64,000 bases of DNA from Monocercomonoides exilis PA203 (Eukaryota; Protista; Preaxostyla): positions 682,001-746,000 of the forward strand of contig LSRY02000046.1 in assembly GCA_001643675.2 (NCBI GenBank). Direction: 5' to 3'. This document shows, one piece after another, positions 1-64,000 of this stretch. Under the pieces are notes generated by a model that searched no databases, was not told where the DNA came from, and worked only from the letters and a program-made list of their open reading frames with translations. Made by a program: the position numbers and the translations under genes. Each line of letters opens with the position of its first letter. Position 1 is the first letter of the stretch.

Positions 1-600
1 TCTGCCTTTTTGTTCAGCAATTCCCTTTCATGAAGAAAATATTTTTTCCCTCCTGCCGAGCAAAAATCTCGTCAATGAACAGATTGAAGGAGAAGGAGAA
101 GAAAATGTGTTGTCTGCAAAAATGCAGCTTGAAATGGATTCTCCCTGTGATTGACGGTCAACACAAAAAATGCTGTTTGCTGGAATGGAAAAATGATTTA
201 AAAAATAAAATAAAAATAATTAGTTTTGCATAAATTATATAAATTCCTCAAAAGAACACTTACACCCTCCCTGTTGTAAATGCAGAGGATTGCCCAATAA
301 CAGATGCTGTCAATCTCCTTTTCCATTGTTTCCCAGTGCTCCTTTCTCCGTCATCCTTTTTTGTCACATAAACATCCTGCTTTCAATGTTGCCATCAACT
401 TTTTTTCAGAAAAAATATCCGAATAATTTTCTTTCCAATAACTGTCCAATTGTTGTTATTCCTTTTCGCTCTCATCAAAATGCTTTGAAATAAAATTTAT
501 TTTCATCCCCTCTCCCAACTGAATACAGAAAATCTTCAATTATCATTTGCTGATTATATCTCGGAATTCGCCTCTCTTCCGATATTCTCTTCAGAAAAGC
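1..600 (-). pseudogene. Possible decayed spliced gene remnant, product unknown, running off the window start
   Basis: The minus strand shows a GTAAGT donor near 263 and a pyrimidine-rich TTCCAG acceptor near 180 separating protein-like stretches (e.g. TMEKEIDSICYWAILCIYNRE). All frames contain stops and no family was recognised. Confidence 0.25.
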
Positions 601-1108
601 AAAGGAATGGCCATTTTTAAAATTTATCAGATTCTTGCACTCTGAGAAGGCCACAGATGGAAATATCTTTAAAATGAACAAGAATAATAAAAAATGCAAA
701 CATCATAATTTTCATATGTTATTTTGGAAAATAAATTTCCTTCAAAGATGATTTTCAAAAAAATCATCTTGCTAAATTCCATCATCAATTCCCCGTCATC
801 GCTGTCTCGTGCAACCACACAAAATAATATCGCCTATCCTGCAGAAAATATTCTCTCACCTATCTCTCATCTTTCCAATGGACAATCTCGTTCAAAGAAA
901 ACAACTCGATCAGAACACCCATAACAACGAACAGAAAAGATTAATCGTTCTTTATCTTTGTTATTACAAATCAAAAATGTTAATATCTATGATGAGAGTT
1001 TGAAAGCATATATTTCTATGGGCTGTTTTGAGTTTTTACTTTTCATCTATTTCTTCGATCCAAACATATGAACTATCAATGTGAATATTAAAACGGCATT
1101 GTTTTCTG

Positions 1109-2545
1109 ATGCAATTTTTTTGGAAAAATACAGGAGACTGACAGCACAAAAAAGTTCATGGGCTTGCATTCTTTATTGCATAAGAATTCTTGTTGATTGG
1201 ATTTCTTTCTTAATTTATTTCTTTTTTGAAGAATTGTTTTCTGAATTGGAATATTGCATTGAAGATGATCAGAAACAGAAAATCGAAGAAATGAATACAT
1301 TGATGAATGAGATGGATAAAGAAGAGTTTAAATTCATTTTTTCAGTGGAATTATTCAACAAAATCGAAGAAATGATCGAAGAAAAGAAAGTGACATTGGA
1401 AAATGTCATTTTGCTGTTGAGTTGCACCGGATATTGGATGGAGTTGAAAGATATATGGTGTTATCCTTTTAAATATTCTTTATTGAACAAAAGACTTGAG
1501 AAGATGATTATTGATGAAAATGAGAAGAAGAAAGAAGAAAAGAACAAAATGCTTTTGACTGATCTCTGCAAATTCTTTGTTTTGTGGAATCATGATGACG
1601 TTCCAGATGAATTTCTTTCAATCACTGTGCCTTGCCTTCTGAGTGCTGCATCGGACAAAGAGGATAGTAAAGAAGCAAAAAAGGAAGTGGAAATAGCTTT
1701 GCTGGCTTTGAGCTATATTTTTAATAATGTAAGAGCATTTCCATTTTATTTGACAAAATTGATTTTTTCCCTCTTTTTATATTAGGATATTGACAAAGAA
1801 CTTTATTTGGAAGAGATCAAAGAGATTATCCAATATCATCAGGAGCACAGAAATCTGACAACACTTGCCTATCAGTCAGCGTGGCAGTTTTTAATTAACC
1901 GATTTTGGAAAGACAAAAGCTTGGAAGAAGTGATTACAAATGAACTGCATTTCGCAAGAGAAGCAACAAGAGAATTGGAAGATCTGTCAAAGAGTGTGGA
2001 TTGGAAGAAAAAAGAAGAAGAAAGAGTTAATAAAACAAAAGAAGTGCTTATTTTGATAAGATGGCTTGAATTTGATAAGGATTATTTTCCCTATTGTCAT
2101 TCGTGGAATGAAGAACTTTCTGGACTTATCAGCAGAATTGTACAAGTGTTAAGAGCATCAAGAGATAATTGCAAAGAAATTAGTAGACAGTGCATTAATT
2201 CATTAAGAGAAGCAGCAGATAAAAGAGTCGTGAAAATTGATTACTTGTTGAAGGAAGGAATCATAGTTCTGTTTTTTGATGAAATAAAGCAATCAACTTT
2301 GGATGATGATATTTTGTGGAATTGCTTGTTTTTCTTTTTGAATATTTCAAGGAGATTGAAAGAAGAGGAGGATGAAAAGGAAGAAGAAGAAGAAAAGACG
2401 GCCAAAAGAAAAGTATTTGAAATGATGGAAGAAGAAGGATATGAAGATTGTGTTGAGTGTTTTAATGAAAATTTTCATTTTTTTGAACAATAAATATCAT
2501 CAAAAATTATTGTTGAAAATACATGATTATTTTGTGAATGTTTGA
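1109..2545 (+). CDS. Lineage-expanded helical/ARM-like repeat family protein (KVFEMMEEEGYED family); two introns; two poly-T frameshifts (pseudogene or homopolymer errors)
   Basis: ORFs 1081-1785 and 1807-2493 join in frame across intron 1729-1785 (GTAAG...ATTAG), giving FNN|DIDKELYLEEIKEII. A first intron at about 1162-1231 has GCTTG...GAAG ends. The protein is colinear with the paralogue at 25336-26795 (KEVEIALLALS, LAYQSAW, KVFE.MEEEGYED). Removing one T near 2480 restores the family C-terminus DYFVNV*. Confidence 0.75.
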
Positions 2546-2647
2546 GAAAATTCTTTTCATTTGATTTTTCTCCTCAAGATTGCAATAATCTTTTAGAATT
2601 CATCTCACAAAATTTAAAACATTCATTCAAGGTTTTTTTAAATATCT

Positions 2648-2899
2648 GGGTGATTATTTTTGATGTCGTGTTTTTTCTGTCAAAAAATTCGGAAAGAAAA
2701 TTTGCATTGAATATAAAGAAATACACAACGAAAATTATTCTCCTATTTGTTGATTCATTTGCATTGAACTTATCTCAAACATTCGCTCATGAAAGAAATG
2801 TGAACATTTTTCATTTAAAAGAAAAATTTCCTGTCAAGGACAAACTCTCTTTGAAATGTCAATTCCCCCAAAAAGTTATTATTTCAGAAATAATCACCC
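2648..2899. mobile_element. 252-bp MITE, GGGTGATT family, 4-bp TSD ATCT
   Basis: Left end GGGTGATTATTTTTGA and right end TCAGAAATAATCACCC are inverted with 1 mismatch in 16. ATCT is directly repeated at 2644-2647 and 2900-2903. Termini match the MITE at 33426-33664. Confidence 0.8.
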
Positions 2900-3595
2900 A
2901 TCTGGGGGATAATTCGGACTTTTAACCTTTTTTTTTTTTTTTTTTTTTTTTTACTCAAAGTTCAGTCGTTCATCGTTCATGTTAATTGTTAAATGTTGCC
3001 AACGATAATTCTTAAATTATTATGGTTGTTTCAGTTAAACATATTTGAATATCTTTTTATTGGAAATGCCTTTCGCTATTTCAACTTTTAGCACATCTTC
3101 ATTTGAAACAGTTTTAACAGGATTTATTCCAAAATTGGACCTCCACTTCATTTCTGTCTTCTTGTCGCGAAACACTCAAAAACGAAAGTTTCATTAATTC
3201 GTTCCTTCTTCAACGCTTGCAAAATGAGAAAAGTTAAAATTCCTTCTAACGTGCGAATTGCAAAGGCACTCAACTGCACACCGAGCCTTGTCTGCCAGGA
3301 AAGCACCGGATATATAAGGAAAAAGGTAATTGAGAAAAAAAACATGTTGACGACTCGAAAGCAAGAAAAACGAGTCACGGAAATTTCAAAAAATCTGAGA
3401 GATAAAAGAAAGCAAATCACACCGAAAACGCTAAAAACCGTTGTTGCGAAAGTTTCTCATAAAACGCCTTCTCACAATTTTCATTCTTCATTCATAAAAA
3501 GGCATAACGAGGAATCGATGATCGTTCCTTCAAGCGTAAGAGAAGAAAAAAGAATGAAAATATCGGAACAAAGCATCATCATCTGGAAAAATCAT

Positions 3596-6512
3596 GGCAT
3601 AAGTGTAAAAAAACACCTCCTCCAATTTCACGATTTCATTCATGATAATAAGTGGTAATAAATAACATAAAAAAGCAACACTTTTGGGTGGAGCAGTTTT
3701 TTTCGATTTCAACACAAAATATCAAAAATAAATATTTATGATCTGTCCCATTATTAAATTTTTATTTCAATATTTTTTGCATAAAACTTTAATGCCCGTG
3801 AATTGAATGTTGATCTTTGGATTTGATTATGCAGTACTTAAAAACTTAACAAATGAGGTTTGAAATTTACACTTTATTTCTGTATTTAAACGCTATTTTT
3901 CCAGTTTTATAAAATGTGATTTTGGGAGAGACTTCTTGTTTGCTCAAAAATTGTTCAATCAATGATCATGGTGGAGCAATATGTTGCGATTTCCTACTTA
4001 ACATAGACATCATAAAATGCAATTTCACAAGTTGTTCTGCTTTCCATGGAGAAGCAGCTGCTATATAGTGTCCTCAAACAAATTCTGTTTGGATATTCTC
4101 AGAAAACAAAGTGGAAAGTTGTTCAATAACATATTGGTGTGGAACGGGTTGGTATTTCTTGCTAAACGACTTGTCCGCATCTGGCCAATTCCTGTTCACC
4201 AAATGCAAGTGCATCGCAAATTCTGGTGGTGATTCAACAGGCTCACTTGCATTTAATTATCCTCCACAAAATAAACCAAATCAATTTTTGGTTAATGATT
4301 GCCAGTTTATAAACAATAAATTGACATCAACTTCAACTTCATTGGGAGGTGCTGCAATGTTTTTCAGAGACACATATGATTGGATGAATGGAACAAAATT
4401 CATCACATTCTGTTTCTTCGATGGAAATACAGCAACATATGGCATGTGAAATGATATGTTCTTTAATGGAAGCATCATCACTCAATCCTCATTCAATCAG
4501 TGTTGATCATCACCCTTGGTAAAAAGAGTGTGGAACAGCAATACAGCTGACAATGCAGTGATCAATGACTGGCTCCCCCTCATTGCACAGAACAAAATTG
4601 TTTCTGACAACAAAACTGATGCTAGCGCCTGTGGAGAACCCCAACAGACCCTATGTGCCACCATCGAGTGTACTCTCAACTGCTTCATTTCCCTCCTCCA
4701 AGATGCCTTCCTCGCTCTCCCCACCTCAATATTTGCTCCCACTCTAACGCTCTCTTTCGGTGCAACTGATGCAGAAATTTCTAAAAAAGGAACAATTGCT
4801 CGGTCATTTGAATCTTCATGTAATGCCCATTGACATTACTCATGTTCATCGTCATATTTTCTTCTTATCTTTTGCCTCTTTCTCTTCTTCTTCTTCTTCT
4901 TCTTCTTCCACTTCCTCTTCATCGATCTCTTCTCCACCTTATCCTCTCAACAGCTCTCAATCAGATCTTCAATACTCCTTCTTCGACTTTTTCGTGATCT
5001 TCTGTTTTCTCCTGTAATCTCTCTCTTCTCCTCCAATACCCACTTTCATGAGTATTGGCTCTGTCCTCTCCATCGAAAACCCTTTTTTCAGAGCGAAATT
5101 CGTCATTCGCACAGGTTCCACCTGGCTCAAAGAAGCCATATGCCTGTGAGTCATTGAATTCAACATCAGAAAGAAGTCCCTCCCACCCTTCAAACTCTTC
5201 AAGCACATCCTCAGAAGCTCCTTGAGAAGAACCAACTTTGCAAGGAAAGTCAACTATGGGGGACTCCTTAACTGAATCTTAAACATTCACGATTCTACAA
5301 GACTTATCCACGCTTGCCTCGTGACTGCCGGACTACCTCGCAACAATGAAATCGTCAGAGCATTCGTAATACCTCGTTAACGACTTGAACCTCCTTCCTT
5401 ATTCGCACTTTAACAACTTTCTCTTCTGAACAGCTGTTTTTTACAAACAAACATATACAAGTTCGCTTCATGTTTATATTCTCCACATTTCATAAAACAA
5501 AAATAGTCTATTTTTATTATATCATCTGTTTGATTAGAAAAAGAGATTGATAAAGAGACAAAAAAGTTGAAGCAAAAGAAAGGAAATCAAAAGAATGCTG
5601 TCAGAAAAGATGAAAATATGAAAAAGATAGACGAAATGATATAGTTTATGTTATGGTTTGTTTTTCTGTTTTCATATATAAAAATGTGTCAATAGGTGTT
5701 TCAAATAGCTCATTTTTGTTGTTTTCTTGAGGTTTAAAAAAGAAAACATTCTTGCATTACATCAAAAAAACAAAAAATGCATCATTATTTTCTGTTTGTG
5801 AACATGAAATATTTTCGTATTTTCAAAAGTTTTACTTTTTAAACATTTGAACTTTATGCAACATTAAAAAAATATCTAAACTTTTCTTTCTTATGAAAAT
5901 TCTGAAATGATTATCACTTAATAAAATGAACACACACGAGTAGGATGTGCAAATAATCATATAACATAAACGTTCATTTTCCCTTATTCAAACACAACAA
6001 TTATAATTGTCTTTATTTCAAAGTTATTGCTCACCAGTTTTAAGATTGCAAAACAAATAAACAACGATTTAAATTGTTAAAAAAAGACCAAGAAAAAATC
6101 AAATACTTAATTTGACATTATACAAAATAAAAATGGAAATATTAATTCAACAAAATTATATGAAATTATTATTTTACAACTGTTATATAGGTGTAAGTTA
6201 GTAATCAATTGAACAACATTGAAAAGGAAATAAAAACTGTGTGTAATCGTTATCATTAATGATTTAGGAATTGTTGCGTTATTTATTCCTAAGATCAACA
6301 TTCAATTCACGGGCATTAAAGTTTTATGCAAAAAATATTGAAATAAAAATTTAATAATGGGACAGATCATAAATATTTATTTTTGATATTTTGTGTTGAA
6401 ATCGAAAAAAACTGCTCCACCCAAAAGTGTTGCTTTTTTATGTTATTTATTACCACTTATTATCATGAATGAAATCGTGAAATTGGAGGAGGTGTTTTTT
6501 TACACTTATGCC
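3596..6512. mobile_element. Non-autonomous TIR DNA transposon (2917 bp) with 222-bp TIRs, 8-bp TSD and captured gene fragments (Pack-type)
   Basis: 3596-3817 (GGCATAAGTG...GTTGATCTT) is the reverse complement of 6291-6512, with no mismatch seen by eye. AAAATCAT is duplicated at 3588-3595 and 6513-6520. No transposase ORF lies inside. Confidence 0.93.
3913..4833 (+). pseudogene. Captured fragment of a beta-helix surface-protein ectodomain module
   Basis: One frame with 3 internal stops: GGAICC...FITFCFFDGNTA..*NDMFF...KRVW...DWLP...VSDNKTDASACG....CATI. The motif order matches the N-terminal module of the giant receptors (FFLFFHEC..G.D...KR...WL...V...GND...CG...C.T). Confidence 0.75.
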
Positions 6513-8713
6513 AAAATCATTTGGTTCAATATGCGTGTGGAAAATATTCATCCTTGATCTTCTGTGCTGATGAATCAGGTTATCACGCACATGAAGATAC
6601 AAGAAAGATGAACCTTATTGTCGGAACAAATGAAAATCGTGTAATTGATCACACGCCTGTTGACAGAGGAGAAAAAAGGTTATCATTGCTCCACTGCATT
6701 TCACTTGATGGTACTTTTGTCCCTCCTTGTTTTCTGGTGCAAAAACCGTTCAACACAAGATCCCTTCGGTCTCTAGGCTATCAAATAGGAATTCATGGTT
6801 GCGTAGAAGTCGGAAATTCGTCTTATTTTATAAAAGGAGTGGTTTGAAAACTGGATTGAGAAAGTTTTCATTCCTCATGTCAACATTAAAAGAATGATTT
6901 TGCCAGATAAACACGCACAGGCAGTGTTGATTCTTGATGGCTGCAGAATCCACCTATCGGATAATGTATTGACTCGTCTTTATAATGAGAATATTTTGCT
7001 TTTGGTTTTGCCTCTGAATACAACAAACTTGTTGCAGTCATTGGATTTATAAATTTTTTCTCTTTGGAAACTTCAAATTCAACAGGTTAGATCAGGTTCA
7101 ACGCATGATAGTATGGAACAACTTTTGTGGGTTGCAGTGAATGCCATTCTGCAAGTTTCTTCATCGATCAACATTTTTTCTACATTCAAAGAAAGTGGAC
7201 TTGTGAATGATTTTCAAAAAACTCCTTTAACAGCCCAGATCTTTGAAGAAAGCTTCAAAAAAGTGATGGAAATTGTGAAATAGGTCAACAAATCATTGCC
7301 GCTTTCATATACAAGAAAAACAAGACAAACAAAGGGAGGTTTATGGGGAATAATGAACATTGACAAAATCCCAGTTTATTTTGGACTTCCGCAATAAACA
7401 ACACTTGGCGAACAATTGATATGTGAAAGAGTTTTTTTCATTTATATTTCATGGAGCATTTCAAAAAAAAAACATGATAAAATAAACAAAATAATTATCA
7501 AATTTTTGTTTTTCTTTATTTCAATAATACAAAAAGAATTAACAATTAACAAGAACAGTGAGAATCTGTTCAACAATGTTGTTTCACTCATTATTTTATA
7601 AAACTTTTTCAGATTTCAAAGTTGAATTCACATTTCAGAAAACAGGTATTATTGATTGCAATAACAGAATGATTTGTGACCTGACACGTGCCTCAAAAAA
7701 GAACAAATTTCGTTGATATTTTTCTTTCACGAAAAGTGAATTAAAAGTTTAAATTTTTTGCATGAAAATGCCTGAAGTTGCATAACTGAACCTATCTTTT
7801 TGAATTTATTTGAAAAGTTCCTTTAGTTCAATTCTCAAAATGTGAATATTCATTTTTCATTATCAACTGAAAATTATACAAAATGAACTTTACAAAAGAA
7901 TAAATACATATTTTTTTGCGGGAATAGAAAATTGATCAAAATATGAACATTTATTATAATCATCAGAATTTTTCATTTGCGACTTTAAAAAAAAAGAATA
8001 TCACAAATTTATCACATTTTTTTATGAAAAATAAAATTTGTTTTATTTATTGTATATCAAAATGCTCACAATACTCCACTTAAAAATAGCCATTGGAAAA
8101 TTGAAGCAAAATCAACAGCCTTTTTTCCCAAGAATCTCTTTTTGGAATCATTTTTTTGTGTGTATTCTTTTTGTTGCAAACACCATTCCAATTTGTTTTT
8201 CAAGAAGGATCGAGCTTGGCCCGGCCATTGGAAATGCCTCATTCATCTTCCTTATTCTCAAAAAAATTCGACAATGCACACGTGCACAAAAAACATTTCT
8301 TTTCATTTCCATATTCGTTGATTCCTTTGTCACAATACCTCTCAAAAATCAAAAACAGTGACCATTTGAAAAAACAGAAAAGAAAACTTCTGAGCAACAA
8401 CTCAAACGAATGGAAAACTTCCAGTCATCAAGTTGATGATAATTCAACAAGCCAAAACACTTTTCAAAACGAAAATAAATGATCAGAGAAGCAAAAGACA
8501 ACACATCATGCGCGAGCAGATGCTCAATTCTCGACAATTCGACATTCTGCACAAAATGCAACAATGAATGAACTTCTTGTGGGAGCTGAGATATTTGTAA
8601 CGTTTCCTTCTTATTTCCAGCTTTGCTTCTTGCAAGTGAAGTGGAATGTATTTCCACAAATGATAACATCACAAGTTTTTTATTTCGTGTGATCTTTTTT
8701 TATTTTCAACTTT

Positions 8714-11700
8714 TCATTTCGTGCCAATGTTTTGAACTTCATTGATTGCTGCAACTGTCTCCCTGCTGTCGTTCTTCCTGTTGCTCTGCCCATCATTCCT
8801 CGATGGAACCAGATATGCGATTGCATCCGACACCGTGAACATCGCTCCATCCTTCGGGAATCTTCCAAACAGCACTCGCTTCACTTCCACCAGCGTCGGC
8901 CGGCTTTTCCTCTCCCCGCACCAGCATGCCTCCACATATCTCTGGAACTCCGCTGGCAGCTTTTCCAACGCAGGCCTTTCCCCATTCACAATCTTCTGCC
9001 CTGCTGTCTCTGCCTCAAACTCCCCAAACGGCACCTTCAATGTCAAGCACTCCCACAGCATCATCCCAATCGAAAACACAACTGACTTCTTTGACACTCC
9101 CATGTTCTTGTTCATCAGCAGCTCTGGTGCCTTCCACCTCAAACTCTCTTTTTTGAAATCATCCTCATCCTCAAAGGCTGATGAAGGAAGAGAATCTTCA
9201 TCATCATCTTCACTTGCTGAAGTCGCAACCGTTGATGAAGAGATGGATGAGGAATCAGAATCATCAGAAGAGAAGTCTGAATGCATCACAATGCAGATCA
9301 CCATGTGTTCTGAAAACAATACAATATGAGGGCTCAGAGTGGAAAGAGAAGAGAGAGGATTTTCCATTTCATCAAACGAGTGAAGTGCGAGATTCGCCAC
9401 CCAGAACAGGATTTGAGCAGCTGTTTGCTCTCTTTCCTTCAATGTGCAAATTGCCATCTCTTTCTTCTCATTCCTTCCGTGCAACAACATGAACAGCGAA
9501 TCTCTCAAATCCACAATCAGCTTCTCGTAAGGGCATGAGCAGGCCATTGCATCCACCAGATTCGACATCGATGAAGTGGTTGGGCATGCATCTTCCATTC
9601 GAACAAATGATGAATCTGAGTCAGTTGTTGAAGTGGAAGATATTGAAGGTGAAGGAGTTCTTTTTCTTGTCTCTTCTTCTTCCTTTTCGTCAACCTTCTC
9701 CAGCATCCATTGAGGGATCTTATCTGAATCTTTCCCCAAGATATATTCAGTTGACCCACTCTCACTCAGCAAATGCTCAGATGACTCCGAATGTCCCAAG
9801 CTTTTCTCATACACCCTCCTCTTTATCATCTCTTCATTCTTCTTTTCTACTTCCCTTTCGGCCCTTCTCCATTGTTCCTCAGGCAACATCTCCATCGTCA
9901 TCATCTCAATCAGCTTCGGATCCTTCCTCACTGAATCTTCCACAATCTCCTCCAGTTCTTCTGTTCTTCTCTTTTGCTTTCTCCATCGAACAGCCAGGAT
10001 AATAGATACAATAAGAACAATCAACAATAAAATAACAAGCACAATCACAATCAACAACCAATAAGATTTCTGTTCTTTTCCTCCTTCAACAAATTTTTCA
10101 TCTCCATTAATCTTTGTTTCGCTTGCATTCTTCAGTATGAATGACTGTGTCGAAGAAGGAGATTCCACATAACCAAACATTAAATATACAGTCACCTCTA
10201 TTTCATTTCCACAGCTGCTGATCAGATCTTTTGTTGCACTTCCTTCAACTTCTCTTTCCGATAAAAACCCATTTGAATCAAAATTATGTTTTTCAATCTC
10301 TTTCTCTTCTCCCTTTCTCTTCACAACTGAGAATGACAGATTGCATGGAACAAAAAGCATCCCTTTGAATATAAGCTTCATTCTATTTGCCTCTTCTTTT
10401 GATTCCACACTCTCCAGAACAGAAATGAAGAATGATGAATCCCTTTCTGAAACAATACCTTCAAAACTGCACCCATCATTCAACATCTAAAGAGATGTGT
10501 TTCTTTCCCATCCATCTCCTCCTTTCAAACTCATCACATTCAATGTTCCTAAATCTGAGCAGATGATATTCCTTCTCAGCGATGGATATCCTTCAATTGA
10601 TGGATTGTTGTTCATGAACTCTCCTTTAACAATTATAACATTTCCTCCTCTCATTGTTATTCCTCCATTCGATGAGCCGGCAATCGTTGTATCTTCGACT
10701 TTCACTTTGCTCTCAGTTAAATCAACAGCTGAACCGTTCCACCAACAAATCTTCTCTCTCTCAATAATGTTTGTTTTTGGCCCTTCATCTGCAGTTCCAC
10801 AATCAATTTTGCACCCATCAACAAAAACTCCCTCACTCATCCAAACCTGAATCACATTTCCTTTTCCTGCCAAGCTCTGGCATCCCACCAATGTGCAGTT
10901 CGACAAACTCGTTGCTTCACGTGAATTGCTGCACCTAATCCCTGCTGCCTTCTCACATCCGCTTGTCACATTCAGGAGTTTTGAGTGACACACCTTCATC
11001 TCTCTCCCTCCATCCCTGTTCTCAATCTCACAAAACGATCCTTCATCCATCCTTATGTTTTCCACCTCCACATCTCCAAACAACCCTTCACAATCCCTCG
11101 CACAAATCCCTCCATATTTGCAACAAATGCTCTTGATCTTCATCTCACGCACCGACACAGCTCCTCCAAAACACATCAGCCACTCAGCACTAACATGCTC
11201 CACTTCGCAATTTCTCATCATCACTTGCCCTCCTGTACACTTCACAAGAACAGGAACACCAGACTCGTATGCCTCTGGCTCCAACGAACCAAAACTCACT
11301 TCAGAGAACGAAATCGACTCCTGATCCACATCAAACACCACTTTGTGTGCTGTGGGAAACACCTTCCCAAACATAAAGCTCACAAGCTCCACAACCACTT
11401 TCCCACCAACCTCTATCACCCCTTCTCGCGTGCAAACAAGAGACTCGCCAATCGTGATTTTTGCCTTCTCCCAGCTCTTCGAACGCATCACAACATCCCC
11501 AATCTCAATCTCTTTCTCGATCTCGCTCTCTCCATCCACTGCCACCATCGAGTTGAACCCTGCCACAACATGCTCCATCCCATACCCCACCGACAAGCAC
11601 GGCTGCTCCACAGTCCCGCACTTCCGCCAGTTCCCTCCCCCTTTCCCAAACACATTCGATACAACAATCGTCGACGACTGACACACTGTTATCAGCTCAA

Positions 11701-14700
11701 TCAAGTCCACAGGCTCCTCTTCCACCTCGTCAATCCCATATATCCCGTTCCCCCGGATATACACCTCTGCACGTAGATCCATCTTGAACTGGCTTTCGTT
11801 TATCTGCCTGCTGATATTCACACACTCAATAAACACATCCCTCCCAACATGCGCCTTGTTTCCACTCAGCTTCACCCCCTCAAACACAAAGCCCAGATCT
11901 CCCCGAAGCTCACTCCACAAATACACTCCTCCGCCTCTCCCAACTGCCTCGCTGCACTCACACTCCACAATCCTCCCATCCTTCACCAGAATATTCCCTC
12001 CTTCATTCAGCTTCAGCAGCATCCCTCCCCCTTTGCTGCTCCCTCTCGCCTTGCACGATTCAAACACACTTCCATTCACCACCACTTTCACACCCCCGCT
12101 GCACACACTCTCCAACACACTCGGCCCATCATCCTCTCGCTCAACCATCACAAACTCTGTTCCGTTCATAACCACACTTGTTGCCTCATGCTCATCAGCC
12201 CCGTTGCTCCCTCCTTCAACAGCAATCCCACTTCCTCCTAAATGCGTCTCAAACTCCATCTTCACTTTCTCCAGCGTGCAGCTCACACCTTCAAATACCA
12301 CAATCCCAGACCCTCTCATCCTTATTCTCTCAAATGTCACCTTCTTCATCATCAAGCTTCCTGCCTTCACAACCACAAAAGACGGGCTCCTCCCATTTTC
12401 AGGCACTTCGCTCACCACTCTGCATCCCTCAAATTCAACTGCTTTTCCTCTCCCGCTCACAACCTCCTTTTTCTCTGCCCCAACAGATACACCAATCACG
12501 ATCTTCAGATTCTTCACACAAAATGTCTCCTCGCATCTCACAAACCACTCCTCGCCTCCTTCGCTCTTCCCACAAAACAGCAGCATGTCTTTGCTTTCCT
12601 CTTCATCTTCCCTTCCACCTCCCCTCCAAGTTACATTCGCCAAGTCCCATTCATCCTCCACTCTCCCAAGCTCCATCACAACCACCTCTTTCATCTCTCT
12701 TGTATTCTCAAGCTGTCCCATCCCTTTCCACATTGAAAAGCACTGATCGTCCTCGCTCCCACACCTTTTCACATCTTCTCCACTCCCACAAACATGAATC
12801 TTCTTCGAGCTGTATCCTACAACATATCGCAGAAGATCCCTCTCTTCTGCCCCCTCTTCTCTCCCTTTCTTTCCCACAAACTCATTCTCGCTCTCCATCA
12901 ACCCTGACAAGTCAAATGCAAACGAATCTCCTGAAGCACTCTTGTTCAGATCTCCTCCAACCACAAACACACTCTTTCCTCTATGTGCCTGATTCCCTTT
13001 CAAGCTCACATCCTTCAGCTGAAATGGCTGATCTGCCACTGATGCAAGACTGTCCACAAACAGAAACCCACCATGCCCACTTGTCGCAGAACACTCACAC
13101 TCCCATCCATCTGTTCTGTTCAGCATCAGTGCTTGTGCGTCTGCCAACGTCACCTTCAATCCTCCCCCTTCCTCCCCATCTCGCCTCTTCATCCCCACGA
13201 TTCTGCACTCTTCAAACACCCCACTCGAATAGATATCAAACGGACACACTGAAAACCTCCCACTCTCAATCGTGCACGAAACCATGTGAACACTCCCACC
13301 CTTCGCCTTCAGCACTCCATATCTCACACCATCCAAACTCCCAAGCACAAACAGACATTCCTGCATGCCCAATATTCCACTCTCACTTTCAGAATACAGC
13401 ACAGCTTCTTGCCCCCTTTCCAACACAGCAGGAAGACAAAACTCCACTTTCTCAAACCCTGCTGTCTTCCTGTTTTCAAACACCCATTTCCCATCTCCTC
13501 CTTTCACTTCCATCCCCACCTCCACAACACTCACTTCTCCTTCAACACTTGATTCAACAACAATCCCTGAAACATCCTCCCAGTCTCCCACTTTGGCTCT
13601 TCCTTTGATCTTGATTCTCCCGCCTTCACTCCCATCCCGATCAACGTTATTCACTCCTCTCCACAAACTCTTGCATGGCAAACTCCCATTCCCACACCCC
13701 ACCATGTCACACCCTTCCTCGCTCACATGCACCTCCCTCCACTTCCACTCCACCAGAAACACACACAAGTTCACATGCCTCTCCACAAATCTCACTCTGT
13801 CCACTCCCTGCATATCCACTATTTCTCTTCCTTCTTCGTTCGTCACACGCAGCCCAAATCTCTCTGCAGTCACAGTTTCGTTCAAGTCCCTGCAATCTAA
13901 AAACATATCTCTCCCATATGCTCCCGAGTTCTGCAGAAACACAATCCCCTCAAAACGGATCATCCCACTTGTCCTGTTGTCCACATACACAAAAACCCCT
14001 CCCCCTCTCCCACTCTCCTCATTCACGCTGCACTGCTCCACCTCTCCATTCACAAACTCAAAACTTCCCCCCTCATCCACCACCCATTTCATCCCTCCTC
14101 CATCCCCAAACACCGATCTGCACCCATTAAACACATTCCCTTCCTCAATCTCAACACGCTGCGCCTTCTTCATCTCCATCACCCCTCCTCGCTTCACCTC
14201 CACATCCACAATATTCCCCCTCCACATCCCAAACTTAATCCCTTCTTCCCCTTCAATCAGACTCTTCCCCTTTCCAACAATCTTCGATATGTTCGTGTTG
14301 TTCATGTGAAACACTCCACCTTTCACAGCCCCAATCCCTCCTTCACCTGAGAACATCATCCCTTCCACAACAACCTGCTCCATTCGCACTTCTCCTCCAA
14401 CCTCATCCACAATCCTCATTCCCGTCTCCTCCTTTTCCCCACCTCCTGCCCCAAACTTGCAGTTCATAACCATCATCACCCCAACGCAAATCCGTAATGC
14501 CCCACTGTTTCCTTCTCCTCCAACCCTTGGCAGCTTGAACCTCAATCTGTTCAATACCAGTGTTGTTTGTCCATCTCCCTCATCCTGAACAAAGCACCCC
14601 CATTCCCCAAATTCTAAAAGACTATCCCCATTTCTCCCCCGAACAGCCAGCGATATCCCTTTTCGGTTGATCTCGCTCTCAATGCTGTTTTCGTTGTTGA

Positions 14701-17700
14701 TCTGGATCGTCGTTTTGTCATCTCCCATGTGCCCAAACCCATCTGCAAACTTGTCACACGGTGACACCTCGCTTCCACAGGTGTCTGCCACTGTGCTCCT
14801 CCCTGCCTCAACAAACACAATCACCCCCTCAGACGGGAAAAGATACTTCTTCACCGACAGATCAATCATCGTGTCTGTCAACGAGTCCACCACCCACACA
14901 TTCTCCTCTGGAGTGCTCTCCTCATCCACTGACCCCATCCACAGATCCTCCCGCAGCATCACATCCGGATCACCACTCACAACAAACACATCCATCCCCT
15001 TTGCTGCAGCATTCTCTTTGAACACATCCCCCTTCATCGAGTATCCCGCCTCCACATCCTCAAACTCCACAAACACCCCTCCTCCATATCCCTTGGTTCC
15101 CACCACTGCACACTTCTCCACTCTGTTCAAGTCAAACACAAACTTCCCCTTCCTTCCCACACTCACCATCACACCTCCTCCACATGACGGATTCCCCACA
15201 CACTTCCCTTCCATCACTGTGCAGTTCTTCACCTCCACTTTTTTCTCCTCCCCAACCCTCCCTGCAAACACCCCTCCATCCCCACTCCTCCGAGTCACAT
15301 TCGTCAAGCTGCTGTTCCGAACTGTCGCCTCTGCTCCAGAATCAAATTCTAACACACTCCCGCCATCCACCACAATCTCATCTACTGAACTGTTTTCCAT
15401 CGTTAGCACCGAATACACACTCGCCAAAATCAGTCCACTTTCTGCTTCGCTCCTCACATCCTCCATTTCCAACTCCAAAAACACTCCTTCCCCTCCCCTC
15501 ACCTCAAACACTTCCACCCCTCCAAAACTCATCTTCTCCATCCTCATCCCCCGAACCTCCACCTTTCCCCCAATCGCCTTCAACACACAAAACTCAACTT
15601 TTTCTGTGGGCATTCTTTGCTGCACACTGCACCTTTTCATCTCCAGCACTTCTCCTTTGCAGGCAAACAAGCAATCCCTTTTCACTTTTATGAATCTCGA
15701 TGGAATCGAAAACGACAAATTCGCCATCACCACATTCACCGTTGTTTCCACAAGCCCTTCTCCTTCCCCTTCTCCTTCTCCACTCACCACCACATTTGTC
15801 AATCCTTCCGTCTCAACCCCTTTCAAGCTCACCTTCTGCAATCCCACCGATTCATGGTTTTTCAGTTCGAACGATCCCATCACAATTATCTCTGCAGTTT
15901 CCACACTTGATCCAGCAAATCGAGTCTTCACCACTCCCCCAATCGTCTCGCATGGTGCATATACAACTCCACACCCTGAATGATCAAACCCAAAATCCTC
16001 TGCTCCTCCAACATACCCACTCCCCACAAATTCATCCAGATACGCATCAAGCGGAATCCCAAATCTTTCATCCGTCGTCATTCTCTCATACCCCATCAGA
16101 TCCCTCAGCTCCATTCCTTCTTTCTCAAAAGCAAACCTCTCCTTCTTCACGATTTCACTCAGATCCTTCCCATCAACAAACACATTTCTCCCCATCCAGC
16201 CCTTGCAACCACTGAACTCCACTCCCTCCAACACAAAATCACATGTCTCCTCACAACACAATATGAATATTCCTCCTCCAAGTCCTCTTTCCCTTTCTCT
16301 TTCTCCATCTGGCACACTGCACCCCAGAAACTTTGCTTTCTTCATCAGCACACTTGCGCACGAACCTTCACAGACCATCATCCCTCCTCCTCGAACTCCT
16401 CCTTCTCCTTCGCATCCACTCTCAAATGTGCTGTTTTCCACACACACTTCCTCCCTCTCATTGCCCCTGCTCAACACTTCAAAGCATCCTCCATCACCGC
16501 CATTGTGCACAACTCTCCCAAACACACTGTTGTTCACAACCATCTTCCTCGCCTCCTCAACAGCAAATGGCACAACACCAAACTCCACTTTTCCGCTCCC
16601 CTCAATCACAAACTCCTCCAGACAGACTTTACCTCCTTCAACATTCACCAGATGATACAACACCACAAACCCTGCACTTTCTGATTCAAACTGAACTCCA
16701 CACCATTTCATCCCCAAATCCCCTCCAACACTTTCGATCAAACACTCTGTCCCGCCAAGAGATCCTGGCACACATATTGTGCAGTTCGTCATCTGTGTCT
16801 CTGTGCTCGTCTTCACAATTCCTTTTTCTCTGTTTCCATCCCCAGCAACCACCTCCACCTGCGTTCCTTTTCTGACACACCACACATCCCATTTCTCTCC
16901 GCTCATCTCCACTCCCTCTTCCCACAGAAACCCTTCCTCCACAATAATCTGCTTCCTCCCCTCTTTGAATCGCAATGACACAAGCTTCTCGATCGTCCTG
17001 CACCCATACCCTTCAAATCCACACACACTGAAATCTCGTGCATTCTCTCCTCCAACAAACCCTGCCACTCCTTCAACACTGATAAAATAAAATGAAAGCG
17101 GAATCACATATCTCTCCTCCTCCCCTTCAAGCCCCATCGCTTCATGGTCTCTTCCCCGATCTGCCTTCACCACATTCACAAGCTGCACTCCTCCAACAGC
17201 CTTCATAAGATCCTCTCCCCACACAAACACATTGTCTCCCCCGCATTCTGCCTTGTTTGCTGCTCCTCCCTCCCCAAACACAACATTTCTCACTTCATAT
17301 CCATATCCCCCATCCCTCACACACTTCACAAACAAACCTCCTCCAAACCCACCAACCCCACTCTCCCCATCTGCACCTTCCCCTCTCTTGCTCTCACACT
17401 TTTCAATCGTTGTTTCGCTCTCACTCCTTCCCATCTCAAACACCCCTCCTCCACTTATCTCCACAGACACACCACCTCCACATCCATTCCTTGCAATGCA
17501 CCCAATGAAACTGTTGTTCCAAACTCTTCCCTCTTTCCCTTCTCCAATCACACACCTTATCCCACTCCCATCTCCTCCTTTGCTCCATATCCCACTGAAT
17601 GTGCACTCTCTGACCTCCAGCCTCCTCCCTCCCTCCCCAACCAATATCCCACCCTCCTCAACCTCCACTCCCTCAAACACAGTCCGCTCCACCAGAAACT

Positions 17701-20700
17701 CCCCACTCGATCTATGCCACACCATTCCACCAGCGCATGCAACTCTTCCCCCTGTGATGTTCCCCTGGCTCATCACCCCTCCTCCTGCACCTTCCACCCC
17801 AATCACACACCTCCCCTCAAAACTCAGCCCATCAATCCGAAGCTGCTTCACATTCACACTGCCTCCACTGCACATCACCAGCACATACCCAATCGTAATC
17901 CCTTCTCCTCCTTCAAACTTGCACTGCTGCACTTCCAGACTCCCGCTTTCGCACATTATCAGGCATCTCCCTGCTCCCACACTCCCCGGAATCGACATCA
18001 GAAGATTCACAAACGATGCTTTTGCTCTCGTCGTGATCATCCCATCTGTCACACCATCCTCATTCCTTCCAATCTCCACTCGAGGCTGCGAAGTCTGCCC
18101 TTTCACTACAACTGTCCCCCTCGACACCAAAACATCCTTCTTCAGCACTGCACCGTGGCTCGCCGCAACCGTCACCCCAGACACACTCCCATGCGTCTCA
18201 ATCGCATAGTCCACACTCATGCACTGCATGTCCACAAACCCACACATCTCCCAGTCCTTTTTGTTTGTTCCCCCAACAAAGTATTCCAAAGGCTTCTCCC
18301 GAAGATACGCAACCAGCGGGATCACATTCTCTTCGTCGCTGCCTTCAAACCCACACAGCTCGATCAGGTTCAATTCGTCAGTCTGGAACTTCAACCGCTC
18401 TCTGTTCACCACTTCCTTCAGCTTGTGTGCCTTTATAAACACCATCGTCCCTCCCACACTCGCGTTGCACCCAGAAAACCTCACTTTTTCCAGCGCAAAG
18501 TCTTCTGCCCCTTCCTTCAGCTCCAGAATCACTCCTCCTCCATGGCCTCCTCCATTTCCTCCCTTGTTTGCTCTGCACTCCTCAAACACTGTTTCCATCC
18601 CCTTCCCAACTCTCACTTTCGATCCTGTTCCCATCTCCACTCTTATCCCTCCTCCATCCCCGCTCTCGCATCGGCACTCTCTCATCGTCACATTTGTTAT
18701 TTCAAGCTCTTCCTCAAAACACAACACTCGAGACATCACGCTCCCATCACCCTCCAGCCGAACAACATTCAAAAACTCCACATTCGACAAATTCACATGT
18801 GACCCGCACCCCTGCCCCAGAACTCCAATATTTCCCATGAATACCCCAGAAATTACAACGTATTCCATCTCCAACTCCCCACCTCCAGCTTCTATTCCGA
18901 ACAGACCCACTTCAAATCCACTCATTCCAGAACTCCATTCAGATCCTCGCACTTCAATCCGCCTCATCTCCACTTTCCCTCCTCCTTTGATCAATACCAC
19001 TCCAATCCTCATCTTGGCATGCGAATGCTCAATCGCCAACGATCTCAATCGCATGCTTCCACTTCCCACACAAAACAGGCTTCTTCCGCTTGTCATCTTC
19101 CCAGTGCTGACCACTGTCTTATCCACACCCTCTCCGCACACACAAACACATCGACTTCCAACTCCAATTTCTCCTTCCTCGGACAAGTGCTTTCCGCTTC
19201 CAACATATATCTTCGCCTCAAATTGTGTCATGCATTTTCCAAATGAATGCCTTATTGTTCGGCACCCTGCTTCTTCCTTCAATCCACATAATTGCACCGC
19301 ATCATTCCCATTTGTTGCAACAAAACAGCTTGTAATCTGCACTTTCGATGTTGGCAACCATCCACTTTCGTATTTTCCTGTAGCAGACCAATATAACCGT
19401 TTTTCGTTTGTGTTTGTGGAATAACATTCCTTCAGTGGGCATGAAGTGATATTTACTTCTGGATATGATTGAAGAATGCACATATCATGTCCAAGAGGAC
19501 TTTCAATACTTGTGCAAGAACATTCGTGGAAAAACAAAAAGAAAAAAGCCGTAATGCTTGATTGGTCACCAGAATAGACAACAAAATGATGGCGAATTGC
19601 TCCACCTTCTCTAACACTTGTGCATTTCACAAATTGACAGCTTCTTATTGCAAAATAAGTTGTGTATGACCATGCTATTATTGTACCATGATAACCGTTG
19701 TTTTTGCAATTCACAAACTGACAATCAATAATTTGTGCTTGCCCTCCATTTCCATCATTTGATCCCAAACACTCCAAAGGCAATTGAGAAAAACCTCCAT
19801 TCCAATAAACTGCACTTCCACCGCTTTCATAGATAATAGAATTCTTAAATAAGCACCTTTGAAGAATTGAGCACTCAACATTAGAAATTTTTTGAATGCA
19901 TCCTGCAGTTTTAGCTGAATTGTTAATAAACAGCGTTTCGGTTATTTCCGTATTTCTAACAAGCGATTCCGCGATTGCTCCTCCATTCAGCGCATAACAG
20001 TTTGTGAAGCTGCATCGCATCACGTTCAGTGACACTTCAGATGAGTTGACAAACAGCGCCCCTCCGTTCCCCTCGTCCGCTCTGCATCCTGTGAACGTGT
20101 CATCCTCAAACGATGCAGACCCTCCAACAACAATCCTTCCATCGGCTCCACTGTAATCTGCATATTTGTTTGACTTCCGCATGCACCGCTCAAAAGAGCA
20201 GTTGAACGACAACAGAAGCGATGAAGGCTCATTTATTGATTCTGTTATCGCTCCATCAACCACATCATCAACATTCACAAAAACAACACTCCTCATTGTT
20301 GTTTCACATCCATGCCAATCTCCTTGCCTGCCTTTCTGCCATTCATCCCCAGTGATATTTTCAAATCTCGTCTGGCTCACTTCCAAAGTTCCCACCGTTC
20401 CCCCAACAAGGAATGGAGCTCCAGTTCCCAATCTCAACGAGCCAAACAAGCAATCTGTCACACTCACTTCTCCATTAAATCCCTCTTGCTCCACATTCCT
20501 TGGACGATCAAACAAAGATGGCATCTTCCCACAAACATTTCCTGCCCTCGTGCTGACATTCACCAAAAGCACCCTTCCCCCAAAAAGTCTAAATGGAGAA
20601 ACATCAGACGATAAAACTGAAACTTCTGTATTCAACAGTGCCAACTCAGACTTTTCTTCAATTTCAAACAAGAATAACTCTTTCATTCCACAAATATGCA

Positions 20701-21130
20701 CATCGCTCATTGAAACAGATGAATTCACAACAAATGTGCATGCGCAAATCTGATTTTTTCCATTCATCTCCTTTCCCAAAAATCTTACAAAACCATTCAT
20801 TGCACAAATGTCTTCATTTCCCTTTCCGAATTCTCCATTGACATTTGCCTTTTGTTCTTTCGATATTTCAAAAAAGTCTTTTTCCTCTTTTTCTGCCACA
20901 TTTCCTTCGCACATTTCCAATTTCTTTCTCTCCTCCTCAAAGCGGCTCTTTGATATTCCTTCTTTTTCGCCTTCAACCAATTTTGCACAACAAAACTCCT
21001 TTCTTCCAATCCTGGATTTTTTCTCATTTTCTGCTCTTTCTGATGCACTCTCCGTCCCCTCGCATCCAGCTATTACAACCAGAAGCAGCAAACAGATCAT
21101 TCTTGCATTCCTTCCTGAGATGAGGCGCAT
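8714..21130 (-). CDS. Giant single-pass receptor-like protein (about 4,140 codons): signal peptide, about 8 Cys/Gly-rich beta-helix modules, TM helix, tyrosine-kinase-like pseudokinase tail; one in-frame TAG at 10487-10489
   Basis: ORFs 10487-21343 and 8714-10486 are in the same frame and abut. Signal-like MICLLLLVVIAGCEG (ATG at 21130 or 21100), repeated CGx4-5Cx(T/S) and GGG/GxDVF motifs, TM YWLLIVIVLVILLLIVLIVSIILAV, and kinase C-lobe LRWKAPE...SVVFSIGMMLWECLT..PF. No HRD or DFG motif is visible. Confidence 0.85.
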
Positions 21131-21449
21131 CACCTTTTGTTTTCTTTTTGAATTCAAATTTTTTTCTTTTCTTCTGTGATCTTCATATAATATTTTAATC
21201 ATAATATCGAATAAAAAAAAGTGAATGAAGCAAAAGAAGGATTTATTTTCTCTTGAATCACACATTATAATTTTTTTAAAAAAATTACATTGAAAAAGAA
21301 AAAAATGCAAAGCAGAAAAGAAAAAGAAACAATATATAACCATTGAAAAATGTGAGAGCTTTGTGAGAAATTTTGTTTGCTTTTGAAAAACAAAGATGAA
21401 AGCGAAAATGAAAATTCACTTATCAGCATGTACGATTATCAATCAACAC

Positions 21450-22520
21450 AACAATCATCAAATCAGGCATACTTCTTTTCCCTTCAATTATCCGGCTTTG
21501 TTCAATGGAAAAAAAGGAAGTTTCATTCATATGTGTCTCCCCTCATCCGCTGCACCTTCTTCAAAGCCGTCTTTCGCATGTCATCAGCCAAAGCATGCTG
21601 AAATACATCATTCAAACGCATCCCAGCAGCAATCCTTTCCGTCAATAGTTTATCATCTTTTTCTTTGCAATCATTAAATCCAAAAATCAAAACTTCACAA
21701 AAGAAAGGAAAAAATGAATGCAAAAATACATTCGCATCATATTTTTTAAATGAACAAATAAAAAAATAACAAATCCAACAAGCATACAGATTCAACCAAA
21801 TTCTAGTTCCATTTGTTCAGCAATTCATTGTTGATAAAAAAAACATCTTTTTCAATTGAATTTCATTTGCTTCGCTCTTTCTTTCCACTTCCTGTGCAAC
21901 ATCATTTATCATAAACCCTTGAGCCAGAGATTCTCAAGCAATGGAACTCGCTGCGCCAAAACGTCTTGCTCAGCTTTCCCTTGGATAGCTCAGAAATATC
22001 TCGTGAAACGGAACATCCCCAACAAGCTGCGCAGTTGCCGCACAGAAGCTTGCTGCTGAAAGACATCCAGAAGCTGCACAAAGCTTAGGCAGAGATCTGT
22101 GTGCAGTTCATCCAATGATCCCATCGCATGTTGTGCATTGAATATTATTTTGTGAATTTCATAAAAAATTTTTTTTTCAAATGATTTGGGCGTTGTATGA
22201 CAATAGACGACCATTCATAAAAAGTCAATTCAAAAAATGTTGCAGCAAACATGTCCTCCATTTTCGGCTCGTCCACCTGCGTGTGCCGCTCATATTTTGC
22301 ATCTGGCCGAAAAATAACCTGCAAAGGCACAAAATGCACAGAAATATTTCTGAGGGAATAAGGTCAGCATACATTCGCGCTTTCTTGTGCAGTCTGCTCC
22401 GCGCTGTCCAGAGGCGGCATATCCACAAAGACTCTCTAAATGTTGTTTTAAAATGCGCCTTTTCAGCAGCCAACACAAAACAAGGCACGCCCTCACCTTC
22501 TCCAAGCTTTCTTTCTTAAT
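21450..22520 (+). pseudogene. Possible degraded ARM-like gene remnant
   Basis: GC-richer patches with protein-like translations (IIKSGILLFPSIIRLC; IAQKYLVKRNIPNKL) interrupted by stops and frameshifts; no continuous ORF. Confidence 0.2.
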
Positions 22521-23337
22521 ATTCAAACTCATTCACGCTGGTTTTGTTGATATATATTTGCTCACTTTTCTTGGAATCGACTAAGAAATCTTTTCAAAAT
22601 TGAGATCAAATACCAAAACATAAACATTTCAAATTAAATTTTGAAAAAATCTATTTTTAAATACTTTTAAAAAATTGGTTGGTGGACTTTGAGAATTCTT
22701 TTTGAAAATCAAGAATAATAATGTGCATTAGGGATAATACATAGTTCAATTTTCCTTTTCCATCAAAAAAGTTTTCTATGTTCAATTTTGAATTCCGTAA
22801 TTATTATAATACATCGTATATTCTTCTCTTATAGCATCTTTGCTATCTTATTGAAAGAGGAAGAAAGCTTATTAAATATCAAGATTTCTCTGCGAATTGT
22901 GACAGCAACTAACATTCAAATAACAAACACAAAATCCGAAATAGAACTTTCAAAAATTAAACAAAAAAATAATTGAATAGAAAGATTTAAAAATCAAAAA
23001 AACTCAATGTTGTTATGATGTGGTGAATTAAAACTGCTAGAAAAACAACATTCTCGAGGACTTGCAAATTTTTCATTTGTGCAAATTCACTCGAATATTA
23101 TTAAACAAAAGAGAATAAATCAAACAAACAAAAAAATTGAGAATTGAAAAAAATCTTGAAGAACTTCTCGTTTAATAAGAACTTTTCATGAATTCGAATA
23201 TATAAATCTCCACGAACAAAAACATTAAGCGTTAAAAACATTTCAACTTTACAATGGAAAAAAACAAATTGATTTTCGAAACATTGAAAGGATCAGAAAA
23301 CATAAGTTACTAAGAACAAACAGATTGAACAACCTAC

Positions 23338-24440
23338 TCATCTCTTTATTAAAACAGAGAGAATGAGAACAAGAAAAATTGAAAGGAGATACAAAAAAGA
23401 GGTCATATGAACGCTTGCAGAGGAATCAGAAGAACGCAAAGATTTATTATCAAACGGAGCAGGAGAATGCAAAGTTGTTTGGGGAATACTTTGATCATTC
23501 GAAGTTTCTTTCGAAATAGGCAAAGAAAACTCGTTGCAGGAGTTAGCTCCATTGCTCCTATTATTGCATTCATCCTCTTTTATATCTCTTTCTCTAATAT
23601 CTCCCTCTTTTCTCTTCTGAACATTGCTGAAATTCTGCGTTCGACAGAAATTGTCAATAGCTTCGTCTGCAGTCCATTTCAATCGTGCATTCTGTGATTC
23701 AAAATCGCAAAGTTGCATCGAATGCTGCTCGGACTGCTGTGTGTGCTGATTTGACACAAGCAACGCCTCGTTCCAGGCAGCTGACGGCAGATTTGCCTTT
23801 GCTTTCGCCCATTTTTTCTTTCGGTCGCTTTTTTTCTCCTTTATCGTGTTGCTGTTGCTGTTATTGTTGCTAAAACTTGGAATTGTCTTGCCTGAAATGC
23901 TGCTTTCGCTTCCTTTGATTAAGCGAGAGGCAGAAAAAGGTGTTGAAATAGCTGAGGGTGGCTGCTGAACTGTTACAAGAGAATCATCAACTTCTTCTCC
24001 AAAAATATCGTTGAATTCATTTTGGTCAGAACATTCTTCTTCTCCCTCGCCATCGCTTTGCCATTCGTTGTCTCTTTTCCCTCTAATTTTCTCTTCCTTC
24101 TCTCCAAACGCTTCTCTGATAGCCAGCTCCTGCTCCATGTCTGCATCCATCTCATCGCCAATCTGCACAGCAATCGCCGAAGACGGGGCAGCAGTCAGAA
24201 AGGCCTTGATTTTGTTCAGCTGCTGCAACGAAGCTGCGTTGAGATCGAGAAAAGTGTGGCTCTTGAGGCAGCAACGCGAATGGAGTGACTCAAAACATAC
24301 ACGACAAAAGGGCGCTTTGTATCGATGGTCGAAAAATTCATCAAAAAGAGATTGAGAAGAAGAAGAAGAAGAATTATAATAACCCTTAATAACCATTATA
24401 ACGAAAAGGAAGCGTTTTCCCCACAGAATCCAAAGTGGTT
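23338..24440 (-). pseudogene. B-box-like zinc-finger gene, probably degenerate or partial
   Basis: 352-codon ORF containing FCRVCFESLHSRCCLKSHTF (second half of a B-box, CxxC...H...H) followed by acidic and low-complexity sequence. The upstream half (CGENAS/FRYNGY*) is frameshifted and contains a stop. Confidence 0.45.
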
Positions 24441-25335
24441 TTGCAGAAATTGAATGAAGAAAGAATGAAAAGGTGATTAAAATGCAAATCGAACAGTTGC
24501 ACTTTATGAAGAAGCGGTTAAAATGTTGCTCAAAGAAGAATCCGGAGATTAGAAAGCCAAGGTATTAAGTGGATTCAAAGAAGATTCAGAGAAGAAGGCT
24601 TTTCTGTTGGAAAAAAATGTTGAAAATAGAAAAAACGAAGGATGAAGGAGATGGCAAAAATGAAGTTCTTGTATTCTGTTGAAACAAAAAAAATATGAGT
24701 AAAAAAGATTCTCTGAATTATTCAAAGGAATTACATCTGAACAAATAGTGTTTCCAGAACAAGAATAAATGCATTTGTCGCTCTTCCTTTTTCGATTGAA
24801 TAGAACCCAAATAATGAGATGAATTAATTTAATTTGGCTCAAGTTCTTGTTTTCAGTTGAATTAGAAGCCATAAAACGCTTGCAGGTTTCAATGATGTTT
24901 CTCATTGAAAAGTTGCTTTTGTAATCACTTTCTTCCTTTCTCGTTTAAACTGGTAAAATGGCTTTTCTGTTGAAGTTGCAACATAATTCTTAACAAAAAA
25001 TTCATTATCTGCATCATCTTTTGTAGTTTCTTCTCCAATATTAGAACAAAGCTGCTTCATTTAAAAAGCAAATAATAATCACAATCTTTGCTTCATCTTT
25101 AATTTCTTTTGGTTCGATCAAAGAGATACAAAAGATTTCTATATCAAGACTTGTACAACCTATTCTTGTGCTTCTTTCCACTTTCTTTTGAACTTCTTTT
25201 TATAAAAACAAAAACAAAACAGTTTGTATCGTGCTCCCATACCTTTTACAAGAAAATTAACTATATTTTTATAACAATTTTATTTTTTTTACAAATCAAA
25301 CTTTGCTCCGTTTGAATATTTTTGTTAATAGCATA

Positions 25336-26795
25336 ATGAGTGTATGCGCTAATGTTAAGCCTGAAGAAAGAGTGCAGATGATGACCAAAACCGAGCAGTT
25401 TTCAAGTGTGTTCTTTTATTTGGTTTGAACAACTTTGAACAAACTTTTATTTTTTCGGATGCCTTTTGCAGAATTGCTTTGTGAACCGGAAAATTGCAAA
25501 GAAGTTGAACAAATGCAGAAAACGGTGGAAATGAGTGAAATGATTAATGAAATGAATAGAGATGAATTCAAATCAGTTTTCACAAAAGAACTGTTCGACA
25601 AAATATACCAAATGATTGAAGAAAAGACATTGTCGTGGAGAAACGCAATTTTGTTGTTGAAGCATATTGGATATTGGAAAACTATGAAAAACGTGAATGC
25701 TGATGGCTTTAATCGTTCATTGCTTTACGAAAGATTTGAGGAGATGATCATTAAAGAAGAAGAGAAAAAAGAAGAAAAGAACGAAAGGCTTTTGGTTGAT
25801 CTGTGCGAATGCTATCTTTTGCTAAAGGAATATCCTTCTCTGGAATTTATATTAATTTTTGTGCCTTTCCTTCTGAAAGCTGCATTGAAGAAAGAGGAAA
25901 ACGAGGAGACTCAAAAAGAAGTGGAAATAGCTTTGCTGGCGCTGAGCAACATTAACGAATATAGTGTATGAGCACTTCTTTTTCATTTTTATTATGTTTG
26001 CTTTTTTCCCTTCTTATTTCTGTTTAGAAAATGAAACAAGAACTGTATTTGAATGTAATCAAAGAAATCATCCAATATCAACAGAAACACAGAAATCTCA
26101 CAAAACTTGCCTATCAATCTGCTTGGAGATTTTTAATATACAGATTGAGCAATGACGAAAGTTTGGAAGAAGTTCTTGTGAATGAGCTGCATTTAGCGAG
26201 AGAAGCAGCAAGAGAACTGGAAGAGCTGACAAGAAATATGGATTGGAACAGAAAAAAAGAAGAGGAAATGAGCAAAGAAGAAGCGAAAGAAAAGCTTCTT
26301 TTGATTCGATGGCTTGTGACAGCTGACGATTATCTTTCGTACTGTCAATTGTGGAATGAAGAATTCGTCGAACTTATTGGCAGCGTTGCTCAGATCTTTA
26401 AAGCAGCAAAGAATAATAGCAGTGCAATTTGCAACTGGAGCATTAGTTTTTTAAGAGTTGCAGCAGAAAGTAGAGTTGTGAAAGTTGATGATTTGTTGAA
26501 AGGTAAGGCAATTGATGTTGTTTTTGAAGAACTTTATCAGCCAGCATTGGAAGATAGAAATGTATGTAATTGCTTGGATACTGTTTTAGCAATTACAGGA
26601 AGATTGGAAGAAAAGACGGATAATGAAATGGAAGAAGTGAAAAGAAAAGAGATAAGCAGAAAGGTATTTGAAAAGATGGAAGAAGAAGGATATGAAGATA
26701 CCACCACAAGCTTTTATGAAACAATTGATTTTCTTAACAACGAATATTATTATGTGTTATCGTTGAATGTTTCTGATTATTTTGTGAATATTTGA
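25336..26795 (+). CDS. Intact member of the same helical/ARM-like repeat family; exons 25336-25405, 25472-25965, 26028-26795
   Basis: Introns 25406-25471 (GTGTG...GCAG) and 25966-26027 (GTATG...TTAG) give a continuous frame MSVCANVKPEE...TEQFSK|LLCE...EYS|KMKQELYL...DYFVNI*. Intron positions match the 1109-2545 paralogue. Confidence 0.85.
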
Positions 26796-27451
26796 GAAAA
26801 TGAGATTCTTCACATTTTTCCTCATAGTTTTAATTTTTCTGATTGGACAATTTCCTTTATCAGCAAAAGGCTATTTGAATCTTTTTTTAATTGAAATTGT
26901 TTATAGGATTGTCTGATGAATAATCATCAAATGTTGAAAATATATCTTGCCAAAACGAATTCTGTTTCGTTTTGCAACTCTAAAAATAAAAATTTTCTTT
27001 TTTCATGCTCCAAAAACAATATTAAATCGAAAAAATAATCATTTAATAATGAAAAAATATATTCATTGAAACATTTCACTTTATATTTAAGAAAATATCA
27101 TAATTTTTGAAACAATAATGAAGTTTTCAACACACCAAATTCAAAAATGATGAATTATAGAATAATCTTTCAGTTCTTTATCTCAATGTTTTTTTTTTAA
27201 TGTCCAAAGTTGAAGAAATAATATTTAAAGCTTTAGGTATTCAAGAATATGCTTTCACTTGGAGATTATTTATTTGCTTGTATCACTCTTTAAAACATCA
27301 AAGATTGAAAAAGAAAAAGAAAAAGAAAATAATAAGCATAAGAATAAGAACAAAATAGAAACTCTTTTCAAAACAAAAAAATTGTTATTTCCTCACTTTT
27401 TGTCCCTTTTTAAGCCTTAAAAAAAAATCTTAGAAAAATTAGACTGAAGTA

Positions 27452-29462
27452 GGGTCATCTTTTTATTGGCACTTTTTTCTTTATTGGCACCAAAATTTTT
27501 TGAAATGAAAAAAAATTAAAAACACATCAAAAAAATACAAAACTCGAATCAATCACTCTTTTCACTTTTCATTTTCCATTTTCACGTTCAAAGGGGTCAA
27601 ATTCATCACTTGTTTCATCGTCATCATTCTTAATTTTTCTGAATTTCCTTTTCACTTTTTTCTTCAAAGGCAATTCTTCTTCTTCAATTTTTTTTTTCTT
27701 TTTCTTCAATTTCTTCAATTTTCATCTTGTGTTTTTCATTGCACACATCCCATTCATCAAGAAGCTTTTCTTTTGTTATTTATTTACCGAAGAAGTCGAA
27801 ACAATGAGAATGAGAAGGAATGAAGTATTGAGAAGACTGAGGAAGTTTCATCAACGCAGATCCACATCCATTGCTGAGGACTCCGCTGTTAATGAAGGCT
27901 TTTTTGATGACTGATGGGGTGAATGCTGTGTGAAGGGCTTGTGGCAACACATCCGCAACAGCTGTTCTTTTTGAAGATGAGGAGGTGGATGACGGAGAGC
28001 TGTAATTGTTTGATAGCTCTGACTTCAACACTGCAAATACGCCTCTGTCCAGCGGCTGCGATATGTGCGTGGTGTGTGGAACGAAGGTGAAGACGTCAAT
28101 TTCGGCTTCCTTGAACTGTCTCCATATCGTTGGATCAGCACGTGATGAGTGCGAGTCCAGGAGAAGAAGGCAACGGTGAGATTCCTTCAAGATACGTTTT
28201 CTTCTGTCAATGATAGCTGGCAGCAGAACTGTTAAGGCGTATTTTTTGAATGACGTTTTATCCATCCAGCCGTTTGTGTTTGGCCAAATGTCAAGCGACG
28301 GCGTCAACAGTGTTGTAAGTTCTTTCGGAAGATTTGCGCTCGGCCACAGCACGACAGACGGAAGCGAGAAGCCATCAGCAGCGATTCCAGCAACGAGAGT
28401 GGCATTTGGCATCCTTTCAGCAGTCTTTTTGAACACAGCTTGTTCATCTGCAGGATGAACAACAACGCCACGTGTAGAAATTGGAATTCGAAGCGAAGAT
28501 TCATCTATATTGAAGATTAATTCCTCTGGATATTTATTTTCATTGTGTAATACTTGTAATTCTGTATACCACGGTTTTAGGACTTTCTGGCAAGATGCTG
28601 CTAGTCTGTTGATATCAACTTGTTTTGGCAGCGAGGACTTCAGTTCCGGATGTCTCTGTATGAAGGCGTGAACTGTCTTTAAAGTTACAGTCCTTTTCTT
28701 ATTTTCTTCTTTTTCTCCTTCTTCTTCACTATCGTTAATAATGTTTTCCATCTAAATACCAATTAATATACAATTCAAATATCAATCGCAAACCAGATCG
28801 CGCGCTTTTCGTAATGTGAGGCTTGTCCCAGATCGAGATTCTATTGTAACTTCTTCCAAGAATTGTTTTTCTTTTTCACCGCTAATAATTGGTGGATGAC
28901 CAACTTTTGCAATAGGCCTGCCGTTTTTTATGGCTTTAACTGCGTGCTCCAAAGATTTTTTGCTGATTCCGCCATATTTTACTCCGTCGGCCAGCCTGAC
29001 AACATTGTCATTAACAATGTGCGCAATCCTTTCTAATCTTGTTTCATATTTCCTGTAATGTAATGTAGACATTGCTTCCTTCAGACGCTTCTGCGCCGCT
29101 TCAGCTTTCTTTTTCACTAGTAATTTCATTTATATATTATGGGTAATGATCGTTAATAAATTTTTTTATTTATTAATTCTCATTAAAATATTTTTAATTA
29201 ATATTTAAATTTTTGAATGAATTAGAAATATTTACAAACCTTTGTGCAGTCCAATTTCTCATGAAAGCTCAATGGAAGGACTTGAACCCCCCCATTTCCC
29301 CCCCATGAGAAATTGGATTTCTTTCAAAATTCAAATATTAGATTATATCACATTTGTATATATACCAAAAATAAATTTTAAAATATCATTTGTGGGTCAG
29401 ATTAATTTTTATTTAAAAAAAAAGTGCCAATAAAGAAAAAAGTGCCAATAAAAAGATGACCC
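27452..29462 (-). mobile_element. Full-length pogo-type DNA transposon (2011 bp), 39-bp TIRs, TA TSD
   Basis: GGGTCATCTTTTTATTGGCACTTTTTTCTTTATTGGCAC at 27452-27490 is inverted at 29424-29462, with TA on both sides. Each TIR holds two TTTATTGGCAC direct repeats. Confidence 0.93.
27780..29129 (-). CDS. pogo-type DD35D transposase with a 42-nt intron (28752-28793)
   Basis: ORFs 28782-29129 (HTH-like, GHPPII) and 27780-28751 join via GTTTG...TTTAG (ARDL|MENII). Catalytic motifs IFNIDESS, LLLLDSH and SQPLD have 35-residue spacing. The frame continues past the TAA at 27780 (GK*ITKEKLLDEW), so the stop may be premature. Confidence 0.88.
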
Positions 29463-29791
29463 TATGTTTATAAATATCAAAATACATATTTTATATCACT
29501 TTATCTGTGAATGTTATGAACATTAAAAATAATAAAATATACAAACATTAAAAAACGAAGATAATTAATAGCATAATTTGTAACGAAAATCATGAAAAAC
29601 TTTGGTGAACTTTAAAATGATTTGATTATGCTCTCGATAAAAACGATCATAAATTACTTTTAGAACAAAATTAAAAAAGGAACCAAAAATTAAAAATTGA
29701 TGTTGCGAAGATTTCAAAAAAAGACTTTTTATTATTTTTTCATTTCAAATTTATTCCTTTCGGATAATTACAGCTTTTGAAGCACGCTAAT

Positions 29792-32878
<3,087 letters not shown>

Positions 32879-33425
32879 TATCTATTATTTTTATATGGGA
32901 AGTCCTTTTTTATCAAATTATATAACTATAACAAATTTTTGTGTGTGTGAACAAAAATATTGATTTGATAAACAATAAAAATTCAAGACATTTGAAACAA
33001 TATAAATGTGTTATGATAAAGAACGAATAAGATGTGAATTTTTTTATTTTCACTGAGTGAGGTTTTTTTAAAAGGTTATTTTATTTTTTCCAGACAAAAT
33101 TTTAAAATCAAATATCTTAACAAATATACAATAAAAATTTTCAGCTATTTGTAAACTTGCATGTTCACATGCATGGCATCGATTTATAAACGAATTTTTT
33201 ATGGCAGTGTTGTACAGTCAAAACCGGATATAATCACGTCGAATATAATCGCATTCGAATATTGTCACATTTTTCGATGCACCGACATTTTTTGTTTGTT
33301 TTTCATTCATTTTCCATCGCATACAATCACAGGGATGAAAATACAGATATCGCACAAAATTCCGGACAAGATCGATTTCACAATAACGACAAGAGGAATA
33401 ATTCTGACAATTTTCCTCAAAATAT

Positions 33426-33664
33426 GGGTGATTCTTTTTGAAAAGTCACAAATGTTTAATTCTCAATAAAATCAAAATCTTATATTTTTCTTAATATTTT
33501 GTTTACAAATGTTAAACTTCACTTTAATGGAATCCATTACTTGATAATGCAATTTCAAACATTCTTACGGAGATTTGTGAGCTGAAACAGAAATTTGAGC
33601 ATAATATGAAATTTGAAATTTATTTGTAAATTAAACATTTGTGACTTTTCAAAAAGAATCACCC
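33426..33664. mobile_element. 239-bp MITE, GGGTGATT family, 36-bp TIRs, 4-bp TSD ATAT
   Basis: GGGTGATTCTTTTTGAAAAGTCACAAATGTTTAATT is perfectly inverted at 33629-33664. ATAT lies at 33422-33425 and 33665-33668. The host element's uninterrupted right arm aligns without gaps only if 4 bp are duplicated. Confidence 0.9.
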
Positions 33665-33721
33665 ATATATCTCATCGAAACAAACTCATTTGATATTCAA
33701 AACTGGTAAAAGGAGATTATA

Positions 33722-35256
33722 GGGGAACACGAATTTTTCAAATTTTTTATTGTTAATGAATTCTATATAGTATAAGAATCATTTATATATAAATCAAAAT
33801 TAGAGATCATCGAGGTTTTTTATGAAAAATTTTCAAAAATATTCGAAAAAATTATGGGTTAGATCAAATTATGGCTGAAGAAGAAAACTACAAAAACATA
33901 TCAAATATATCTTCTCTCTGTGATATTTTCAGTGATAGAAAATTAGCATGGGACTATTATTTTCACATCATTTACAGAGGCTTCAAACCAATTTGCTTCC
34001 GCCATCACACTCCAAAATTTTTCACTATAAGAGAGCCGTGCTATTATTATTGGCGATGTAGCAAATGCAGAACAAAAGAATCTGTTTTCAAGAATACAAC
34101 ATTTGCAAAAAACAGAATTCCAATTCACAAACTACTAAAGATTCTTTTGTTTTATTGGATTGGATTGAGCATACGTCACATTTCTCTAATTACTGGGATT
34201 CACAGACACACAGTTGGTTATTGGGCAAGTTTATTTCGATCTGTTTGCACACAGTTATGGAATAAAAATCAAGAGCCAATTGGAGGTGAAGGAGTTGATG
34301 TAGAAATTGACGAAGCCATTTGGCGAAGGAGAAAATATCATTGTGGCCGAGCAAAAAAACAGATCTGGATTTTCGGTGGTATCGAAAGGAAGGCAGATGG
34401 AGCAGAAAAGAAAAAATTCGTTATAATTGTTCCAAACAGAAAAGCAGAAACATTAATTCCTATAATAAAAGAGAAGATCAAGATTGAATCCACAATTTTT
34501 TCGGATCAATGGAAGGCATATGCAAAAGTTGGTGAGCTGGGATACACCCACAAAATTGTTTGTCATAAACGAAATTTTATGGATCCTGAAACAAAAGCCT
34601 GCACAAGTACTATAGAAGGCTTTTGGAGCAGCTTACGATCTTCTTTCCCGAGGCATGGGTGCAGAGAAAAATTTCTGAGTGACTATTTGTCGTTATTTAT
34701 GATCAGGCAACAAAATAAATACACTTTTGACGAAATTCTTGAAGAGATCGTTCATTTCAAGCCTGATAAAGAACAAGAAGATGATGATGAGGAAGAAATT
34801 CCTTTCGAGGTTGAAGATGATGAGCATATTCCAGACGAATATGATGTTTTGCATGGAGAGGATTTATCTGAATCGGATTCAGATGATTTGGGAGCAGGAG
34901 ATGGATCAGACGCTTCAGAATATGAAGGTTGAAGAAAAAGGCAAGAAAATAATCCTTTTTAATATTATTTTCGAACATTATTTTGATAAAAATACATAAT
35001 TTAACATAATTCTTTTTTTGTTTTTTGAAAAATAGTGAAATGAAGTTACCCAATTGTGTTCAATATCCCAAAAAACTAACGAAAGAGATCATTATTAAGG
35101 TATCGCACCCAATAAAAACCAAAAATTGGTTTGATCAAATCATCAAATTTTTTCATAAAAAACCTCGATGATCTCTAATTTTGATTTATATATAAATGAT
35201 TCTTATACTATATAGAATTCATTAACAATAAAAAATTTGAAAAATTCGTGTTCCCC
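33722..35256 (+). mobile_element. Merlin/IS1595-type DNA transposon (1535 bp) with about 108-bp TIRs
   Basis: GGGGAACACGAATTTTTC...TTATGAAAAA (33722-33829) is inverted at about 35149-35256. The element is flanked by TATA on both sides and encloses one transposase ORF. Confidence 0.9.
33871..34932 (+). CDS. IS1595/Merlin-family DDE transposase, 353 aa, apparently intact
   Basis: N-terminal Zn-ribbon (WRCSKC), HTH-like segment, motifs VEIDE, KYHCGR, WIFGG, NRKAETL, IFSDQWKAY, H..V.H...F and TSTIEGFW, and an acidic tail. Confidence 0.93.
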   Translation: MAEEENYKNISNISSLCDIFSDRKLAWDYYFHIIYRGFKPICFRHHTPKFFTIREPCYYYWRCSKCRTKESVFKNTTFAKNRIPIHKLLKILLFYWIGLSIRHISLITGIHRHTVGYWASLFRSVCTQLWNKNQEPIGGEGVDVEIDEAIWRRRKYHCGRAKKQIWIFGGIERKADGAEKKKFVIIVPNRKAETLIPIIKEKIKIESTIFSDQWKAYAKVGELGYTHKIVCHKRNFMDPETKACTSTIEGFWSSLRSSFPRHGCREKFLSDYLSLFMIRQQNKYTFDEILEEIVHFKPDKEQEDDDEEEIPFEVEDDEHIPDEYDVLHGEDLSESDSDDLGAGDGSDASEYEG

Positions 35257-35800
35257 TATAATATACATTTACCTCAAAACTTTCAAAATAGCTTCATTTG
35301 TTCTCATAAAAAAATATTATTGAAATTTCGGAGAAACTCAAAATCCTATTTTTCCTTGTTTACTAAATATTTTTTCCGAACACAAATGGAGCTATTTTGA
35401 AAGATTAGAATATCAAATGAGTTTGTTTTAATGGGTTATATTTTGAGGAAAATTATCAGAATTATTCCTCTTGCATTTATTGTGAAATCGATCTTGTCAG
35501 GTATTTTGTGCGATATCTGTAAAATGTTCACCGAAAAGTGAAAGGACTGAATAAAGACATTTTCTTCTGAATTTAAGCTGATTCATTAATTCAAAAAACA
35601 AGGTTTAAAATCGAAATGTTAAATTTATTTCCACTTTCACAATGATAAAAAAATTTAAAAAATATGCATCCCGAAAAAAGTTATGATTTCGAAAATAATC
35701 ACCTATTTTTCAAAAAAAAATATGTTCATTGTTCAAAAAAATTTATATTAATTCAATCAAATGAAAAAAATAAAAAATCAATTTATCAAAAAGAAAATAA

Positions 35801-35839
35801 AAGAATAGAATAGAATAGAATAGAATAGAATAGAAAAAA

Positions 35840-35892
<53 letters not shown>
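35801..35892 (+). repeat. (AGAAT)n microsatellite followed by an about 50-nt poly-A tract
   Basis: Directly visible tandem AGAAT units at about 35802-35835 and an A-run to 35892. Confidence 0.9.
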
Positions 35893-35894
<2 letters not shown>

Positions 35895-36105
35895 TATGAA
35901 AAGCTGTTGAATCCGATTTTTGTGTTCAAAAAAATTAGTATTGTATAAAAGTTCATTTTATTGAAAATTTGAAGTTTGTCATGTTATATATTAAAAGACT
36001 TAATCATAAAAAAAGTCTAAAAAAGAAGAGTTTGAAAAAGCATTTTTTTATATATCAACCCATAAAGAAAAACATAAGAAACGCAGAATAGAAAAGTGAA
36101 AAATC

Positions 36106-39100
36106 ATGCTTAAAGAAGCATTAATCGCATTAGTTGCTGTTATAACTTCGTTTAAATTGCATAATGTTGAACTTGAAACAAGTGCGACAATCAATGATGC
36201 GTTTGAATATTGTGGAGGAATTTTACGTCATAATGCTTGCTTCAATGATTGTTTTTTGAAAGATGATGAATTACATGGAAAAAGCGAATGCAAAGAAGAT
36301 GCTTCAATGAACTACGTGAATGGAGATAAGATTACAAAAGCGCGCGAAGAGATGAGAATGAAACAGAGAAAAAATGAAAATTTGGAGGGAAAATCAATGA
36401 AAAAAAGGAAATGGAAAATCTTTGAAGAAGACCATAACCATTACATTGATTCAAGCTGCTTGTTGTTTGATGCACAGTGTGGAGCCAGCAAAGAAAGCAA
36501 GATCAAAGGGAACATACTAATTCAAAACTCAACAATCAAGTTGCATGAAGTGGAAATGATTTCATGCAAACGAAAGTGTCTTATTAGTGCAAATGACAAG
36601 AGTGATAAAGAAATAAAAAGCAGTAAAATTTTTGTTGGAAATGAGATGCCTCCATTGCATATTCAAGATTGCAAAGCGATCTTTATGAACATTTCACTGG
36701 AATCCGAAAGTCAATTTTCTTCAGCGTTTCCACCCCTTTTCTTTTCTGAGCAAGGCAACGCTAAAATTTCGCATGAAAGTTTTGCCTCAATTTTCTTGTC
36801 GTGCTTTTCTTCCTTCGCAGTATCATCGGCTCCATTCCTTTCATCACCATCCATTCTCCTTATTTCCCTTTCCCATCTGACATTTTTTAACATCTCCACA
36901 TCAAATGTGGCATGCTCACCTTCAACAACAATGTCAACCCAAACTTCATGTTTTTTGAGTTGTTGTTCATTTTCTTCTGTCTGCGATGTATATGATGGAG
37001 GGATTGTCCCCTCCCTCAACAACCCCTTGGCTTCCTTAACAGCCTCAAACGCTTCATTCGTTGGATGTTGTCGGACAAAAAATGTTGTATGTGAAGGAAC
37101 TGCAGACAATAAGCTAACACCAGGGAGACAAAATACAACTGAAAATGGAGCAAACTCATTCATTTGGTGCGAGTGGAGTGGATCAAGGACAACAGGAGAA
37201 GTTGACTCATATACCGATGGAATATCGAGTGGCGGGGCTATTTTTATGTACAACAAGGGAAATGGAGAACTTTCAGTTTCGAATTGTCTGTTTAATAATT
37301 GCTTTGCATTCAGTCGTGGAGGCGGAATTATGTGCCTATCAATTGATTCTGTGCATATCGAAAATAATGTGTTCAATGCCTGTACGGCACAAAACCATTA
37401 CGGAGGAGGATTGTATGTCAGCTCTGTTTCAACATGTGCTCGGATCAGTGGATGTGAATTTCAGAATTGCAAAGCTAGTGGCTTAGGAGGGGGACTTTTT
37501 CTTGAAAATTTTCAGGTTTCAGGAACTGATTGCATTCTAACAGAAAATGGAGAAGTGGAAAGTGCGTGTGTGTTTGACTGTAGTTTCTCTTCATGCTCAG
37601 TCACAAATACTGGTGGTGGAGGCGTGCGTTGCGTGACTGTTCCTGACACGCAATTCAAAATGAGGAGTATTCAATTTATCTCATGTTCAGCATTAAGAGA
37701 GGGAGGAGGGTTGTGTCTTTATCCAAATCGAGAAACGGCACCTGATGATAAATTATATTGCTTCTTCTTATTTTTTCACGAATGCAGCTGCAGGGATGCA
37801 AATAATCCACGTGGGCGTGATGTGATGTATTATGATCAAAATAATCTCTATTTATCCCTAAATAATCCATTTCATGAATGTTACACGACAAACACAAACG
37901 ATAAGAGGATTTGCTTTGCATACAATTATTCGAGTTCAGGATCTTGGGCATATCAGCACACAGAAAAGTGGGATTGGTTGAAAGACAAGACGGTATACGT
38001 GTCAGTGAGCGGGAATGATACATCTCCACTTTGTGGGTCAAATGAAACATTTCCTTGTCTGACTGCGAAGAAGGCGTTTGAGATGTGTGAGGTACAGATT
38101 AGCTTGACAATCACGCTGATGGAAGGGAATCATCAAAGCGAGACGACAACAATTGAGATTGGGACAAAGAAGATTTCTATTATTGGGACGGGCAAAGATA
38201 AGAGTTCGATCGGAACAGGGACACTTTCATCAACTGGAGCGCTGTTCAGTGTTTTGACAGGTCATCTTGGTTTATTGCACATGAAAGTTGATTGCAACTC
38301 AAATTCAAGTACTTCGCCGAGTGTGGTTGTGGTGTCTGATGGATGTGGGTCACTCTCGTTGGAGGATGTTGTGATCACCACGAGTGTTTCTTCAGGAAAC
38401 TATGTGATGTCGTCGTCAGTGTTTGTGGTTCCACTGTCGCAGCTGTCGATGGTTGGTGTGGAAATCAAAGATATGAATGTCTCAAAACCATTATTCTCTG
38501 AGCCGAATCTATCTTCTTCTTCTTCTTCATTGTCGTCATTGTCGTCATTTGCACTGTATCTGACAGCCACAGCATCAGGAGATAGCGTGCTGGCGAATGT
38601 GAAGGTGATGAATGTGAGGTTGACAGAAGGAGATGGGGTGGTTGTGGCAAAGAGTGTGAAGGCTGGAGAGACATTCGTTGTTCAGAATGTGACAATCGAA
38701 GATTGTGAGTGCAAGGCTGGAAGTGGTGGTGGGATAAAGGTCGATTTGAAGTCATCAAGCATGTTGCGGGTGGGGACTTCATCATCCCCGGGAAGTGAAA
38801 TAACAAAATTCAACAGATGCAATTGCAGTGGAAATGGTGGCGGGATAATGGTGAATCTGGAAAATGGCTCACACGACTTCTCGATCGTGCATGTGGACTT
38901 TACAGGCTGCAAAGCAAATTCTGGAGGAAATTATGTGTTTGTGAATGGGAAAGATTCAGCAAACTGGGGAATTAGCTCCTCAAATCTGGATGTTCAGCAT
39001 GACAATTCAAAATACAATGAGATTGTGGGATTCGATCGGAGTGACACGACAATGGGGCTGTTCCCACTGAATGTGTTTCTTGATACATATCCAGATGCAG

Positions 39101-42100
39101 CACATGTGGGGAAGGGAAAGGATGGGGTGGGTGGATACAACTCGTGGTTCTGTGGGTTTGACTATTATCCGTGTGCCACCATCACTCATGCAGCGCAGGT
39201 GAGATATGCAGACACTAACAAGAAGATCGAATTGGATCCAGGATATGAACTTGCTGAGGCAGTTGGAATGGCTGATGCCTATGAATGGGAGATTTCATGT
39301 GCCACAAAAGGGACGGCAATCGAGGTGAAAGCACCAGAGAATTTTGAGTCATCTTGTCTGATTGAGGTATTGAGCAAATGTTCAATGAGAAACATCAAAT
39401 TCTGCATTCCATCTGCTCTATCTGGTGCATCATCATCATCTCTGATCACATCCAACTCCACAATTCTCACACTCACTGACTGCTCTGTTATTTGTTCATC
39501 AGAGAATTCCATTGGATATTGTTTTGTGAATGTGATTGGGGGAAAAGTGAAAGTGGAGGGATTGGTGATCGCAGAGACCTTGATATTTGGAGAACATTCA
39601 CTGATTGAGTTTTCTGAAGGTGTAGAATCAGTTGTGTTTTGTGGATGTGAGGTGAACAACATTGAGAAGAGAAATGGAGATGGTGGATGGGAGAGTGGAG
39701 TGGTTGGAGCAGAAAGAGGTGAGGGAAAGAATGGGATAATTGTGATTGAGTCGTGTATTGTGAAGGTGTGCAGTTGCCTTTGTGGAAGAGGAGGAGGGAT
39801 GTGTGTTGTTGTGAAAGGGGAAGGAAGTGTTGTTGTGAATGGGAGTTGTGTGATTGATAAGTGCGAGGCGAAGGGTTCAGGGGAGAATGAAGGGAGAGGA
39901 GGAGGAATAATGATTGTGGTGGAGAGCAGGGATGGTTCATTGAAAATGGAATCTGGAATTCAGAGTTTGTTTGGAGTAAATAACAATGCAAGATATGGGA
40001 AGGATGTGTTTGTTGATTGTGGAAGAGGAGTGTTGTTGGAGTCGAAAGTGAACAGAAGTTCATTTGTGTTTTTTGATTCAAACGTGATTCCATCAAATGT
40101 TTTGGAGTTGTGTGGGAGTGAGGATGGGAGAGAAGGGTAAGTGATTCCGCTGTTTGTATATTTGTGTTCAATTGGACCGAAATTGATTGTGGATGGAAGA
40201 GGAGAGAGGGCATTGGATCACAGCAGATGTGGATTCGAGAAGTTTGGGTGTCTGACGATTGATTATTGTGTAAGTCAGAGAGCGAACAACAACATTCAAG
40301 AAATAGAAATTGCTTCGGAATCATCGATAAAGAATGAAATGAAAGTTGCATCATTTGAGTTGAGTCTTTCTGGGAAAGAAGAGGGGATGAGAGTGTCTGT
40401 GAGAGATGAAGGATCAATGAATCAAAACTGGATGATCGAATGCACAAAATCATTTGAGATGAGACATTTGTCATTTGTGTTGAATGAAGAGATGAATGGG
40501 AAGAGAAGTGGATTTATCCACTCTTCATCATCAACCATCACAATCACCAGCTGTTCTATCTCGTTTGGAAATGATGAAATGATTAGATACAATGTGATCA
40601 ATATTGAGGGAGGAAGGCTGATTGTGAATGGATTTGAGATGGAAGGGCCAGTGACAATGAACGGGAAGTCTCCAATAGTGATCACAAATGGAGTTGAATT
40701 CGGAATGAAGAACAGCAGAGTGAGTGGAGTGGAAGTGAAAGGAGAAGGCGGGGGATGTTTGAATGTGGAGATGGGTGTGAATGGGGTTGCAAACATTGAA
40801 GAATGCAATTTGTCATCAGTATGTTCAGGCGGAAGTGAGATGAAAGGGGGAGGAATGACGATAGCAGTCACGAAGGGAGGAAGTTTGGAAATGAATAATG
40901 TGAAATTATCTGAATGCGAAGTGCTATCAGAGGATGTTGAGAATGGAGGGAGAGGAATGGGAGGAGGGATATTTGAAAAGCTGCCAGATCAAATGGGATC
41001 ATTTGTGATGGAAGGAATGATATTTGAGGGATGCGAAGCTTGGAAAGGAAGGAATGTGTTTGTGTCAGGATGGAATCTGAGAGAGATTGTGAACAAAGAT
41101 CATCTGAAATGGGAGATAAAGGAAGAGGAGTTGGGATCGTTTGATGAACTGTGTGGATGGGAGAGGAAGACAACAGGAGAGGAGGGATATGTGATTCCAC
41201 TTGTTGTGTATTTGTGGAGGAACTGGAGTGGGAATGGGTTTGTTTCGGTTGAGAAAGGAGGAGACTTCAGTGGGTGTGGATATTCGGAAGCACCATGTTC
41301 ATCGATTGACCACTTGATATCGCTGAGATATTCAACACTTGGAGAAAGTGAAACACACATCAGTATTATAGGATCGGGGTTATTGAGTCATTCTATATCA
41401 TTTTCATCATCAATTTCAGATTCACCAAAAGTGGTGATTGAAGGGACAAAGAAAGGAACAAGTGTGACAATCAGTGATGAAGAAGAGAATGTTTCAAAAG
41501 ATTCAATGATTTCATCGAATGTGAGTCTGTCATTTGTGAATGTGTCATTCACCAAGCCAGCCATCGCAACCCATCATGAAGTGTTGATTGAATCCTCAGG
41601 AACAAACACATTATTGTCTGTCTCTGATTGTTCATTTGGGCCAGGGAGAGGGGTGACAGAAAGTTTTGGATATTGTGTGATGAGAGTGAATGGGGGGAGT
41701 GTTGTGATTGAGAGGAGTTCGTTGAGTTTGATTTCAGAGTTGAAAGGGTTCATCACATTCAGTCCAAGTGCAAGTGAGGTGACTGTTCAGAATGTGAACA
41801 TTTCATTTGCAGATGTTACAGAGAGAAGCCTGATTTCGATGATTGAAGAGGAAAATCAAATGAATGAAAAGGAAAACAGTCATTCAAAGGGGAACAAACC
41901 AGTATTGAAGGTTGTTGGGTGCTCATTTGCGAATATCACAAAAGAAGGGATTAGAGCGAGTGTTATTGATGTGGGATCATTTGAGGATGGAGTGGAGTGC
42001 GTGATCGATGAGTGCTCAATGTCGAGTTGCAAGAGTGGCTTAAGCACAGAAGGAGGAGGAATGAGAGTGGTGCTGAAAAGCGGAGAATCAGTCTTGAAAG

Positions 42101-45100
42101 TGAATGGCAGCTCGTTTCCGATATGCAAGTGCTCGAGTGAGACAGGGTGTGGTGGAGGGCTGTTTATTGATGGGTCTAACCCAAACGCCAATAATGCTGA
42201 TGAAAGTCAAATTCCGCCTCTGAATTTCAAGATTATCAACATTCTGTTTTCATTGAACGAGGCGCATGTGGGGAAAGACATATTCATCAGATGCCACTCG
42301 ATTGAGCACCAGATCAACGAAACATTGTTTGCGTTGAACTTCATCCAGGAGTCACTGAACTCGAACAACTCCATCTGTGGGAGAGATGTGGAGAATGAGA
42401 CAGATGTTGATCTGATTCCGCTGATCACATTCGTTTATGGGCTTCTTGTGTTTGTGAATGTTACAGGAGCTGATGGCAGGCAATGTGGGGCGCAGACAAA
42501 TCCATGCAGCAGCCTCAATTGTGGGGTTGATCACATCCAAGAAGGGGTGATGAATGCGATTCTGATTGACGGAGAAGGAATTGTTTCAGGAGAATGTGTG
42601 ATAAGTAATCTTGTTGTTAAATCATTGAAGAAAACACAAGCGATTGTGAGGTTTAACTCCAAGATTGAGAAATCAGCTGAGAAGGATTGCATCATGGAAT
42701 TTGTGAATGAATGTGCTGTGGAGAGGAGCTCTTTCCAGTTTGAAGATCCATTTGAATCAACTCACAGCTTCGTTTTAAAATTGAAAAATGGATCACTGGA
42801 AATACAAAAATGTGAATTCTTCATTTCTTCAACAACCGTTGAGATAAAGTTGAACGGTTCAGTTGCGAATGTAAAAAGCGGAGAGTTGAAGATATCAGAA
42901 ACAGCATTCAGGAATCTTCATTTATCAGCATCAGTGCTTTCATTTTGTGAAGAGTCAAAAGTGGTTGTTGTTGAGACGATCATCACAAACATTGAATGTG
43001 AAAGAGATATTGTGAGTGTTGGAGGGAAAGCGAAAATGGAGATGAAAGAGATGGCAGTTGATAATGTGACTCTGTTGTCAAAGGGGTGTGTGATTAGGAT
43101 CGAAGACGCTGAAAAAGAGGTGTGTGTACTTAACAGCTCATTTGGAAAATGTGAGAATTCTGAGGAAAAGGGAAGCATGATGCAGACAAGACGGTCAAAG
43201 GATGTGAGGGTTGAGATATGTGTGTTTGATGGAGAAAAAGAAGTGGAGATAATGAATGAAGGATTTGAAAGAAAAGAAGGTTTATGTAAATGGAGCAGCT
43301 CGTTGATTGACATCGAACACAGCAATGTGGAGATGAAGGAAACAACAGTTATGAAGAGCAAAAATGGTGGACTGTGGGTGAGCGGAGGAAGCGTGAAGAT
43401 TGAAAACAGCAAGTTTGAGGACAACAACCCATCGATTGAAGGATATCCATCAGCCAGAAGGAATGTGATATGCACAGGGAATGGAGAACTGAATGTTGTG
43501 AGTGTGAAAGGTGGAGATGGACTGAAAGATAACTCATCGCTTTGGATTTTGGATGAAGGATGTCAATTGGGAGGGATTGCATCAGAAAGAGGATCATCGT
43601 ATTTCATCCCGGTTCTGGAAGAAGTGAAGAACACAACACAGGCGAGTGGGAGCATGGACTTGAGCATTCATGGGAAGTTGCTTCTGCCATGCAATTTGTC
43701 TCTGAAGATCAGCATGAAAAATGAAGATGAAGAGGAAATAGTGAGAAAGGAAATTGATGGAGAAGGCTCTGCTTCTGAGAAAGAGGTGCATTATGTTATC
43801 TCATCGGAACTGCTGAAAGTGATGGAGAACAAAACAGAAGTGACAATGTGCCTTTTGTATGGAAAAGCCGATTCGCCTTCATCAACTGAATCGTTCATTC
43901 TGAAGAACAAAAGTGAATCTCAGTCAAGCGGAAATGAAAAACTAACTGAAAGTGGAAAAGGATCAAACCCATACTGGGCTCTAATAATCGCAGGAATATT
44001 TGTTGTGTTTCTGCTTATTATTACTGTTGTTCTGGCTGTTCGATGGAGAAAACAAAAAAGACGAACAAAGGAGTTGGAGATAATTGTGGAAGAAACAGTG
44101 AAAAAGGATCCAAAGGCATTTGAGATGGTGACGATGGAGATGTCGCCTGAGGAGCAGTGGAGGAGGGCAGAGAGGGAGGCAGAGAAGAAGAATGAAGAGA
44201 GGGCAAAGAAGAGAGTGTATGAGAAAAGCTTGGGACATTCAGAGTCATCAGAGCATTTGTTGAGTGAGAGTGGATCAACTGAATATATCCTTGGGCGCGA
44301 TTCAGATAAGATTCCTGATTGGGCATTAGAAAAGTTGGAAGAAGAAGAAGAAGAGATTCGAAAGAGATCACCATCACCATCCATTTCATCCACTTCCACC
44401 ACTTCGACAACTGATTCAGATTCCACGTTTGTTCGAATGGAAGATGCATGCCCAACCACATCATCTATGTCGAATCTGGTGGATGCAATGGCCTGTTCAT
44501 CTCCTCATGAGAAATTGATTGTGGATCTGAGAGATTCTCTGTTCATGTTGTTGCATGGAAGGAATAAGACAAAGGAGATGGCAATTGGGAGTTTGAAAGA
44601 AAGAGAGCAGACAGCAGCTCAAGTCCTGTTCTGGGTGGCCAATCTCGCGCTCCACTCGTTTGATGAGATGGAAAACAAGCTTCAGTCACTTGCGAATCTG
44701 AGCCCGCACATTGTGCTATTCTCCGAACACATGGTCATCTGCATTGTGATGCACTCTGACTTCTTGTCTGATGACGATTCTGATTCCTCATCCATCTCTT
44801 CATCAACTGTTGTAACATCTGCCAGCGATGATGATGATGATAGTGACTCTCTCCCTTCTTCTGCCTTTGAGGATGAAGATTATTACAAAAAAGAATGCCT
44901 GAGATGGAAGGCGCCAGAGCTGCTGATGAACAGGAAGATGGGGTCAACGAAAGAGTCAGTTTCATTCTCGATTGGGATGATGCTGTGGGAGTGCTTGACA
45001 TTGAAGGTGCCGTTTGGCGAGTATGAAGCAGAGATTGCCGGGCAGAAGATTGTGAATGGGGAGAGGCCAGATGGAGTAGTTATAAGAGAAAGTTGTTTTG

Positions 45101-45294
45101 CTGAGATATGGAAGCAGAGTGTTGGCATGGAAAACACAAATAGACCATCATTGGTGAATTTGAAACGAGAATTTTTCAAGCATTTTCCGAAAGAAGCAGT
45201 GATTGTGACAGTGTCTGATGCTATTGATTATGAAGATGATGAGGAGGAGAAGAGCTTGGATGTTATCACCAAAGCTTCTAAAGACACATGCTGA
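36106..45294 (+). CDS. Second giant single-pass receptor-like pseudokinase (about 3,060 codons, about 5 ectodomain modules); one in-frame TAA at 40138-40140
   Basis: ORFs 36106-40140 and 40141-45294 are in frame and abut. Signal-like MLKEALIALVAVITS, TM YWALIIAGIFVVFLLIITVVLAV, and a cytoplasmic tail nearly identical to the 8714-10486 paralogue (SLGHSESSEHLLSESGSTEYILG, LRWKAPELLMN). Confidence 0.85.
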
Positions 45295-45788
45295 AATCAG
45301 CACGAATAAGTTCGAGGTTTTCGAACTCTTTGTTTCAAAGATGAAGCTTTAACATCCAAGGTTATCGATCATCGTTTGAAGTGATGATCAAATAGGATGA
45401 AATGCAAAATGGATGAGAATGCATTTGCTATCACTTCAGTTTCAAGGCAGATAATTTGCTTATGAAGGGAAATATCAGGGGTTGAGCTTATGGAGATGGT
45501 TGAATAACCTTCTCAGATAAGTCGACTTCTTTTGAGAATATTTGAAATGCTGATGTTTTACGAAATGGGAATTGAGCCAGTATTTATGTTTATGAAGTGA
45601 CGTTTGCCTTGTTATATGCAGTTAGATATGTATAAAAGTGTAAAAACTGTGTTTTGCAATTTTTAACATTGATTTTTGGATATGTATTTGATATGTGGAA
45701 TGGTTTATTTTCTATTGCTTTGAAAAGCTTATGCATCTGAAAGAATAAATTAACATGTTTCTTTTATGTATAATATGTTCACGCAAAG

Positions 45789-46027
45789 CTTTCCTTTTCC
45801 TTTTCCTTTTCCTTTTCCTTTTCCTTTTCCTTTTCCTTTTCCTTTTCCTTTTCCTTTCCTTTCCTTTCCTTTTCTTTTCTTTTCTTTTCTTTTCTTTTCT
45901 TTTCTTTTCTTTTCTTTTCTTTTCTTTTCTTTTCTTTTCTTTTCTTTTCTTTTCTTTTCTTTTCTTTTCTTTTCTTTTCTTTTCTTTTCTTTTCTTTTCT
46001 TTTCTTTTCTTTTCTTTTCTTTTCTTT
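45789..46027 (+). repeat. Compound pyrimidine microsatellite (CCTTTT)n-(CTTTT)n
   Basis: About 240 bp of pure C/T tandem hexamer then pentamer units. Confidence 0.97.
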
Positions 46028-46293
46028 GAAACATTTATTTCAAAAAGTCTTTCAATTTGCCTGCTTGAAATTTTTGCAAAGCCGTTATCAATTTTTATTT
46101 TATCTGGGTAATATACATTCATTTTCAGTTCATTTTTCGTAAATAAGAACCAAAAAATCAATTTTGCTGAATCTTGTTCTTCAATGCATCAAAAAGCCAA
46201 TTATCGAAATAATTAATTGCATTCGCATCATGGAATGCTGTTCACAAAGAAATATTCCAATAAGTCAATCAAAAGCACATTTAAAACTTTCTA

Positions 46294-46326
<33 letters not shown>

Positions 46327-46883
46327 AATGAACAACAATGACCAGCTTTCTATCAAAGAAATACCTTTTTAAAAATGATTATATGTTATTCGCTACGCAT
46401 TTTTCGCTTGGAAAAGAAAGAAACAAAGAAAGAATGTACTATTTTTTCATCAGAGGATACAATAATTCTGGAAATTATCAGATTTAATCAATGTTTCATC
46501 TATTGATTAAATGAAAGTTTGTTCCGATGTCATGTGAATAATCACATGAAAAAACAAATAGTCAAAAAACAATATTGAATTCACAATAATTAAAAAAATT
46601 AGTGTGTTTTAGTAGCTTTGAAAATTGCCAGTTTTCAACAGGTTTCAAGGGTGATGATTTGGCCAACTGAAACAGTTATTTGCAATTTTAATGATTAAAC
46701 TTCTATATAAATGAACGAAGGAAATAAACAGCCCTTTATTTAATAATCGATGAATAAAATAAAGAAAAAAGACAAATAATTCTTTTTCAAAAAAAGTGTT
46801 TGACGAAACAAAAATTAATTGGCTGCTTCGAATAAAAACCACATTTTTAAATATTCTTATTACATCTCAAAACTGAATTTTTC

Positions 46884-49720
46884 TTACTCTTCTTCTCCTT
46901 GCTCAATTGAGCCGCTCACTTCGCTTTCCTTTCCTTCGCAGTCGCCTTCATCAACTTTCTCTTCTCTTGTAACAACTTGCTCTGCATTCGGATCTTCGTC
47001 TTTTGAACTCTCAGCTCCTGCTGCTTCATCATTTGTAATTTTCTTCTCTTCTTCTTTTCTTTCTTCTGTCTCTTTGTTTTCATCTCTTGAGCATTCTTCA
47101 CACTCTTTTTCCGCATCTTCCTTCTCCTTGCTTAATTCACTATTTTCATCTGCATGCTCGCTGCTCCTCTCATCCTCTTCTCCCTTCGCCTCTTCAGCTC
47201 CGCTTGACACAGCCACTGCCTCCTCCTGTTTTTCAGTTTTTTCAGTCTTATCAGCCTTCTCCATCATCTCAGCCTCGCTTTGATGCTTCATCTTCAGCAT
47301 CCTCCTCATCTGCTCCTCCTCCTCTTTCTCCTCTGCGTTCTTCTCCATCTTGATCATCACGCTCTTCCTCTTCTGCTCTTCCTCCTCTTTCTTCCTCTTG
47401 GCCACCTGCCAGGCACGCGCAATGCCCTCCGAGTAGCGCGGGGTGAAGTTCCTCCACACTTTCACCTCTCCTGTCTGCGACGTCGTCACAATCACCTGCC
47501 CATCTGCATCAATTCCTTGGCGAAGTGACGCAAATGACTGGCTCTGTGGCAGTGCATTTGAAGAAGAAGAAGAAGAAGATGATGATGATGATGAAGATGA
47601 AGATGAGGGGAACGAAGAAGAAGCAGCATTTGGTGAAGCAAACGAAAGCAAGGAATCTTCTGGTGATGAAATCGCTCCTCCAAAGCCTGGAGGCGCAAAC
47701 ACTGCACATGTTGTAATCGAGTTGTGAGCAGCAAAATACTGGCACGTCTCAATGTGATCCTGCCTCTTTGCGAAGATAGACGACGACTTCGCGCCAGCAG
47801 CTGTGCCATTTGCATTTGTGTGTACGCCTTTTGCCAGAAACGCCTCGTTTCCCTCGGGGTGGCCATCCCAAATGTAGCAGTTGTTGTTTTCTGAACCGGC
47901 AATCACAAACCTTCCCGACGGCGAAAACGTTGCTCGAATCTGCGAGGTCTGGTTGGCCATCCCCATGAACTTGCACACAGGCTCAAAGTGAGGAAGCGAA
48001 TAGCATCGGATGCGGGAGTCGTTTGTAGTGACGATAAAGCGGTCGCCACCACGGGTGATCACTTGCGGAGTCTGCGAAGCGGCAGATGCCGAAGAGCCAG
48101 CAGATGTCTGGGAAGAATCAGCTGTTGCTGAGGACGAAGTGGAAGCAGAGGAAGCAGAAGCAGAGGAGGAGGAGGAGGAAGAAGGCGCTGGCTCATACGT
48201 CACTGGCAGGAAGTCAATTCCAGTGACCTTCTTGTCGTGGTTGCTGCCGTGTCTCGACCGCACCTCCAGCCGCGTGATCAGCGGGAGCCCCACCGACGCC
48301 AGCACATACAGCTTCCCTGTGAATGTTCCGGCAAACACCATCGTGCCGTCCATCGAGAACCGCACACACGTCACGTAGTCTCCCACATCTGCTCGGTAGA
48401 TGCACCGCCCTTCCCTCACGTTCCACACGCGCACTTTCCTGTCCAGGCACCCCGTCACGCAGTAGCCGTTGTCCACCGGGTTGAAGTCCACACACGTCAC
48501 AAAGTCTCCGTGCTGCAGCGTCCGCAGCGAGTTCGCGCGGCTGACGTGCCACAGCTTCGCAGTCGAGTCCATCGAGCCAGTCAGCACAAAGCCGTTGGGC
48601 GCCCAGCACACGTCCAGGATCTGAGACTCGTGCTCCCGGAACTCCCGCACAGGCACCCGCCCAAACACTTCAAAAGCTGCGGGGTCGTCGGGGAACGAGG
48701 AGGCGGACAGCGGCTGGGTGACGATGGAAGTAGAAGAGGAGGAAGAGGAATGAGAGGAAGACATTGTCATAGACATTGACATGGATGCAGGCAGGATCGC
48801 ATTTGTTGGCGAGATTGCCTGCGGAGACGAGGCCGATGAAGAAGAAGAAATCTGATCCATTGGAGATCCCATCGCCAGCGAAGCCTCAGCAGCTGCAGCT
48901 GTCAGAGGGGTCAAAATGTCCTCTTTTGCCTGAAACACGCGAAGCACTCCTTCTTTCCCACCTGTCGCAAACCAGTTGCCCTCAGGCGAGAACCGCGCTG
49001 CCCAAATCGCATCGTTGGGCAAGTGGATCTCCTGAACAACACAAAGCCCGCGAAAGTCCTTTGTGGAACGCCGACGAAGCTTAACTTTCATTTTCTGCAG
49101 ACACTTTGGAATGAAAACGATTTTGGCAAGAACAACTTTTTGGTTCTCTTTCGCTTTTTTCCTTTCTTTTTCGTTTTCAATGTCCTTTTTTCTTTCTTCT
49201 TCTGCCATTTTTGCTGCTTCTTTTTCTGTCATTCTGTGGATGCTGACGCCACGTCTTGATGCTTCCATCATCAAGGGATGGGACATCATCGGTTCCGGTC
49301 GATACTCATCGACTCGCATAACTTTGCCCGGCTCATCCAAATTCTTAATCAAAAATTGAGGGTTATCAGGGTCAATGTACGTTGGGTCGTCCATCTGCTT
49401 TGATTTTGGAGGTGGCTTCTTTGGTGGGGGAGGAGGAGGTGGTGGTGACGTGGCTGGAATTCCCTTTTCCAGTTGTGCAATTTTTACTTCCTGTGCTGTG
49501 TCACTTTTATCTGGAGCGCAAGCAGGAGTTGTACTAAGAATAGAAAGTCGCAAGCCAGAACAATCCACATCTGCAATAACAGATCCTTAAAGTAAAGAAA
49601 AGAATTCAACAATAATATAAATTCAAAACCTGAGTGGGATTCAGTCGGAGGATGTGCAACAAGTTGGGAGTGTTGTGGAGGAATTTCTACATTTTCTGTT
49701 TTTTCCTCATCAATTGACAT
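46884..49720 (-). CDS. WDR44: WDR44/Rab11-binding-protein-like WD40 repeat protein; intron 49586-49629
   Basis: WD repeats ILDVCWAPNGFVLTGSMDSTAKLWH, LQHGDFVTCVDFNPVD...TGCLDRKVRVWN, VTTNDSRIR and SQIRATFS...GSEN..YIW follow the WDR44 family pattern as I recall it. The first exon MSIDEEK...SHS joins in frame via GTTTT...TTAAG. The 3' end is uncertain because the TAA overlaps a GTAAG. Confidence 0.8.
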
Positions 49721-50191
49721 GAGCTGTTCGCCAAGAATGTCTAACAAAAGTTAAAAAATCAAAATTGAAAAATTTAATAATTGCAAAAAGCACGAGCAGC
49801 AATAAAAACTTCTGAGTTAAATTGTATGATTAAAAATTAAAGGAAATAAAGAACTATTTTCAAAAGTTAATGTTATAAATCTCTATGCTTGAATTAATGT
49901 GCTTAATTCAAATTAGGAAAAAATAAGTCCCTTTTGAAAGCATTTAGCATATTGTTTTTTCATCATTTTTGCAATTAATATTCTTTCATACCTCACAGTT
50001 GTGACGTTACACAATTATGTGAAAATAAATAAATAATGTTATGGTTAATGTTTTTGTGAAAGAAAAGAAATCACTCAATTCTATGTATTGAGATGGACTT
50101 CGAAATTAAAGGGAATAATGATACATTCTGTTTAAACAACCATATTTTAACTATTCATTTCTCAATAAACTCTTTTTTTATTTAAAGGTAC

Positions 50192-53100
50192 ATGGATACG
50201 TCTCCGCAATCAGTAAGAGATGATCCCTTGCAACTTCCTTATTTATTGCTGGAGGCTAAGTTTCCACCCTTTTATCCATATTACAATTCTTCAATTGAAC
50301 AAACTCGGTGCCCAACCTGCGAACAAGAATTCACATCGAAAAATTCAAGCAAAATTTGTTGCTTGTGCAATAGGCAAATTTGTGAAAAGTTTGGATCCAT
50401 ATCTTAAACTTTTGTATTTAAAAGGAATTTTGATGATTTTAAAATAACTTCTTTTCTCAGTTGCTTGAAGCATAGCAGCGTCCATATGGGTAAAACTTCA
50501 AATAATGTTTGTCCTACATGCTGGATTGTTTATTGTTGTGGTGTGCAGAAGCAATATTCTTTTTTATTGACAAAATCAATATTAAATTTTATTTTTTTAA
50601 GGAGCCTTTTCTCAAGTGAAGCCTCCTCAAAGAATCGCTCACATACTTGCAATTGCTCAAATGACTCAAACTTTAGAAGTCTTGTCAAATGCCATTAGAG
50701 CACTTCTTTATTTTTTCAAAGCTTCAATTTTCACGCCTGATTTATCAACTTCTTCTTTACCAAAAAGGTCTGATGCTATTGATTCACGTTCTTCAAAAGG
50801 AGCTTCTACATCGCGCTTTTCTTCGTCGCTTCCTCACGAGCAATATCTTGAATTCGAGAAGCTTCTGAATTTGTACTTTGAAGGAACACAGAAAAAGTTG
50901 CTATCGAGTAAAAATGAAATTTCAGAAAAGCAAAATGCACAAGCTGTTGTTGCAATTTTTGGAGGGACGATTGCAGGCACTGATTCGCTCACCCCGATCA
51001 TTATATCTGAAGGGAAAGCGTGTTCTGGAGCACAGCCAAGCAATTCCAATAAAATTAATGGCAGTTATTCAACACTCTCAGATAATGTGATTCTCCCTCC
51101 AATAGCTCCTATTTCTTCCAGCTCAATCATCTCAGCCGAATTATCCATGGCCAAACCAAAACCTTCTTTTCCCTCTTCTTTCGACCCAGCCACGCGCAAA
51201 CAGAATGCTTCTTCTTCTTTCCCCACTTCATATTCTCACGCCTTCCAACTCCAAAAAACCGCTGCTCGCCCGCCCACACCCACAACACCCGGTTTCGAGG
51301 CATCGTATCCTTCTTCATCGTCTGTGCCTCTGCAGCCATCTTCGTCTTCGTCTTCTTCTTCCTCTTCGACTCCCTTCTTCTCTCCGGCAATGGCAGCTAT
51401 TTCACAGACATCTTCTGTTCTTGTCTCTAATTCTGGTCAAACATCTTCTTCTTCCTCATCTTCCTCTTCTTCCTCTTCCTTCGCAACTGGTCCAATCACT
51501 TCGCACAACAACTTCTTCTTCCGCTTCCCTCCGCCAGTCAAAAGCATCCCCCTCATTTCACAGCCTGCTCTCTCTGCCATTTCATCTGCTTCTGTTCTTC
51601 AGAGCACTTCTTCTCCATCTTCTTCCTCTTCCTCTTCCTCTTCTTCTTCCTCTTCTTCCACTTCACAATCTTCTTCTTCCTCCTCTGACCCTGCCTTCGG
51701 ATCCCACAAGCTCCAGTCTGTGTTCACCAAAGAGCTTCAGTCTCTTCTCTTCCCAAACTCCAACCAGGACGTCAAGAGCGCCTACCAATCCACCGTCACC
51801 CTCCATTCAGATGCTAATAATAACACAGGGTCATCATCATCTTCTTCTTCTGTACCTCAAATGTACAGTGCACGCAGCCACACCCGCTTTGGGGAGCAGA
51901 TCAGCAGCGCTAGAAAAAAAGAGTTGAACGGGAAAGAAGAAACCAACAGCGAAAGAAGCGACGGCTTCGGCCTCTTTTCAGAGCTGCTGTTCACCCGCTT
52001 CGTTTCCCTCTGCTCGTTCTGTGTGAAAAACAACGTTGAATTCTTTTCTTCTCTTCTGCTTCTTTCTCTGGCGTTCTCCTTAGCCCGACACGACGTCATC
52101 AAGGCGTTCATATCAGACGAGTGGGTGGCTGTGCGTGTGGCTCGTAAACAGACCTCGGATGCTTCTGTTATTGGCTCTCCGCACAAAACGGATGAAAATA
52201 ACAGACATTATTCGATTTCTCCGTTCTTCCACATCCTCCCGTGGCTGCTGAAACAGTCAATTTATGCAGATATTTCACCTTTTTCATCATCGTCATCATC
52301 ATCATCATCATCTTCTTCTTCTTCTTCCTCATCCCTTCCCACCTTCCCCTTCAACACTCTTGAGCTGTCCTATTTGTCCTCTTCCATCATCTCCGCTCTC
52401 CTCAAAGTCGCCAACGTCTCCTCCATCGCCGTCACCATCCAACAGAGCGAGGCGCTGAGCTTGCCGCAGACACACAACAAGTCCCTTTCTGCATTGTCTT
52501 CCATTCTCCACCCGTTTTTCGTGCTGGAGGCGCCGACCGCGCTGAACTTGTGCATTTTGCATTGCCTCAGGCTGCAGATTGCGCTGATGACGATGGCAAA
52601 CACGATGAATGCGAATAATAATTCTTCTGCTTTTTCTGCTTTTTCTGGTTTTTCTTCTTCTTCTTCTACTTCTTCTTCTTTGGCTTCTATTATGCCTCCA
52701 TCTCACCAGCATTCTCTTTCTCCTCCTGCGTTCTCGATGTATTCCATGCAACCTTCATCATCATCATCTTCTTCTTCTTCTTCTTCTTCCTCTTTTTCTT
52801 CCCTTTCAAACCCATTCTCCTCTTCTTCCTCTTCTTCCTCTTCTTCCTCCTCCTCTTTTCTTCCTCCTCTTTCCTCCTTCCTCTCTCTCTCTCCTTCCCC
52901 TTTCTTCTCCTTCATCTTCTCCAGATGCCTTGCCCGTATCACTTCAGAAATAGCCACCCCTGGTTCTTCTCTCAGTGCATTTCTTACAAACAACAGTTCG
53001 CTCTCCGTTTCTTATGTGAGGAAAATGAGTTTTCCTTTTGCCTCGTTTGTGAAGTTTTGCGAGGAGGTGTTTGTGAATGGAAGATGCGGGGTGATTGTGG

Positions 53101-56100
53101 GGTATAACAATAGAAGCAGTTGTGGTTGCTTTAAGGGTTATGGAGGAGGAGGAGGAGGAGGAGGAGGAGGAGGGAATTTAAATAATTCTTCTTCTTCTTC
53201 TACTTCTTCTTCTACTTCTTCTTCTTCTTCTTCTTCTTCTTCGTCTTTTCACATTTCTTCTCGTTTTATCTATTTGATGGAGCCAGATTTCATTTCTCTC
53301 TGTTATGCACTGCTTTCCTTCATCACTGAGCTTAATCGCTCTTCTTTTGATTTGTTTTCTGTTCCTGATACTTCTTCTTCTTCATTCTCTTCTTCCACCT
53401 CTTCTTCCTCCTCCTCCTCTTTCTCTTTCTCTTCCTCTTCCTCTTCCTCTTCAAACATCCCCTCCCACATTCTCCGCCTTAACTCCACTTTATCCTTGTT
53501 CCTTCCTCAGTTTCTGATTGACCTCGTTTCCTCTATCGATTCTATGATAACACTCAGCAAATGCACTTCTCATAGAAAACATTCAAGAAAAGGGAAGATG
53601 AATGTGAAAGAAGAAATTAAAGAAGAAGAAGAGGAGGAAGATAAAGATGAAGGAAGAGAAGAAGAAGAAGAATATGATGATGATGAAGTGGGGCTGTTTG
53701 CCAGTAGAGACAAGATGATAGAGAGAATTATGCAAAGAAATAAATCATCTTCATCGTTGTCATCATCATCATCATCATCTTCTTCTTCTTCTTCTTCTTC
53801 TGTTGAATGGACAATTGAAACTTCATCAAATAAGAACAATAACAACAACAATAATAATAAACCCCCAAACCAGAAAGAACACACAAAGAAATCATCATTC
53901 CATCCATCAGCTGTTTTATTCCCTCCCTTTTTGCACTTTTCTTCTCAATCCGATTTCGCTTCAATCGAAAAATTTGCATGTGCCAATCAAACTGCCTTTT
54001 ATTCCCAGTCATTTTTCGATTTTGCACAGGATTCCACTGAAATAAATACAATTGACTCGTTTTTTCTCTCTTCTTTTCGAGTGAAACTTGTCTCAGACAA
54101 AGTTTATCTGCCTCTTCTTTCAACCATTGCAGACGAAGCAAACCGGCTGCTGTATTGCTTCTTCTACGATGAGCTGTTATCTCCACTGCCCCTGAGGGAG
54201 AAAGGGAAAGAAGGAGATTATTCACTCAATGGAGTTAATAGTAGATGCTCAACTGCTTCTTCTGCTACTGCTGCTTCTTCTTCTTCTTCATTAAACAAAT
54301 CAGTTTCTTCCTCTTCTCTCCCTTCTTCTTCCTCTTCCTCTTCTTCCTCTTCTTCTTCCTCTTCTTCTTCCTCTTCCTCTTCCTCTTCCTCTTCCTCTTC
54401 ATCCTCTCCTTCTCCTTCTCCTTCTTCTTCTTCTTCCACCCGCCTTCCTTCTCCCATCACCGACACCTCCACCTCTTTCCTCTTCTCCCCCGACATCATC
54501 GTCCCTCCTCCTTCTCCCGATTACTCTGCCTCCGTCTCTTCTCCCATCACATCTTACCCGCCTCCCTGCGACCCTCCTCCTCCTCCTTCTCTTCCTCCTT
54601 CTTTCCCTCTTTCTCATCTGCCTCCTGCCATCACAAAACTCACTGCTCGTGTTGGGATATCCATAGGCGTTGATGATGAATGTAGAAGCAGCAGTAACAA
54701 TGGTGGAGTCATATTTGAGAGAGAGAGAAAGAGAAGAAGAGAGATTTCACAGCTCCACAACCGATTGATTTTTTTCTTCAGATTTTTGAACGAAGCGCTC
54801 AGCAAATCGGATGTGGCACGCAACATGGCGTATTGGATGCATATTGTTCTTTCTCTATTCTCACTCATCTTTCCTTCTTTGTTTTTGAGAGAGAATTTAG
54901 TCATATGCAATAATAATAATAACAACAATGGTGGTGATTGTGGTGGAGAAGGAAGAGGAAGAGAAGGAGATGGCATTTATTCCCTCACATTAGCCAGCAA
55001 AGCTCAATATGATTCACAAAGAGGTCTGTTTAATCTTCCTCTTTCGTCTCTCCTGCAGAAGTTTCACTCACAAAACGGATTTTCTATTCAACAAAGAACG
55101 AATGAAACAGAAATCGCATTCGAAAGAGAAAACGAAATTAAAAGCAATTCGTTTTTCCCTTCCTTTTTCACTAATTGTGCAAAAGAATGCGAAAATAATG
55201 AGTCTTTTCATTTGAATAACATTTCTTCTTCTGTTTTGTTCACTCTTCCCACAGACGCCCCTGCTCTTTCATTTGGCCCCACAAAATGTTGTTCTTCAGA
55301 AACTTTGCATCTTCCAGTGCAATTCACACCTTTGGATGACGATGATGGAGAAGGAGAAGAAGAAGAAGAGAATCTTGAAGAGAAAGATCAGAATGCGTTT
55401 GTTTCAACCTCTTCTTCTTCTCTTACTTCTTCTTCTTCTTCTTTCCATCTCCCCGAGTTAATACCCCCCGACTCCTCTTCCCCTCTCCCTCCCGTCTTCA
55501 TCCGCGAAGCAGGTCTTCTTCTGAAGCGCCTTCTTCTCCTTCCAGACATCCAAAGCAACCTCTCCATGTTCCTCTTGAAGTACATCACACTCAACATCAT
55601 CGACCGCTCGGGTTTGTGGGGCAACACAAAAGATGCAGATGAATTGGAGGAGGAAGACGAGGCAAAGTGGAAGAGGCTGAAGGAAGAGCCGGAACCGACG
55701 CCGTTTTGGGTGTATGCAGAGAAGACGTCGAAGATGCTGGTAGAGAGAAGAGGAAAGGGAGAAGGAGAGGACGGAGAAATAGAAAAATCCGGAGAAATTG
55801 GAGAAGGAAAAGAAGAAGGCAGTTCATCTTCTTCTGTGCGTATGATAGATGGTACACTTGGTTTCACTTCTCCTTCTGTTCTTTCTTCATTCGCAAAAGT
55901 GAACACTTCCAATCCTCAAGCTTCAAAGCCATGCTCTTTACTAATATGTGCTTCGACTCCATCGTTAGCATCATTATCACCTTCATCATCATCGTCATCA
56001 TCATCTTCTTCTTTATCAATCGAAGATGATTCAATAACCGAATTCCGCACAGCCGAAGACTCAGAAGCAGCTCTTCTGCAGCGTCTGGCATTGAACGAAC

Positions 56101-59100
56101 TTGACTCCCGTCTCTCAGATGCAGAACGAAGGTGGATTTATCACTCCAACTTAACCTCTGCACTTGGGTGTTCTGCACTTCCTGTTGTGTCACCTTCTTC
56201 TCTTCTCATTCCGGGCACCCAAATCCACTCATTTCCTGCGCCTTCTGTCTCCTTCTCTCTATTTCCCCCCACCGCCTCTCCAGCGCGTGTGCGAAAGGTG
56301 ATATTTGACGAAGTGATCAGTGTTGTGTTCCACAGAGCAGAGAAGAGAAGGGCAGAGCTGATTGAGCTGATGAACTTCCTGTTTGTGGAGTCGCTGCAGA
56401 GAGTAGAGCAGACACAGCCAATGAAAGGGTATGCCGTGATGTGTGTGCTAAAGGCAATCCTGTCAGAAAGAGAAAGATTAAAACAGTTTGTGACCCTCCA
56501 CGTTCGCAGCTGTCTTTTTCTCATCTGCACATTCTGTGGGAACAGCAACAGCCACCTCAGCTCTGCTGCCACAGACGTCCTTGCCTCTTTCTTCAGCGGC
56601 GGCGACAGCATCGACGACCCTGACATCACAGGAGCGAAATGGGCAAAAGAATGCTTGCGCATCAGCTCCCCCACTGTCCAGCACGCTGCTTTGCTCGCCC
56701 TCAACCGCCTGGCTGAAACACACCCGCCCTCAAAGTACTTCGACTTGTGGAACCCGATCTTTCCTGAGCTGCTGAATGCAGAGCAGATGAAGAGGTACTG
56801 CGAGGTCGACCGCTCGCTCGCTGCCTCGCTTGTCGCGCTGTTTGCGTCGTCTGCCGTCAGCTTTGAGCACATCTCAGTTGCAATGCCTCGCATGCTCCCT
56901 TTATTGGGCATCCCAAACACAGCTCTTCAGACAACTGTCCTGCAGATCCTGTTGGAGGCAGCGAAGAGGGGAGAAAGCGAGCGTCTGTCGTTAGATTCCC
57001 TCAGAGCCATCGAGTGGGCGTCGGCAGGGCTGAGATCTGTTCCCGATGAGCTTATCTTTGGCGCCCTGCAGTTCTTTGTGGTGATGCTGGGCACGATACA
57101 CAACCGGCCTGATGCTGACAGCGCCATCACTTCTATCACAAGAAGGAGGGAATATAATGGAGTGCGCTTTGGCTGCCCCTGCGAAATGCTGGCGGTGAAG
57201 ATGTACTCGTTCACGTTCGAGTCGATGCTGAAGCTGATCAACCCGCTCACACACACGCCACGCACAGTCTCTTTGGCTGTCGCTTGCATTTCGGCCTTTG
57301 CTGAACTGGGATTTGGGGCAGAGGACGTGATGGAAGACAGGATTGCGCTGCAGCTGTATCAGAAACCGGAGGAAAGGGCGTCGTTTTTCTTTTCTCCGGC
57401 TTCTTCTCCTGGTGGGAGCGGGAGTGGAAGTGGAAGAATCGCATCAGCAGCAAATGCAATGGAAGCAATGTATTCTTCTTCTTCCTCTCCCTTTTACTCC
57501 CCCTCTTCATATTCCTCTTCCGACCAAAAACTCCCCTTCGACTCCGGCACCTGCTTCATCCGCCTTCTCATTTCCCTCTTTTTCACCAAGTTCCCTTCCC
57601 TCACCTCTCTCTCTTCCCTCTCCTCCACCAGCCCCAACGCCTACCTCCGCCTCTACCCAACCCCTCCTCTCGTCCACGCCTCCCGCGCCTTAACCCACTT
57701 TGCCAAGCAAGACAGACGCATAGCACATTCTTTGTCTTCTATCAGAATCAGTTTCCCCTCCTGGCCTTCCACACATATCTTGCTCTCTTCTGTTGTTCCG
57801 CAGCTGCTGGAGACGATGGAGGGAATTAACTTGGCGAATGTGCTGAGGTTTGTGGCGGTTGTGTGTGAGATTAGCAGGGCTTTTAGAAAGCAGCTGGTGG
57901 AGATGGATATCTTTGGAATTGTGCTGAAGATGATTCGAATGGGAGGAGAGGCGTTTGTGAGGAAGAGGAAAGAGGAAGGAGAAGAAGAAGGAAGCAACAA
58001 AGAAGTGGATGATAATAATAAAGAAGGTGATATAAGAGAAACTTCCGTAGATTCAGATAGAAAGCACGTATTCAGCCCAAGTCCGCTATCTCCTTCGAAT
58101 TTTGCTCAAAACAATGCAACTTCAGAAAATAATCCCTTCATCGCCCCGATCGCTTCCCCAACGCCTCCAGAACTAATTCCTGCAGACATCAAAAGCAGCC
58201 TAAATAGGAAGCATATAACACCGCTGGATTCTGAAGAGGCAGAAAATGAAGAGGATGAAGAAGATAATGACAACGATAATGATGAAGGTAGTTCAAACGA
58301 AAGAGAAGAAAGAGATGATATTGAAATTGAAAATGAGGGAGAAAGAGAAAGAAGTTTAGAAGAAGAAGAAGAAGTTGAGAATATCAGCAGACAAAGCAGA
58401 AGAGGAGAAAGAAGAGAGGAAAGAAGAGCGATCACTGCCGCATCGCGGAATTCTCGTCGGAGTGTGCAGACAGCCAACCGATCAGTCGATGCGTTCTCAA
58501 CAGCCTCAGCTGCTGCTGGCACACTCAATGCCTCATTCTCTGCTGCTTCCTCTTCTGCTTCAACTTCATCATCATCTTCTTCTTCTTCTCTCTCCTCTTC
58601 TTCCTCTTCTCCTTCATTGCTTTCGTCCTCCTCTTCTTCATCTTCTATAACCCCACAAACTTCTTCTTGTTCTTCCACAAAGAAAGTTGAGCTTAAACTG
58701 ACAAAAACATACCGCCCGCCTCGTCCCGAGCTCTTCTTCCTCAAAACATCCAAGTGGATTGACTATTATCTCATAAGACTGCTGGAAAGCCTAATCGACA
58801 ACGATACTTTTGACAAGCTTGTCAATTTCAAAGAGAAAAATTCTCCTTCTGGTTCTTCTGCTTCTGCTTCTGCTTCTTCTTCTTCTTCTTCAATGAACAA
58901 CACAGCACAAAACTTTGGTGAGTCTGGCTCTGCTGTAGAATATGTGCTTTCTGAAGAGTTTCCTCATTTCTGGATAATCAAGCAAGGAATGCGCAGCCCA
59001 GTAGCGATGATACAGAGAGCCACCCAAAGACTGCTTGTGAAATTGTGTCTGGTCGCATTTGTGAAAGATGTTTCGAATAAAAAATTAGAATTTAATTCTT

Positions 59101-62100
59101 CTTCTTCTTCTGCCTTCTCCCAAACCTCCTCTCAACCTTCCACCCAGACCCCTTCTGACACCAAAACAAGTCCTTCCTCTTCTTTCTTCAGTGACCCATC
59201 CACCCGCCGCACATTCTACTCGTATCTCTTCATGCTCCGTGACCAGCGCGGCTCCCTCGCCATCTCCGCTCAGTCAAACAGCCAAGCACAGCTTCCACAG
59301 CTCAATCAAATGACACAAACGACACAAGTTAATCATCTTAATCAACCGAATCAGTTTTCTCAATCCAATCAGCTCAATCAATCTAGTCAATACACTCCTC
59401 TTACTCAATTCACACCTCAAACACAGAACGCGACTGCAGCTGATGGCTCCCTCATCCCCAGTGCTCCCATTCCCGATGGCGGTCGCATCTACCTCGAGTC
59501 CTTCCCTCTCCTCCCTCCCACAAAATCCCCCTTCGACTGCCTCCCTCCTTCTGCAAACATCTCATACACTCTGAGAGACACATGCCACAAGCTGGGTGAG
59601 GCGCTGGCTGAGCACTTGAATGCCATTTATTCCCTCTGTTCTCGCTTCATCGGTGCTGGCAGCGCCCCCTCGGGTGTAGCGATGGAAGCAGCGCAGACAG
59701 AAATTTCCTCGTTCTGCGAGCAGGAGAATTCGCTCCGCCTGTCAATCAGCCAGCTCATGAGCAGAACTGGCACACAGGGAAGCATCAACGCAGCTGCTAT
59801 GGCTGCTTCTTCTTCTTCTTCTTCGGCATCTGTTTCTTCTTCTTCTATTTCTCCGAGAGGCGGAGTATCTTCCGTGCTGGGTGCAGGTGACGGTGCACAA
59901 TGGATCCTCCGGCGCGAAGAGCTGGCAGAGGCGCTTATTCTGGTGCCTAACATTATGTCTGCCCTCTCCCAGCTGCTTCTGTCTCCTCTCTGTTCCATCC
60001 GCTTCCGCGTCGAAATCGCAAAGTTGGTGTTTATTCTGACAGAGAAATCAGATTTTGGGCGGCGTAGTGTGGAAGAGTACTGTCTGAGGATGATCTGCTG
60101 TGCGTCTGACATCTTCAACATCAACAGCCCCGCCACGTCTGCCTACCAGGCGATCCGCATTCCCCCCGCCAGCAACATGCCGCTCTATCAGATGCTGTAC
60201 GACTCGGTGCACCGCATCGACTCAGACGCTGATGCTGGCAATCTCTCAGGCGCAAGACAAACACAGTCAGTGGCTCAGCTGCTGATCTCGCTGAAGAGGC
60301 ACGCTGCTTCCACAAGGCAGGCCATCGCAGCGAAGATGAGAGAGGCGGCTGAGGCGCAGAATCCGAAGAGAAGAGAAGACGCGAAGGAGAGCGGGGGCGC
60401 GTCGTCTTCTGCAGATAAAATGAAAGGCAGCTCATCAACAATGAACTCATCATCATCAGCATCAGCATTAGCAATCCCCAATGCCTCCTCCCTCACCCCA
60501 TTCCCTGTATGCATTCCTCCTCCGTGTCTGCTGGACCGCCCTCCTCCTCCTTACAACCCATCCACCACGCTCTCCTTCGTGTGCCAGCTGATCTGCCTCA
60601 ACTATCTTTCAGGGAGAGGCGCCTTCGTGAGAGGTGAATGCTCCTTCGGCGGCATCGTGTTTCGCTCGCAGACAGCAAAACTGGCGCTGATGGTGAAAGT
60701 GTTTGCCGGCGCGTCCTTTTTGAACACATCCCTACGCACTGCCCCTCTGCTCCACACGTGCCACGATGCGGGGCTTGAGTCTGGCTCCTTTCTGGTCGCT
60801 CTCTCCTGCCTCGCCTCTCTCGCCAAGCGCGGGTACTCATTCGTCCAAGTGCGCGAGGCAAAAATATTTCCCCTTCTTGTTGCCATGCTCCGCCTCCCTT
60901 CATTACCTGCAGCACTGCCGGCATCAATTGCCAAACAGGCTGCATTTCAGATGCCCTACCCGATGGTTGTACCCACACACGAGCGCTGCTTCCTAGCGGC
61001 GGTGTGCATCGGCCACTTCTGCCTCCTCGACGCTGCAAATGCGAAGTGCGTGGCCGCTAACCCTTTCTTCTTCCACAACATCCTCCACATTTTGGCTGTC
61101 CCGGCCTCTTCTCTTGCTTACTTTGCTGTTCCCACCTCAGTCCGCACAGCGCTTCTGTTTGCGCTCCATTCGGTCTGCTCCATCGACACCTCTGCAGCAA
61201 TGATGATGATGAGGGCGGTGCCAATGGCAAAGACGATATTGCACAGCTGCTTGTTCACGGCAGCTCAGCACGAGATGGCAATTATGGGAGATGCGATGCT
61301 GCAGACGGGAAATCAGATGGAGATGCTGCAGCCTTCATCATCATCATCATCTTCTTCTTCTTCTTCTTCTTCTTCAGTCCAGCAAGGCACATTGAAATCT
61401 GGCAGCTCATTCTGGTTTGACAGATTAGGGCTGCTTGTGAAGGGTGAGATGCCATCGCCGTTTCAGCCAATTGCGAGAGCATACGCGCTTCGTGTGCTGA
61501 CTCTTGCAATGCTTGCTTCTGATGCTCAGCTTTCATATGGCAAGCAAACGAGGTCGAATAACTGTTTAGGTCAATCATCGAATGCGAATGTTGAAAGGGA
61601 TAATGAAATGGCTCAGAGAATGGAATCTACTCAACAAACAGAAAGAGCTAGTGTTTCAGCTGTTGCTAGCTCTGCCTCTTTTCCAATTGTGCAAGGGATT
61701 TCATCATACAAATCATCTTCTCAGCTTCCTCTGCTTTCATTTCCAGAAATTGTCGATATGTTTCCGCTCAAAACACAGCCGCCGGCTCCTCAGCAGGCAA
61801 TATTACCTCCATCGCCTCTATTCAACTCCCCTCATTTAGACTTCTTCACATACCCTCGTGTGTTGCACAGAACACTTTCGTTGTTCAACACAACTGGCAA
61901 CAAAAACACGAAACAGCTGTTGAAAGCAGCAAATGTGTTCCTTCGCTTGTCTTTCACTCGAATTCTGTCAGAAAACATGTCAAAAGCAATTCTTGAGTTT
62001 CCAGATACAAGCACAGAAAAATCATCGACTCCGCAATTACAACAACCCCAACCATCATCAACAGCATGCTATGCATCGCTTCCTGGCTTCTGGCCACGTG

Positions 62101-64000
62101 AGTCTCTTCCCCACACGATGTTCATTCCCGAAGATCGTTTCCAGTCATTTATCAGCAAGTTGGATACGCCTTCATCTTCTTTGACACAAAATGAGCTTGG
62201 AACACTTCCTCAGCACACGCCGAACACAATGTATCCTATTTTGAGTACAATCAGTGTAAATAGCATGAATACGGGTGGGAAAGAGGAAGGGCTGAAGAGA
62301 GAGATGAAGATGTTGAACAGCAGCGAGCAGCAAAAATGGCTGAGTAAACACGCAAGAGAGTACAAGTCATATACGTGGTTCTTTGACAAGTGGATGGAGA
62401 AAGTGCGAACGGGGAAACAGACGAAGGAGAGTGACGAAGGGTGCTGGAACATCCTGTACCGCCTGGCGCTGGACACGAAAGAGAGCGAGATGCTACGGAG
62501 CCTTCTCGACATCGCCCAGCGCCCATCCGCTCTGAATGAAGACAACAGTGCAAGCAGCGGACTGAGGAATGGCATAGAACTGTTAGCTCAGGTGGTGGGG
62601 ACTGCAGGGGCAGCAGAGGAGATTGTGGCGATGGGGTCGTATGTGATGGTGAACTATTGTGAAGGGCTGGGGAAGAAAGAATTCACGATCGTTACACATG
62701 ATGGATACAAATATGAGAGTCGAACTGATTGGTATGATGAAGATTATCAATTCTTTTTATTCAAAAGTTAACTTCTTTTATTTCTTGAAATAAATATTCT
62801 ATTTTGTGAATTCAAACATTATCCTAATTTGAAAAATCAATTTAATTATTTTTTTTCAATATTCCAACACCATTGAATTTTCTTAGCCATCGGAAGAAGA
62901 TCTCCCAATATTCTATGGTCAAGCTGTTCAACCTGATGGCAACTCCCACGCCTGTTCTTCGACTGAATGCATCACGATGCATTCTCGCTCTGACTGACCA
63001 TTCATTGGGGATGCATGCACTGCATGATGAGGGTAACCTCACAACAGTTTTGTATTCAATTGAGAATGATGATGGAGAAACGCTGGACAACTCTGTGTGG
63101 ATTATCGCGAATGCTGCGAAGAATAGTTTGAAGATTTTATGATTATTGAAGAAATGTTAATAAATAATAATAATAATAATAATTTCATGCAATTTTTATT
63201 TGTTATTTGTGTTTTTTTTTTAACTGATATTTGAATTCTTTCATTTTAAGGTGATATTGTAAAAGACATGTTGTATCAACTTGCAGCTGTGCGAGTTCTT
63301 CTCCGCCTTTTGACTCCATTCACTCCATCATCAGATCACTTTTCAACTTCATTAGAATCACCAACACAATCGCACACTCCGTCATTCCGAGTAGCCTCAT
63401 TATCCTCTTCTTCCTCTTCCTCTTCCTCTTCCTTCTCCTCTCCTCCACACATCTCCATCGACACTTTGAAATATCTCATTCCTTCAGTTACATGTGCACT
63501 GTCCAACCTTGTTTTGAAGCATCATGGCCACAGCCGAGAATTCCTCGAAGCACAAGGCGTTCCCACGCTGCTTGCTGTTCTGAGCAGCCCAGCTGTCTGC
63601 GATGCAGCAAGCGCTGTTTACATCCTCAGCACATTCCACTCTGTTCTCAAGCTGCTCCCAGAGTCCATTGTGCACTTTCAGAAAGGGCTACAGACGAGAG
63701 AAGGAAGAAGGGAGTTCTGCGATATTGTGAGAGGTGTTTGTGGGATTGCTGTATCAGCCTATCCACTGGGAGCACAACGCGGTGGAGAAGCTGATGAAAG
63801 GCTGAAAGTGGTGCTTGGGCGGTGCAAGGCGTTTGAGGAGATGAAGAGAGAGTTTGAGCGGATGGCGATTCCCTCGGAGAAAGAGATTGAATGGGAGATT
63901 GCATCGAGGAAAGAGACGACGGTGTGGAGGAGAGTGAGAGACGGATGGACACGCGAGACAGAGCCAGGTGCAAAGAGAGAGGCCAAAGAGAAGCAGAAGA
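50192..64000 (+). CDS. Very large protein (>4,400 aa, 3'-truncated by the window) with an N-terminal FYVE-like zinc finger, ARM/HEAT-like repeats and poly-Ser tracts
   Basis: Introns 50389-50460, 50541-50601, 62732-62886 and 63126-63250 join CPTC...CCLC...CEN|C...CPTC (8-Cys FYVE-like pattern) to the 12-kb exon and to ARM-like exons (SVWIIANAA, VTCALSNLV). The frame is open to 64000. Confidence 0.75.

Follow-up and report, generated by a model that had tools for sequence, protein, structure and literature searches.

A receptor-family cassette carried by Merlin transposons of Monocercomonoides exilis was probably overwritten by gene conversion after its capture

The window analyzed here was a 64,000-nucleotide stretch of the genome of Monocercomonoides exilis, an oxymonad gut protist without a mitochondrion. 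It contains a transposon with a full length of 2,917 bp, of which about 25 copies are present in the genome (Table 1). As the earlier note had reported, its terminal inverted repeats (TIRs) start with GG and are identical at 222 of 222 positions, the 8-mer AAAATCAT borders it on both sides, and its interior holds no transposase. A long ORF is absent from the interior as well. The 8-mer is a true target-site duplication (TSD), because in short-read contigs from other copies of the repeat into which the element inserted, 3587 is joined directly to 6513 and the 8-mer occurs only once. The resemblance of the host repeat to a DDE_1 gene was seen as a weak tblastn match across the junction (E 0.007), and the repeat had high contig depth. 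The backbone of the element was almost confined to TIR-bounded copies; its segment 5064-5481 had one distant relative (66%, C6:1674834) and is possibly a second old captured piece.

Table 1. Features of the transposon and its insertion site, in window positions.
Feature	Position	Strand	Remarks
Insertion host	3100..7200 (limits approximate)	+	decayed multi-copy repeat resembling a DDE_1 (pogo-like) transposase gene
Left TSD	3588..3595	+	AAAATCAT; once only at empty paralogous sites
Left TIR	3596..3817	+	222 bp, GG start (Merlin type)
Captured cassette	3931..4833	+	~300 codons, N-terminal beta-helix module of receptor/TKL-like family, no start codon
Patch	4125..4215	+	best matches (94%) C98:8219/4479 and C25:1588445/1584681
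Replaced (converted) tract	4126..4688	+	dS 0.76, dN 0.23 vs sister
Patch	4325..4415	+	best match (96%) a different locus, C10:1554629
TCT-rich low-complexity run	4860..4940	.	length varies between copies
Element backbone	4960..6270	.	AT-rich apart from 5064-5481
Right TIR	6291..6512	-	
Right TSD	6513..6520	+	AAAATCAT

Merlin DNA transposons are reportedly related to IS1595/IS1016, as Feschotte is said to have described in 2004. We took as Merlin features a DDE_Tnp_IS1595 transposase with a DDE triad, 5'-GG TIRs of 24-462 bp, and a TSD of 8 or 9 bp. The TIRs were 222 bp long here and about 370 bp at most in relatives. Perfect 8-bp TSDs were found in 12 of the 18 copies examined and in the autonomous copy on C48 described below, and one copy has a 9-bp TSD with one mismatch. 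The earlier note had called for an autonomous partner with common ends, and such a copy was found at C48:349895-356396, where the element's terminal sequence and one perfect TSD enclose both a transposase and the cassette. The 642-codon open frame of this copy matched PF12762 (E 3.5e-18) with the triad motifs VEIDET, VYSDMW and TIECMW; it gave no Pfam zinc-finger match, and CxxC occurs twice in it, at residues 49 and 71. An IS1595-type DDE transposase is encoded in five copies, which hold the five closest transposases (95-100%). In four of them the transposase sits ~980 bp inward of a paired terminus, in the fifth (C63) it is downstream of the one terminus located, and in all five the cassette comes next; for four of these copies, as for all candidate donor loci below, the analysis covered coordinates and identity. 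The DDE frame is intact in four copies. The idea that cargo marks non-autonomous copies only was thus not supported.

The element in the window, between the TSDs at 3588-3595 and 6513-6520, is a non-autonomous Merlin. Of the two superfamilies weighed before, Merlin was upheld and MULE was dropped on the IS1595-type partner transposase and the 8-bp TSD; a Pack-MULE, with a Mutator-type transposase and a 9-10 bp TSD, was ruled out on the same grounds. The Merlin at 33705-35273 was ruled out as the autonomous partner by its other ends and 31% transposase identity.

The cargo had been attributed to the variable ectodomain of a giant receptor family. This was supported: it is a beta-helix piece from the N-terminal part of family members. 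The motif order and the three stops given in the earlier note were seen in frame 3934-4830, with stops at 4066, 4447 and 4504. Pfam gave no match on the cassette and a Foldseek search against the PDB gave nothing significant; the beta-helix fold was placed by a VIA-align search only. Short-read contigs from one study, possibly of the same culture, matched the cargo without differences at 4206-4290, 4408-4548 and 4549-4665, so a Nanopore or assembly artefact was ruled out. About 550 look-alike loci of the receptor-kinase-like family of M. exilis are homologous to the cassette. It was 51-72% identical to annotated family proteins, and its actual source is another subfamily, at 76-82% DNA identity. 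The full-length relatives MONOS_5057, MONOS_16610 and MONOS_7112 (2226-2645 aa) have a C-terminal PF07714 domain that passes the cut-off, and the family protein resembles a single-pass receptor whose kinase-like tail is degenerate. The stop density was 1.1% in the cassette core and 2.9% at the 5' edge, figures of low weight because stops that copies have in common do not count as independent.

The two receptors in the window were ruled out as the source. Although the cargo has the motif order said to match both, the relationship is only distant: the protein of 10487-21343 was 25-29% identical to sister cassettes (five-protein set, E 1e-4 to 6e-6), a BLAST of the protein of 36106-40140 gave no match, and neither had a DNA-level match. 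The proposed Pack-type nature was borne out by a host gene fragment between TIRs that moved as a unit to several insertion sites with their own TSDs. Movement after capture was likewise supported by the ~25 copies and by the stop at 4066, which the sister copy has in common, and the cargo versions differed between copies as predicted.

Identical TIRs had been read as a sign of a young insertion, and this reading was not supported. This copy and its sister differ at five TIR positions, and all five differences occur on both arms, which indicated that the arms had been homogenised. Therefore, TIR identity is not evidence of youth, and it is no clock for DNA transposons of the M. exilis genome.

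When this copy was compared with its nearest sister, 126 of 555 positions (23%) differed in the replaced tract versus 81 of 2354 (3.4%) elsewhere. The same pattern of a divergent tract was found in the pairs L032/L034 and L039/L040, and dN/dS was 0.2-0.4 in the named sister pairs, saturated pairs being left out. In the pair L036/L038, cassette divergence showed no excess, which counts against the explanation we favor. Backbone and cassette distances gave a Mantel rho of -0.01, the two trees were incompatible, and the backbone tree was rejected for the cassette by the AU test (p 3e-39). A recombination signal was present in the backbone as well; therefore, exchange was not limited to the cassette.

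Neighbouring 90-bp patches of the tract had different best loci at 94-96%, and none matched at 100%. No full-length donor of either tract exceeded 82% among the 40 of ~550 candidates scored, the best reaching 80-82%, and thus no single parental gene of the Pack-TYPE kind was found above 82% in this set. Both the lack of such a donor and the imperfect patch matches count against overwriting from other loci. L032 alone contains 160 additional receptor residues, with 61-80% identity to annotated family proteins (a class that may include element-borne ones along with host proteins), and then rejoins element sequence via a duplicated stretch. These added codons point to transfer from gene to element, the only case that could be polarised; no element-to-gene tract was identified. 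Segmental mosaics were present among homologous variable regions, and annotated family proteins were mosaic in a PHI-like test (0 of 3000 permutations). Since ordinary receptor genes are also mosaic, the cassettes most likely ride along as passengers while gene conversion acts across the family.

We consider it probable that the receptor cassette was captured anciently by a Merlin and then overwritten segmentally by family-wide gene conversion, mostly as passenger and recipient. An ancestral M. exilis Merlin would have acquired an N-terminal beta-helix piece of a receptor-kinase-like gene, which transposase-encoding and non-autonomous lineages would have retained and cut-and-paste transposition dispersed. 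Common ends, TSDs, a partner transposase and the presence of the cassette in all of them show this part of the history. Because the genome has ~550 homologous modules, the cassette would join in ectopic, segmental gene conversion, patches of ~100-600 bp being overwritten from other family members and element-specific DNA being inherited normally. The decoupled history, the coding-type divergence, the patch-level matches and one gain of receptor sequence document the exchange itself. Its means may have been the repair of double-strand breaks or gaps with template switching, perhaps promoted when the transposase cut the nearby TIR, and similar repair between the arms could keep the TIRs identical. 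The cassettes would encode no receptor themselves. Retention of the cassette in the transposase-encoding lineage is not accounted for by this explanation and counts against it.

In trypanosomes, VSG mosaics arise by segmental gene conversion from silent cassettes. The transposon cassettes, together with a dense cluster of modules on C25, might similarly form a silent vls/VSG-like archive that feeds expressed receptor genes, with transposition spreading and preserving the donors. Variable segments do assort combinatorially within a conserved framework in both cassettes and annotated genes, and the cassette has rare motifs in common with MONOS_9448, MONOS_3086 and the full-length MONOS_16610. 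All old sub-lineages retain the cassette, and C25 holds dozens of modules at 2-10 kb spacing, too close for all of them to be whole receptors. We nevertheless regard such an archive as unlikely, because the single directional case ran from gene to element, the ~25 element copies are a small part of the ~550 modules, and the archive has no known expression site or switching. Equally doubtful is a role of Merlin cassettes as functioning donors when the giant beta-helix receptor-kinase-like family diversifies in a VSG/vlsE-like, transposon-assisted way, in which breaks made by the transposase would drive the shuffling. The data can be explained without a selected donor role.

Independent captures of different receptor genes by each copy or sub-lineage, in classical Pack-MULE style without later conversion, would fit the additional cargo outside the cassette, which varies between sub-lineages. 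This is very improbable and was largely refuted by shared junctions: the cassette edges of sisters are 93-98% alike on both sides, stop codon included, with only the middle differing, and the cassette occupies the same position even in lineages with a TIR similarity of only 78-79%. The cargo was captured once, and its sequence was replaced afterwards. Local hypermutation or neutral decay without copying from other loci may have left some private damage in this copy's tract, two stops included, but it has hardly any chance of explaining a dN/dS of 0.3 rather than ~1, a synonymous divergence ~25 times the backbone divergence, alleles that mostly recur elsewhere (both at 78 of 142 differences in other copies), and patches with 94-96% matches at other loci.

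Under capture followed by segmental overwriting, these elements are natural reporters: because the backbone dates each sister pair, they reveal that segmental gene conversion is fast in the N-terminal module of M. exilis's largest gene family. Combinatorial diversification of surface receptors in M. exilis thereby becomes a testable question. We found no report in the literature of Merlin elements with host-gene cargo, and none of Pack-type cargo being rewritten once captured.

In having TIRs that start with GG and measure between 24 and 462 bp, an 8-bp (once 9-bp) TSD and a DDE_Tnp_IS1595 partner, the elements resemble other Merlins. According to the portions of PMC8101967 used here, M. exilis has over 100 Merlin copies in at least 7 families, most with TIRs of 23-29 bp, and the superfamily lacks the Zn_Tnp_IS1595 N-terminal domain. 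In contrast, the TIRs here are 222-368 bp long, and both autonomous and non-autonomous copies carry a host fragment, a kind of cargo not mentioned in those portions.

Like Pack-MULE/Pack-TYPE elements of plants (PMC5861414, PMC8903248) and Pack-TIRs of animals (PMC8277862), for which gap-repair template switching is one proposed route of capture, these transposons move a host fragment between long TIRs as a unit, and further cargo differs between sub-lineages as in Pack-TYPE elements. They differ in superfamily, the word Merlin being absent from the main text of PMC8277862 and PMC8903248. Unlike in Pack-TYPE elements, the whole transposon family has the fragment as a fixed trait, transposase-encoding copies included, and the fragment was rewritten after capture via exchange with host genes of a very large family.

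The tyrosine-kinase-like family is described as the largest one in M. exilis, with 320 TKL and with overlap with unclassified repeats, in the parts of PMC6759080 and PMC8767320 drawn on here. The full-length relatives of the cassette are like this family in their C-terminal PF07714 domain; carriage by transposons and conversion, reported here, are described in neither of those parts. As in Borrelia vlsE (PMC2780311), broken copies of a surface protein's variable part, which lack a promoter, form a patchwork of variable segments in a conserved framework. Unlike in the vlsE/VSG systems, the protein looks like a single-pass receptor rather than a coat antigen, and the cassettes are borne by transposons and were seen as recipients.

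Both arms of the element are identical over 222 bp and begin with GG, its interior holds no transposase, and an 8-bp TSD lies on each side, as an earlier note had described; the cargo frame carries the motifs named in that note and three stops. Contigs from public short-read runs (all from one study, none of them RNA) join 3587 to 6513 with the 8-mer present once. The host repeat is a decayed pogo-like element, and this joint is the empty site as found in its other copies.

Coordinates of the features discussed (window positions unless a contig is named)
Feature	Position	Strand	Detail
Merlin element under study	3596-6512		TSD AAAATCAT on each side
Cassette frame	3934-4830		stops at 4066, 4447, 4504
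Divergent tract	about 4126-4688		
Receptor	8714-21343	-	single in-frame stop, TAG at 10487-10489
Receptor	36106-45294	+	single in-frame stop, TAA at 40138-40140
pogo/Tigger-like ORF	27780-28751	-	DDE_1 transposase, 323 aa
Separate Merlin, apparently intact	33705-35273		TSD TCAAAACT; 353-aa PF12762 ORF at 33871-34932
84-bp inverted-repeat element	33342-35521		contains the separate Merlin
Serine-rich ORF	50616-62771	+	4051 aa, no Pfam match
Nearest sister, L031	C27:181361-184278		
Autonomous partner	C48:349895-356396		TSD CTTAGTTC on each side
Element containing L046	C53:492097-503248		11 kb
L043	C58:968000-975100		
Ectodomain-module cluster	C25, about 1.58-2.50 Mb		

In the genome searched (82.3 Mb, 101 contigs), the terminal 25-mer occurred 54 times, 27 per strand, and a control pattern not at all; by this count the TIR-bounded family comprises about 25 elements of 2.5-11 kb. 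Eighteen copies were examined at both ends: 12 are bordered by perfect 8-bp TSDs and one by a 9-bp TSD carrying a single mismatch, another is damaged at one end, and the flanks of the remaining four are themselves inverted copies. In 18/18 the same receptor module lies interior to one TIR, at a distance of a few hundred bases, even in lineages with TIRs only 78-79% like those of the window element; its sequence differs between copies. Additional cargo varies among sub-lineages. The inverted-duplicate flanks of L034, L044, L045 and L046 span 230 bp to over 1 kb, and another Merlin transposase fragment lies in both flanks of L044 and of L045; L046 sits within a larger element, and L043 in a retroelement that looks DIRS-like by eye, its frames resembling reverse transcriptase and tyrosine recombinase.

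The autonomous partner that had been sought was located on contig C48: it has a 642-codon open frame matching DDE_Tnp_IS1595 (E 3.5e-18) with the DDE blocks present, a cassette behind that frame, and a TIR 89% identical to the window TIR over 187 bp. The five closest transposases in the genome are 95-100% identical and all belong with this family's ends; four begin about 980 bp inside the paired terminus, only one terminus was located for that on C63, and the cassette follows the transposase in all five. Other transposases reach at most 55% over comparable lengths, except one 83% fragment. Four of the five autonomous copies, like the candidate donor loci, are known by coordinates only. GG ends, 8-9 bp TSDs and an IS1595-type partner place the element in Merlin as delimited in PMC8101967, in agreement with the features first claimed, and rule out a MULE. 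The transposase of the separate Merlin in the window is 31% identical to that of the C48 partner.

The cassette's parent family is the tyrosine-kinase-like family, which PMC6759080 gives as the largest in the M. exilis genome. Close protein matches are all MONOS genes, and the nine strongest long or named relatives looked up (50% clustering) are all from M. exilis. Full-length members of the cassette's subfamily are 2200-2650 aa, with PF07714 near the C terminus in three and a hydrophobic, transmembrane-like segment in the two inspected. Candidate loci of this subfamily number about 540-570, and many of them form clusters on C25. The predicted structure of the MONOS_3086 module is all-beta, with a pLDDT of 70-88 across residues 31-160. 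It can be superposed on right-handed beta-helix proteins, pectate lyases and tailspikes among them (best match Z 13.8, rmsd 2.8, 181 aligned); this modelled match speaks to fold, not function. The cargo is related to the two window receptors, as had been claimed, but only distantly. Those receptors share a PF07714 match in their C-terminal parts, where their DNA is 81-85% alike. By match coordinates, the C25 cluster holds dozens of ectodomain-module copies spaced 2-10 kb apart, many in inverted pairs with identical scores and some nested, and may be an archive of cassettes close to a chromosome end. The L032 cassette (C2) is an open 444-codon frame whose 3' part is annotated as MONOS_10244, and the L039 cassette (C91) likewise has a match among database proteins; transposon cargo thus accounts for some of the annotated members of the family.

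The window copy and L031 differ at 81/2354 sites outside the divergent tract and 126/555 inside it (dS 0.76, dN 0.23); under neutral decay one would expect about 3% divergence and a dN/dS close to 1. The tract sequence was confirmed by short-read contigs, which are far deeper over the cassette than over the backbone. L032/L034 and L039/L040 show the same pattern and L047, L048 and L049 show it in shorter patches; it was not clear in the sister pair L036/L038. Three transposase-encoding sisters have about 74-80% identity in the cassette versus 89-90% in adjacent DNA (estimated by subtraction). Cassette and backbone distances among 11 copies are unrelated (rho -0.01), and AU tests rejected the backbone tree for the cassette (p 3e-39) and the cassette tree for the backbone (5e-5). 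For 78 of 142 differences between the window copy and L031 inside the tract, both alleles recur in other copies. None of the 40 candidates scored was a whole-tract donor above 82%. Patch 4125-4215 is 94% identical to loci on C98 and C25, and patch 4325-4415 is 96% identical to one on C10, neither's locus appearing in the other's match list; at the protein level, cassette segments match different annotated genes.

These results probably reflect one ancient capture of the receptor module by a Merlin, whose transposition would have dispersed cassette-carrying copies, followed by recurrent rounds of ectopic segmental conversion between cassette and host family, in which the cassette is mostly a passenger. 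Conversion would proceed by a repair route in which transposase cuts may take part. That the cassettes are a working donor archive, as the earlier note had proposed, appears unlikely. No case of element-to-gene transfer was encountered among the copies compared. Annotated proteins of the family show mosaicism when compared with each other, so the exchange looks family-wide and the transposon unneeded. In L032 alone the receptor sequence genuinely runs on for another 160 residues, which share 61-80% identity with MONOS proteins; element sequence then resumes via a duplicated stretch. Since no other element copy examined could supply these residues, the most straightforward reading is transfer from gene to element with template switching; alternatively, the residues are ancestral and were lost from all other lineages. 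Repeated independent captures fit these data poorly and are very improbable. Hypermutation of the tract, also a poor fit, is the least credible explanation.

The window copy and L031, with backbones about 3% diverged, have five TIR differences, and in each element the two arms agree at all five. Because cut-and-paste transposition does not rebuild both arms from a single template, we infer that the arms were homogenised by arm-to-arm conversion. TIR identity thus cannot date the insertion, and the reading of identical TIRs as young is abandoned; movement after capture is upheld by the copy number and a stop common to the window copy and L031. Inverted-repeat length ranges from 222 to about 370 bp among copies, and in four the inversion extends outward, by anything from hundreds of bases to more than 1 kb, with no TSD left.

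We found no paper that describes cargo in Merlin elements or conversion in the tyrosine-kinase-like family, in a search covering few subscription papers. The likeness to vlsE and VSG cassettes is confined to the mosaic pattern. By class the element is a Merlin, and it operates like a Pack-TIR element; unlike in Pack-TIR elements, its cargo is a fixed trait of the family, autonomous copies included, and has no single parent.
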